Origin: Raillietiella orientalis
Lineage: Eukaryota
Length of the DNA: 64,000 nt
Direction: 5' to 3'
NCBI GenBank assembly: GCA_036172245.1
Contig: JAYWIR010000025.1
Location: 2,542,001-2,606,000, forward strand
Made by a program: the position numbers and the translations under genes. Shown here in pieces: positions 1 to 64,000 of the stretch (positions are counted from its first letter, which is position 1; the number at the start of each line of letters is the position of its first letter). Below the pieces are notes generated by a model. That model saw only the letters and a program-made list of their open reading frames with translations. It did not search any database and was not told the DNA's origin.

Positions 1-472
1 GCTCCTCGAAGACCTCGACGCGCGCCTGGGCCAGACTCATAACGTCCCTCTAGACGAGGTCGCGCTCTTCCCAGAAAAGCCTGCGCACCACCAGCCAGGG
101 GCATACTCCGCGGCCTTCCATCATGAGGAAGGCGTAGCCCCTGTCCTCTGCTTACCACTCACAATGGAAAAAGAGTTTTCCCCGGTAAGGAAAGCCTCGG
201 AGCTCCACATACCAAGAGGCCTCCCAAACGCCCTTGAATACTGCGAGATGCAAAAGTCCTTGCTGTGTTCGAGAGCCCTCAAATTGGCCATCATCCGGAA
301 TTCGGCGCTGCTGTCTTGCTTCCTTCCCTACGTTGCCAGTTGACCATTCATTCTCCAAGGTGCAGCCAGCTGATCTGTCAGCGAACGTGAGCACCCCCTG
401 TGCTCACATTTGCTGACGGAAATGACAGAAATCCTTCGGGGCTTCTCTGTTTTCTCTACTTTCCTTTCAGGG

Positions 473-1250
473 TTTTTTTTTTTTTGGTTCGCTAAGCATT
501 CAAGAACCGTTCGCCTAGGGGCTCACGAAGCTCTTGACACTGTCCATGCCACCAGAGGTGTCAACTCGACAAGTTAGGGGTCATCCCGGACGGGGACCAC
601 CCTATGAATCCAGGAAGGCTCCGGAGGGAAGGAGTCCGTTCTTATTCTTGAGAGAGAAACCCCGAAGGGAATCACCACTTCTTCGTTCTCTCCTGAAAGA
701 CCATCCAGTTTGTGGGGTCGCTCCTCGTTCCTCTCCGAAGGGGGCCCCGGAAGGGATCCACTCCTGGAATTTCTTCTCCGGAGAGAACCCACAAGGGAAC
801 CGCTCCTTGCATCCTCCTCCTCCGAAGAGAACCCCTAAGGGACGCTTTCCGATTTCTCTCTGAAGGGAGGTTCCCCGAAGGGAACAGAGAGCTTCCAGAC
901 ACTCTGGAGAGGCAATCCCAATCCCACCGAGGGGGGTATCAACCAGCTCCATTGTCACAACCGTAGAGCAACCTCGATTGGACCGACCCCTTGATTCCCG
1001 GAATGACCCCGAAGGGTCAACTCCCGATCCTGGCCAGTCGATGGAGGCATCCAGCTTCCACCAGTGCCATCGCACCCGAGCCTACTGACCAACCAGCATC
1101 GTCCCACGGAAAGAGGGGGGAGGACTCGAAACCCACAACGCCCCATCCCGTTCTCGGCGTCGATCTTTTCCCCGGGTAGGAGTCGAAACTGCAACTCCTG
1201 GTGGCTCCATGGGAAGCCACACTGTCTCCAACGCAGACGACCACCGATAC
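473..1250 (-). mobile_element. Family B structured retro-element, copy B1 (poly(A)-tailed)
   Basis: Minus strand ends ...CTTAGCGAACC+A13 (T-run 473-485), the same terminus as copy B5. It is collinear by eye with 60830-61747 and 40220-40520. UUCG hairpins lie at 870-885 and 1004-1019. Weaker similarity to 40500-40900 extends to about 1570. Confidence 0.75.
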
Positions 1251-3879
1251 GACACGAGCGCCATCCGTCAAGACGAAAGAACACACGACGTACGCGGAAG
1301 AGAGTTTCTTGTCCTGTACGCGCAGAGAGCAACTAGCAGATGTCCAGTAGTTGAGATCACGGAACCTGAAGACGCGTTCCATGTCTTTGCCAACCGTGCG
1401 TGGAGGGACGGAAGCTCTCGTTACGGGAGAGCTATCCAGACGAAAAACCCGGATTCCGGCAGTTGACGCGGAGGAGATCAGCCGATCTAGAAGCTCAGCG
1501 GAGATCGATCTCTTGAGTTCTTGCTTCTGCCCTCGAACAGTCTACACGACGAGGAGCAGAGACTGAGAGCTTAAGCAGCTGAGAATTTCGAGTCCCTTGC
1601 AAAGCCGGGCATCGTCTCCTCTTCGAGACGGGGCTCATTCTGGTGAACGGTCGTCAAGAGAGGCTCACATGAAGCTGCGATCACTCCAGTAAGCAGTCAT
1701 CTCTAGATGAATCACCTGTCGCTTAGAGATTCAAGGAAGAGAGAGAGCAACCCGCCATCATCACGGGAACACCAGCGGAAGCACATCCACCTTGTGAGAT
1801 CACCGCCGAACGTTAGAGTGAATGGAGGCCCTTCACGTGTTGAACAGAGGAGTCCAGTCGTTTCTGTGCCTGTGACTCCCTACCTAGCTTGAGTCCAAAG
1901 GAAAAACACATGACGAGCTTGAAAAGAGGATCGACATCCTTTAAAGACTTCCAGAACGACACTTCCAGATCAATACTTCCAGGCAGAACAAACACAGCTT
2001 CTCCCCAGCCCTCTCCTCTCTCTTTTGATACCACGGTGGCAAGGAAGATAGTCAGGTTCTCGTATTATCCCATTCCTCTGCCAAGTTGGCATTCTGACGC
2101 TGAGGCAGATACGTGGAAACAGTGGGAAGTGGGGGCGGTAGGTGGGCCGACTTGAGCAGCACATGCAGCCAAGTGTTTTTGATGAGCACTCGCAACGCGA
2201 TTCAGTGGCTCACCCGCACCACTCCGTCCTTCTACAGACCCCAGCGCGAGAATGCAGCTTGGAGAGCATGCACGGGCGCGCGCACCAGAGAACAGACCTT
2301 CCTCCAAGATGCTCATTATCTGTTGTTAAGCGCCGCGCGACAAAGAAGCAGACGGCTCTCCTCTGAGGTACTTCCAGAACGCTGCTTGCAGAAGTTCCGA
2401 TTAGAGATCTGATCCGATACGAGCCACAGGAAGAGATGGTGCGTCCTCGAAACGACCTCGGAGCCACACAACTGTGGCACCCTCCCTCCCCATCCTCACG
2501 ACGGAAATGCCTGTTTTCACAGTATTGTCGTCTTGCTGAACGGGACAAGGAAAGAGAAATCTAACGGACGAGGTGGTGACTTGGGCTGCCAAACGTTTCG
2601 CAGAATCGGAGGAACCTCGGGAAAGCGCTCGCGGTTCCAGCCCACGGATCTGGAATGATCCGATTTCCGAGACTGCTGGAGGTTCCCTTTTCCCTCCCCC
2701 TTTTTTTGGATTGTTCGTTTGTCTTCTCTGAATTTCCAGCGCTTCTGAAGACCAGACTATCGTTGCGTGCGGTGGTGGATCAAATATTTCTTTGCATCAG
2801 CCAAACAGGAGGCTGAAGAACCGATCGATGGTATCCCGGACTGCACGCCAGCAAGGAATCGAAACGGAAATGAGCTCCAGGGACTGCAAAATGGTGGCTA
2901 CGGCATCGGCGCTGGGGAACAGGAATTGCCTCCAGCTAGGAAGACTTAAGCATGCCTCTTTCGGGAGCGGGATACTCTTGAGCACTCATTCTGGGCCAAG
3001 GTTCTTGGTGAAGCAGGGTGCAAGAGCGCGGCAAAGAGTACGTCCTTTCGCTTATTTTGGAAGAGGAATTTTCAGCAAAAATGCTGGAGCTGCAACGTCA
3101 AAACGCAGGAAGACTTGAACCGGACTGGAACGAGTGCACGCCGAAATGGAAGCGACAGTGGAATTTCTCTGTCACAGAATCCGAACTTCCGAGAGAAATT
3201 CTGTCTTTCTCAGACGCGAACTCGAAACCGTTGAAGAAGCACGAATGCACCTCCGAATGATGCCAGGAATCTTTTTAAGAGCATAGTGAGCGAAGAATCG
3301 CCTCCTGGATGCAGCGTCCAAAGTCCCAACCACATCGGGAAAGTAGTGGCAGTCGTTCGAGGATAACTTCTGTTTCTGATTCTCTCATCATAGCCGACCT
3401 TTCAGGATCTGAGACACTGTTCGTCGAAGTCTGGGCATTGTTTTCTTCTTCCTAATCCCTCGATCGAAACTCGAACATGTCGAGAGAAACCCCTTCAAGT
3501 CCATCTTCAAACTATTCTCGCTGATCCAAGGAAACCTAGGATGCTGTATGCGTGCTTACTCTTCGCCAAGTTGCAGATTCCCGAGCTCGCAAACGAAACT
3601 TTCGCGTGTAGAGAGTTCTTAATGGTCATGAAAATAGCAGAAGACCCTCGGGATATGGGTCCTGTGCAGGTTTCCGCAGCTTCCAGGGCTGCTCAAGTCT
3701 CACCATGTGATCCCATGAAGCTCATCTCGCACTTCCAGAGAGGGAGAAAACTCGACCAATTGTTTCAAGGATCAAGTTTTCTGCCGCATGTTCCTCTTCT
3801 GAAGAAGTAGGATGGAGATCATCAGCTCATGGGTTTGTCGCGTCCAAGAGAGATTAATGAGAGGGTAACAACCCTCTCA

Positions 3880-4075
3880 TTTTGGCAATGGTAAGGGAAC
3901 GGTGGCTGATACTCTTTGTTTATGGGTACTTTGGCTGTTGGGTTGTTTCGAGTTCTTGATGTCCTCAGGATGAAGAATGAGGATTTTGGCAATGGTAAGG
4001 GAATATAGGCTGATGCTCTTTGTTTATGGGTACTTTGGCTGTTGGGTTGTTTCGAGTTTTTGATGTCCTCAGGAT
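3880..4075. repeat. Tandem duplication, period ~104 bp, ~1.9 copies
   Basis: TTTTGGCAATGGTAAGGGAA...GTCCTCAGGATG occurs at 3880 and 3984 with a few substitutions. Confidence 0.9.
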
Positions 4076-5499
4076 GGTACTGAGATGGAGTGAGAATGCA
4101 TGAGCCAGAATCTGTGTGAATGAAGCAAAAGCTGAATTGGTGAAGCGGTTTGTTTTTTAGGTGGAGAGGAAACGAAACCATAGGTCCTTTCGATGAAGGC
4201 CATGAAGGATTCGAAAATTGTGATAGAGGTCGAGGAGATGAGGTCATCAAGAGAGCTCGAAAGTTATGACCAGATGCAGGCGGAGATCGGACTCGGATCG
4301 GATGACTTGCGCTTTTGGAGTCACCTCCCTCTCACTGATCTTTTGGAACTTTCACATGGCATAGTGTCTCCGAAGATTTTGTCAAAAAAGTGTTTGCAAG
4401 CGGCGAAGGCTGAAACTCAGTCGCTCGCTGCAATCCGACGAGGGGAAACACCATGGATTGCCAGTAACATCAGCAAGTGGGCTGGTTCGAACTCATTTGT
4501 AGCAGAGAAGGGCACGAGCTGGTAAGAAATCGAAATTTCTTCTCTGTTTATTTTCTCCTTTGAGGATCCTTTCGTTGCACTATACATGCATGGGCTCTCG
4601 CAATGGCTGTGGAGTTGCCGTGCATTGGACAGTGGTGTTAAGAAACGTGTCTGTGTGCACGTTTCTCCTTTTGTGTACGCAATTTTAATGGAATTCAAGC
4701 ATAAATTTGTCAGTTCCTACGATTCCTGGCTTTTATTTTGGTGAAGTACATTTTTCCTTCGTGGAACAGGCGTGCAATGAGTGACTTTGCTTGCTGCGCA
4801 TGCGATTTCCTACCCCAAGAGAATTCACAAGTGACAAATGACAGTTGCTTCTTCAAGAGCGCCTAGGATTCAAGATTTCGAAGATCTACCAAACTTATTG
4901 GAATCTCTCAACGAGTTTGGAACGGAAGAAAGAATGTCTGAAAGAAAGAATCATACGGAAATCAGCTTCTGCCTGACGAAACGGGTCGAATCACCTTCAT
5001 GTCTCAAACTCATCTTCCAGAGATGCCACGAAGAGTCGGCTGCTCCGAGGTTGATTCACGTAATTATTCGAATATGTTTCAGAAAAATAATTAATCTTTC
5101 TTTCTTTATTGTTCTGTCTACCTGAATTTCGTTCATCCGTAGGCGTTGCACAACCGGGACTGTAAGGAAATTTGTCTTGTTGGTAAAGGAGCAAATTTTT
5201 CCTCTGTCAGGTACGTTGCAAAGGTCAGTAATACGAAGGCATGTCTGATGCTTGTCGGGAATGGAGTTCCCAGAGTTCATGCAAGATCTAGGAAAGTTTC
5301 TCAGCTCCTCATGCCACCCGTAGCATGGAATTTTCTCTGAAGCGATGTGAGGTTGGCAAATTGGTACATCTCCACTGTCCTTCGCAACTTTGGCGTGGGT
5401 TGCTGTACTTCCGATCTTCGCATCTCCCTTCCCAACAAGTGGGAGGATCCTTTCTGATATGGTTTCCGTGTTAGAAGACCAAACGAAGATTTGGTTCTC

Positions 5500-6250
5500 A
5501 TCAGTTTTGGTGATGTCAGCCATGCATATCTTTTATTCTTGTTCGTTCGCTTTGAGGCAGTCAGCGTGGCCCGCGCAAGGATAACATAGAGAAACAAAAG
5601 AAAGGAATAACATGGTTGCTATAGGTATGTGGCTTGAACGCAAAATGACCATGCTCCAGGTCGACTAGGCTGGAGACTGGTGCGTCTTTGTGAAAGCTCC
5701 TCCTTCACGAATGATTCCTCCTAGAAGAGCGGCTTCCCCCCCTGAAATGCTGGGAGCGACGTTTCTTGCGGTAACTTCCTGTACCTGACCATACTGAGCA
5801 AAGTACTCGAAGATGGGCTTCTGGGAATAAGCGGGGTTCAGGCCATACAAGTGCACGATGGTTACGGCGTTTTCATGATTCCTTCGAGTTTCTTCCATTC
5901 GTGTGGATGCTCCTTTCAACCAATTTGTTGCTAATCCATGTAAAATCCGCGTACAAACATGAAGAGCGCTTTGACTTTGGGGGAAATCCACATTGCGATA
6001 CGTGTGTTGCACTGCACCATCGCGCGTGGCTCTTGTTTGTGAAGTCATTCTTTGTACTTTGGGGTCCATTTTCACTAAGATTACCAGCGTTTGGACTCGA
6101 TGCTGTATATGACGCGGGCATTTAAAGCGAAATACTCCTGCAGTGCTTATACTGATTCATCGTCGTGATATTTTGGCAGTAGGCCACCAAGTCCCTTTAG
6201 TGCTTCTGTACAAGGTGCCACTGTCCTAGAAAGAGTTCCAGCGTCTAAGG
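5500..6250 (-). pseudogene. Decayed ORF1/gag-like protein of an L1/Tx1-type LINE
   Basis: ORF 5665-6075 contains an RRM-like segment VTIVHLYGLNPAYSQKPIFEYFAQYGQVQEV, typical of Tx1-type ORF1. A degenerate zinc-knuckle-like CYPCAGHADC follows near 5590-5560. Stops and frameshifts are present. Confidence 0.55.
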
Positions 6251-8895
6251 GAACGTTTTTTTAAACAAAACCATTTGTCACATGTTGAAGGAATGTAGTG
6301 TTCAGGGATTAATCCGATGAGCATGGCTTGACACTGAATAACATAGTGTTGCGGGAGCATAAGACCACAAGACTCGGCCATGGAATATAAGGCAACGAAC
6401 TATCGCTCTAGGCAGGGGACACCTTTTGTGTGTCTATTCGCCCAGACATCGTGATGCCACCGTGCTGGCGAGTGTGCTCATCGTATTAGGTGTGCAATAG
6501 CAAACTGTAATTCCTGAAAAAGTAGGTAAGAACACGCGGAGGAATTCGAATGATGGAAGTGTATCTCAATTGTATTCTCACAAACACTGTTTACTCCTTC
6601 CCGATAACTTCTAGCTGCTTTTCCAGCATCAGCTCAGAAGTGAAACAAACTCCAGGAATCCCGGACTGTCAGCTGAAACTGAAATACGATTCTCTCGAGA
6701 TTAGATTTCCGAAACTCTTAAGTTACTTTGGAGTTCTTCCCAATCATGAGAACCCACTCTGCTAAGAGCACTGGAAATGAAACACTGCTTTCGACTTGGG
6801 GATTGCTTATCCTTTATTGAAAACTGCTTCATGTCTCAAGAGCATACCTTTTGTCGTTCTTTCTTTCAATATGAAACCCTGCATGATTTTTGATCTTTCG
6901 TGGAATGCTTATCCGATGAAAATTAAAGGCATGCCTTTATATGTCAACTTCTGCCTCTCTGCTTGCAGCGCTTGTGAGGGGTTATTCAAGGAAAAAGGCA
7001 ACTTCAGTTGCCATTCCACTTTCTCTGGGGAGTGATCCGTTCCCTGGTCACCTTTCCAAACGAGTAGTCACGTGCAGCTACTAATACAATGCTTCTGTAG
7101 GGTGAAAAAACGGCATTCCTAAATTCTTGTACTGTCTCAGGAAGCAGCTTATTCGGAAATAAATGTTTGCATACGCGTTTCAGAGCACTCTGTTTACTTA
7201 GGCAACGTACTCACTTAGGCATGGGACTTTTCAGGGAAGGATTTCTCAGCAAATAATGGAAAAATAGTGGAGGGTGCTAAATGGTTTGATGAACATCTCC
7301 GGATACCAGTCCAACTGATTCCAGCCCTACTTACTCAAGGAATTCTTTACTTAAAATACAGTAAAGCACCCATTCGAAGTGATTCAAACGAATAGCATCT
7401 CGAATTATAGAAGGAAAAAAAAAGGGTAATAAAAAATGGAAAACATAAATACTAAAGTCGATTTGCTTGCAAATTAACATGAAAAGATAATTACGCAATT
7501 TCCAAAAAAGGCCGTAGAAAGCAAACGAGCTGCTGGAAATTTTTTTTGAGAACCACGCTTTACGGAGATTTGGACCAGTTTGTTACAGGTCCACTTACCT
7601 CAGGTGTCATCTTCATTACCTAAAGCAGCCGTACCAGCAGTCAAAATTAATTTTATTCTTTGGAAATATTCAGCTCATTTGAAATTTCTATTGAGAGTCG
7701 TATTTCAGTGTGCATTGTGAGTTGTGTAGCAAACCAACCCTGGGCTGCAAATCTGCACTCGAGTATAAAAGATGAGAAATCTTGATCGGTAACATCTTGC
7801 AGTCAAAAAGGAATTAGTTTTACAGTGGAATCCATCACACTATAGGATTTTTACATTTCGAGAGGGATTTTAAGAAATTTCAATGTACTGGTATCTTAGT
7901 GTGCATGAATCCATGAGATCATGCACTCGACTCGAATCAGTCGAGAAAGCACAGTACATCCCTTACCAAGTTGTAATGCAACATCGAAACTCCTCACTTC
8001 TGCGCTTTCCTCACGTTTACAGAGCTCATGATAAACCACACATTCAGAGGTTTGCGGCCAAATTTTTCACTTTCCACAATCGAAATTTGCTTAGGTTAGT
8101 TTCTGCGAAACCGTGGAAAATATCTGTCTATACAAAACTGCAATGAAGGAATGTTATGCCTTATTTTTATGTTTCCTTGAATAAACTAGCAATTCAGAAT
8201 TAACTTTTCAGCAAGCAATTCAGTGGCCGATGCTGAGTGGCCAAAACTGGGCTGACATTCTATGCGGCATGTGCTATGTGCATCCTTGACAGCTTACGAA
8301 CAGATCTAAACTGGCCTTTACCTCATCATCACGCCACATCTCATAGTGATCAAATCCGACATCCAAGTACAGTGGACAAGATCCTTTCGAACCTAAAAAC
8401 CCAGCTATTCCTCAAAACTTGTCTATAAGGAAGAGAAGTTGCCTTTACTTCCTCCTGCAGAGTTACTACAAGCAGTATACAGATGGCAGCCTGGACTGAA
8501 AACAACTGGTTTAGAAGCAATTTGGACCTGATGCAGAACATCCAAGACTGAGATGAAGCAATTCTTCGAAATTCGTGAGCACATTTTACTGGTAGTGTGC
8601 TAGACAGAATGCAGAGAGCAGCCTATCTGTAATTCTAAAGAAATCCATTCTTTCAGACGCTCACAATTTTGAAAACTGCATTTTCTCTTTTGGATGGACA
8701 CAGTTCCACAACATGCTTATCATCTCTCTGGTATCCCATATTGTTCTGCATTCAGTTTTATTCTAAAATAGGATATATAAAATTGGATCAGCTGTATCTT
8801 TCAACGAGCAAACAGGTTGATATATGCAACACGGCTCTTTGTGCCATCAGAGACAAATGTCAAAAAAAAAAAAAAGGAAGAGAAAAACCCAAGAG

Positions 8896-8935
8896 GAAAA
8901 ACAAAAATTGAGCGATTGAGACTACAAGGTAAAAC
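8896..8935 (+). repeat. 40-bp dispersed copy of SURF6 coding sequence
   Basis: GAAAAACAAAAATTGAGCGATTGAGACTACAAGGTAAAAC matches 12380-12419 at 39/40 nt. Confidence 0.9.
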
Positions 8936-11616
8936 CATAATATTAACCATTCTACTCCACCTCAATCCTGTCTTTGTTGATGACTACATCTCATTGACAA
9001 AAATTGCCAAACAATTCGCAAATTCACAAAGGTACGTTTTCAGCATATGAGTCTGCAAACAGCTGTAAATGAATAAACGGACTTGGTCAGTGCTACTCCA
9101 CAGCTGTGGTTCATTTCATAAATGTGGATGTACACCTCAGTCGGAGAACACCGTGACAGTTGCCTTCAGTAGTTACACCTCAGAATCCTGTATTAGGATA
9201 AATTGAGAAACCGATATATTCAACAAAACGATCGAGAAGACAGCAATGCAATAAGAACGAAGGCATTGAAAATTTTACCTATCCACTGATGCAAACACAA
9301 AGATTCCAGCAATACGAATCACACATCGATAGGAGCCACTTCATGTACGTTTAAATAGTGGGGTAAGGGCAGGTTAAGTTTTTAATTAACTGAGATCCTG
9401 TCTCAAATAAATAAGCTGGGAGTTCTGTACTGACCCTTTCTACATGCAAGAGAAGTTATTGCGGAAAAAACCTCAAGCAAAGACAGTGTATGTTAATAAT
9501 GTAGGTAATACTCTTTACATGGTGATAAATCCCAGTCACAGCATGGTGTCTCCGGTCATTGCATGAAACCATCCACCAGCAAAGGGATTTCAAATAGAAA
9601 GGACAGCTTCCGGAAGCGTGTCCCTGGGTTTTATGAAGATTCGTTCCCATTTTCCCTGTTTTAGTTTCCCAATTTCTTGGATGTTGAGTTTCCAAACCCC
9701 AATAAAGAAATGTATTCTTCTATTTTCTATTCTGTATTTTTCTCGATCTTATGCCGCGTATATCCTTGCTACTATTCGTAAGCTTTAATTTCATAAGCAA
9801 TTTGTCTCTCCCTAATGCTCTCCCATGCTGTTCCGTTTTTGTCCATGATTATCCTTTAGTTATACTAGTAAATTTTTATCCCCAAAGTTCTGAATGGGGC
9901 ATGAATACGAATGAGGGCACTTGAAAACTTCAAAATGAAAACGGAGATCATTAAGTGATAAATATTGATAACAACGCAATGTTGTTGCTGAAACGGGCTG
10001 AAAAGTCACCTCGGAATGCTCATTCTTCTCTAATCCTAATTTACGTTTCCTATATTGTAACTGACTGCTTAACTACTGCTACTCTAAAATCTTCTGGGAC
10101 ATGAATTTTGTGTATTAGGTCTAATCCACTCTTATGGAGGTCTGTAAAAGCAGACCAATTAAGTAACTTATCAGTGTTCCGAAGCACTGTTTGAAAAACT
10201 TGCGTTTTTTCTTACCATTTGAAGACTGTCATTTTACCGATTTTTCAAATTTCAAGACTATTTAATAGAGTATGAATTATTTTCATATTATTTTAGCAAT
10301 TAATTGTGTTATCATTGGTAATGTGAACGTCAGTTTAAGTTGAGTGAGGTCATTTGAATTTTATTGTTATATTTCATATCATACTAAACTTTTGATCTGA
10401 AACTGTGACTAATGAATCCGAAATAATATTCCTTATAGGTAAAAGCTATTCATATCAGCAAGAATAATTCCGTAATGCTTAACTTCTTGATGTTTTTAAT
10501 GTTTAACGTTCATATGTTAAAATGCAAGGTAAAACCTGTCTTAAATTAAATTAAAGATTCTATAATTTGAAACGTATAATCTGTGTTGCCACATTCGAAG
10601 TTACTTGAGTATCCTCCAATTTTGTTAGCCTCTTATCTGTATTTTGCATCCTTAACCATAGTATCCATTATTATGCACTCGAGTTCTCATGAAATTTACT
10701 TCTCTTTCCCGATATGCATTTTCTGTGTAGTGATATTAAATATTAACCGTTTTTATTGAAGATTTTTCGATTCTGCCTATTTGTATGCCATCAATACATT
10801 TTGGTACATGAGTTGTGGAGGGCAATGATGACCTCTCATCCTTTTCCTTGCAAAAACTGTTCGGGGACATCTCCAGCAATGGGAGTGTCATCAAGTAAAT
10901 GCTCTAAGCTGATGATTTTGTGACTGTATGTATGTGTATATCCAAAATTAAGTTGTGGTAGAAGGCAAACCTTTGATTATACTTTATATGAATTACAAGG
11001 AATAGCAAGTATTTTTGAAACAAATAGAATTCACGACGAACGCTTCTGGAAGGTTTGGGGTCCGTCTTGATGTGTTAGGAAATTTAGAAAATTGTAAAAA
11101 AACAAGACTAAATAGAAAGTTGTGTACATCTTTAGAAAATCCCTCAAGCCGAAAACATTTCCATAACTATTATTATGGTCATAATTTCAGTTTTCTTAGC
11201 ATGGAAGTGGTTACTGTTTTAACATATTACACTCATATGGTTCGCAACAAATGTATTTTAAGTGAACCAAAGATTCCAATTAGCTGAATGTAGATCATTA
11301 CTTAAAAAAGAAAAATACATATGGGAAAGTGAACACAGTTTGCTTGTTTGTTTTTGGGTAAAATTTTCATTGCCTTTTTATGTGGGTGGATGCATAGTTT
11401 CTTTAGTATGTGCCTTGAAAGCATGCGTAGCACTGTGTTCAAAAAAATGATTGTAATCACTCGTATTGTATTTTGCTAACTAGTTGGAAATATCTATTGG
11501 AAATGTATATTCATTTGCTCAGTGGTGTTTCAGAATGTGAATTGTGGAGATATTTGGTGATTTGAGATCGTTTTGTGATTGCGTTTTCATCATTATTGGT
11601 TTTTAAGTGTTTAAAA

Positions 11617-12714
11617 ATGACTGCATGTGGCATTCAAATTCCATTACTGATGGATGCTGATCTCCCAATGGATAAAGCATCAGTAAAAAAAAGATTGTTG
11701 GAAAGCTTTTCATATATTAAAAGCATCTTTCATTTCTTACCTGTGCGCAGCATCCAAGTAATGAATGGAGCAGAGTTACAGAACAAAAGTAATAATATGT
11801 GCATCTTATAGAATATTAACCATATCAGATTTCCAGATGGACAAACATTGCCTGTCAACAATGATGGTCAGAGTAGTAAGTTTCACAAATTCTCGAGTAA
11901 AGCCATAATTCTTCATTTGATTTGCTTATAGATACGATAACTGCAAAGAAGAATTCAAAAAAGATAAAACCATCTGAAGAGTTAGATGAAAAATTGAAAG
12001 CAAGATTGGAACTACTGCGAGGTAAGTTATTTTGGGTTAACAACTAAAGAAGGTCTGTGTTTTTAAGAAAAACGAATGCAGAAAAAGGAATTCAAAAACA
12101 AAAAACAGAAGCAGAAGTCCAATAAGCACAAATTTCTGAAGCCTCCTCCTTGCTCATCTAAAGACTTGTCACCCCATCCAGCTAATGGCATAGGACCACT
12201 ACAGCCAAAACCCATTTCAAATGCTAGATCAAAATCTTGCAAGCCTATATATAATTCAGAAGGACAAATTGTGTTTAGTAAGTTTGATTTCACCAGTAGT
12301 GAGAATTCCTGTGTTGACTCTCAACCAAGTATATCTGGGACTAGAGATTATAAGAAACTGCTAGAAAAAATTCGTGAAAGAAAAACAAAAATTGAGCAAT
12401 TGAGACTACAAGGTAAAACTGAGCAAGCAGACAAATTAATCAAGAATGAGGCTTGGAAAAATGCTATTCTGCGTGCCAAAGGAACCAAGGTCAAAGATCG
12501 AACAGATTTATTGAAGAAAAGCATGCAGAAGAAAGTTATGCAAAAACGGAAAAGTCAAAAGAAGTGGAATGAAAGAATGACTCAAGTTGCAAAAGCAAAA
12601 GAAGAACGTCAGAACAAGAGACAAGAAAATATTGCAAAGAAGAAGAAAGAACACAAGAAAAAGAAATTGAATAAGGCAGTTAAGAAGGGGCGTCTTATTC
12701 CTGGATTTTACTAA
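11617..12714 (+). CDS. SURF6: Surfeit locus protein 6 homolog (nucleolar, RRP14-like), ~313 aa
   Basis: Exons 11617-11757, 11812-11875, 11932-12021 and 12068-12714 join in frame through GT-AG introns of 54, 56 and 46 nt. The Lys-rich C-terminal SURF6 domain shows IVFSKFDF, AWKNAILRAKGTKVKD, KSQKKWNER, KRQENI and KKGRLIPGF. The start codon is uncertain (11617 or 11650). Confidence 0.92.
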
Positions 12715-15700
12715 TTTTTAGTAGAACACCATGTTATTTTCTTGGTTTTCATGAGGTCTGCAAAACAGCAGCATGTGAGTCATTTAGTGAGAAGAACACA
12801 AGGGAATTACAAATTACATATCAGAATGTGATTTTACTTTGCATAAAATTAGCAGCCATGAATTTCATCACTGTGAACCTTGATGCATATCTAAAATGCA
12901 AAAAGTGGTGTATTTATGTCTGATTAATCAATTTTTGTTTTGTGCTTTTATTCAAATGTGCAAATGTATAAAGTTGAAGATTTCTGTACTTTAGTAAACA
13001 GATGTTCCAACATTATTTTTACTGATCCCATAAATGGTCTAGTATTGTATAGTATTGTCTTAATTATGCCATCATACATTATGTATACAGTTAAATAGAT
13101 AAAAAAAGGTATCCTATCTTTAAGATATGAATAGATTCATTAGTGATTTCTGCCCAGTTTCATGAGTTTCATGATCCACTAAATTGTTTAAGGTGCTTTC
13201 TTGCAAACCATAATTTATGTGGTAATATCAAATCATACAATAGATGAATGAGTGTGATTGCATAAAACAAAAACATCATCACAGCTGTTTATAGTCTTTC
13301 AGTGCCATATAAATAAAAGTGAACTGATTGAGCACCTTTCTCAGTTCATTTTCTTTTAAAATGTTGAATCCCCCTTTTTTTTTTTTTTTTTTTTCTGCAA
13401 TGATCAGTTTAATTTGATGTGACAAATGGATGTTCCATTCTAGTCCAGTTTACAAAAGTTTTCGTTTTTTTACAAATCCACAGCTGGTGGATAAAACTTC
13501 CGATGGTGCAAAGTATACAGTCCACCTGAGTGCATGGTCTTGAGAAATGCAGCTTGGCTATGCAGACATGGAGCAGCATGACATTGTGGTCCGCACAGAC
13601 ATTTGTGGCTTGAGTTGATGTCTCAGTTTGCAGCTTCTTGAAACCCATCAAATATTACAGCCTTTCTGATCCTTAAAGTTTCTAGCTGTATTCAGGCAGC
13701 ACTGCAATTGCAAATCTAATGCCTTTGTTGTTGCATTAGGCAAACCTTCTTTGTCCTGTCTAATGTGACTGTATGCAATTGTAAAACTGCACCAGCAGTT
13801 ATATGTGTACGCAAAACTTTCTCATTGACTGGCAGAGTTTTGTGAAGTAATTGACAGACAATAATTACATTCTATGTTGCCATTTTGTTAATGGCCACAT
13901 AGAATGCAATTATTGTCTTCAAAAGCCATTCATGAAGCTTGTGGATTTCTTTATTTTTTATCATAGTCAGTTTACATTGCTCCACCCTCCTCTGTTTTAC
14001 AAAGGCACTCCTGTAGTAATTACAATTTATGTTATCTTATTCTAAGGCTCTCTTTTCATATGCAAACCTTTTTAAAACTATTAGCTTTGAAGCTATTTCT
14101 GCAAGTAGGTCTTCTAAAGGTATTCCATTATGTATGCATGTGGTATGGCTAATACTCTGTACAGGTCAATGTTCATCGATTTACCAGGATTCCATTCAAT
14201 ATGAAGATCCTGAGGTCATCAATTGGATTGGTTTGTGGTGCTAGGAGGCAATAGCCAGTGCTGGTTTTGCATCTATCAGCTTTATGCACAGCACCTTGCG
14301 CTAGGAAAATGCGCCTTTGATGACGTTATATTTTTGTTCTTCATTTAGTCTTCCAAATCGAAGTCATCCTTCAAACAGTCTCATTTGATTGATGCGGTGA
14401 TACTTTTCACATTCTTGACATACTAACTTTTTACTCCAATTGATAACCATCGATTGCGGCTTTCGCAAACATTTCGTTCGTGCTCTAACAAGAGTTACGA
14501 AATCTTTAATGAAATTGAATCCGAATATTCCCTGGTACAAATCTACGAAATATTCTTAATAAAATACCGGTGTCTTATCGGGAATCGGTTTCCACTGAAC
14601 CCCGTTCTTGTCATCTCTACTAATGGCTCGAAATTGAAACTGTTCACCCTTTTAAGTACACTTCGTTATCCAGATTCCCAAGGCGATGAGCTTACATTAT
14701 TTTCCAAACTGGGCTGCAGTTAACGGTCGTTCTCTCTCTCACCAACTGTTGATATAATGAGAATTCCTTGACTAAAACATGAGGAACCCCTTAAGCAGTT
14801 CTTCATTCTCAGACGTGACCGTTATCTTTCAATCTGGACCATTGCTGCCAAGCCTTCGAAAGTTTTTTTTTTTTTTTTTGGCTTTTCTGGAAGTTCGAGA
14901 TGCTGCTCCAAGTGAGGTCAAAGTTGGTACTGGGGGACCGACTTGCTTGCTATCCGTGTTTTCAGTGACTCAATGCTCTCGGATGAAACTTCACTCCCTC
15001 TATTACTGTATTGCACTCAATTAGACGGCTGTTGATCGTGGTGGGTATTTCTTGAAGTGCCTACGAAGGTCAACAAGCAGAACTTGAGAACAGGCTTGAT
15101 ACATGCCCGACTTGGATAAGTGAAGAACCCTCTTTCATCCTCGAAAAATCATTAATGACTATAATTTTAGGGGAACAAGGCATGGGTCTGAGCTGGAGAA
15201 GTGTTTCTTTGATTGTGATCAATAAACATACTATTTTTCTTGTGCAATCATGAAATGCGTTATTCCTGTTGCATCGTTGAATAATTCCATTAATGCAAGC
15301 GAGGGGGATTAAATTAGTAGATAAACTGTTCTCGCTAATCCGTGTAGGCACGCAATTAAGATGATACTCCTACAGTGTGGTTTACAGGAGTACTGGATTA
15401 GAGATGATGAAGGCTCATTAGATGATCAATTTATATATTTAATTAGTAAGAAATTGCAGCGTGTGCAAAAATAGCGTCTTCTTACTATATACACATCGAC
15501 TTAACTAATCACATAGGATGGCTATTTTATAATTCTCACATATACTCGAATGTGATTGGAAGTAATATCTAGTAAAACAGGCATGATTTACATGACCAGC
15601 TTGAAACTCAAGCCCAAACTATTGGATATGTCTGTGTATACATGTAAAAGTATACCATACTCTGTTTTTGAGACATATTGATAGAATGGAAGAGAGATAA

Positions 15701-18114
15701 ATATTCTGAGTCAATATGACTAGCAGACTACTTTTTTTTTTTTTTTTATTAAATCCTTATTTTTTGAGATTTTCTCATTCTCCCTTTTTTGCAGCATGCT
15801 TTTTTTATACACGAAGGATTTTTTGTTCATGTGTGTGTGTATGTTATTTCCTAGAAAGTTTATCAGTAGAACTGTTCTAAAAAGATTTATTGGTTTGATA
15901 AGAGCACGTATTGTGAGTTTTCAGGTTTTCATAACATGAGATTTCTCCAAGCTGTCCTTGATATTTTCTTTTGAAACATCCTTTTCATCACCGCAAACTG
16001 CTTGGAAACATCCTCTTTAGTTTTATTCTCTCTTTTGGCATATGACACCGATATTGAAAAAGTCGCTTGTCTAAAGACAGGGGTAAAGGAATACCTCTGA
16101 AAAGAAACTTGCCTATGTTTGCCTATCTCTAAAGTACTGAGGGACTTGAAAATTCCTTTAAAAATTTTCTCTGTATATTCACTTCCCGTTTTCATTTCTC
16201 ATTTTCTAAAATCATGATGTCCTCCATTAGATCACCTTCATTTTGCACTCTTCAGAAACTAAACTCTCAGAAACTATAGGTTTTCTTTATAATATCACAG
16301 GTATGCAATTTGTTTGTATATTTTTCTATTGAATAACGTAAAGTATGCATCAAATCTTGGGATATCCCAAATTAGGGTGATAATTTTTTTTTATTTATAA
16401 ATTATTATTTCTTAAGCGCTAAGATCTTATTTTAAGGCAGTACCGACGAGCATAGTTGTAATTTTTTTTTCTCGTTTTTTTGTTAAAGCACTCTTGGCCT
16501 GCCGATTTAATGCGGCAATCCTCGTATGGTTCTGATGCGTGCTCTGAGAGCTACGAGCATTTTAGTAATATCAACAGGAAAAAAATATTTCTATGAACAT
16601 ATTATGTTTCGGTGAAAATAGATGTTCCGCGAGGTGTGGTTGCATATAGATTATGTTGCTGCATAATCAATGTCCACATCTCTCGTAATAAAAGTAATTT
16701 ATGCAAATGATTTACTCTTGCAAAAAAAGAAACGATCTTCATTGGGTGAAGTATTAAAAGGAATGCATAGATACAGGCGATGTAGGGGAGGAGGACATGT
16801 GGCATGACTACCGCAGATTCTTCTGCTGTTGAAAACCGCTTACAAGGATTTGGAGGAAATTTTCTGCTGGTAGATTTGATCCTCAAGCGTTTTCCATGGT
16901 AACCAATGAGATCACGTTTTCTCCCAACATTTTATGAAAGAGATCAAGCAGATTCCCGAGAATGAGTGTATCCAGCCTTCTAAACTAGCATCAGTCACTT
17001 GATTTAATGCGGTATGCCTCAAGTGAGTCTCTTGTGCAAAACAATGTAAATGGGCTATAAAAAATGAAGTTCCTCCCTAGGTTTCCTATTTACTCACTTT
17101 TTGTTTAGTGCAACGGTTTAGATGATTTACTAGTTTCATGAACGAAAAAACGATCATTAGTGAGATCATCCCTGTAACCATAGAGGATCTTAATGTTACA
17201 TCCCCGTATGGTTATAAGGATGTACTATTAAGATTATTTACGTCGACTGTATACTGCTTACCAAATAGATACTTCTGCTTTTGTCGCCTTCAGATTTCTT
17301 TATGAAGTCATATCCGTTTTTCGCAAGATATTTATATGCTTTTAGTTTCCCGTTATCTGGACAAAGTGGAAAACTTGGAGAATCTTTTAAGGAAGCGAGG
17401 AAATTGTATTGCAACTCGCAAAAAATTCCATTAAATAGAAAAATGGAAAATTTATTTTTTAAAATTCAATTTTTATACCTTTTCTCTCTTTTCTCTTGTA
17501 TGTAATTTGCAGCGAGTCATTCTCAGCTTCTACCCAAGGACTTTTGATCTTCTAGAGGAACTAACCATCAGATATTCACTGTAAACACCATCACTATTGT
17601 TAATATCTCTTGCATTAGCCTCAATACGATTGTAACATTTTGGGAAAGCTCGGGTAGATCTCATTTTGAAAGCAAAAACATTAATTTACAGGTGCATTCC
17701 TTTTTGTCTTCGTGACTGTTACCAATTGCGTTTGTTGTTATAATTCAAGTCTGTATTTGAAGTGGAGGTTTTGGGGAATTTGATCGATATCACCGTTATA
17801 TGTGGATCATAAATAGCGTATCCCTCTAAAAGTTTTAAGTTTTGTTAGCCTACGGAGGTCTTAGATTTGTTCACACAAACTAGAACTACGTACTTTGGTA
17901 CGCTTGTTTTGGTACAGTTTTGAGATGTTTGGATCGGATCGAAAGATGGCAAGTATAATCTTCGAGCAATCATTTTCGTTTGAAGTTTCCATGAAAATAC
18001 AGAGGATGAAAACAGAGCTGCTCTTTCAGAGCTGCGCTCCATGATTGAGCGTGTTGAAATACGTGCTGCAGCACGTTTTCGTTTCGCGTGCAGCTTTTCT
18101 AACACCCAGTTTTG

Positions 18115-19850
18115 GATTCTCACCCGGGTGCGCCGGGACGTTTATTCTCGCGAATAAAACATTTTACAGATCTGTGGCTGGACCACTGGTCTAGCCACGC
18201 GCTAGATGATCAAGGCCTGCTGGGTCACCGGTTCGCAGACAGGTGCGGTCCACCTCGGCAGCAGAGGGGAGGGGGGTGCAAAAAAAACAAAAACAAAAAT
18301 GAAAGATAAACAGAAGAACTGAGAGGGCGCGGGAAGGGATCACAGTCTGCTGGGAGGGTTCGTCACATCCTCTGGAGGATACCGGCAAGCTCTTCCTGAA
18401 TGTTGGGTTCCAGATGGGGCCATCGCGTCGCCATCCTCAAGAAGCAGACGGCGTATTCGCTGGCCTCCCTATTGCTGGGTTCTCCCGTCGCGTTGCTCCA
18501 TGAAGCGACGATCCCGCGTAGGCAGCACAGAGCTGCTAGCGAGGCCACTCGCAGGAGAGCGTCTCGAACGAATTGGGGTCGTATAGGGTCTCTGGGGTTG
18601 CCTCTGGGGGTTCCCAGGGCCGTAGAAAAGCGTCCCATAGGAACCAGAGGGCAACACAGATACAAACGATGTAAGGGGGAGGATATGTGGCATGACTACT
18701 GCAGATTCTTCTGCTGTTGTCTTAAAAACCGCTTACAAGGAAACCGCCTGTTGGCAAGGATCCGTGAACAACGTGCGGCACAGGTGCGAAGATTCCTGTT
18801 CGCGCGGCATAACAACCACACGCTCTGAGAGATCCTGGAGGATCCCCGAAAAAGCACGTGGGCAGGAAGAACTTCCCTTGCTGTGGCGTTGCGGCGTTGC
18901 AGATGTGACGAACCCTCCCAGCAGACTGTGATCCCTTCCCGTGCCCTCTCAGTTCTTTTATTTATCTTTCATTTTTGCTTTTGTTTTTTTGTTTGTACCC
19001 CTTTCCCCTCTGCTGCCGAGGTGGACTAACCGTGGTGGAGGGATTCCCGATCCCCGCACCTGACACAATTGGGGTCTACACCCCCTCGTGTCCAGTGGTG
19101 ACGGCGGGCGTTGCCCAGGAGACCCTAGTGCAGCACCAACAGCGCCGACTGCTGCCACTTCATGGGGAGGGTGAGCGTGTTCATAAGCACCGGGGGCCAC
19201 TTCAGATGTTCCACCGAAACATCCAGCAGCTCACCCCAGCTCTAGACCCCATGTGGGGTTGTATTCGGGGTCGCAGCATTGGTCAGCTAACCCGTTTTCT
19301 ATTCCCCGATCTTCTTCTCCTATCCCGAGATCTTCACGAAAACCTCCCATTTTGCCGCCGTGTTGCTGCCCAGATGTTTCCTGAGGGAGGGCAACGCCGC
19401 AGCAAGGGAAGTTCTTCCTGCCCACACGCTTTTTTCGGGAATCCTCCAGGATCTCTCGGAGCGTGAGGTTGTTATGCCGCGCGAACAGGAATCTTCGCAC
19501 CTGTTCCGCGCGTTGTTCGTGGATCTTTGCCCACAGGCGAACGGTTTCCTGAAACCAGGCACTACCGTTCGCGGGGCGGATGGAGATTCATCCCGGGTTG
19601 GTCCTCACGAGTTTGACCGTCCTCCGAAGCTGCAGTCCGCAGTGGCAGATGGGGCTTCGGAGCGCAAGGTAGGACGCAAGTTCCGCGTTGCTGGTGGCCT
19701 GCTCGACGAGGCGTGCAGGGTCGCACCAGGTGGTGCTCCAATTCCTCGCCACGATGGCAACCATCCGGAAATGAAGCTGACTCTCCAGCCGCTCCAGCGT
19801 CAGGAGGCTGAGGATTCATTTTTCGAGGATGAAGTTCCCAATTCCTCATG
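18115..19850 (-). mobile_element. Family A L1/Tx1 LINE 3' fragment A1, interrupted by a templated mosaic insertion
   Basis: ORF2 C-terminus (LHWGL...CGDRESLHH zf-RVT-like; ...LAALCCLRGIVA...LAGILQRM) and 3' UTR are collinear with 48700-49828. It ends in AATAAACGTCCCGGCGCACCCGGGTGAGAATC. Confidence 0.8.
18665..19026. repeat. ~360-bp mosaic of three locally copied segments
   Basis: 18658-18741 is a direct copy of 16769-16848. 18738-18892 is an inverted copy of 19391-19550. 18902-19026 is an inverted copy of 18248-18369. Confidence 0.85.
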
Positions 19851-22074
19851 AATCTCTCGCTCGCTATTCTTCTTACAGCTGCTTACAGAACGGAAACCTG
19901 AATGTTTCCATTGGGACAGGTTTTTCTTCCTTATTTGATTTTCGTCCCCAGTAGACTCAGACCTCTGTGTTTAGATGCATGTGTTAATACATGTGGAAGG
20001 TTGTTTCCTCTTTGGATGTTCCGTTGCTTGATGTCCGTCTCTTGATCACATTTCAAAAAAAAAAAAAAAAAAAAACTGCCCTCCCATGGGAAGAATACCC
20101 GTCAAAGCGAGCATTGGAAACGGTAAAAACAGAAAGAAGAAGAAGAAATGGGTGGCTTTAGCAATTGGACAAGCAGCAGAACTGTTTGGCAAGAATTGAG
20201 CAGAAACTGAAAAGCTTCTCGTTTCGTCCCCGTACGAAGCTTGCATAACAGCGCTGCAAATGCAAATAGGTGCTCTTTTCTGAGATGATGTAGGTCAAGA
20301 ATCCTCGCAAGTGTTGTAAGGCGACTGTGAAGTGGTCAGGGATACTTGCTATGGTTGGGGAGGGCGAGTCTCTGAGATCTTCGTGGTTTCCCGTGGGCCG
20401 ACGAGGAAGGTCTTCGATGGATGGAAAGAACTCTGCTGCATGTCGACTTGGCTGACAACTCCTCAAGGTTTCCCCCCGTAACGAGGGAGGAGGCCGATTG
20501 CAAGGCACCACGTTCGATTGCCCGGTTTGTTTTTGTGGGAGATTGGTACGCGCCTCGGAAATTCTCGTTCCATAGGCAACTATTTATAATTCGAAAGTTC
20601 GTTGGAAAGGTACATGTGCACCCGAATGCATACAAGCTCGAATATTCTCAAGCAGCCTTCCTCGTTTCCTGCCTTGTTGAAGGTTCAGAGGGTTTTTTTG
20701 CATCCCGGTGTAGGTTCCAGCAGTTTCCCATGCCGAGGCTTCTCCAGCTTCAAAAGTTGTTTCGTGTTGGAATGCATACATCACTTGGGCCCCTTTTACA
20801 TTTTGGTTTTTGCTGCACCGTGTCACGACCACGGAATCCTGTAGCTATGGCAACTTGTGCCCGATTTTCAAATGTTTTTCTGGAAAGCCGTGTAATAGAA
20901 GTAGTATTCCAAATGTTCGTTTGCCCCAGTAGACGTTGGTCGAAAATCGAATTGCATTCATTTTACAGGATTTACTGCGTGCGAGACCGATGTGGATTTG
21001 CTTGTTTGTTTGCCTGTTAGAGTAATGTTTGGAATGAGGATGTGCATCCAGTGTGAAAGCTTACCGAATAAATTACGGCATAAACAGGAAGTAATGCAAG
21101 CATTGTTTTTATAGTATTCATTTGTTTCCTTGAAGAAGAAGCTCCTTTTGTGCCTTAGAAACACTGAATGAATTACTAACGATTAATCATGCTTTGTGGA
21201 TAAGCTTCAATCCATGCATGGCAATTGGAGCTCAGAAGGAAAAATTTGGCTTTCTTTGTTTGTATATACATTTTTCCCTTATAAAATATCTCTTTTTGCA
21301 TCATCTTTGTATACAGAAAAACATACATCAGAAACGAATCTATTGCATAATTAAAGTGCATTTACTTTTTTGATCTCTAACAATAAAGTGATGCATGCAA
21401 AGATTTCTGTGCATTGCCATGTTTAATGAATGTTAAGATGCATCACACTCTTGAAGTGTGTGTTGAATTTATGTGTACTATATGTTCCGAACCAACAATT
21501 TAGTTTTCCTTTGAGTATTGTTGTATTGTCCTCAATACAGATACTTCAGAAAATTGAATTGTTACTGAATTTGAGGGTTTGCTTATGCAATTTTTAATGT
21601 TTCAAATACTTTTGATTAAATTGTATTCGGAAGGAGTTATGAGAAAGTGTGCAATTACATGCAGATAATGCATGGAACTTCAACTTTTCAAAGCATTTAT
21701 GGAATAATAGTATTTGTATAATAATTGTATTAAGATTCCTTGCAATGATTAAAATTTATCTCAGTATTGTCAATTGTGTATTATTATTTATTCTACTGTT
21801 TATACATGTGCTCATTTTTTATAGGTAATGAAGAACCCTTACTACACTTATAATTGAAATTCAGTTTACAATGTACACGTTCAGTTTGTGGAAACATGAA
21901 GACAAATGGCATTCTGGAATGTGGTGCCTATTTTTGAAAACATGACGTTAATATTGTGGCTGCCACCCTCATTGTGGCTTTATTTTTATTTTTTTTAGCT
22001 TTGATATAGCTTTGAAAGATGGCACAATTTTATTTCAATTTTTTTCTCTTTGTGCCCAGTTATGATTGACAACT

Positions 22075-23075
22075 ATGGCTACTAATAAAATTGACTTGAA
22101 TGTCAATAAGAATGATGCAGTCTCCAATAAAGTTGAGGGACGCACTAATTTGATCATCAATTATCTTCCTCAAAGTATGACTGACAAGGAATTATACAGT
22201 ATGTTCATGACGATTGGGCCCCTTAAGAATTGTCGTATCATGAAGGATTATAAGGTTGTTTTATCAAGGTTGGTGGGTGGTGATGCAAGTCCTTGCAGAC
22301 AGGCTACAGTTATGGGTTTGGTTTTGTGGAATACCAGAGATTAGAAGATGCAAGTCGTGCCATCCAGACCCTTAATGGGTTGCAAGTAATGAATAAGAAG
22401 ATCAAGGTTTCTTATGCTCGACCTCCTGGAGAGTCTATTAAAGATACCAACTTGTATGTCACAGGATTACCTCGTAACATATCACAGGAAGAATTGGAAA
22501 AGCTATTTGGAAAATATGGGAAAATAGTGCAAAGTAATTTATTGAAAGATAAGCTGACAGGCATGCCTAGAGGAGTAGCTTTTGTTAGGTTAGTTGTGTT
22601 GATGGTAGACTTTCTATTCTGTGTTTCTAGATTTGATCAGAAAGAAGAAGCACAGCAAGCAATTGAACACTTAAATGGTTACTTTATTGAAGAAAATGGA
22701 GAGCCATTGGTTGTTAAAGTAGCTGAAGAGCATGGGAAGCACAAGGCAGCATTTTATGCTGGCTGGCAGGCTGGTCTGAATCAACAAAATCGCCCAAGTC
22801 AGTTCGATACCCAATAAGAATATTCATTCTCTGTAGCATTTCCAGATTCCATGAGAATATTAGAAAACCAGCGAGACATTTTTAATGCAGGAAGAATGCC
22901 ACTTCGTCGGGAAGTTATACTTGGTGGAAGGAACAATTGGATTCCTGGAAATGGTTTAAATCTTAATCGAGGTGGAACTCAAGGAGGATTTGGTGCAATG
23001 AGACAAGAGCGTATCTCTAATAGATACAATCCTATGGGAGTGGGTGGAGGGTACAATTTATATAACTGGAATTAA
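22075..23075 (+). CDS. Sxl: Sex-lethal homolog (two RRMs), ~273-291 aa
   Basis: Exons 22075-22254, 22299-22588, 22631-22797, then a last exon from 22837, 22846 or 22891 to 23075. Diagnostic Sxl motifs: TNLIINYLPQ, DYKTGYS, KVSYARPPGESIKDTNLYV, KDKLTGMPRGVAFVR, AEEHGK. There is no third RRM, so it is not ELAV. Confidence 0.95.
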
Positions 23076-26000
23076 TCTTAAACAATGTGTGCCACGTATA
23101 AATCCAAGATTTCAAATATTTTTATCGTTATGCACATTTGTTTGTTGATTTGAAGCATATCTGGGTTTTAAGCCTGTGCTGAAGCAACATGTTCTTAAAC
23201 TTGCCATGTATATGATCATCCATGTGTTCAAGTGATTCAATGGTTCCTGAGGCAATTGTGTCAAATTTCTTGGGAATTAAGTCAGTGTGTTTCTTGTTTT
23301 GAAAGCCTACAGCAGGATGATGTGTAGTGGATCTTGTGATGTGTGTTTTTTTTTTTAAACAGATTATAAGAAAAGGAAATGAAGTAGTTATCTTGCATTC
23401 GATGATTCCATGTAGCTTTCAAGTAACGGATTAAATAATCTCTGTTATGTGTAACACAATTGTGAAAAATTATTCATGAATTGTGTGCAATGTTTGATTA
23501 TTTGTTATGCACTGTGTATCAGAGCCTCTGTTCTTAATGTATCTTCACCTTTTTTTTTTTTTTTTTCTTTTTCATATCCAGTGTTCAAAAGCTCGGATTA
23601 CGGAAATAGCGATTTTATACAATTTTATATTTGAAGTACATATTTTTAAAATCCATATCTAAGTTTGGGCAGATTGAAGATACAAATTTCCAAACCAGTG
23701 TGGAAACATTGGATTGTCCACCTTTGCCCAATCTACTTTACAATCTTAGTGATTTTAAATTCAGTTTGTTTGTTTGTTTATAATCAAATAACTTGAACAT
23801 GCTGAAAGGAATGGCTACATTTTCGAGTGATTCACTGTACCAAAGTCTGTAATTTTACCATTTGATGTATCTCAAATCCGTCAGTTCCCTAAATCAGAAA
23901 TAAATATTTTACAAATATATTTGTGTGCTGAATTTCATCCTTGTGAAATGACCCAGCGTGCTTGTTGGAAAAATCTCCACTTATGTGATTATTTGGTCTT
24001 TTCAATGTATTAGACATACCAAAGCTAGTACTTTCCCAAAAATTGCGATACCACTTTATTGTGCTACCCGAACATTTGCCACATTTTGCTTGATAGCCAC
24101 TTTAAACACTTCATTTAGTTGAAAGAGCTGATTGATGTTGGTGCAAAATTTGTTTCATGATTATAATTTGTTAAAGTTCGTATCCTTGTAAAGAAAGGTC
24201 TACCGATTACAAACAAATTTATAAGCCGAAAAGTTTACTATTTTTGGGGCGCGTTATAAAGAACTACCAAGACAAAAATGTCTTCTGGGATCCATGGAAC
24301 AAAGATACACACTTATTACATCAGCTTTACGTTGTTCAATATAACAAATTAAACGATGCAATTCGATCTTAATCACTCTTATTTCATTTAAATTAATAAC
24401 ATCAAGCATAAAGGTGCACTTTGTGATGCGCAAAATGTACTCTGAGGAAATGTAATTGTACTAAATAGTCTACCATAAAAGGACCCACATGGCCGATGGT
24501 ACAGAGGGCACTACGCGCTTTTCCTGTTTAAAAGTGGTTTCAAATACTCAGTACAAATTACAAAGAGCGTCCATGAATGGATCGTTTAAATTAGCGGACA
24601 GGAAAAATAGAGCAGTTGACTGCAATCTATTTAGTTATTATTTGAATTGGCTTAGATTCGTTAGCATGCTCTTCAATTTACCAAAGAGAAAGGCATTCGG
24701 CAAAGGCAAATTCAGTTAACTTTGCACAGCGTTGCTATGATGGACGAAAATTCCTACAGACGAATTCAAGTGAGCTAATACGTAAGCGCAGACGTCCCCG
24801 TGAATAAGTTATAAGTGCTTGTTTCCAAACTTCAGTTAAGGATTACAGATGCATTTTCAGAAACGCACCCAGTGGAATTCTACGAACAGCATGGAAACGT
24901 TCCGGAAAAAAGTTATGAGTGAGCCCATTATTCTCGAATATCAGACAGCGTGGTCCAACTACAACCTGGGCCTGCAGCTTCGAGTAATGGCTATACCCTC
25001 GACTTCCTCCGTTTATAAAAAAGAAACATTACTCTAGCCAACGTAAGGAGATTCCTTTTCGTCAGGCAGGATGCTGCGCAACATCACTATGCATGTAACA
25101 TAAAGATGCCAGAATTAAGGGGATTCGATGTATCAATTTTCTTTGAAGTCCGCATGCATTAGCCGATCCTTTGCTTCCCATCGAGTAAGGATGGTTTTCC
25201 AACGTCTCCAGCTTGTCGTCAGTATTCCAGTTTTTGCGGAAAGCTCCTAGCTTTTTTTCTTCCTTGTAAAACAAATGAAAACTGACATAAATAAGCTCAA
25301 AATCAAATAGTTCAAGGTATTACAGATGCGTAAAGCATTTTGATAATTACTTAAATATCAGATACGTTCATCAGTACAAGAGACATATTCGCTATTGCTC
25401 ATTTTTGATATCTATTGGATTTTCACTAGAAAGGGAATGCACACTATTGTGTCCAAAATTCTAAGGGATACTTATTGATATTTTTTGCGATGTACGATTT
25501 GGGATATAATCGAACCATTATCGGACCTTTTATTGGTATTTTTTTTGTTCTTTTATATTATTTCTTTAAGCGATTGTTTTATTGGACTGTACGTGTTTTA
25601 TTTCCCCATAAATATGATTCGGTTGTTTGTACTTTTCGTTTCAGCTTTCAACTGGCATAGGTTTGCTAAAAACATGCCATGAAAACTGTTGACCAAGAAA
25701 TCAGATATCGGTTTCAGGTAATTTTTGTCTTATCTCATAACTTGCTTTTTTGCCGTTGTTGGTGGCCCTATAATAACATCATCAAACCGCATCAGGATCT
25801 CCGTAGTCACTTTTCAAATATTTTGTTACTATCCGCAAGTATGCTACGTCATTTTCTTTCGAAACATGGACACAATGAATCGATGATACATGCATACGTG
25901 TACAATATAGCCTTTTTGGAAAGTTTTTCACTGCACGCATCCAGGCGGAAAGCTTTAAACACGTTTCACGGGTTTGAGATGGGGTGGCGGCGGTAGGTGT

Positions 26001-27012
26001 CCATAATTTTTTTTGTTCGTCTGGCACCACTGCGTCCGTATCGAGCTTCTCGGAACGCAGGTCGCCTTGGTGATGTGCGTCAGGGATGGTGGTGGTGCTA
26101 GTGGCAGTGCAGGGTCGGGGTGGATGCTGATTTCAAAGAGATCCCAGCAGCGAGCTCTTGAGTATTTGAAGGAAAAAAAAAAAAAACGGAAGATGTGCAC
26201 GCTGAGTTCTTTGCTGCGAGATTGCAATTATATAAGCATCCTTGTTCTCGAGATCCTACAGCAGTTCTCGCTGTTAAGATAGCAAATTTGTAAACTGTTA
26301 ATTTGCTCAGTTCTTTGTTGGTTAACTATTTTTCCTTGAGCAACAGGAAAGTAAGTGGTTTGCAGATCTCTAATTACAGTAGGCAACGTATCAATGTAGC
26401 ATTTGATTATATGATTCGTGATTATTAGGAGGGCGACTTCCAGTACTCGTAAATTGTGGATTTGAAGTATTAAAACTTTCAAAATATTGCATCGATGTGA
26501 CACACTAACCCTTCAGACCTTGTTACATAACTTTGTAAAAAAATCTATAGATTGTATTTTAGTTAAGAATAAAAACGCGCCATATTAATATTTCATGCCT
26601 TCAGTTCTCCCTTGCCTACGTGTTTACTGCTGTTTTTTGTTGGTACGCAAATTGTGCATTACGCATTCCACCGTATAAGAATTCTTTCAGTTGGAATTCA
26701 TTTCATTAGTAATCCATTGATGTTCACAATCGAAGCTATCAGTGGCCCGAGTGCATGTGAGATAGTAGTAATGCAGTGGAAACATGAAAGGATTTTTGCA
26801 AATTTAACTTGTAACCCTTATTTTGATGTAAAATAGATGTCGCAATTGTAAGCAAAGAAATGAATAAAGGAATTTGGCATACCATGTAATTAGTGCAATT
26901 GAGTCATTTCAAGTGTGAATTGTGGAATTAAATATGAAGCAAAAGAATACACCTTATGGATTACTTATGTGGCCTATTAAAATAGGAATGAGATAATTTG
27001 TAATTTGAACTA

Positions 27013-27958
27013 ATGGTGTGGCTGCCCATCCTACCAATAATCTTTCATTACTGTGTGGCTTCGTATTTAGAAAATTCAGGTACAGTTTGGATAAGAGTGC
27101 TCAACAATATCAATGTAGATGTAGAACAGAATCATGATTCGAAAGCAGTTCAGCATTGGGAGGCAGACTTATATCATAACTTTAGTTTACCCTGTAAAAA
27201 AGAAAATAATATCTCAGCTCCAATGGCAGTTTGGGTTCGCAGAGGACAGGGTTTGCCAACTCATACTCAGATTTTACCAGAGGGAACTCTCTTTTTTGAG
27301 CGTGTTATTCAGTCAGATGAAGGTTTATACATATGCCAGCCTTCAGAATCGGTTCCACCTCTAGTTCACTGGCTACATATCAATAGTAAGTGAACACAGA
27401 TTTCTTGTTCGAAATTGAATTTTGGTTTATTAGCTCCACCTACTGCTTTGGTATCAGTCAGTGTACAGCCATATGCAACTTGGGCACGTGTTACATGGAA
27501 AGTAATTCATGAAGAAGTTTACTATATTAATGGATTTTACATCCAGTGGTATAGTAGTTTACAGAGTTTGTGGACTGAGAAGTTGTTTCTTTCAGCAAAT
27601 TTGGTAAGACTGATACAGTTGATTAGTGTAATGAATTTACATGCAGCGCCACTTTGATCTAAGTCCTTTACAAGAGAACTCTACTTATATTATACGCATA
27701 TGGGCTGTGAATCATTTAGGTCCTGGACCACCTATCTCACTTACTTTTGATACCTTGGTTCCTGGCGAAGATGATTTGCACATATCAGTTCATAGCAACA
27801 ATTGGCTCTTTATGTTGGTGCTTGGATTAAGTGTTATTACTCTTACTCTTTTTGTCTTATGGTATGTGCTTCACATGTCAAATGCACAAATATCTAAAGA
27901 TATAGAAACTTTTGAGCTTATTCCACGCATGGCAGCAAACCCTTTAGTTTTGTTGTGA
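27013..27958 (+). CDS. Single-pass Ig + FN3 cell-surface protein (borderless/turtle-like), ~284 aa
   Basis: Exons 27013-27385, 27434-27603 and 27647-27958 (introns 48 and 43 nt, in frame). It has a signal peptide MVWLPILPIIFHYCVAS, an Ig domain (LPC...VWVR...DEGLYIC), an FN3 domain (ARVTW...LQENSTYIIRIWAVNHLGPG) and a TM segment WLFMLVLGLSVITLTLFVLWYVL. An extra in-frame intron from 27080 and a short terminal exon after 27991 are possible. Confidence 0.8.
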
Positions 27959-30900
27959 GTTCTGTTTTATGCATTGTTTCTCATATCTTAGATACCATTC
28001 GATGAAAACAGTTTAAAGTGAGCCTCTACTTACATTTTTTGTTTTTGTTATTGTAAAAGCATATTTATTGAATCCCTGTAAAAACCTACTTAGTACTTTT
28101 TTTATGCATATGTGATGAAGAGAAGCAAAATCTTAGTTCAGTTTTAAATTTGAGTGTTGTTCTTGTCCTGTATCTTGTCTTATATTATTCTACATAATTT
28201 ATTTTATGCAATAAACTTTTGTTTATTGGCAATTTGGTAATGAAACTGTCATTTGTTTCAATTTTGTAAGTGGTGACCATAGTTACTATATTGAAATTTT
28301 GAAATATATTTCAATAAAATATGTTGTTTTTTGATATTAAGATAACATACATTAATCCATCAGGATTAAATTTCAGGAGAAAGCAGATTTTATACATTGT
28401 CATAATCAGAAACATTATGCTTTCTATTATGCTTCTGTATATTTAATGTGCTCTCAGCCATTTCCACTAAAGAAAGCACAATATCATTTAATATAACATT
28501 CTTGAACCTTTTTAAACTAGTTTTGGTAGCTGTTCCTTTAACCTTGCCCCTACCAAGATTGGATTTGCTGATATGGTCTTTAAAGACTCCTTAAAGCATG
28601 TAAATCACATGAAGCAATAATAAACTTGTGCAATTCAATTGATGAGAAATGAAAATTGAAAAATTTGAGTTTCTGGAAAATAAAAATAAAAGAATGTTAC
28701 AGAAAACTATGCAATTTCTTGCTTAAATGCTCAGGTTCTAACTATATTTATGCACTATTTTTAGATCTGTGTTAGTTTTTTCATTAGTCTTAGAACTTTA
28801 GTTTGAGGGGTGTAAAAGTAGAACACAATAGATTAAAGCTTGGGAATAGAATTGCAAAACGTAGAGCAAGTGAGTGTAATAATTAATACAAAGAAATACA
28901 AAGAATTGGAACTTCAGGCTAACTTCACTAATTTGCATTTCAGAATGAATTTAAAAAAAGGTGGAGCTTCATGGGAACATTGTTCATGCATTCACTTTCA
29001 TGTACACAGTGTACTGGCACTTCAAAAATCTGTTGTTTACTTACTAATCCACAAATCTATGTCTAAAGAGCTTGCAACCAAGCCAAATTCTACATGGAAT
29101 TTTTAAAAAGACAAACTTGAATCTTGACACTGAATGTTGAATCATGGCATGCTAAGGCATGAGGAGTTTTAGGGGTAAAGGATGTGAATACAGATGTAAA
29201 ATTAGCTTAGAAGTTTAATTAACCTAGAGTGCACATACACTGTTTCACAAAAGATTACTTTGGTGATGTAAGTGGCATGCTTTTAGAAACATGTGATAAT
29301 AGGAAACGCTCCTGAATTATTCACAGTGTTTCTCATAACAAATATAATTAGCTCAGAAAATCTAAAGAAATCTTAACAGCATTACTTTTGGTGCGATAAC
29401 AACAACATGCTTTGCAAATTACTACAATGGAAACTGCATAATAATAGAATGCCCAAAGTTGATGTGGTGCATTTAAATTTACCACAATTTGAGATTCGGG
29501 ATGTCAGTTTGTTTTTTTCTTTTAAATTTTTGCAATTTAACTCAAGTTTATTTTGTACGTATTCATAAAATAAAAGGAAAAAATTAATCGCGTGGTAAAA
29601 AAAAAAAATCTCTGAATCTATCCAAAAATACTACCCTGCATCTAACAGCATCTGTTTAAATCCCAAATTCCTTGGTGAAACAATAGATTTTAACCATTTT
29701 AAGACTTCCAGAATGTAAACATCTAAACTCTTTGCATGCCATACCAAAGTTATACATCACGATTGATTACATCTCTCCATGAGAATGAGCTATTTTTTTC
29801 TTCCCAATTACAGTCACTGAGCCATAAATGCTTTGTGATAAGGCATGAGTTACCACATCATTAGTGACTTTGAGCATATTGCAAGGTAAGCTATCAGTAA
29901 TTTTGTTGATTACTGGTATATAATTGCCTTTCTCGAGTATCCTCGTATTCTTTGAACTAATGATCACTGGATATCATATTCCCATTTTTTTGAAATTCTA
30001 TTGGCTGCTACAACTTCCGGAGGTGCAAAAGTATCATCTAGCTATCATCAAAATAAGATTAAAAATCAGGATTTCTTTATCAGCCCCAATGATCTGCTTG
30101 TTCAGTTATCACCTGTCCAAACTGTGACTTGTAATGATTTCTATTTAAAAATGAAGCTCGCAGAAAGATAGCAGTTACTTCATGCAAAAGTTTAAATGCA
30201 TGCTTTAAAATATCTCGTAATCCTGATAGTGATACAGATGGGATTGGAGATCCACTAAGCAACTACCCTTGTCCTTTGGTGAATTCAATTTTTTTGCAAC
30301 AAAGTGTGTTTATCATTACACATTTTTTTTGTTCTAAACCAGCACAGCTTCAACATTTCCTAATATCATTTGAACCCTTAATGCAGCTTGTGTGTAGTGC
30401 TGTTGGGTCTGGCTTCAATTAACTCAAATTACTACTACCATTCTTACTGATCACGATCTGATTTACAACTAATTCGAAATTTGCCTTAGTTTGCAGAAGT
30501 CACTCGTCCTGTAATGCAAATGTGGTTTTCTCATGCTGACTACTCTTAATATTTGCACACTTCTACAAACCAATGAGCATAATTGTCATCACATTTTGGG
30601 GTTCATTTGCTGATGCTTAAGTATTCTTAAAACTGATTTTCGCCATCACAAGAAAAATTTTTTGTTCTCGTATTTTTTAATTTCTGAGTTTGCTGAATTC
30701 CATTATCAGAAGTTTTTCACATAGATTTGTGATTTGATTTCAACATCATATCATGGATACCTTTTTGATGACACTTTGCTCCTGCTTTCTGATCATACTT
30801 AAAAGTATTCATGTCATGCTGATGTATGGAACTAGCACACAATCTAATAGTAATCATGTAACAAAAAGATTCTGAAATGGGTAAAATGGTTACATTACAT

Positions 30901-31070
30901 ATTCAGAAAACCATGAAGGAAAATGAGAATTTCCAACTGCATTACTATCAACATTAAACATTAATAAATAAATAAAAGCAGGACCACTTAAGTTTTCCCC
31001 ATTTTAAATTTTCTAAAATACATACACCATTCAAGGATCTGAAACTGTACTATGAACTTGCAAAGGATTT

Positions 31071-34000
31071 TTATTTTTGATCAGCTTCCTGAGCATATTC
31101 TCTTAATAAATTCTGAATATCACTGTTTTGTTTTTGCAAGTGAAGCACATCATTTATAAGTGTTTGACGAATTTGTAATTGATCAAAATACTTTTTTAAC
31201 ACAGCATCTAGTACAGTCCACAGTGTACAAAGCCAAGAAGGAATGATTAATTCCTCAGTGACACACAAATTATCCACAAAATCTTTCATTTTCTGTTCCT
31301 CAGGATCTAAAGCTAATGACTGATGTCTGCTCTGATTATCCTCTTGACTGCTGCATACAAAAGATAAAGGATGTTAAGACAATTTATCCAAAAATGTTCC
31401 TGGCTGACCTCTCAGGGAATTCCTGGTGTTCCAGAAATGACTGAAATGCACTAAACATGGCATTCAAGGTATTTTGTAGTTGATATTCACAATGACTGAA
31501 AGCTGACAAAGACTTGTTCTTTTCTATATCTGATGAGATGTTTTCTCTAAGTTCTCTAGAGTCTAAGTTCTCTAAGTCTTCCTCTGGAAGAACACATGAA
31601 AACTTTGAAAAATACTGAATCTATACTTGTTAGTATACCATCTGGTGCTGCATAATTATTAACGCTCTTCAAGAGATAAGAACAAAGTTGTTTAATGCTT
31701 AAAGTGGGACCAAACCCTAGGGTCTGAAATCACTAATGAGTTATTTTTAAAAAAATATTTTCACCTCCAAAACCGAATCCAACTTAAGAATGTTCTCCCA
31801 ATCTCGATCCAGGGTAGAGAGCAACATTTCTAAGTTATCATCAATTAAAAATCCTGACTCATAAACAATTTTGAATACACTCTGTTTCACAAATGACATT
31901 TTTTTGTGTAAATCGCTTGAGATTCTTGCTTCAGATGGTTGATCCAACTTCTGAGTTGAAGGTTCTGATGGCATAACAACTGCTCTATCAGCTGCAGAAA
32001 GAAAGCAATAAATAGATAGTTTGTTCATGCTATCTTACATTCAGTAGGCTTTTTGTAATGAGCAGTTAGATTCTTCAAGAATTTATTTTCTAATGAAGGA
32101 GAAATCACTCCTAATATCTGTTGGAAAATTACACTGTTTGCTTGCTCAATCTGTGGTTAGTTTCTGTATTAGATGTACACCAGTAATCTAAGCTTGCCTG
32201 GACCAGAGTATTCTGACACTCTTCTTGAACACATTTGATCATATCATCAAAGAGTTTCAAATCTGCTTTCTGGCTTTGCTCTAGCTTTTGCCAAACCTCT
32301 TTAAGACCAGTATTTAATGAATTTATTTGTGAATTGACATTTATTTTAATGGATTGAATTTCCTGTTCCTGAACTTTGACATTTTGCTGTAATTGTGACA
32401 ACATATCTAACATTCTGAGAAAATAATTGTTTACTGTATTTGAAAGTAAAGTCTCATGTAAATACTTGGTTATTTGTCTCTTTTGATATGTTTTAGTTAT
32501 TATATTTTCATCTTCCCTCTTTCTGAGGATCTGGCAGTTGTAATCAAGTTTCTCTGTATTTAACAAGTATATTGCTTTGATATCCTCTAGTTGCTGATGA
32601 AGTATCTGTGTTCAGTGAACTTACCCATGCACAAACACAAACTGATTTAACTAAATACTCACTTGCACATCTGAATCAAGTTTGCATTTAATTTGTCTAA
32701 GCTCTTCTGCACCATCATTGTAAATCTGTACAAGTGATTCATATCCTGCATTCAAATGATCCCTTCGAATTGTAAGCTGTTGAACTTCATCATGTTGCAG
32801 ATTTGTTAAATAATCATTCCATATGCTTTCATTTTCTTTCAAAATTTTCCCGAGTTCAAATTTCGTCTGCTTCTGCAATAAGGATTAACCTTACAACATG
32901 CAATTAATCTATTACGATTCCCACAGAAATTTGGTGAGCAGTTTATTATTTCATTGAAATTTTCCGTTTATGCTCAAAATTTTCAAAAATTTTAACTAAC
33001 TTATACATGATATGGTATACACAAACACTCCCGATTCCGATTCTATGCATTTCGTGTATCTTTCCATATTAATGGACAGTAACATGTAATACAATTCAGG
33101 GTTTCTGCAAACAATTCAGGGTTTTGTTTCTTCAAAGGTATTTCTAACCATCACTATGCTATGAAATCTAATCTTCTATACAGCATGCTTTACTTTGGTG
33201 CAACCTGGCGACACTGTAATTAACCGGCTCTCGTTATCAACAGAATAAAATCATCATATGTACTTTTAAGTGGGTGTTAATTGTACAGAAGTGAGAATGA
33301 ATATTCAAAAAATCCATAATTCAAGCAGAATGAATGACTTGCTTTTTTCCTGCTTGCATTTCGGAATTCTTTTTCGCTAAACTTAATGGATCGTGTGCAT
33401 GTCGATAATAAACGGATGCAACTTGACAAGTTAGATTACAGAATACTACAAGCACATATAGTAAAATAGTTTACTTCAGAATTCCCCCAAATTTATCTTG
33501 TCAAACTGTATTTAACATCTATGTTAACTCTCTTTGACCAGGAAATCAAGGGTGTGCTCATTCACAAATACCTTCTGCTACGATCCCGGCCGCACAGATG
33601 CAGATGTAATGTTGGTAATCTTTGTTTACATCGACGCTTCGCCTTGTTTACTTGTGGGTCATTAATGACCGATTTCGTTCAATCTTGTAATTAATCTGCA
33701 TACATTACTGTTTGCCTACTGTTCAGGAATCTTTAAACTTGGGTATCCACAAAACACCCATTCTAATTCTGATTTTCGATTTTTCCTTTGAAATTTCGAA
33801 TTCTCTAATAAGTTACGTATACCAAAATGATACAACAACAATTATTATCATCCTCTTTTTAAAACTCCGCTTTTATTTAAATTCTAACACCTATAAAATT
33901 CGGCATTCGTAATGCTTCATTCTTTACTTTCACTGGGTATTGTCCGCGTTCAAAGGTCAACATTAAAAGACCATTTCTATGTGCGGACCTTGCTACCTCC

Positions 34001-36297
34001 GAAAACGGAACAAAACGAAAATAATTCCTTGAAAAATTCCACAGGGCCATTCTGTAGATTTATAAAAGGTATACCAGTTCAATTCGTTAATCACTAAAAG
34101 TCTTTTACAATGTACTATATCAAACACAAAGCAACAAATCAGTCATTCAGTTTAAGCACGTCAGAGCACATTCCAGAGCACACTACAGAAACTGGAGAAG
34201 CTGAATTTCAAAAAGGAATTAAGACGAACACCCAATGGCAATAGTTGTAACCGTGACGATTCTGCATTTGCTGTTTGCAGCCTCACTGAGTGAATCAGTC
34301 ACTTCAGTAATCCAAGCTTTCCTGGACAGGTCATGCACGTGTTACTTACGCTGTAAGAGAATCCTCTTAGTGCTTCACGGGTATCCGGTATTTCAGATTT
34401 TGTGAATGATGCAGCAGTGATCACAAATAAAACACTTTTCTGTGGTAATCACTCCTTTGTAACGGGATATTCTCTCCGAAAAATGACGAGAAACAAAAGA
34501 AAAACAAATCGCAGTGGGAAACTGTCCCTGCAAGAGCCGGAACGTTCAGGATTTCAATTTTTTCCTTCTCCGTAACACCGACAGACTTTCAGTTTACAGT
34601 GCAAGCAAGTAAACAGAAATTCGGACTGCACTTGATTCCACACAAAGCGTTTTGTCCACCGATGACCACATCGGTGGACATCGGTTGGGCACCTCCACTG
34701 ACTTTCACTCTGAAGACTAAGTGCTAAAAGTAAATACGTAAGTATCAGATGATACGTATGTATGTACTTTCCAGCCAACAAAATTCCTAAAAATCATGGA
34801 TACTGATAAAAGCAAATATTATTCTATAAGTATAGGGAGCAAGCATCAGGCAGCTTTCATGCAACAAACTTTACACGGTATACTAAAATAATAAGACTAT
34901 TATACTCAGTTTCATAAAGCGGAGACGAAAATCATGGAAAGTTATAGTGATGCAATCTGTTTGCTTATTACATTCACCATGTAAAAATGCATTGATTCAG
35001 AAAAGCGACTATCTGGTTCACAACTTTTGATGCAAACTACTACTACTACTGCTAATAATAATAAAGACTATTATTAAGTTGAAATAGGTCACTGTTTGAG
35101 TTTTCTCACTTTTAGTCTTGTTAATTCCAATCGGAATGATTCGGCAACACTGGTGATCTGTTCAATCATCCTTTTGATCAATAAATGTAAATCTCCTTTT
35201 TGTTTTTCTATCTCAGACAAAAAACTTTCATCGTTCTTTTGAATTTCCTGTTGAAGGTGAATAATCGACGTATTTTGCTGATCCAGCATTTGATTGCATA
35301 AACCTAAACATGGACAAATTTGCCATTGCACTCTATAGAAAAAAGTGTTGGGATAAAACTTCTGTTAGAAAGTTTACGGGGTGACTTAATTTTTCAAGTA
35401 AAAATCATTACTAATTTGTTCTAGCAAGCAGTTTTCCAATTCGTCAACTTGAGTCTTCTGGCTAACGTCCAACCACTTTTGGGAAATATCGGCATAATTT
35501 ACTTCCTGTTTTTGGGAGTCCTCAACTGGAGCATGTTCGACTTTTTCCAAATGGTTTTCCTCTTTAGTCCTGCAAAGCACAAGCAATGGGAATGAGAATC
35601 GAGATGTCGTCTCCTCCGCTTTCTCATGCAGACTTCATCAATAACGTTCCCTTCCCGGCACACGTGCCATTTTCACTTCCTTCAACGTCTCTTACACTGC
35701 GCAACCGTTAGACCCATAGGAATTTCACTGAACCTTCGTAGTCACATCCCCTTGTGACTCTGGTAGGTCATTTGGAGCATAAACCCATCCACCATGTTCC
35801 TATGAGAACATCAGTACGTTCAAACATTACTGGGAAGCCGTGTTTCTAACTTTCAAGAAAAACTGATCATATCTAACCATTCATGACACATTCACGATTT
35901 TGTTTCTACTTATAACACGTGATGAACGCAAATGCTCTGCCATCAGTTGTGACTTCTGGATTTCCCTAGCCATGGATAAAGAAAGATCAAACACAGTGGC
36001 CCTAGCTGCATGCAACCTGGCAACGTGTCCGGCTGAGCCGACACGTGACCAACAACGAAAACTCTGTTCAAAGCTGCATTCACACCAAACATCACTCCTG
36101 TGTCAGAGCGTTTCAAAAGAGGGATTTCAAATGGTTGTATCTTACCCTGTGGTCACTTTTCTGTGCTTCAGTGCTACCTTCACATTAGATAGGTAATCTG
36201 TACTGTCGAGAAGCAGCTGCTGGAGCTTTTCTCGACTTTCTCGAACCTGTTTCTCCAATTCTGAAGTATTTTCATCTGAATTTTCGTTCCGATGCAT
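31071..36297 (-). CDS. DRC1: Dynein regulatory complex protein 1 (CCDC164), ~649 aa, 11 exons
   Basis: Exons 36297-36146, 35569-35412, 35303-35110, 32872-32663, 32605-32466, 32414-32198, 32150-32039, 31991-31765, 31723-31639, 31583-31409 and 31350-31071. All phases are consistent and the total is 1950 nt. DRC1 hallmarks: ESREKLQQLLL, LQQEIQKNDE, IKCKLDSDVQILHQQL, AIYLLNTEKLDYNCQILRKREDEN, ESGFLID, LKLDSV, LQKQNSDIQNLLREY. An additional 5' exon is possible. Confidence 0.9.
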
Positions 36298-39200
36298 CTT
36301 CGTGAAAGTGGGGCTGGGAACACGCAGCGGAAACACTCAACCCCGGAAAAGCTGCTTGGGCTATCGATTCAACAAGCCCAACCGTGTGTGCCGTGTTCCA
36401 CCTCCACAGCAAGTGTTCCGCAAGAACCACAAGAGCATTTGGTGCTGAGGAACTCCATCCCTGTTCATTTCTGCTAAATGACAAGAGATCCTTTATTGAA
36501 TTTCGAAGCGTGATCTTGTGTGGGATCATGCAGGATGGTTTGAAAAGTGAGCCTTGCTCTTGCGGGCTAAAGAATTTGTAGCTGCCACCGTTGCATCCTC
36601 AAGAATTTACCCATTTCTACTTGATGTGGGTGGAAAAGAAGAAGGAGAAGAAGAAAAAGAAACGTAATGACATTGGACTAATGACACGTTATTCCAAGAA
36701 ATTCATTTTTTTGATGAACATAAACCAAGGAAAACATTCTGTGGAAAGTGCGTAAGCTTCCGAGAAGCTTTCTCGAGCGCCCTTAAGAGCGAAATAATTT
36801 AGCAGCAGTTGAAAAGAGTTAGAATTGGATAGTATTCAGTTTCAGACTTTTTGGGTTCTTGTTCCGTTTCCGCTTTGGGTATTTCTTTTTTTTTTTTTCA
36901 AACAAATTGGTTCTGCCTTTTTGAACACCTTATGAGGAAAAAGACCAAATAAAAATCCTTTATTTCTGGAAAACTCTCGAGTGTTTACCGACAGCACCCT
37001 TAAGAACGAAAGTTATTGAGCGGGCGATCCGTACATGATAAAACGTATGGCAGATTTGAGTACGGTCTGAATAACTTCCAAAGCAACTTACATGGATTTA
37101 TCAACCCTAAGCTCTTCGGTGAGAAAGAAGAACGAAACAAACTTTCTTGGTCTCAATAATCGCATTGTGAAAGACTTGAAGCAACTGTGAAACAACTGGA
37201 AAGGTTTGCATACTCCTGCTCCACTTGTGTAAGATTTCTGGATTACTTTAAGCTGCAAAGAATGTATGCGGCCATTTCTTAAGGTGACTTCTAAAGCATG
37301 TCAATCCCGTACAGACTTATTAAAACGATCTTCATTTGAAACGTAAAGAAACCCTGGAGCTATGGTGGTAGCGTTGGGATCCCCTCTCAGGCATACATCA
37401 CAATAATAGATATTGCAATTTGTATAAGCACTGTACATTGATATATAGTGCATTGAGGGACTAAGCAAGGAATGTGAAGAGTGTACAACTCACATAGGTT
37501 GAGTACAAGCAGTGACGCTTCAAGCATCCTGCTTGTATTCAGTTGACTGCCTCCCTATCGACTTGAATTCATCCTATCAACTGAAGATCCTTCAAAGCAT
37601 TTTCTTTAGAGATTAGTACTCAAAGTACGGGTTTGCCTGTGATGGGGACCATCATAAAAGAAACTCAAACGAAATATTCAAGTTGGATAAATAACATTGG
37701 GAAATTTTTAGTTTTTAATTCATAAGATACCGTAGACGTGGTTGAAACAGCTCGAAAACCGGTCTAACAAAGTTTGTTTTACAAAGTATCGTTTGATCAT
37801 TGTACAGCTTGCGGCATTTTTCGGTTTCAAGCACATTCGTATTTGCTTTTACGAGGGCATCTTTTACAATTGTTTTGCAATATGTTCTTCTTGGATTCCA
37901 CAATCCAAGAGCGCAGAGGTGCATTCTACACGGCAGCAGGAAACGAACCACATCAAACAGCCCCACTTGCTTTCCCTAACACAGTGTGTACGGTTCCGAG
38001 CAAAACTCATTCCATTTACACGAAGTTGCTTTTCTTGGCGCACTTCCTCTCTCGGATTCCATTGACCATTACGTCTTTGCATGCTCCGTCTTTTATTCAT
38101 AATAGCACAATGGACACGTATTTGGTTTTGGGATGTGCGCTCTTTGATTTCATTCCCAATGTTGCTGCTAGCCGAAGCAGTCGCATAAACTGACCCGCAA
38201 AGTACCTTGGTGTTTCTCACTTCGAATCCGCATGGGGCAGAGTTAGATGATGTTTCTACAAGCGGGCTGTTGACGGTTTCTACAATCAGTACTCCTGTTT
38301 TAATGAAGTGTTTTAAAAGTGTTTCCGTGTGACTATTTTTTCCCAAGAGGCGCGTTTTGGATTGCCGTGTGGGCTTTCGAAGACCCTCCTGCTTCGTTGC
38401 CGGATACCCTTCTGCTCAAGCAGGAGCATCGGCAATCCTTCCTCCTAATCGTCTCGTTAAACTTTGCGACGTCCACTTTTTTTGGATCACGCTTTCCGTC
38501 CGAGTGTGCAAAGTATTCTTCCTCCACAGCAACACGTGGGGAGCGTTCCCTCTCCCTGAGGACTCCCCCTTCCGACGATCGTGCTGCTCTTCGTTAGCCC
38601 TAACCATCTCCTGGAAGCGTCCGCAAGGTTTCTTCCTGGTGTCGTCCCTCGCCGGGAAGCAGGGAAATCCCTCAAACCGCATGGCAGATGATAGATGGAA
38701 CGTCTCCGTAACTTCACAGGGCAAAATGGCGTCACGAAAACTGCCTCCTTGTCATTCTCGAAACTCCTCCTTTCAAGCAAGCTCGAAAGCCCTTAAAATT
38801 CCTGAAAGGAAAAAAAACCCCCAAAAATGGGACTGCATCTTAGTCTTCCTTAATTCCGCAAGTCAGGCGAGAATCGCGAGAAAAGAAAAGAAAACCCTTA
38901 AAATGGAACCACGGAACGTCTTTTCCTTCTTTCACACTGTTTGGTAATCCTCTTGGTGTTCAGGATGGCGTGAAGAGTTCAGAACAACTTGCAGGACGGA
39001 CCCGCACGTTGCCGAGGATTACCGTTCACTCGCTTCTTGGAGCAGAGCATCCGTATCTGAGGCAATCCGGAATGAAAGCACTGTGTAAGAAGGGCTGACG
39101 ACGCCTGAAGTCCTTCGGAAGGGCTCTAAAACCCACTGGAAGGACACTGGATACGTTGCATGCAAACAAAGGGGCAGCCAACACGACGGCGGCGACTTCC

Positions 39201-39563
39201 AGCTTGGAATCGATCCGACGTCTGCTCATGGTCGGGAGGCTGCTGCGTGTTCGCCAAAGGAGTCACCAACAGCAGCATCCAACCTTTTCTGTTCAGTGCA
39301 TTCAGGGAAAGGGATCACAACCAACCTCGGCGTAACCATGGGAGTGAGAGTAGTGCATCGCTAGGTTCTCGGGCCTCAGTCCTCAAACGTTTCATTCTCG
39401 CTGAAAGATCTCTCGAGACGTGGAGGCTGAGCAGAGTGTGCTCCAGGTAAACGGGTGAAGGAAACGTAAAGTAAAAAACTGGTTTCACAGAATACCTAGA
39501 ATGAAACAGCCATATAATTTTCTGTATGCAAATTAAACACTATAAAATAACAATGTGAGTACA

Positions 39564-40220
39564 TTATTGGTGTTTTTCAATTTCCTGGATGGGGTGATCC
39601 TCATAAAGAGTTCCGACCAGCAGGTGGCACCTCTGTTCGGGCTGGCCTCTTCTCGCGGCATTCCATACAGCCGCCTCCTTTCCTTGAGTGCAGCAAGCGG
39701 TTGCTACGCACGCGGCGCGTAGCAGTGCTTCACGCACGACGAGGCGCTTGGCAACGCATCCTGGGATTGCACCCGGGGATCCGGAGGGCCGTTGCCAAAC
39801 GTTCCCAGAGGGAGGCCGGAGGACAGTCAAGAAAGGTGCAGTTCTCTCTTTCCCGCACGTCTCCCTCGGCACTTGCACTCCCCAGGGTCCAGTGGTGGAG
39901 GCGCGCTTTGCGCTATGCAGAGGTCCCCCAATGCAGCAGCAGCAGTGCCAATTCTTGCAGTGGTAGGTTAGGGGGATCAACAGATAGGTAAGTTGGGGGG
40001 AAGGAGTAGGGGACACCGGAATTGCTGTTCCGCTCCTGCGAACTCGGCAAGACGCTGGCGAACTCGTTGCCGGATCGTTCGAATGGGGGCCACAGGCAAG
40101 CCTTCCTCATGAAGGGGGTAGCGGTGCGGGTGACTCCTCGCTGGCGTTGGCTGCAGCTCCAGCGAGTAGCAGGCCGTGACGATGCCGCGGATGCTGCCGA
40201 AGCCTCAGTCACTGCAGTCC
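39564..40220 (-). mobile_element. Family A LINE fragment A2 (diverged ORF2 C-terminus)
   Basis: LLLLHWG... zf-RVT-like segment and ...VREALLRAACVATACC..., homologous to other A copies. No 3' UTR. Confidence 0.65.
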
Positions 40221-40600
40221 CTCCCGGGCGGGAAAGGCGGCTCCCTGTTCACCACCGGAAGGGGACCCCAAAGACACCCGCTCCTCGATTCCTGGAAGGA
40301 CCCCGAAAGATCAACTTCCGATCCCGGCCAATCGACGGGGCATCCGGGAATTTCCGGCTTCCTCCAGCGCCATGCTCGAAGGCCAACCAGCGTCATCCTG
40401 CGAGGAGGAGGGACTCGAAACCCACAACGCACCCCCATTTCTCGGAGGGTCGATCCTTCCCCGGGCGGGATTCGAACCCGCGACGCCCGGTGCCACCCGC
40501 GCGCAGAGAGACAGCAGCTGCCGACGCGGGCCAAGGCCGCGGACGCAGGCGCGCTTCGAGGGTTCGTTTCAGGCGTGCGTTCCTCCACTCGGCCGTCCTA
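40220..40600 (-). mobile_element. Family B copy B2 (tRNA-like region)
   Basis: Perfect T-arm/B-box GCGGGTTCGAATCCCGC at 40481-40465 and an A-box-like CGGCCGAGTGG at 40595-40585. Collinear with 990-1210 and 60830-61060. Confidence 0.7.
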
Positions 40601-41667
40601 GACGTGCGCTGATCTTTCGAGCGACTCCGTCGCGGGAGCGCACTGCGCTGCCTCGCCCTCGAGCTTGCGGGATGAGCACCCGGCGATCTGTCCGACGAGG
40701 CGGGAGACGAGGAGCTGTCGCCAGTGCGATGCTCAGGAGGAAATCACTCGCCGCGCGATTTCAAGGTCAGGCGAAGGCCGACTCGGGACTGGGAGAGTTC
40801 CCGGAGACGCGGCGGCCGTTCCGTCGGAATCTCAGCGGGGCAGCGAACGGGCCTCTCCGGGACGATCTGTCTTCCGTCTTGCGCAGTGCAGCAGACGCGC
40901 CTGAGCGCGAACCGTCCCGAGCGAGCGGTCCGGGGGGAAGATTCGCCTGAACACTCCAAACGCGCCCTTCCCTCGCCCAACCTCTGCTGCCTTGCTGCGG
41001 GGTCGAAAGCTCGACCTCGGTCCGGGTGGCGTCGCGATCGATTGCTCCCCGAAAACGAGCAGTTCGGATCGGCGGTCACACGGAGGGCCAGTGGCTGCGA
41101 TGAGAACTCTGAAATCTCCGATCTCCGTGTCGGAAGAAAAGAAGGGAGCGGATCCTTCCCACCTCTTTTACGATGGCTCTCGGCCCTTTTCTCGACTGCA
41201 AGTTCGTCTTGCCGGAGCAGGACTCCATCTGGAACACTTTTGTTGCCCCTACCCCCTCCTCCGCCCCTTATTTTTTTGGTTGCCCGTCCCCTCGTTTGAT
41301 GAAGATTCGGGTGCAGCACCTTCTACGAAAGGCCTTGTGGGACGCTGCAAGGTCCTGGATACGCCTGAAAGACTTGGTGGCGCCTAGCCAGGACGATGAC
41401 TCCGGCATTTTGATCATTGAGAAGATCGGACTGCAGGTGCAGTTCCGATTTTTTGACCCTTTGTGGGTCAAACTTGTCGCTGGAGTGCTCCGGCACGCCA
41501 CGTCCTCCAGCGACCTCGGTCCTACAGGACTTATTTCGCTGCTGCCGGATTTGGCTCCCCTCCGAGGTATCTGCCCTCACTACTTGTAGCCCACCCGCGG
41601 ATCTCCTGTCTCCCCATAAACTAGAACGCCTGGCGGCATGAGGGCTGGAGTCCTGGGCTGCCACTTT

Positions 41668-42650
41668 GATTCTCACCCGGGTGCGCCGAGGCGTTTATTT
41701 CATATAGAAAAAAACAATCACCGTCTCTGTGCCCATTTCAAAGGAAACCTTCCGGGTAGCCGGTACGCAGACCGGTGAGGTCCGCTGCGGCAGCAGAGGT
41801 GAGGGACCAGCCCACAAAAAAAAAACAAAAACAAAAAATGAAAATAAATAAATAAACTTGGGGGTGGATGGAGGAAGAAATCGCGTTCTGCTGGGGGCGG
41901 TCCTCTGCATCCTTTCGAGGCTGCCGGCAAGTTCTTGTTGTATGCTGTCCTTCAGGCGGGGCAATCTTGTTACCATCCTCATGAATCGGATGGCGAAGTG
42001 GATGTGGCATCCCTGTCTCTCGGTCCTCCTCTTGAGCCGCTCCAGGCAGCTACAATCCCATGCAGGCAACAAAGAGCTGCTAGCGAGGCTGCGAGCCGAA
42101 GGACGTCGTGGACGAGGAGAGGTTTTAGAGAAGACCTAGAGTTCCCACGGGAGGTTCCTTGGGTAGCAGCGAAGAGTTCCCAGAGGGACCGGAGGACAAC
42201 ATAATCCACAAGCAGGTGCAGCAGGGATTCAAGCTCCCCTCACCTGACACAGTTCGGGTCCACACGCCCCCGTGTCCAGTGATGCCGGCGGACATTGTAC
42301 GGGAGACCTCAGTGCGGCAGCAACAGCACCGACTCCCGCCACTTCAGGAGGAAGAGGGAGTACGTCTGTCCAGAAGCATTGGGGGTCACTGCAGATCTTC
42401 CTCCGGAATACCTAGCGGTTCGCTCCAGCGCAAAAGTGTACGAGACGATACTCGAGGTTGCAGCGTCGGTGAAACTGGCTCGTTGTCCAATCGTCCAGTT
42501 CTTTTCTCCTTCCGGAGATGTTCATCGACCTCTCATCTAGGCACAAGGCTGCTGCCCATGTGTTCCTTCAGAGAGGGCAGCGCTGAGACGAGGGAGGTTC
42601 TTCCTACCCACGCAATTCTTCCAGGATCTAGGAGGATCTCTCGGAACGTG
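41668..42650 (-). mobile_element. Family A LINE 3' fragment A3
   Basis: FREILLDPGRIAWVGR..., ...LAALCCLHGIVAAW..., ...LAGSLERMQR. The 3' UTR ends in the terminal hairpin ...CGGCGCACCCGGGTGAGAATC at 41668. Confidence 0.8.
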
Positions 42651-42654
42651 GCTG

Positions 42655-44712
42655 CCACTTTGGAAGTGCGTCCAGAAGAACTGCGGCCTCTGCAGAATCT
42701 CCTACGCAAATCGCTGGGAGATCTCCTGCAGGATTGGGCGCAATGGTACCGGATAGCCATCACACCTCTTGCCCCCCTGGTCCACAGACTAATCACGCTG
42801 ATTCGCGAACGGGGCGGAGTGCCCAGCTCGTTCCGATCAGCAATAGTACGTCTCCTTCCGAAATCAGGAGACTTACGTAACGTAGGCAACTGGAGGCCCA
42901 TAACAATAGTGAACGCAGATGCGAAGTTGCTTGCCAAATTATGGGCTGAGCGACTGGGACGGGTGGCTGAATCCATGGTAAGTCCGGAGCAGACCTACGC
43001 TGTTCTCGGACGATCCATGGAGGCCAACCTGTTCCTCTCCAGAACATGGTGGCAGTTGCAACAGCGCGAAGCACAGACGGGTCAAGACCGGGATTCTCTG
43101 ACCAGGAAGGGGAAGGCCAAGGAAGAACAGATGCATCCGGGGCCCTCGCAGCCGCCGTCGATCTGCGTAAAGCTTTCGACTACGTCGACCAGGCACTCCT
43201 TGTGGAGCTCCTGGAACTCATGGGATTTCCGGCCGTCTTCTTGGCCTATCTGCGCTCCAGCTGGCGCTCCGCGTTAACATTTTTTTCAGCGACAGGCACG
43301 TGTACGGCATTCCGGTGCGGCGCAGAGTGAGGGAGGGTGATAGTGTGATCCCCCTGCTCTTCAGTATCTAATTGGAGTTGGTGCTGAGAGCATACAGGGA
43401 GACTCTGGAAACCCTGCCGAGCTCGTGTTCCGGCACGCCTGTCGTGTCGGCCTATGCAGACGATCTTCAGATCTTACTGCTGCTCCCCGGGTCCACTCCG
43501 GGTCCACCCTGGAGTCCACGCTCGAAGATTTCTTTGAGCTTCTGCGCCGCGGGACGGGTCTGGAGGTAAACAGGGTCAAGTCGTCCATCGTGGCAGTTTG
43601 TGCGGCATGGTCTGAAAGGCCGGACTGGATCCGCTTGGGGATCTTTACGGGCATGTAAATCAGATACATTGGTGTTCCGTTGGGGGACTTCTGCGTAGCA
43701 GAAGCCTGGTCCGACCGTCCCCAAAAGATGGAGTTGGTGATCGACCTGTTCGGGAAGGCACGTTTCACTTGCAGGAACGGGCCGCGGTGTGGAATGAGTT
43801 CGCGGCTCCCTTTCTTCTCCCCCTACTTTTTGTTTGCCCTGCCCCATCATCATCAAGAAAAGTACCGAGGGCCTCCTAAGAAAAGTCCTTTGGGGCACAG
43901 GGAGGTTCGTGTCCGTTTAAAAGACTGGTTGCGCGCTCCACGCAGGCATGGTGGAATGGGCCTCCTTACGTTGGCACATGGAGCAGCAGCTCCAATTACA
44001 AAGACTCGCTCTTGAGGCGAAGTTTTGGACAAGCCCCGGTGCACATCTGCACTCCTTCTCGCCAGTAGAGCGACTGGCTGCGCAGGATTGACTTCGATTC
44101 TCGTGGCCTATGATTGCAGTCTGAGGCGTTGTGGCCATCAGCTGCGCCAGATGGTTGCCCTGATGCAGGAGAACACCTGGATCTCCTGTTCCCTGCCAAC
44201 TGCACTGCCTGGCTTCAGGAGTCAGTCTCCGCATAGGGGCGGAAGACCCACAGCCAGAGCGAGGCGGGGCGTGTCTGCCTCCGGAGAGGGAGGCACGCTC
44301 GATATTCCCTGCAGGAGATCGTATGCAACTCACGCACACTGCTGTTGGTCCTGTTCACTCCCCTTGTCCCAGTGCCGTTCTCCGTTGAAAACGCTAGGGA
44401 CCGTGACCTCCCGACAAAGTGGGAAGCGTCCCATCCAAAGCAGGGAAAAACTTTTAAGCGCGTGGATAACTCGGCACCTCGCGGACTCTGATATCCCGAG
44501 TGTCCCGCCGAAAAGACTGTGGCGAGGATGCTGCTCACGATACCACCTGAGGAGGTGAAGTGGCCCCATGGTGTCGCGGTGGCACCCTTCCCCTCAAATG
44601 GCAAGAGATGCCGTTGCTATTGCTGCATTGGGGAATCCCATGCAGAGCACGCCTCTTCCATTGGACACGGGGCAGCGTCGATGTCCACTGTACAAAGTGC
44701 GGCGATAAGGGG
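42655..44712 (+). pseudogene. Decayed reverse transcriptase + zf-RVT (ORF2) of an L1/Tx1-clade non-LTR retrotransposon (copy A4)
   Basis: Ordered RT motifs across frameshifts: RLLPKSGDLRNVGNWRPITIVNADAKLLAK, VDLRKAFDYVD, VREGDSVIPLLF, SAYADDL (43453), GLEVNRVKS, IRYIGVPL, HGGMGL, then LLLHWGIPC...HCTKCG. Confidence 0.9.
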
Positions 44713-44850
44713 GAGCTTCCCAGGACGTGAGAGGAACGGAGTCCTTCCTCCGGGACTTTCCTGGATGCATAGGGTGGTTTCCTCCCAGGGTATCCCTTGA
44801 ATGAAAGTTGCGGAGAATCCCTGATGTGTCGAAGAAGGTAGCAAGACACC
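44712..44850 (+). mobile_element. Family B 3' fragment B3
   Basis: CGTGAGAGGAACGGA...TTCCTGGATGCATAGGG matches 58208-58250 and 61517-61560. Confidence 0.7.
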
Positions 44851-46236
44851 AGGACGGAAGCTCAGCTCCTCCGAGGCGGATGAGCAGTTCGCTTCCCGCG
44901 TGTGACAGACGAACAACCGGCCGCACGATCCCCATGAGACAGCTCAGAGGGCAGTGAAATCGTTGTCGCGTTTTGGAGCACCATTCTTTCTCCCGTGGGC
45001 AAACGGAATCGTAGAGGCGAAGGGAAATACGAAACGTGGCCCTCGCATCTTCGCGAGACGCTCCTCTTTCCTTCCTCAGGTTTGCTTTTCCTTTGGAGGG
45101 CAAAAAGGGAAGAATGAGACCCGCGGTGTCCACCCTATGGAACGTCGCTGGGGAAGCAGACTCGTCAGTTTATCAGCACCTCGACTCTTCCAATTGGTGC
45201 TGAAAGGGTACAGATAAACTCTGCTTCCCCCCGTCCCTGCATGCGGGTGACTTCCTTCTTCTGCCCATTGTGGAGGCGTACTCTTGAGCAGTTCTTCAAG
45301 CCCGTAGCTTATGGAGCGGAGGGTTGATAGGACATCGGTCATTCTCGTCGGATGATATGTGAGCTGCCTGCCAAGTGCCCGAAAAGGGTTTGTGTCAGTT
45401 TTATTCCCTTGGCCTCAGTGTTGCTCTCCTTCTGAGAATGATAGCGGTCTAACGGCTAGGTGGGAGGTTAACTGCGCTCAGAAAAGAGGTGCGAAAACAG
45501 TCAAGTGGTTCGATGACGACTTCGACGACTCAATGACTCTTCGACGCAATGACACCTCGTTTTGGTACCCAAGAACTGCTCTTGAGGAAAAGACGCGGTG
45601 ATACGCTCCTTGCACCAGACTTCCCGAGCAACCAGCGCTGTCACCCCTGGGCGGTGCGTTGAATCCCCCCAGGTTGCAGTTGGATAATTACTTTGTCTCT
45701 CAGGTCCGAAGAGCGTCTAGATGGAAGCTGTGAGGAAGCCCACACGACGGCCCTATCCGGCTTGAATGGATCCGTCCGGGCAACCGATACGAGACAGCCG
45801 ACACTTGCGGGGCCAACAGACACCGAGAGGACAGACCCAGGAGGAGGAAGCGCTGGCTAGGAAACATTCGTAGGTGTCGTTTTGCATGGACGCCACGACG
45901 GCACAGGCAAAGGACGATTTCTGGTAGACTTCCACTGGAAGGAGGCCAGAAGGAAGTGGTTTATTCCATCGTCATTCCTTCTAGTAAGCGCACTCCATTT
46001 TCAGGCGTCTGGTCTTCGTGGCAGACCGCGCCTGCGCTCTCACCAGATTCAAACAAACAACAAACATGAAAGAGAAAACGAACCAACGAGAAGTCGAAAG
46101 GTCCAGGTTCACGCAGACAAATCGGATGCAGGAGAGGGGGGGGGGAACAGGGAGGACTGTCCACACGTGTAAATCAGCGTCCACAGGTGCAGAGTGCAAG
46201 TCCACTTGGTGAAAGGTTCAGTTTCTTCCGCGGGCG

Positions 46237-49200
46237 CTAACAGGGATACAACCCGGCGGTTTTGCCCGCAAGGAAGGCGTCTGTTCCGTACAGGAAGCTT
46301 CCCAGTATGGCCAGCACACCAAGGGCCTTCTGCTCCTGTTTCAGTCTTGCTTCTTTCATGTGCTTCAGTGAATGGAAGATAAAGATTCCAGCTATCAGAA
46401 ATATTCCCGCTCCGATGAGGACAAACAAGAATTCCTGAAAGGAGAAAGAAAGGAAAAATAGTGTGCAAAGTGTGTGTGTGTTTTTTTTAGCTTTTATAAA
46501 GAAAACGTTAACCCGTAACATCCCAATAGTGTCTAAGAAACACATTTTCAAATGGACTTGCATACAAAATCAAAATTATTTACGTGATTGCGAAATTGCT
46601 TTGTGTTTGTTTAATTTTCAAGATTATCTTGCCAAATTTTTGTAAAAAAAAAAAAAAAAAGATACTTTTTTCTTTATTTTACTAATTTACCAAAACCACA
46701 ACATGACAGCTCAGACGTGTCCATTGGGCACGTTTGAACCTATTAAACCCTACAAGTAAATCATGTGGAAATATTGCGTACCGTTACTACTTTTGTTCAT
46801 TCTATAAAAAATATCTACTGACGTGTGCGGACGCGAAGATTTTATTATAGACGTCGTGCCTCTCGTGGTGACGGTGACTTCACAGAAAGAGCATCCGAAG
46901 TCGATGATCAGCAATTATACGGTGATGACGGAAATGCGAATGAAGAGGAACAAGAAAATGATTGTGGTAATCCGACTGACGAAGAATATGCGCGAGAAGA
47001 TGCAGCCAGGTGGGAAGCAACACCGGAAAACACGAGAAGAACTCCACGGCGTAACAGAATCAGGGGCGGGGGTCATGGGGTCGTTCTCCCACCAGAGAAA
47101 GGAATTCAGGATCCTATCGGCGGTTCCCGTTTATTTTTCCACCGAAGTGCACCGGGGCTTATTCCAAAACACACCCGTTCCGAAGCTGAAAGAGAATTGG
47201 CAAAGACATGGAAGCCGACGGACACCATCGAAATACGAGCATCTCTAGGTCATCTATACTGACCACTGGTGTTGATAAACAGAGCAACGTGGATTTTAGA
47301 GTGCTCGGATCCGATATTTGGTAATCCAATGTTCCGTGCGCCCATGGGGATAAATCGATTTGCGTCTATTCTGAGTTTTCTAGGATGTGGCGATAAAAAC
47401 ACCAGGACACTTACAAAGTCAAGAGAGATAAAAACTAGCACTAAAAAAATAATGTCTCTTCCTGATTCAATGACAGCAATATTCATGACTTGTCTACTAT
47501 GATAACAATAAACTTTTTTTCAAATTATTTACTTCATTCCGATACTTAATTTTAAAACCTTGTCAGCATCCGGAACAGAGGACGTCTCACGGCGAAGAGT
47601 GATCCCTTCCCCGCCCTACTTCCCTCGAAAACTCCACCCCTCCCACCCTTTTTTTTTTGTCTTTTTCGTTTGTTTTTGTTTGGTTTCCCCTTCCCCTTCG
47701 CCGCTGGAGCGGACCTCATCGGTCTGCGTACAGATTTTTGACGAGTCCTTCGCGCGTGGTAGAACCACGTGTTCTACCACGAATCTGTAATATAGACGAC
47801 TTTTATTATATTTTTTCATGATAAATGCCCCGGCAAATCCGGGTGATAAACTTCATTTTAATATAATGTAGAGTAATGAGTCTATCGGACACTACTGGTC
47901 AGTTACGATAGGAAAACATACTCGGATGTAAAGGGTTAAAAAAAAAAAAACTTTTGAATGTATTTTTTCAAACAAACAAACAAAAAAAATCTTCCCACTT
48001 CATCCTTATTCCGTGCATCCCTCACGCACTAAAATCCAGGAGGAGGAGGCACTTTCGAGCGTGAAGGAACAAGGAACCTCGGCGAACGCTGCCCAGGTAC
48101 GCAGGGTCGCCCACTCTTGCGCACCTGCCGCGCACCAGCCTTCCGGCAACGAGCGTCGAGGAGCCGCGCGGTGCTCTCGAAGAGAGGAGGCGACCGCCCT
48201 GCTCGGGTGGAAACGCCCTTCCATCAGGGCTTGGGTTGCTGACCTTGGCTCGGCCGGCCACCGTCCCCATTGCGGAAGGAGAGTGAGATTTCAAGCGCGC
48301 CGCTTTGGTGAGCGCTTCCTCGTCGTTCGCCTACTGGCGGCGTTCCCCGCGAACGAAACCACCGAGAAGGGAAGTTCTCTGGAGGACATTGCGGGACCGA
48401 GACAAGGTCAGCGACGGGCTGCACGAGTGGCCACAGGCGGCGAGACATAATGGCGTCGCCCAAGGAGAGCCTCCCGCTGGCGCGCGGAGCTACGCGTCAG
48501 CCTGCAAAAAGCTGCGGGCTCGCTCTTCGCTATCGGGTGAGTTGCGAGGATGTGAGAGAGGAATCTTGTTCTATCCCATGCCCTCAGACGAAAGTAACTC
48601 GTGAGAGCTCTCCTGCGAAGGTCCCACCGTCAGCACGGCGCATGCTGCTCATCCCTCCAGTCCCAGATGGGCAGAAGATTTTCCCTTCGACGATGGATCA
48701 CCCCACTGCGGATTACAGCTTCGGCGGGTGGCCAACGTGACGAGGAAGAACTCGGGATGGATCTTCTGCCGCCCCGCGAACGGTAGCACCTGGCTAGAGG
48801 AAACCATTCGCACGTGGGCGAGGAGCCAGGAGCAACGCACGGAACAGGTGCTCCGGTTCCCGTTCGTGAGCAACAACCGATGCACGCTTCGAGAGATCCT
48901 GGAGGATCCCGGAAAAAGAGCGTGGGCAGGAAAAATCTGCCTCGCCGTAGCGCTGCCTTCCCTGAGGGAACACATGGTCAGCAGCATCGCGGCGAAATAG
49001 AAAGTTAAGCTGAACGTCTCCCGAAGGGAGAAAGGACTGGGCGAGTGGAAGACGGGCCAGCTTACCGACTCTGCGACCCCGAGTACACCACCCCGTGAAC
49101 TCTTGCGCTGGGGCGAGCTGCTGGATGTTCCGGTGGAACACCTGAAGTGGCAACAGTTGGCAATGTTGGCTCTGCACTGGGGACTCCCGTGCAACATCAC

Positions 49201-52200
49201 TGCACACGGGAGGTGAGAACGCCAACTCTGTCAGGTGCGGGGAGCAGGAATCCCTCCCCCACCTGCTAGTGGATTGCGCTGCTCTCTGGCCCCTCTGGGA
49301 ACGTTTTGCTGCGACCCTAGGAACCCCTGGCGGCAACTTCAGGGGCCATATCAAGCCCTTCTTCGTTTGCGACTCCCTTCGGACAGCGGTCTCGCTAGCA
49401 GCCCTCTGCTGCCTACGGGGGATCGTCGCTGTCTTGAGCAACGCAAGAGGAGGATACAGAGGGATGGATGCCATCCATTTCACTGTCCGCTTCATCAGGA
49501 TGGCAACGCGATGGTCCCACCTGGACAGGACTATCCAGCAAGACCTTGCCGGCATCCTACAGAGGATGCACAGAACCGCCACCAACAGACAGTGATCCCT
49601 TCCGTCCCCTTCCCCCAAAAGTATTTTTATTTTTTATTTTGTTTCTTTTTTTTCTTTTTGTTTGCCCCCTCCCCTCTGCTGCCGTGGTGCACCGCGCCGG
49701 TCTGCGAACCGGTGACCCGGCAGGCTTCCATTAAATTGTGCCTGGTTGGACCTTTGGTCCAACCATAGTTCTCAGGAAATGTTTATTTTTTACTGGAATA
49801 AATGCCTCCCCGCACCCGGGTGATAATCGACGGTGGATCACCAGCGCGTGACCCGTCGCCTCAGGAATGGGAGAGGATGTGCATATCGAGGAGCGACCTG
49901 CTTGTAGACCGCGTTGCCCTGCGACCGTTGTGGGGATGCTTTGCAGCGGCGACCCTCCGGACCCCATGCGACGACCCCAGGGACGCAATGATGAGACCTC
50001 TCTTGGTACGCGACGAAATGCCGCCGGCCGCATTCCGAGCAGCTCTTTTGCCGCCGACGCGGGATCGTGGCGGCGTGGAGCGACGACGACGGTGGAGGAA
50101 GCGGCAGAGACGCCATCCATTTCACCCTACGTTTTTTACGGAGGGAAACGAGACGGCCCCACCTGGAGAGTACCAGAGAACAAATTTCCAGCATCCTGGA
50201 GAGGATGCAGAGGACGGTCCCCAGCAGGCAGTTATCCCTTCCCGTGCCCCCTCCCCCTCCGAGTCTATTACTATTTATATGTATTTTTTTTTCTTTTTCC
50301 CCTCTGCTGTCGAGGCCATCCTCTCTGGTCTGAGCACGGGATGCCCGGCAAGCTGTGTAAAGAGCAGAACTTGAAAGGGCCAACGGCCCTATCATATTGT
50401 AATGTTTATTGCTTCCAATAAACGCCCCGGCGGTGCCAGACGAACAGCGAGGAGTGTACCACCCGGCGCAAGCCTAGCCCCTCCCTTGACGGGGTTCGGG
50501 AACGGCGTGCGTGCGGAAAGCGATTCCCGGCGTGCTGCAGGAGAGAGGTGCCCCTGTCTCCCTGTGGTACGTGGGAAAGACAGTGGTGCGTGGTCGCTGC
50601 GGGGCATCTGGACATACGATGCCCCTCCGTCGAGGGCCGGCGATGCGGCCGGAGGGTCCACAGCATAAAAACGGAAAAAGAAAAAAAAACATGGAAGCAG
50701 AAGACGGAGGTGCAGGCAGCCAAGCACTCGCGGAGCCCGCTCAGCAGGTCGAGGAAAGGTGAGGAGACGGTGGACGAAGTGTGGGAGAGAGACAAAAGGA
50801 ACAAGAAGGCTAAACTGAACGAAGGCTGGAAGAGGAGGACTCGCGCGGTTCTCCCCGGTGACAGGGTGACTGTTGTGTGCGATGCGTTCTGTGGTAACCC
50901 AGCGCGAATGCAAACAGGGCATAAAAGCTTGAGAGCTTCTTCCATAGATGTCACTGGTGCAGTGCGGTTCACTGAACGGAATGACAAGCAGGAAAAACAG
51001 TACAGGGATCAGAAGACCACTGAGCTGAGGTTTTGAAACGTGAATGGGAATCTACCAAACCAGCAAACGTGGTTATAGCTTCTAGAGTGCCTCCTGCCTG
51101 GTTCCATGATTCCCATCGGTGTGCGTAGCAGGGGTCACGTGTAGCACTCACGAATGCTCCGAAACGTGCTCTTGACTCCCACTTGCGACCACTGTGATCT
51201 TTTCGATATTTAAATAGGGAAGATAGCATTATAAGAAGGAAGCCGTCCATCGAAATACATGGATGGTTAGCTATGGGACTGTCCATTCTGGTGTGTGTGG
51301 TCAACGCAGCTCCGGGAACTTATTCTGCCTACAGTCACGTGCTCAAAAAGTGAATCTCCTTGGAAGAATTACAGATGAGTGTGTGCGGATGCACATTTTC
51401 CTTTCCTTTTTTGTTCGAGAGCTGCTTTCCACTTTGCTCGTTTTGAACTTTGTGGAAAAAGGAGTGTGTGGACAAAAGAATTGCGACTCCTCGTCAAAAA
51501 TAAGGTATGGTGCATATATCCTCTTGGAACCCGGCGCTGCAGTCATTAAAATAGCATCTTTTTGATGTTTCTTAGTAATAACACCTTCTGATGATTTGAA
51601 AGTATCTCATGCTTCCTCTTCTTCTTAGATAATGTAGCCTTTTCACTAACGGTTTACGTCAAAGGAGCTATGGAGAGATTTGTGGAATCAGCTCTTCACA
51701 TACAACACTGTGAAAACATGGAATTCATCAAAATAGTATCGAAATTTTGGAACCGATGGCTTCGTGAAAGACGATGTGACCTTCGGAACGGCCGAGTCCA
51801 TGCTTCGACACTCCTTAGGAAGCCTTCTGGATTTCGAAATTGCTAACATCTACCTCACCTGAAATGACCCAGCGGCACGGTCACGTTCATCCACCAATGC
51901 GTGGATCGCGCGAATTCCGGTTCCTCTGCATTCGATTCTTCCAGTTTGGAAGTGCTGTTGAATGTCTTACCATGGAAACAGAGACCAGACCTCTTGAAAA
52001 TGCAAGGTCTCCCCAAACTCAGTCATCAAGGTGACACCCAAACCTTTAGTGACTCTATCGATCCAAACATTCTATAATTGTTTCTTCACGAAAAGAAAGA
52101 AGACAGCCCTCTTAGAAGAACGGAGGTCAACTGGAGGCAAACGTTCGTGGACCAATAAGTAATCACAAGAATCATTCAATTCACATGCCTGAGAATTTAA

Positions 52201-52786
52201 GAATCGAGAGCATCCTCAGATGCAGATTCCCAGACAGCGTTTTCCGATTCGTCATGTTCGCAACGGGATATTTGCATTCCTGACGCGAAGAAGTGTTTGA
52301 GGAGACGCTCAAAGCAAACATTCAATCACCGGGACCGTTAAAGTGAAGTACATCAGTCCATTCAAAGAGTATTCTAAATAAAATTGGGAATGTCAACGAA
52401 GACGAGGACGGTGGCGCTCTTTCTCGGTTGCAGTTCTGCGCAGAACTGGATGGAGCGGGCGTCCCCGGAAACTGGACAACTGCCCTTTTGCGCTCCTCCG
52501 AATTCTAACGCGACGGCGGAAGCTTAGCGGTTCGCGCTCCCGTGGCAACTGATCCCACGAAAACCGATTTCTAAGATGCCCTCAGCTGAAACCGTCGTGT
52601 GGTACCTACCAAGATGGTTTTCGAAATTTGGGTATCTCCTCTCAGATGCGTAAGGAAAAGAACCCCTGAAATGAGAAAATAACCATCAAATGCCAGAACT
52701 CCAAACGTCGTGGTCTCCAAAGTACCAAGTCCATTGCTGTTGTGGGCGATGTGTTCGCTGATTCCGATGCATATCAGACACAACAA
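46237..52786 (-). CDS. Four-TM MARVEL-domain protein (snakeskin-like), partial: last two exons
   Basis: Exon 52786-52610 (ttccag|...TTG|gtaggt, phase 0) encodes LLCLICIGISEH...FGVLAFDGYFLISGVLFLTHLRGD...KTIL. Exon 46434-46237 follows a strong polypyrimidine acceptor and encodes EFLFVLIGAGIFLIAGIFIF...ALGVLAILGSFLYGTDAFL...*. Four hydrophobic helices show MARVEL spacing. The first exon was not resolved. Confidence 0.75.
46512..47935 (+). mobile_element. Internally deleted piggyBac transposon
   Basis: TTAA at 46508-46511 and 47936-47939. Imperfect TIRs CCCGTAACATCC / GGATGTAAAGGG. Transposase N-terminal remnant at 46825-47410 (acidic N-terminus; WKPTDTIEIRASLG...FGNPMFRAPMGINRFASILSFL). Confidence 0.85.
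47560..47851 (+). mobile_element. Family A LINE 3'-UTR fragment A5 nested in the piggyBac
   Basis: GTGATCCCTTCC, a T-rich tract, GGTCTGCGTAC and the terminal ATAAATGCCCCGGCAAATCCGGGTGATAAAC. Confidence 0.75.
48010..49828 (+). mobile_element. Family A LINE 3' fragment A6
   Basis: LREILEDPGKRAWAG, LHWGLPC...RCGEQESLPHLLVDC (zf-RVT), LAGILQRMHR*, the 3' UTR and terminal hairpins. The 5' boundary is approximate. Confidence 0.8.
49830..50432 (+). mobile_element. Family A LINE 3' fragment A7, head-to-tail with A6
   Basis: DAIHFTLRFLR...PHLE...SILERMQR, the 3' UTR and TGTTTATTGCTTCCAATAAACGCCCCGGCG. Confidence 0.75.
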
Positions 52787-53779
52787 CTGGAACATAAAAG
52801 ACGTGTTGGGGTGACTCGAGAGAGCTGAGGCGGGCGGGCGGAAGCGGCCGACGTCACTTCGGAGCAGCAGATTCAACACATCTTCCAGCGATCTCGCGAC
52901 TGGCGTCTCGTGTGCTGCCACAGCACGCGTGGCGGGCGCGGTGCGCAGTGGGAAGAAGGACGAGGACCTCATGCTGGTCACACGGCAAGAAAGGCTCTTC
53001 CTCAACAGTACGTGCAAGAGATGTTGGTTTGTTTTCCCCCATCCCTTCCGGAGGACACGCCTGGGTTTAGCCCTTGGGGGTTTCGCCCTTGGGTTTGGAC
53101 TCTCTCCGTGAGTAGGGTTCTGCACTCCCGGTTCCAATCGTCCTCTCTGCACGGCACACGTCTTGTCTCGCCCACCCTCCCTGGAAGAATTTCGCGCTCG
53201 GCAAGCGCAGGGTCTTCTTCTGGTTTCGCTTCCCAAGTGCTCCTGGGGATGCATCCTGCTATCACTTCAAGCGTTTCCTTCGACTTCCATGAGTCCCAGC
53301 AGTGGAACCCCCTTGATTCTCGTTGAATAGCCAACGGCGATCGTATTCTACTGGACAGATTTTGCAGACGAACGGAGGCTGTTGGCCACTGTCGACAGCT
53401 TTTTCCTTTGTGCCTGTGCGCGTGTGTGTTTTTTTTATATATTTCTGTTTTTACTCAAACCGATCTTGACTCTGCAAGAGGAAATAAAAAAGAATCGCTC
53501 GGATAGATCGTTCCAGTGTGGGTTGACGGTGGCGCTAAGATGCATCCACTTACAGCATCTCTAAGAGTTAGAGCAACTCCTCCTCCTCGCTTTGAAGGAA
53601 GTGAAGGTGTTCGATGGGATCCAAAAATTCCAGCTTTGATGGAATCCCCGGGGAAGTCGAATGTTTTTTGTTTTGTTTTTTTCCTTTCTTTCCTTTTGCA
53701 CGTTTGCTTTACGCTCGATCGACGTTTTTCGTTCTTTCGCAGGTTTGCCATGCCTGAACCACAGATGAAGTACGATTAA

Positions 53780-54642
53780 CCCTTTGCACTCCAAGAGTTT
53801 GTTGACCAGCAACTGCAGCACGCTTTCGAAATCGAAAATTTGAAAAGACATGGCTTTGCTTTGATAAGAAAAATATATATACATAAACGTCCATTCGTCA
53901 GGTGTTTCTCTGCGATGATTCTTTTGGCAAAGCTGTTGGTTTCTTCTTCGATGATCCCCTTGACAAGCTCTTCTGTGAAAAATAACTGGAAATATTCTAT
54001 TGGTTCCACAATGTTCGATGCAATCTGTGGTCCATTGACCCTGGGAGGTACTGTAGAATTTTTGGAATCCTCTTGCTATCCGTTACATCGACCCATTCAT
54101 CTTCTCCGAAAGAGTTTTCACTCTCAATAATTCCGATTCTCCGTCGCCGCTCCACAATAACTGCGCCATCAGTAGAACGAATTCCAGAATCATCATCACT
54201 CGCACTTTCTTCAGATGCGGCATCAGTTGAATTGTCATCAACTGGGTATAAATGAAGTTCTTCTTCACTATCACTCCGTTCGAAATTTTCATAATCCCTT
54301 TCGTCGTTATCCATCTTTAGCAAATTGCTTTGAGACTGGCTGTTGGCAATTAGAGAGCAACTTTGATAGAAAGCTCGAGGTCCTGTTCGAAAACAAACAA
54401 ACTTTAAGAAGTCGTGGTTGCAACTTTGCACTGTGCAATGTTTGCAGAGCAATGATCTGTAACAGGAAGCTGCGAACGATCACGGCGCTTGCTTGCACTC
54501 ACTTTGCATGCCGACGAGCGGGTTGTACATTTTTGGTCTGCAACGTAAGGCCCCCCATTCTGACGCATCAACACAATGCATGTCCCCTCAGCGGCGCCAG
54601 TGGATCCGTGGTGCCATTTTGCATGTCCCCTCGGCAGAAGGG
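53780..54642 (-). mobile_element. Second internally deleted piggyBac transposon
   Basis: TTAA|CCCTTTGCACTC at 53776 and AGAAGGG|TTAA at 54643. Acidic N-terminus followed by PIEYFQLFFTEELVKGIIEEETNSFAKR, a PGBD-type transposase N-terminus, frameshifted and truncated. Confidence 0.8.
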
Positions 54643-54809
54643 TTAAAGCTCCCTGACATCTGAAGCTGCCACTGTTCTTCCGATCCTTAAAGAGTTCTGT
54701 GCGTTTTCCCGCCTTCTTGTTCTCTCTTTGAAGAGCCAGCTTCCGGAAGGCCTTGCGCTTCCTTTCTCCGTAGCAAAATAGGGGGAGCCTGGTATAAAAT
54801 GGGTCGGAT

Positions 54810-55364
54810 CCAAAATCCCGAACGATCATAAATGATACATATTAATCCATGTGTTAATCTTTGTATAAGTACATATGAAGTAATAAGCATATGTATTTAT
54901 TTTTATGGTCTCCATATTATTTTATGTGTATACAGATTAATATATAAAATAAGATGTATATAAAAATAAATACAGAGGATTGTATATATATTAAAGATTA
55001 TTAAATACACATTAAAGATTATATGAAATATATATATCTAAATTAAATATATATACATATCAATGATTACATCAAATATGTACATATTAAATATATATAA
55101 TAAAGATTATAATATATATATATATATATACAATAAGGATATGTACTTATTTTTATATTTATATATTCTTTATAATATATATCAAGAATATAATCAACAA
55201 CTTATTAACTTTATTAAGAAAATGCATGTCACCGAATCTCAATAAATATATTTGTTCTAATAATATTATTACTGTTAATAATATGTCTTTTGATAAATAG
55301 GATGACTACGCATATTAATCCATGAGAAATGATCACACGTGTTTATAATCGTCCGGGATTTTGG
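54810..55364. mobile_element. MITE-like element with 23-bp inverted repeats around an extremely AT-rich core
   Basis: CCAAAATCCCGAACGATCATAAA (54810-54832) versus TTTATAATCGTCCGGGATTTTGG (55342-55364): 21/23 inverted match. Confidence 0.6.
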
Positions 55365-57871
55365 TGGGCATCGGCAAAAAGTGCGCCTGAATTTCCGGCT
55401 TCGTTCTCCCGCCAGTGTCCACCACGGTGGGGGATCTGCTAGGAGGACACTAGAAACGGGACTTGCCGCCCGAGAGGAACGCCTCGCGATCCAGGAAGGG
55501 GTGCCGTAAATGGGGGGGCGAGGTCTTTGAGGGTGCTGCAGGTGTCAGAAACCCCAAACAGCCAATGGAATCTCCGGTGCGTCTTATCGTTCGGAGCGCC
55601 TTCCGCCGGGAGCGTGCCGCGGTGTCCCGTCCACGATTTTCAGTTACTTCGGGGAAGACGAAAAGAAAAAAACGGAGGAAACTCTCTGTGCGTATTTTAC
55701 TTTCTTTTTAGTTTTAAGCTTTTTGGCGTTGCGTTTATAGGTTGCGGCTTTTGTGGCCGTAAAGGTCGCCGTGTCTTTCACGACGCGTGTGCACGATCGC
55801 GTGAGGTCTGAACCATCCGCTGCTGCTATCGTCCCAGAAACTGTGCCGCCAGATACGTTGTTCGGGTGGCTCGGGATCCGCTGTAGAGCCCCCCCCCCTT
55901 CTCCTTCCTGACCGGAATTGCATGGCGGAATCCCCACGGTTACTCCGCTCGGCGGAACTTCGAGACGGGACTGGGTCCTGCGTTCCATCTCTGTTTTCTT
56001 CGCCTGGTCTGCGGCACGGGTGGAGACGCAGGCGACTCTTCCGCAGACCTGCACCCTGCGCACGTCAGGTTCGTTTCGACACGCGGCGAAGTGAATTCCT
56101 CATCCCCTCCTCCTCTTCCAGGGGCTGACCCGTGCGCTTGAGAAAGCGTCCTCGGTCACTCGGAACGCTCAGAGGGTCTCCGCTGCTGGTGGTTCGAGTT
56201 GGTGAATCTCCGCGATGGAGCGTCCCCTTTCACGTGCGCTCGCCCTCACCCTGGAACTTCGGTTGGCATTGCTCGCAACTCACGAAGGAAACAACAAAGA
56301 AACGATAATGGCGGAGTCGCATTCACCCATCCAGCACCCGCATCCGAAATCTTCCAAGCTCGAAGACCGAAGCCAAGAGAAGCTAAGAAGCAGAGAACCA
56401 GTTGGTTAGGGAGAAAACCGGCCTCCTTCCAGGGCAAGCCGGTTGCTCTGAATCTCCCTAAGTCCGGAGAGAGCAGGGCTGATGTGGAGAGGCGTAAGCA
56501 AGAAGTCTGCATCTGCATCTTCGTGCTTTGGATGTTTCGGAAGAGATATCTCTGACCCCAAAGGCATACGAAGAGATAAGAGAAACGGTCAGAAGTGGCC
56601 TAATAGATACAGACGTTCTTCATCACGAGCGCAGAGAAGCACAAGAGCTCTCCACTACTGAACAGTGGGCAGAACAAGCTGCACCCTGAACTGGAAACAG
56701 CAACAGAACTTGGAAGTGGGACGTCTTTAAGAGAAGGCATGAATGAAGATGAAAATGGGGAGGGAGATCACACGTGCCAACCCGTGTGTTTCCTAGATTC
56801 CAAGTTTCTGTAGAGTCTGGTTGAAGGTCTCTTGGCGCTCTCATCTACGCTCTGTTTACGGGGAGGCGCTCTCCAGTGTGAGGTTCTGTGTCTCGACAGC
56901 TTTTCTTCCTCGTGACCGGTGGCTGTTCGCACTGGTGGTCGGGCGTTCCTGAGTCACCACGGAAACTGGGGTGGGAACGCGTGGAAATGCGGCAACCCCA
57001 TGCATCTCGCAAAAACGCTGGTCGAAAAAAAAGCGAAGGGAAAGAGGTTTTTTCTGATGCAGGTGGAAGATTTTTGGAGTCTTTCCTGCTTACGTCGTTC
57101 TTCTGGAATCGCTCCCGTCCCAGGAATCGTGCGCGAGTGGTCTTCATCTGGGATGGCGGGCACACATTGGAAAAAAAAAAGAACTGATGCGGGCAACCTT
57201 ACTTTCCCGAAACCCTGTCTTGGATTTCCTATCTCCTTGCTTTGTTATCCACTTGTAAAATCATCAATGAGCATTTTCAGGAGGTCGCGACCCTTTCAGG
57301 TCCGGTCAAGAGCACTTGGGAAGCAGCACAGGTGGGGAAACGCGCGCGAAGAGAAGACCAGGATGCGCGTTCGTTCGCACCCATGACGACACTTGCAGTG
57401 CTTGACGGCCTCCGAACGCAAGGATAATCGTTAATGAGCAAGACGTCGTTAAAGAGTCGTCGAAGATCTTCACTCCGAAGGACCCTTCCCTCGACGCAAC
57501 CTTTCCACGTTCTCATCGGCATGCTGATAATTTTCACATGGACAATTCTTTCTTTATGTAACCGCTGCTGTGCAGCTGAGGCGTTCTCGACCTCCACCCT
57601 TTCTTTTTCATGAAACAGTTGGTTCCAATATCGGTTTCCCACAGGACCCTTCTGTTACCATGGTTGCCAAAACCACCGCTACGGTAATGAGATGAATAAA
57701 GTTGCTTTAAGGCCAATCGATCCGGGATAAAGGTTCTAACAAATGACAGAGTTGTTCCCCTTCTGATAGCAAGGACGAGAGCATACGTCTTCCAGCAAGA
57801 CGCGGAGTCTGGGCACATGGCTGAAGCAAGAGGATATGTACGTAGTATTTCCCCTCTGGTTGTGAATGAGT

Positions 57872-58345
57872 GGACCCCCCACTCCGGGGGCACCCTCCGC
57901 GTCGTACTGATGGAGTAGGTGTGTCGCCACCACCTCCCCAAGAGTGCAGAGAAGCGAGCCGATCCCTCCGGAGAAGCTGCGTCCTTCTGAATTTCGGAAG
58001 CGTCCCTTCGAGGTTCTCTTCAGAGGAGTAAACAGGAGCGGATCCCTTGCGGGGGATCCCTCCGGAAAAGAAATTCCAGAATCGGATCCTTTACGGGTTC
58101 CCTTCAGAGAAGAAAGAATGGAGCGGACCCGCCTTCCGGGGGGGGGGGTTTCCAGAGAGAATAAGGTCCTTCGGAGACAACCAGGGTGGAGGTGATCCCT
58201 CCCCAGGCGTGAGAGGAACGGACTTCGAGGCCTTCCTGGATTCATAGGGCGGACCCCTCTCGGGGTACTCCCTATCTTGAAGAATTACCCACCCTCGGGT
58301 GGCGTGGAACCGTGTCGAAGAACTGCGAAGACAGAAAAGAAGGAT
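57872..58345 (+). mobile_element. Family B internal/3' fragment B4
   Basis: Collinear with 61158-61640 (CCTTCTGAATTTCGGAAGC, CTTCGGAGACAACCAGGGTGG, CCTTCCTGGATTCA, TGAAGAATTAC). Confidence 0.8.
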
Positions 58346-60813
58346 TCCCATCATCAATAAGAGAAGGATTTCCTCCTCTGATTCTCCTGTATTACATGGA
58401 GCCCTACTGTGCAGCCGCTAACGTAAACTGTGGCAGCTGGTCGTAACAGCGCAGAATCTCAAGAATGTGCAGATATTCTTGTGAGTTTCCACTGAATGTG
58501 ATTTTCCATGTACGTAATCATGAAATGAATATCACACACTGCCAGTTTGGGATGTTGGCGTGCTCAGTTCAGAGCTTGCTTTCGTTTTTTTTTTTTTAGA
58601 GGCTAGACGCAGCAGCAGCAGGTAGAAGAAGAGCCAAATGCCAGAGTAGATGATATGAGAGAGATTTTTCTGTTTGCAGCTACATGTTTTTGTTTGTTCG
58701 TTTGGTTGGTTGGTTTCAACGAACTGCCTTTTGAGAATCACCGAAACAAACCCTCCCCGAGAATCATTCTATCTGCATCTGCGTGCTACGAGTTTGACAC
58801 TCTTCAAAGCGGATGGACGAAGAAATAGACGGCGTGTGCATTTTCCTCCTTTTTCATTCTAAAGGTGTTGTGTTTGGCGTGTTTTTAGGAGTCTGTGCGC
58901 CTCGGAAGTCGGTCAAGAGCGAGCTTGGCTCTGTGTTAATGCGACGTATTTCTTGTTCCACGACCTTTAATCAGATGCCTCCGAATTTCCCACAAGAGAT
59001 TCAGAGTAGGTAATCCATGGATTCAAACACCACTCCTGATTCTATGAAGATCATCATCAGACTTGAACTCACGTATTTAATCCTTGAATAATCATTAGAC
59101 TTATACCTGCACGTATTTAATTTGCATTAATTAGGGATCTTATTATTCATGATCCGTGTTTCGGAATATCTTAAGCAGTACTGACTGCTGCTTTCAGAGT
59201 GAGGCGGTTCCTTCCCTGTTTCGCTCCTCGATTTCTTCATCGTTTAGGCCTCGTGCGTTGTACCACAGTCAAGTCCGCCACGCTTGAGTCTTTGCCACAG
59301 TTCTGGAGTCGGTGCTACGCCTAGGTCTATGGGAAACACTGTGTTGAGTTCAAATGGACAAGTCGATCAGTTTCCGCAACGCCTTCCTCCTCGGATTTTG
59401 GCGTGACCCCCATTGAGACTTGGATTGGGCGTGTTTTCCAGGGGAACATTTTCACGGTGGAAACTCTCCCAGATATCAGATCAAAGATGACATCTCGCAA
59501 ACAAATCACACACCAAAAAAAAAAAAAAAACAATCAATTACATGAATCACACTTCTTCACTTTAGCGTTCTTTCCACCAGGAAAACAACTCGCTTGAGAA
59601 CACGCATGCTAGAAATCTCTCGCTGACCCCATCCGAAGCGAGAAGATATCAAAGGTGAACTTGGAAGAGAGCGACCAAAAACGAAAAATCGAAAATTATC
59701 GAGGATGCGACATCCAAGATGGATGAGAGCGACTTTGATTCTGCAACGCAAACCACGTACTTGAGAACAAAATCCAAAAATTGAAAGATTCCCATCTTCC
59801 AAGCAAGGGCGGAGAAAAAGAAGTTGACACCAACGTGGAGTAGGGTGTGGTCCTTCTGCCACGGAACCGAGGTGAGTCTTAGCCATCCATTTAGGGCCAT
59901 CTGAGTCGTCCACTTGACGAATTCGTTTCATCGTTCACACTATTTACGTATTTTGAGAACCTCCTATGAAATCAATTGAGTGCATTAATTTTATATTTTG
60001 GGCCATTATTGGTGCATTTCGTGGCGCAAAGGCTGTATTTCAACAGAGTCGTTAAAGCCGACGGTTTGAAAAACTTCAGAACTCTCTTGAGAATTCGCAT
60101 TGACACTTCCTGATAGCGGAGGTCCCCATCCCGATATGGGACGGAAAATTCGGAGGTAGGAATGTTCGGGAATCCGAAGCAAGGAAATTCACCGAAGGAG
60201 CGCACCCTTCTCCGGTTGAGCCGAGACCCGTTGCACGGAGACACAGGAGGGGAAAGCCACCGTGCTGAAGCCACCAGCGCGAAGAATGACCTCCCTCAAC
60301 TTCTGGACCGAAGCCACGAGTGGTGTCGTCAAAACCTAGAGAATCCGTCTGCAGAAGCTAATCGGAGACAACGGAGGAAGGGAGAGGAGGGGGGATGAAA
60401 ACAAAAGGTCTATCGAGGGCGAGCCACGAAGAGACTACGAGATGGCAGAAATCCAACAAACAGCAACCGAAACGAAAGGTAGCTGGGGAACAAGGTGAAC
60501 GCACGGATCGATGTCACAGCTGACCTACAAGAGGCCGGTGGGAACGACCAGCATCGAACTCGAATGTCCTCTTCAGCTTATACGACGCCTTGTCAGGCTC
60601 TCTTCAGCACACAACTTGAAAATGAGACAAGGAAAGGAGGTGCTTAATGCGGACGCATTCGCAGGGCGGGCTGGGAACAGGGATGGCGCCACACGCAGGT
60701 TCTCTTCGTCCACTGCAGAGAGACGAGCGGCTTCCCTTGACTCGGAAATCGAATCCAAGCTATCGTTCCCCAAATGAGGGCGGGCGGTATCGGTTTCCGA
60801 AAGGCAATGGAGG

Positions 60814-61747
60814 CTTTGTGGTTAAGGCTTCCGCGCGTGGCACCATGCGTCGCGGGTTCGATTACTTGGGCAGATAACTTGACGCCACTGCGTCGTTTGG
60901 GTTCCGAGTTTCTCCTGCAATGGCGCTGGTTGGCCGAGACATTCGGGCGTGGCCCCGGCGGTGGATAAAGCCGGCGGCCTGCCGATGAAGGCCGGAACAA
61001 TGGGAGTCGACCTTCGGGTCCTCCCAGGAATAAAGGAGTGGGGAGTTCCCCCTCCTGTGTGCAAAGGAGAGTGGGCCCTCGTCACCGGGGGGACCGCCTC
61101 CGGTTTCAAGATGGAGCAGGAGCCCTCACGGGCACCTCTCCAGTCGTTCAAAGGAACGGACCCCCCTGTTGGGGGGTCCCTCCGAGTCGTCGCCTCTTCA
61201 GAGTGTGTACAAAGGAAAGAAGCAAAGCGAGAGCGATTCCCTGCGGGAAGCTGCAGCGCCCCTTCTGAATTTCGGAAGCACCCCTGTGGGGGTTGTCTTC
61301 AGAGGAGTGAATAAAGGAGCGGATCCTTTCCGGGTTCCCTTCGGAGAAGTTGAAATGGAGAGGACCACCACCCCTCAAGGGGAGGGGGTGTCCCTCCGGA
61401 GAGAATGAGGAAGGAGAGTTCCCTTCGGGGTTCCCCTTCGGAGACAACCAGGGTGGGAGGTGAGATCCCCCCGTCCGGGAGGGATCCCCCCCGTCCGGGG
61501 GGGATCCCTCCCCAAGCGTGAGAGGAACGGACTCCGAGCCCTTCCTGGATTCAATAGGGCGGACCCCATCCCGGGGTGCCCCCTATCCTGAAGAATATTA
61601 CACTGAAGAATTACACGCCCCCCCCTGCGGGTTGCCGCGGACAGGCGTGGAAACAAAACAGTGTTAATGTTTAAAAAGAGCCACGCGCGCCGCGAGGCAC
61701 GCGACCGGCTCTGAGGTACTTAGCGAACCAAAAAAAAAAAAAAAAAA
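60814..61747 (+). mobile_element. Family B retro-element copy B5 (SINE-like, ~930 bp) with TSD and poly(A)
   Basis: Direct repeat (AAA)GGCAATGGAGG at 60800-60813 and 61745-61758. It has an A18 tail after CTTAGCGAACC and a tRNA-like head GTGGTTAAGGC...GCGGGTTCGATT. Confidence 0.85.
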
Positions 61748-62001
61748 GGCAATGGAGGACACGCCTCTTTGACGACCTCAACCTCGGGTGAGGGCACCTG
61801 TATGCCCTCAGCGGATTTTGTGTCCATTCTTTTCTTCGTTTCGTCTTAAACAGGAATGAAGAGAGGATCGCTGTTAGCGACCAAAGCGAGGTACCAAATC
61901 ATGGCATGCTGCGATGCCATCTTCTGGTGCTCAAGTTTCCGTTGCTATGGAAACATCTCCAAGGCTCCCATCACAAGAGAAAGACTTCGAGGCATTTCCC
62001 T

Positions 62002-62002
<1 letters not shown>

Positions 62003-62048
<46 letters not shown>
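62003..62048. repeat. Poly(T) tract (~46 nt)
   Basis: Uninterrupted T run. It may be the minus-strand tail of a retro-insertion, but no TSD was found. Confidence 0.8.
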
Positions 62049-62051
<3 letters not shown>

Positions 62052-64000
62052 GAGTATTCCAGACGCAGAAGCAATTCCTGGGGGATGCATCGGCCAGATC
62101 GCTTCCTTTTGCGGTGGACAACAAAACAAACAGCTTTGATGGAGACCATTAGAAAATCTGCATACATAAATTTTCATTTCACAAGTATCTTTCTTCACGT
62201 TGGTTGAATTATACCCCCCTCGGGAGGTATCAACCAACCAACGAGATGTCTTTTTCTTTTCTTTGCTCTTTTTCTTGACTTTTTTTTCTTTTTATCTTCT
62301 CTTATTTATATCTTTCTCATCATAACATATTTTGAGGAGTGTACGGCGGAGGACAGAGAAGGTAAATCGAAATGCAGCAAGAGAAGAGAAGTGTTTGTCG
62401 TAACCATTGGGTGTCGTCTTCTTTCAAAGGTCTCTCTCTGTGCACAAGGTGAACAAGCAAAGCCCGCAAATGCACGACAAGGAAAGGGTCTGGGGGGAGA
62501 TTCATAGGGGATGTACTTGAAAAGAAATCCCCCAACTGATTCTTTCGTTCACCAAGGTGTCATTCGTCAAACCATTCCAATTAAGTTGTGTCTATCATCG
62601 TCGTATAAGAAGCGGTTGCTAAAAAAAAGAAAAAAAAAGAAATGCACGTTTCAATATATGAATTTATAAGTGTATTACTTTCGAGACCTTCGAGGATTCG
62701 TAAACGTCCTCATCTTTCCCATTAGAAAGCAGAGGACCGAGTAATACTCAAGGTGCCTTCAGGATGCCATCCATATTTGAAATTTCACTTACATAATGAG
62801 GCGAGATCGGATTTTCTATTTTATTACTGCGTTCATTCATTTTTGTTTCCATTTGAAATTTATTCTTGGTAAGTTTTCTTTTTGGACAGAAAAGAAAACT
62901 CTCTGGGCAGCGAAATTCGTTAATTGCATCGAATTATTTTATAATTATTCATAAAGGGAACTTGGAATGAAAAGTGGCGCTCCACTTACCACTTCCACGA
63001 ACCTCATCCAGCACTCCCTACTCTTCAGCAAGTGCAATTTGGAGAAACTCATCTTCCGACCTGCACCTCACATTCGTGAAACCTGCGTTCTTCTTTGCAT
63101 TCGAGTACAGCGATCTCGCGACTGTGGTCATTAAAGATTCACATCGTTTCTCTGTGGTAGCCCTTTGCCATGGGAACCGAAGGCAAACACATACTTCCCT
63201 CTTTTCCTTGCAGTGCTTGACTCACACTGGGGGCTAATCGACGGAAAACAATGCTCAGATGAGTGTAGCCCAACACTGCGGTGCATGGGTGTGTCAACAA
63301 GCAGAGATTCTGAACGGCCTTGAAAGCGCTGACGAACGGCACCAGAAGAGAGAGGTGAGAAAGTAGGAAAGGGGGAAGAACCAGCACCCCTGAAATGCCA
63401 GGGAGATCTCCAAAAACTTTTGGGCGCCACATCTACGTATACAATGATCCCTGGTGTGCAGATGACGATGCATGTACATCTCATCGTTCCTGTTCACATG
63501 GGGCAGAGGTGCCTCGCAAGAGAAAAATCACTTCTACCATAAAATCCAAGCATCTGATTCAATCATCAGCTGTGCATTCGATTTTTTTCCACTTTCCAGC
63601 ACGAGGACATTCCCTGCCCGAATCCTCGTCCCGTTCGAGATGAACTCTGGACTACTGGTTTGCACCCGGTCACGTCGGGACCTTTCTTTCAAAACTAAAT
63701 GAACTACAAATCAGAGAACCTTCAGTGGCCCCGGAGTGCAAGAAGAAAACAACAAAAAAAGTCCACTAGCCACCGGCCCGCGGCCGAGCTTTTAGGAAAG
63801 TCCGGAACAAGAAGGTAGGGACAATGGTCTTTGGTTTTATTCGTTTCTTTCTTTCTAGAAGCGGCTGTGTATCGCGGTGATCTCCTTGATGACCTCTGCT
63901 TGCAGGTGAGGCCACCTCGTAGCCGTTCGTCCTCATCAAGGCGGCTGCCATGCTGGTGGCCTCCCGTCTCTGCGAAAGAGACTCCAACGCGGAGAGGAAT

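What the first reader, a model, noticed from the sequence alone, without database searches (positions are those of the whole stretch)
60800..61758. GC-rich, UUCG-tetraloop-studded, poly(A)-tailed retro-element with covarying stems (family B)
Seen: five copies (473-1250 -, 40220-40600 -, 44712-44850 +, 57872-58345 +, 60814-61747 +). B5 has an 11-14-bp TSD and an A18 tail. B1 and B5 share the end CTTAGCGAACC(A)n, preceded by a hairpin. The sense strand carries repeated (C)TTCGG hairpins. One hairpin varies while keeping its pairing: GGGAG-tc-GACC-TTCG-GGTC-CTCCC (61002-61025), GGAAG-tt-GATCT-TTCG-GGGTC-CTTCC (B2) and GGGAG-t-TGACCC-TTCG-GGGTCA-TTCC (B1). That is a G-C/A-U swap plus a symmetric stem-length change. 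I found no conserved reading frame. Established: cUUCGg is an exceptionally stable RNA tetraloop, and a TSD plus poly(A) indicates target-primed reverse transcription. Inference: a long, highly structured non-coding RNA is being retrotransposed. It could be an unusually large SINE, a retroposed cellular ncRNA, or a structured 3' domain of a longer element.
Basis: partly seen in the sequence, partly recalled or inferred. Interest (0 to 1): 0.75.

Follow-up and report, generated by a model that had tools for sequence, protein, structure and literature searches.

The report
Long hairpin-rich SINE-like retroposon
This is a recent insertion of a 0.9-kb non-coding jumping element (a very long SINE-type retroposon) in an arthropod genome; its many small hairpins are real, but there is little sign that they are a conserved functional RNA shape.

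Summary
The observation largely holds. 60814-61747 (+) is a 916-nt GC-rich element plus an A18 tail. It is flanked by an 11-14-bp target-site duplication. Four diverged copies or fragments lie elsewhere in the window.

It is non-coding and matches no Rfam family. Its head is degenerate and tRNA-like, with a B-box-like motif. One older copy keeps a perfect T arm and is called tRNA-Ser-like by ARAGORN at a relaxed threshold. No TTTT occurs on the sense strand of any copy. A 955-nt contig from another sequencing run covers the unit from end to end.

Best reading: a very long SINE-type retroposon copied by an L1/Tx1-like LINE.

The hairpins are real in the young copy (fold z about -6 to -7), but both strands fold equally well. 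The older copies fold no better than shuffles. The (C)TTCGG motifs sit in a diverged ~43-nt tandem module. Double substitutions keep pairing in 26 of 71 cases, about the chance rate.

No partner LINE was found in the window.

This scan had already noted the same family in other windows of this genome.

The parts
60800..60813 (+). 5' copy of the target-site duplication (certain part 60803-60813, GGCAATGGAGG; the three A's before it are ambiguous with the tail)
60814..61729 (+). B5: the 916-nt element body. It is non-coding, 61% G+C and has no TTTT on the sense strand
   Evidence: A 955-nt contig of run X1 covers 60815-61718
60814..60870 (+). Degenerate tRNA-like head. It has a D-loop-like GTGGTTAAGGC at 60818-60828 and a B-box-like GGTTCGATTAC at 60855-60865
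   Evidence: It is 90% identical over 30 nt to the B2 head. At 60862 every laid contig that covers the place reads A (1 of 1 in X1, 7 of 7 in X2). There is no tRNA call at default thresholds
61002..61025 (+). Hairpin with a C(UUCG)G loop, kept in B1 and B2
   Evidence: 11 pairs, 2 compensatory, 2 broken cells
61243..61463 (+). Central array of diverged bulged-hairpin units of about 42-43 nt; most (C)TTCGG motifs lie here
   Evidence: The lag-42 match is 0.382 against a shuffle 95th percentile of 0.376, so it is marginal in B5. It is clear in B1: lags 43 and 86 give 0.397 and 0.443 against 0.348
61467..61512 (+). A 20-nt unit repeated 2.3 times, forming a perfect 16-bp palindromic hairpin (61477-61512). 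It is absent from B1 and B4
   Evidence: The X1 contig lacks 19 nt at 61464
61497..61596 (+). Most conserved module of the family (89% identical to B4 over 100 nt; also present in B1 and B3)
   Evidence: 20 predicted pairs, 0 compensatory
61677..61712 (+). 3'-terminal stem-loop, shared in shape with B1
   Evidence: 9 pairs, 3 changed on one side, 0 compensatory
61719..61729 (+). Terminal 11-mer CTTAGCGAACC, identical in B1 and B5
61730..61747 (+). A18 tail
61748..61758 (+). 3' copy of the target-site duplication
473..1260 (-). B1: a near-full-length copy of another subfamily, with an A13 tail at 473-485 and no TSD found
40207..40550 (-). B2: the 5' third of the element only. It has a perfect T arm GCGGGTTCGAATCCCGC. 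ARAGORN at 90% threshold calls 40458-40550 tRNA-Ser(gct)-like
44700..44866 (+). B3: a fragment of the conserved module. It directly abuts an antisense LINE fragment at 44583-44706
57845..58346 (+). B4: a 5'-truncated copy (model positions 225-770 of 813). Its tail has decayed

Best explanation
B5 is a young, unit-length copy of a dispersed, non-coding, non-autonomous retroposon family with SINE architecture. That architecture is a degenerate tRNA-like head with an internal B box, a 0.85-kb GC-rich body, and a conserved 3' stem-loop plus 11-nt end followed by poly(A).

Proposed mechanism:
- RNA polymerase III starts at or near the element's first base and reads through a body that lacks T4 terminators into the templated A tract (inferred).
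- The tailed RNA is taken in trans by the reverse transcriptase/endonuclease of an L1/Tx1-type LINE of this genome (inferred).
- The RNA is copied at a nick whose T-rich 3' end (...CCTTT) pairs with the A tail. This gives the 11-14-bp duplication (the TSD and tail are shown; the rest is inferred).

The body hairpins come largely from a duplicated ~43-nt bulged-hairpin module and from recent local duplications. They are most likely a by-product of how the body grew, or at most a modest aid to RNA stability, and not a conserved tertiary fold. The host is a pancrustacean arthropod.
For: Insertion and unit:
- TSD plus A18 tail.
- Five copies at 58-65% identity; two have the same 3' 11-mer and A tails.
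- X1 contig record 1 (955 nt) covers 60815-61718 and ends at the element's 5' end. X2 record 3 fits from 60811 and then runs on unlike the window.

Non-coding:
- Stops in all frames, open runs within shuffle expectation, no Pfam hit.

Head:
- B-box-like motif in B5 and a perfect 17-nt T arm in B2.
- ARAGORN at 90% threshold makes 2 calls in the whole window, one of them on the B2 head.
- The only E. coli matches to the B2 head are tRNA-Asp genes: 8 of 8 records, 27 nt, 92.6% identity, E 0.6.

Pol III compatibility:
- TTTT occurs 0 times on the sense strand of all five copies. Expected counts are 3.3, 2.9, 1.0, 1.3 and 0.3; P is 0.046 for B5 alone and 0.075 for B1.

LINE machinery in the window:
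- A decayed L1-like RT at 42129-44555 matches PDB LINE-1 ORF2p at E 5e-7.
- There are many other poly(A)-tailed insertions.

Modular body:
- 43/86-nt periodicity.
- A 20-nt tandem unit.
- Unit-sized differences in the X1 contig.
Against: - No tRNA is called at default thresholds by ARAGORN or Rfam in any head.
- The A box is weak.
- The relaxed ARAGORN model on B2 starts about 40 nt upstream of where B5 homology begins. The young subfamily may therefore lack part of the head.
- At 916 nt without the tail, the element exceeds the 75-662-nt range of the 175 families in SINEBase and its '<700 bp' wording, though not its working limit of <1 kb (PMC3531059, passages of sections 4 and 9).
- Pol III transcription, genome copy number and the partner LINE were not shown. 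No LINE in the window shares the tail.
- The absence of TTTT is not independent among homologous copies.
Confidence: 0.7

Rival explanations
1. The fold itself is under selection. Active source copies must keep an array of about 25 hairpins, including C(UUCG)G loops and the 3' stem-loop, because the RNA needs them for stability, for Pol III transcript handling, or to be recognised by a 'stringent' partner reverse transcriptase.
For: - B5 folds far better than shuffles: global z -7.35 and local z -5.6.
- Hairpin 61002-61025 is kept in 3 of 3 copies that cover it, with 2 compensatory pairs.
- The count of structure pairs gives 24 pairs with changes on both sides, against 14.5 +/- 2.6 in shuffles (0 of 500 reach it) and 6-15 in slid controls.
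- B5 and B4 keep more pairs than a substitution null (z 3.3 and 2.6; 14 compensatory against 7.1 expected, p 0.009).
- The 3' stem-loop and 11-mer are conserved between copies that are 58% identical overall. Stem-loops before the tail are typical of stringent-type LINE/SINE pairs, including L1-clade pairs with poly(A) (PMC3747384, passages of sections 4.3-4.4).
Against: - The antisense strand folds as well as the sense strand: z -6.09 and -5.96.
- B1, B4, B2 and B3 give z -1.5, -1.4, +0.9 and +0.4. This is inside the range of other GC-rich DNA here (-3.4 to +0.3).
- B1 still has an A13 tail, so a less hairpin-rich subfamily was also mobile.
- 10 of 12 ordered copy comparisons show no excess of kept pairs (p 0.20-0.85).
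- With B5 as reference, 26 of 71 double changes keep pairing, against 27.0 expected.
- The conserved module and the 3' hairpin show 0 compensatory pairs.
- The structure used was derived from B5, which the tool warns inflates it.
- Only 2-4 sequences cover any pair.
Confidence: 0.2
2. It is a Pol II-transcribed non-autonomous retroposon, either a LINE deletion derivative or repeated retrocopies of a long non-coding RNA, and not a Pol III SINE.
For: - At 0.92 kb it is long for a Pol III unit and exceeds all SINEBase family lengths.
- The tRNA-likeness of the head fails default detectors.
- L1-type enzymes copy any poly(A) RNA (PMC3747384, section 1.5 passage).
Against: - No AATAAA or ATTAAA lies in the last 40 nt before the tail in B5 or B1 (by eye).
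- The A tail is part of copies from different subfamilies.
- There is no TTTT on the sense strand.
- A T arm or B box sits at the 5' end in two subfamilies.
- There is no similarity to the LINE fragments of the window.
Confidence: 0.12
3. It is the 3' domain (UTR) of a longer LINE, seen here only as 5'-truncated copies.
For: - B3 and B4 are 5'-truncated.
- B3 lies about 150 nt downstream of the last open stretch of a decayed L1-like ORF2, on the same strand.
Against: - 44583-44706, directly before B3, is an antisense fragment of the LINE family, so B3 is not continuous with that ORF.
- The B5 5' end is fixed by the TSD and by two contigs from other runs.
- B1 and B2 align up to that point and carry the tRNA-like head.
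- No RT or endonuclease similarity lies upstream of any copy.
Confidence: 0.05
4. The copies are retropseudogenes of a cellular structured RNA, such as an rRNA expansion segment, 7SK, or RNase P/MRP.
For: GC-rich hairpins with UUCG loops resemble rRNA-type structure (resemblance only).
Against: - No Rfam family reaches its gathering score anywhere in the window.
- In E-value mode, the best matches on B5, B1 and B2 are far below gathering. An example is che1 at 27.9 against 54.1 bits, on the wrong strand. None is rRNA, 7SK, RNase P/MRP or tRNA.
- The copies fall into subfamilies that share their own tail and module, which is the SINE pattern and not that of pseudogenes (criterion from PMC3531059 section 4).
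Confidence: 0.03

Closest known systems
[quoted passage not shown]
   Same: It has the head-body-tail build, with a B box or T arm at the 5' end. It is non-coding and dispersed, falls into subfamilies, and has an A tail with a TSD. It also has 5'-truncated copies and a more conserved internal module.
   Different: At 916 nt without the tail it is longer than SINEBase's 75-662 nt. The head is too degenerate for tRNA detectors. The body is a tandem array of diverged ~43-nt bulged hairpins. Copy number and Pol III transcription were not shown.
Stringent-type L1-clade LINE/SINE pairs with a 3' stem-loop before poly(A) (plant 'monocot 1a' L1 with its SINEs; Chlamydomonas SINEX-3_CR/L1-1_CR), as reviewed by Ohshima 2013 (PMC3747384, passages read)
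   Same: A stem-loop followed by a short conserved single-stranded stretch and poly(A), kept between diverged subfamilies.
   Different: No LINE with the same 3' end was found, since only this window could be searched. The stem shows only one-sided (G-U) changes between the two copies and no compensatory pairs.
Alu and B1/B2-type SINEs mobilised by L1 through poly(A) ('relaxed' recognition; PMC3747384 section 1.5 passage)
   Same: A pure A tail, a TSD of 11-14 bp, and a T-rich priming end at the nick.
   Different: The head is not 7SL-derived, the element is three to six times longer, and its 3' end just before the tail is conserved.
Earlier notes of this scan on the same genome (e1-7589810, e1-7394382, e1-7591677, e1-7591973, e1-7591926)
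   Same: They describe the same kind of 0.75-1.1-kb tRNA-headed, hairpin-unit, SINE-like repeat and reach the same overall verdict.
   Different: Those notes concern other loci. A sequence look-up found no indexed stretch like B5 or like its module, so family identity with them is inferred from their descriptions only.

Membership tests
SINE (SINEBase working definition, PMC3531059 section 4) | Short interspersed, non-tandem repeat: <1 kb in the working criterion, '<700 bp' in the general definition | tested here: inconclusive
   At 916 nt without the tail, it meets <1 kb but exceeds 700 bp and the 75-662-nt range of the 175 families. It is dispersed, with 5 places in 64 kb.
SINE (SINEBase working definition, PMC3531059 section 4) | [quoted passage not shown] | not testable with these tools
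   No genome is held. There are 5 copies in the window. Contigs of two other runs carry the element, but contig depth is not a copy number.
SINE (SINEBase working definition, PMC3531059 section 4) | At least 60% identity to a tRNA (or 5S or 7SL RNA) over at least 60 nt | tested here: inconclusive
   No eukaryotic tRNA bank was at hand. ARAGORN at default thresholds gives 0 calls. The Rfam tRNA model gives no hit at E<=10 on the three heads. ARAGORN at 90% threshold gives 2 calls in the window, 1 of them on the B2 head. The E. coli search gives only a 27-nt tRNA-Asp T-arm match at E 0.6.
SINE (SINEBase working definition, PMC3531059 section 4) | Internal Pol III promoter (A and B boxes) and Pol III transcription | tested here: inconclusive
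   A B-box-like motif lies at 60855-60865 and a perfect T arm is present in B2. The A box is weak. No TTTT occurs on the sense strand of the 5 copies. Transcription was not tested. SINEBase itself treats the boxes as an indication only.
SINE (SINEBase working definition, PMC3531059 section 4) | Non-autonomous: no coding capacity | tested here: met
   There are 5-8 stops per sense frame in B5. The longest open run is 143 aa, against a shuffle mean of 130 and a 95th percentile of 205. There are no Pfam hits.
SINE (SINEBase working definition, PMC3531059 section 4) | Simple-repeat tail and signs of LINE-mediated insertion (TSD) | tested here: met
   A18 tail and 11-14-bp TSD in B5. A13 tail in B1.
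SINE with a LINE-derived 3' region (stringent type) | 3' end shared with a partner LINE | tested here: not met
   In this window the tail 15-mer occurs only in B1 and B5. None of the other 17 A-runs of 10 or more has a similar upstream sequence (by eye). The profile search finds nothing in the LINE fragments. The whole genome was not searchable.
5'-truncated LINE copy | Continuity with LINE coding sequence or UTR; variable 5' ends | tested here: not met
   The 5' end is defined. There is no RT or endonuclease upstream. B3 abuts an antisense LINE fragment.
Known structured RNA families (Rfam 15: rRNA, 7SK, RNase P/MRP, ribozymes, tRNA) | Covariance-model match at or above the gathering score | tested here: not met
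   There are 0 matches at gathering score in the window. Only sub-threshold matches appear on B5, B1 and B2.

The most novel reading that the evidence does not exclude
A Pol III-type SINE of more than 0.9 kb, longer than any family listed in SINEBase. Its active source copies keep a conserved 3' stem-loop plus 11-nt end that serves as a specific handle for a stringent L1/Tx1-like partner. Its array of near-perfect hairpins is maintained in the source lineage and decays only in dead copies, because it is needed to carry so long an uncapped transcript through to reverse transcription.
Probability: 0.15. Interest if true: 0.45.

Novelty: new member of a known kind. Interest (0 to 1): 0.27.

Why it matters
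If the reading is right, the element is an ordinary genomic parasite and matters mainly for annotation. It is a long, GC-rich SINE-type family, probably undescribed, in an unannotated arthropod genome, and it could be mistaken for a structured RNA gene.

Two points carry some wider interest. Its length stretches the usual SINE definition and raises the question of how Pol III, if it is Pol III, handles a 0.9-kb unit. Its 3' stem-loop and 11-mer are conserved between subfamilies that are 58% identical. That would make the family a test case for specific ('stringent') template recognition by a poly(A)-ending L1/Tx1-type LINE in an animal.

Tried and rejected
- **Whole-genome search.** No genome is held for this window, so there is no genome-wide copy set, consensus or R-scape analysis.
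- **Metagenome scan.** A scan with a 19-nt stretch of the conserved module gave 1 locus (L001). It is a chance match with no flanking similarity.
- **Look-ups in earlier findings by sequence.** B5 and the module gave 0 windows.
- **Sequencing runs.** Two holders with small word shares were listed, and no RNA holder was listed. Nothing can be said on expression. The kind of run X1 is not on record.
- **Laid contigs.** The flanks of B5 had no cover in either run. I draw nothing from that.
- **B3 as the 3' UTR of the L1-like element at 42129-44555.** Rejected. 44583-44706 is an antisense LINE fragment. A Cys/His-rich stretch that I first took for the ORF2 zinc knuckle lies inside that antisense fragment.
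- **Shared breakpoint of B2 and B4 (a LINE landing site inside the SINE, a lead from earlier notes).** Rejected. The two fragments overlap by about 65 nt.
- **Self-BLAST for internal repeats.** It found only the palindrome in B5 and one 12-mer in B1. The module array shows up only as periodicity.
- **Relaxed ARAGORN calls on B5.** The call at 60788-60878 (85% threshold) reaches 26 nt into the flank, so I discount it. The call at 59243-59332 shows no T-loop motif by eye.
- **Pfam on 11 ORFs around B5, B4 and B1.** No hits.
- **Taxon from SURF6.** Only 4 weak hits, the best at 39% identity. The Sex-lethal homologue was more useful.
- **First z-score script.** It timed out and was repeated with 30 shuffles.
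- **Literature.** Three full-text searches listed no paper on a tRNA-headed hairpin-array SINE of about 0.9 kb. I saw listings only, and the host species is unknown, so this is weak evidence that the family is undescribed. Dfam, Repbase and SINEBase banks were not available.
Full report
**The object**

The window is eukaryotic. AT-rich genic stretches (31-39% G+C) alternate with GC-rich repeat islands. An exon at 22284-22814 encodes a Sex-lethal homologue. It is 60-65% identical to insect proteins and 59-60% identical to decapod proteins. A SURF6 exon lies at 12067-12711. The host is therefore a pancrustacean arthropod with no close annotated relative. No whole genome is held, so everything below rests on this window plus contigs of two coded public runs.

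At 60814-61747 lies a 916-nt, 61% G+C element followed by A18. GGCAATGGAGG directly precedes the element and directly follows the tail. The nick implied on the other strand ends in ...CCTTT, which can pair with an A tail (inference).

**Copies**

BLASTN and a family-profile nhmmer search find exactly five places.
- B5: the flagged copy at 60814-61747 (+).
- B1 (473 to about 1260, -): near full length, with an A13 tail and no TSD.
- B2 (40207-40507, perhaps to 40550, -): the 5' third only.
- B4 (57845-58346, +): 5'-truncated, with a decayed tail.
- B3 (44700-44866, +): a fragment of the most conserved module.

Identity to B5 over aligned columns is only 57-65%. It is mosaic, with four better-conserved blocks:
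- The head around the B box is 90% identical over 30 nt between B5 and B2.
- A module at 61497-61596 is 89% identical to B4.
- The last 67 nt are 75% identical to B1.
- The terminal 11-mer is identical in B1 and B5. The 15-mer including four A's occurs nowhere else in the window.

**Unit length and 5' end**

In run X1, one 955-nt contig covers 60815-61718 and ends at the element's first bases. In run X2, a 222-nt contig fits from 60811 inward and then runs on for 61 letters unlike the window. With the TSD, this fixes the 5' end of the young subfamily.

B1 and B2 align up to that point and may reach 25-40 nt further. The two are weakly similar to each other there, and the relaxed tRNA model on B2 starts at 40550.

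The X1 contig differs from B5 by unit-sized changes. It lacks 19 nt at 61464, and it has a back-step over 61318-61349 with 11 other letters.

**Not coding, not a known RNA**

- Every sense frame of B5 has 5-8 stops.
- The longest open runs on either strand (99-158 aa) lie within shuffle expectation (mean 130, 95th percentile 205).
- The three longest ORFs over B5 and B1 have no Pfam hit.
- Rfam gives nothing at gathering scores in the window. On B5, B1 and B2 it gives only far sub-threshold matches, none of them to rRNA, 7SK, RNase P/MRP or tRNA.

**Head**

B5 begins with a D-loop-like GTGGTTAAGGC (60818-60828) and has GGTTCGATTAC at 60855-60865. Every laid contig that covers 60862 reads A there, which gives the usual GGTTCGAA of a B box. 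The B-box consensus is recalled, not taken from a call.

B2 keeps a perfect T arm, GCGGG-TTCGAAT-CCCGC.

ARAGORN finds no tRNA at default thresholds. Relaxing its threshold gave these numbers of calls in the whole window, both strands:

| Threshold |
|---|
| 95% |
| 90% |
| 85% |
| 80% |

One of the two calls at 90% is the B2 head (40458-40550), as a class-II tRNA-Ser(gct)-like fold.

Against 28 Gb of E. coli genomes, the B2 head matches only tRNA-Asp genes: 8 of 8 records, 27 nt, E 0.6.

A tRNA-related origin is therefore likely but not proven. The SINEBase criterion of 60% identity over 60 nt could not be tested.

**Pol III compatibility**

TTTT is absent from the sense strand of all five copies. 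Expected counts are 3.3, 2.9, 1.0, 1.3 and 0.3, and P is 0.046 for B5 alone. AAAA occurs 3 times in B5. I see no AATAAA or ATTAAA in the last 40 nt before either tail. The copies are homologous, so these counts are not independent.

**The hairpins**

B5 folds into about 26 local hairpins and folds much better than shuffles. The global MFE is -445 against -389 +/- 7.6 kcal/mol, z -7.35. With pairs limited to a 50-nt span, z is -5.6.

Four results argue against a conserved functional fold.
1. The antisense strand does as well: z -6.09 and -5.96.
2. The other copies do not stand out. B1 gives -1.5, B4 -1.4, B2 +0.9 and B3 +0.4. LINE and other GC-rich controls give -3.4 to +0.3. B1 still has a clean A13 tail, so a subfamily with far fewer hairpins was also mobile.
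3. The motifs are not independent. CTTCGG is enriched (4 against 0.40 in B5, 5 against 0.44 in B1), and TTCG favours the sense strand (7:1, 8:3, 5:1, 4:2). However, the central body is a diverged tandem array. B1 shows match peaks at lags 43 and 86 (0.397 and 0.443 against a 95th percentile of 0.348). In B5 the lag-42 peak is marginal. B5 has also recently grown a 20-nt x 2.3 repeat that forms a perfect 16-bp palindrome, which B1 and B4 lack.
4. Only 1 of the 7 TTCG in B5 caps a stem of 4 bp or more.

**Covariation**

The cited hairpin (61002-61025) is kept in all three copies that cover it. It has 11 pairs, 2 with changes on both sides (G-C / G-U / A-U, and U-A / C-G), and 2 broken cells.

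Element-wide, I took each copy's own local fold, projected it on another copy through a MAFFT L-INS-i alignment, and compared the result with a null. The null draws each base from the observed substitution table.
- 10 of 12 ordered comparisons show no excess of kept pairs (p 0.20-0.85).
- Only B5 to B4 and B4 to B5 do (z 3.3 and 2.6).
- With B5 as reference, 26 of 71 double changes keep pairing, against 27.0 expected.

The tool count on alignment A1, with the B5 structure, gives 78.6% of cells paired against 76.1% in shuffles. It gives 24 pairs with changes on both sides, against 14.5 +/- 2.6 in shuffles (0 of 500 reach it) and 6-15 in slid controls. That is an excess. However, the shuffles break relatedness, only 2-4 sequences cover any pair, and the structure comes from one of the rows. 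The tool warns about both of these biases.

The conserved module (20 pairs) and the 3' stem-loop (9 pairs) show no compensatory change.

The alignments at about 60% identity are uncertain, and that works against finding a signal. My verdict is that a few hairpins are conserved, with no convincing element-wide covariation from five copies.

**Surroundings and partner**

- A decayed L1-like ORF2 lies at 42129-44555 (+). It gives a weak RVT_1 hit and matches PDB LINE-1 ORF2p at E 5e-7.
- B3 lies just downstream on the same strand. The 124 nt directly before it are an antisense fragment of the same LINE family, so B3 is not that LINE's UTR.
- The window has 17 other A-runs of 10 or more. Several end recognisable insertions with unrelated 3' sequences. 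Poly(A)-dependent retroposition is therefore common here.
- No LINE in the window shares the SINE tail.
- The conserved stem-loop plus 11-mer before the tail is the pattern described for stringent-type LINE/SINE pairs. These include L1-clade pairs that end in poly(A) (PMC3747384, passages of sections 4.3-4.4). This is a lead, not a finding.

**Comparison and novelty**

[quoted passage not shown] The element is longer than any of the 175 SINEBase families (75-662 nt) but falls under SINEBase's working limit of 1 kb.

Earlier notes of this scan describe 0.75-1.1-kb tRNA-headed hairpin-unit SINE-like repeats in other windows of the same genome and reach the same verdict. I retested the periodicity, the hairpin statistics and the taxon, and I agree with them.

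I rate the element a new member of a known kind. It is real, tidy and unusually long, and nothing shows a new kind of RNA.

Noticed in passing
window 62004-62400 (-): Another retroposon end lies about 250 nt from B5. It has an A45 tail (read as T45 at 62004-62048 on the + strand) with its body to the right. The stretch 62175-62348 is covered by many contigs of run X2 and one contig of run X1, so it is a separate repeat family.
   Followed up: partly
window 42129-44706: A decayed L1-like LINE reads in one frame over 42129-44555 with a few stops and has RT motifs. It is followed at 44583-44706 by an antisense fragment of the same LINE family (homologous to 42235-42354 and 19050-19173). That fragment directly abuts SINE fragment B3. 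This is a nest like the LINE-in-LINE and LINE-at-SINE cases noted elsewhere in this genome.
   Followed up: partly
window 18153-19645 and 48703-49787; also 42005-42270: Long inverted matches (70-77% over 187-280 nt) lie between GC-rich islands. They are LINE-family fragments in opposite orientation about 30 kb apart.
   Followed up: no
window 59243-59530 (+): ARAGORN at 90% threshold calls a tRNA-Gly-like fold at 59243-59332. An A16 tail follows at 59515-59530. I see no T-loop motif, so the tRNA call is probably false, but the A16 run may end another short retroposon.
   Followed up: partly
window 61318-61349 and 61464-61483: The unit-length contig of run X1 differs from B5 by a back-step duplication over 61318-61349 and by lacking 19 nt at 61464. 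Hairpin units are gained and lost between close copies.
   Followed up: partly
window 3879-4076 (+): Two tandem copies of a 94-nt unit at 94% identity, spaced 104 nt apart.
   Followed up: no
window 22284-22814 (+) and 12067-12711 (+): Host gene exons: a Sex-lethal homologue (two RRMs, 60-65% identical to insect proteins) and SURF6. They place the window in a pancrustacean arthropod.
   Followed up: partly
window 20055-20075, 13375-13394 (-), 14863-14879 (-), 46644-46660: Several further pure A-runs of 17-21 nt have unrelated upstream sequences. They are probably tails of other retroposed copies.
   Followed up: no
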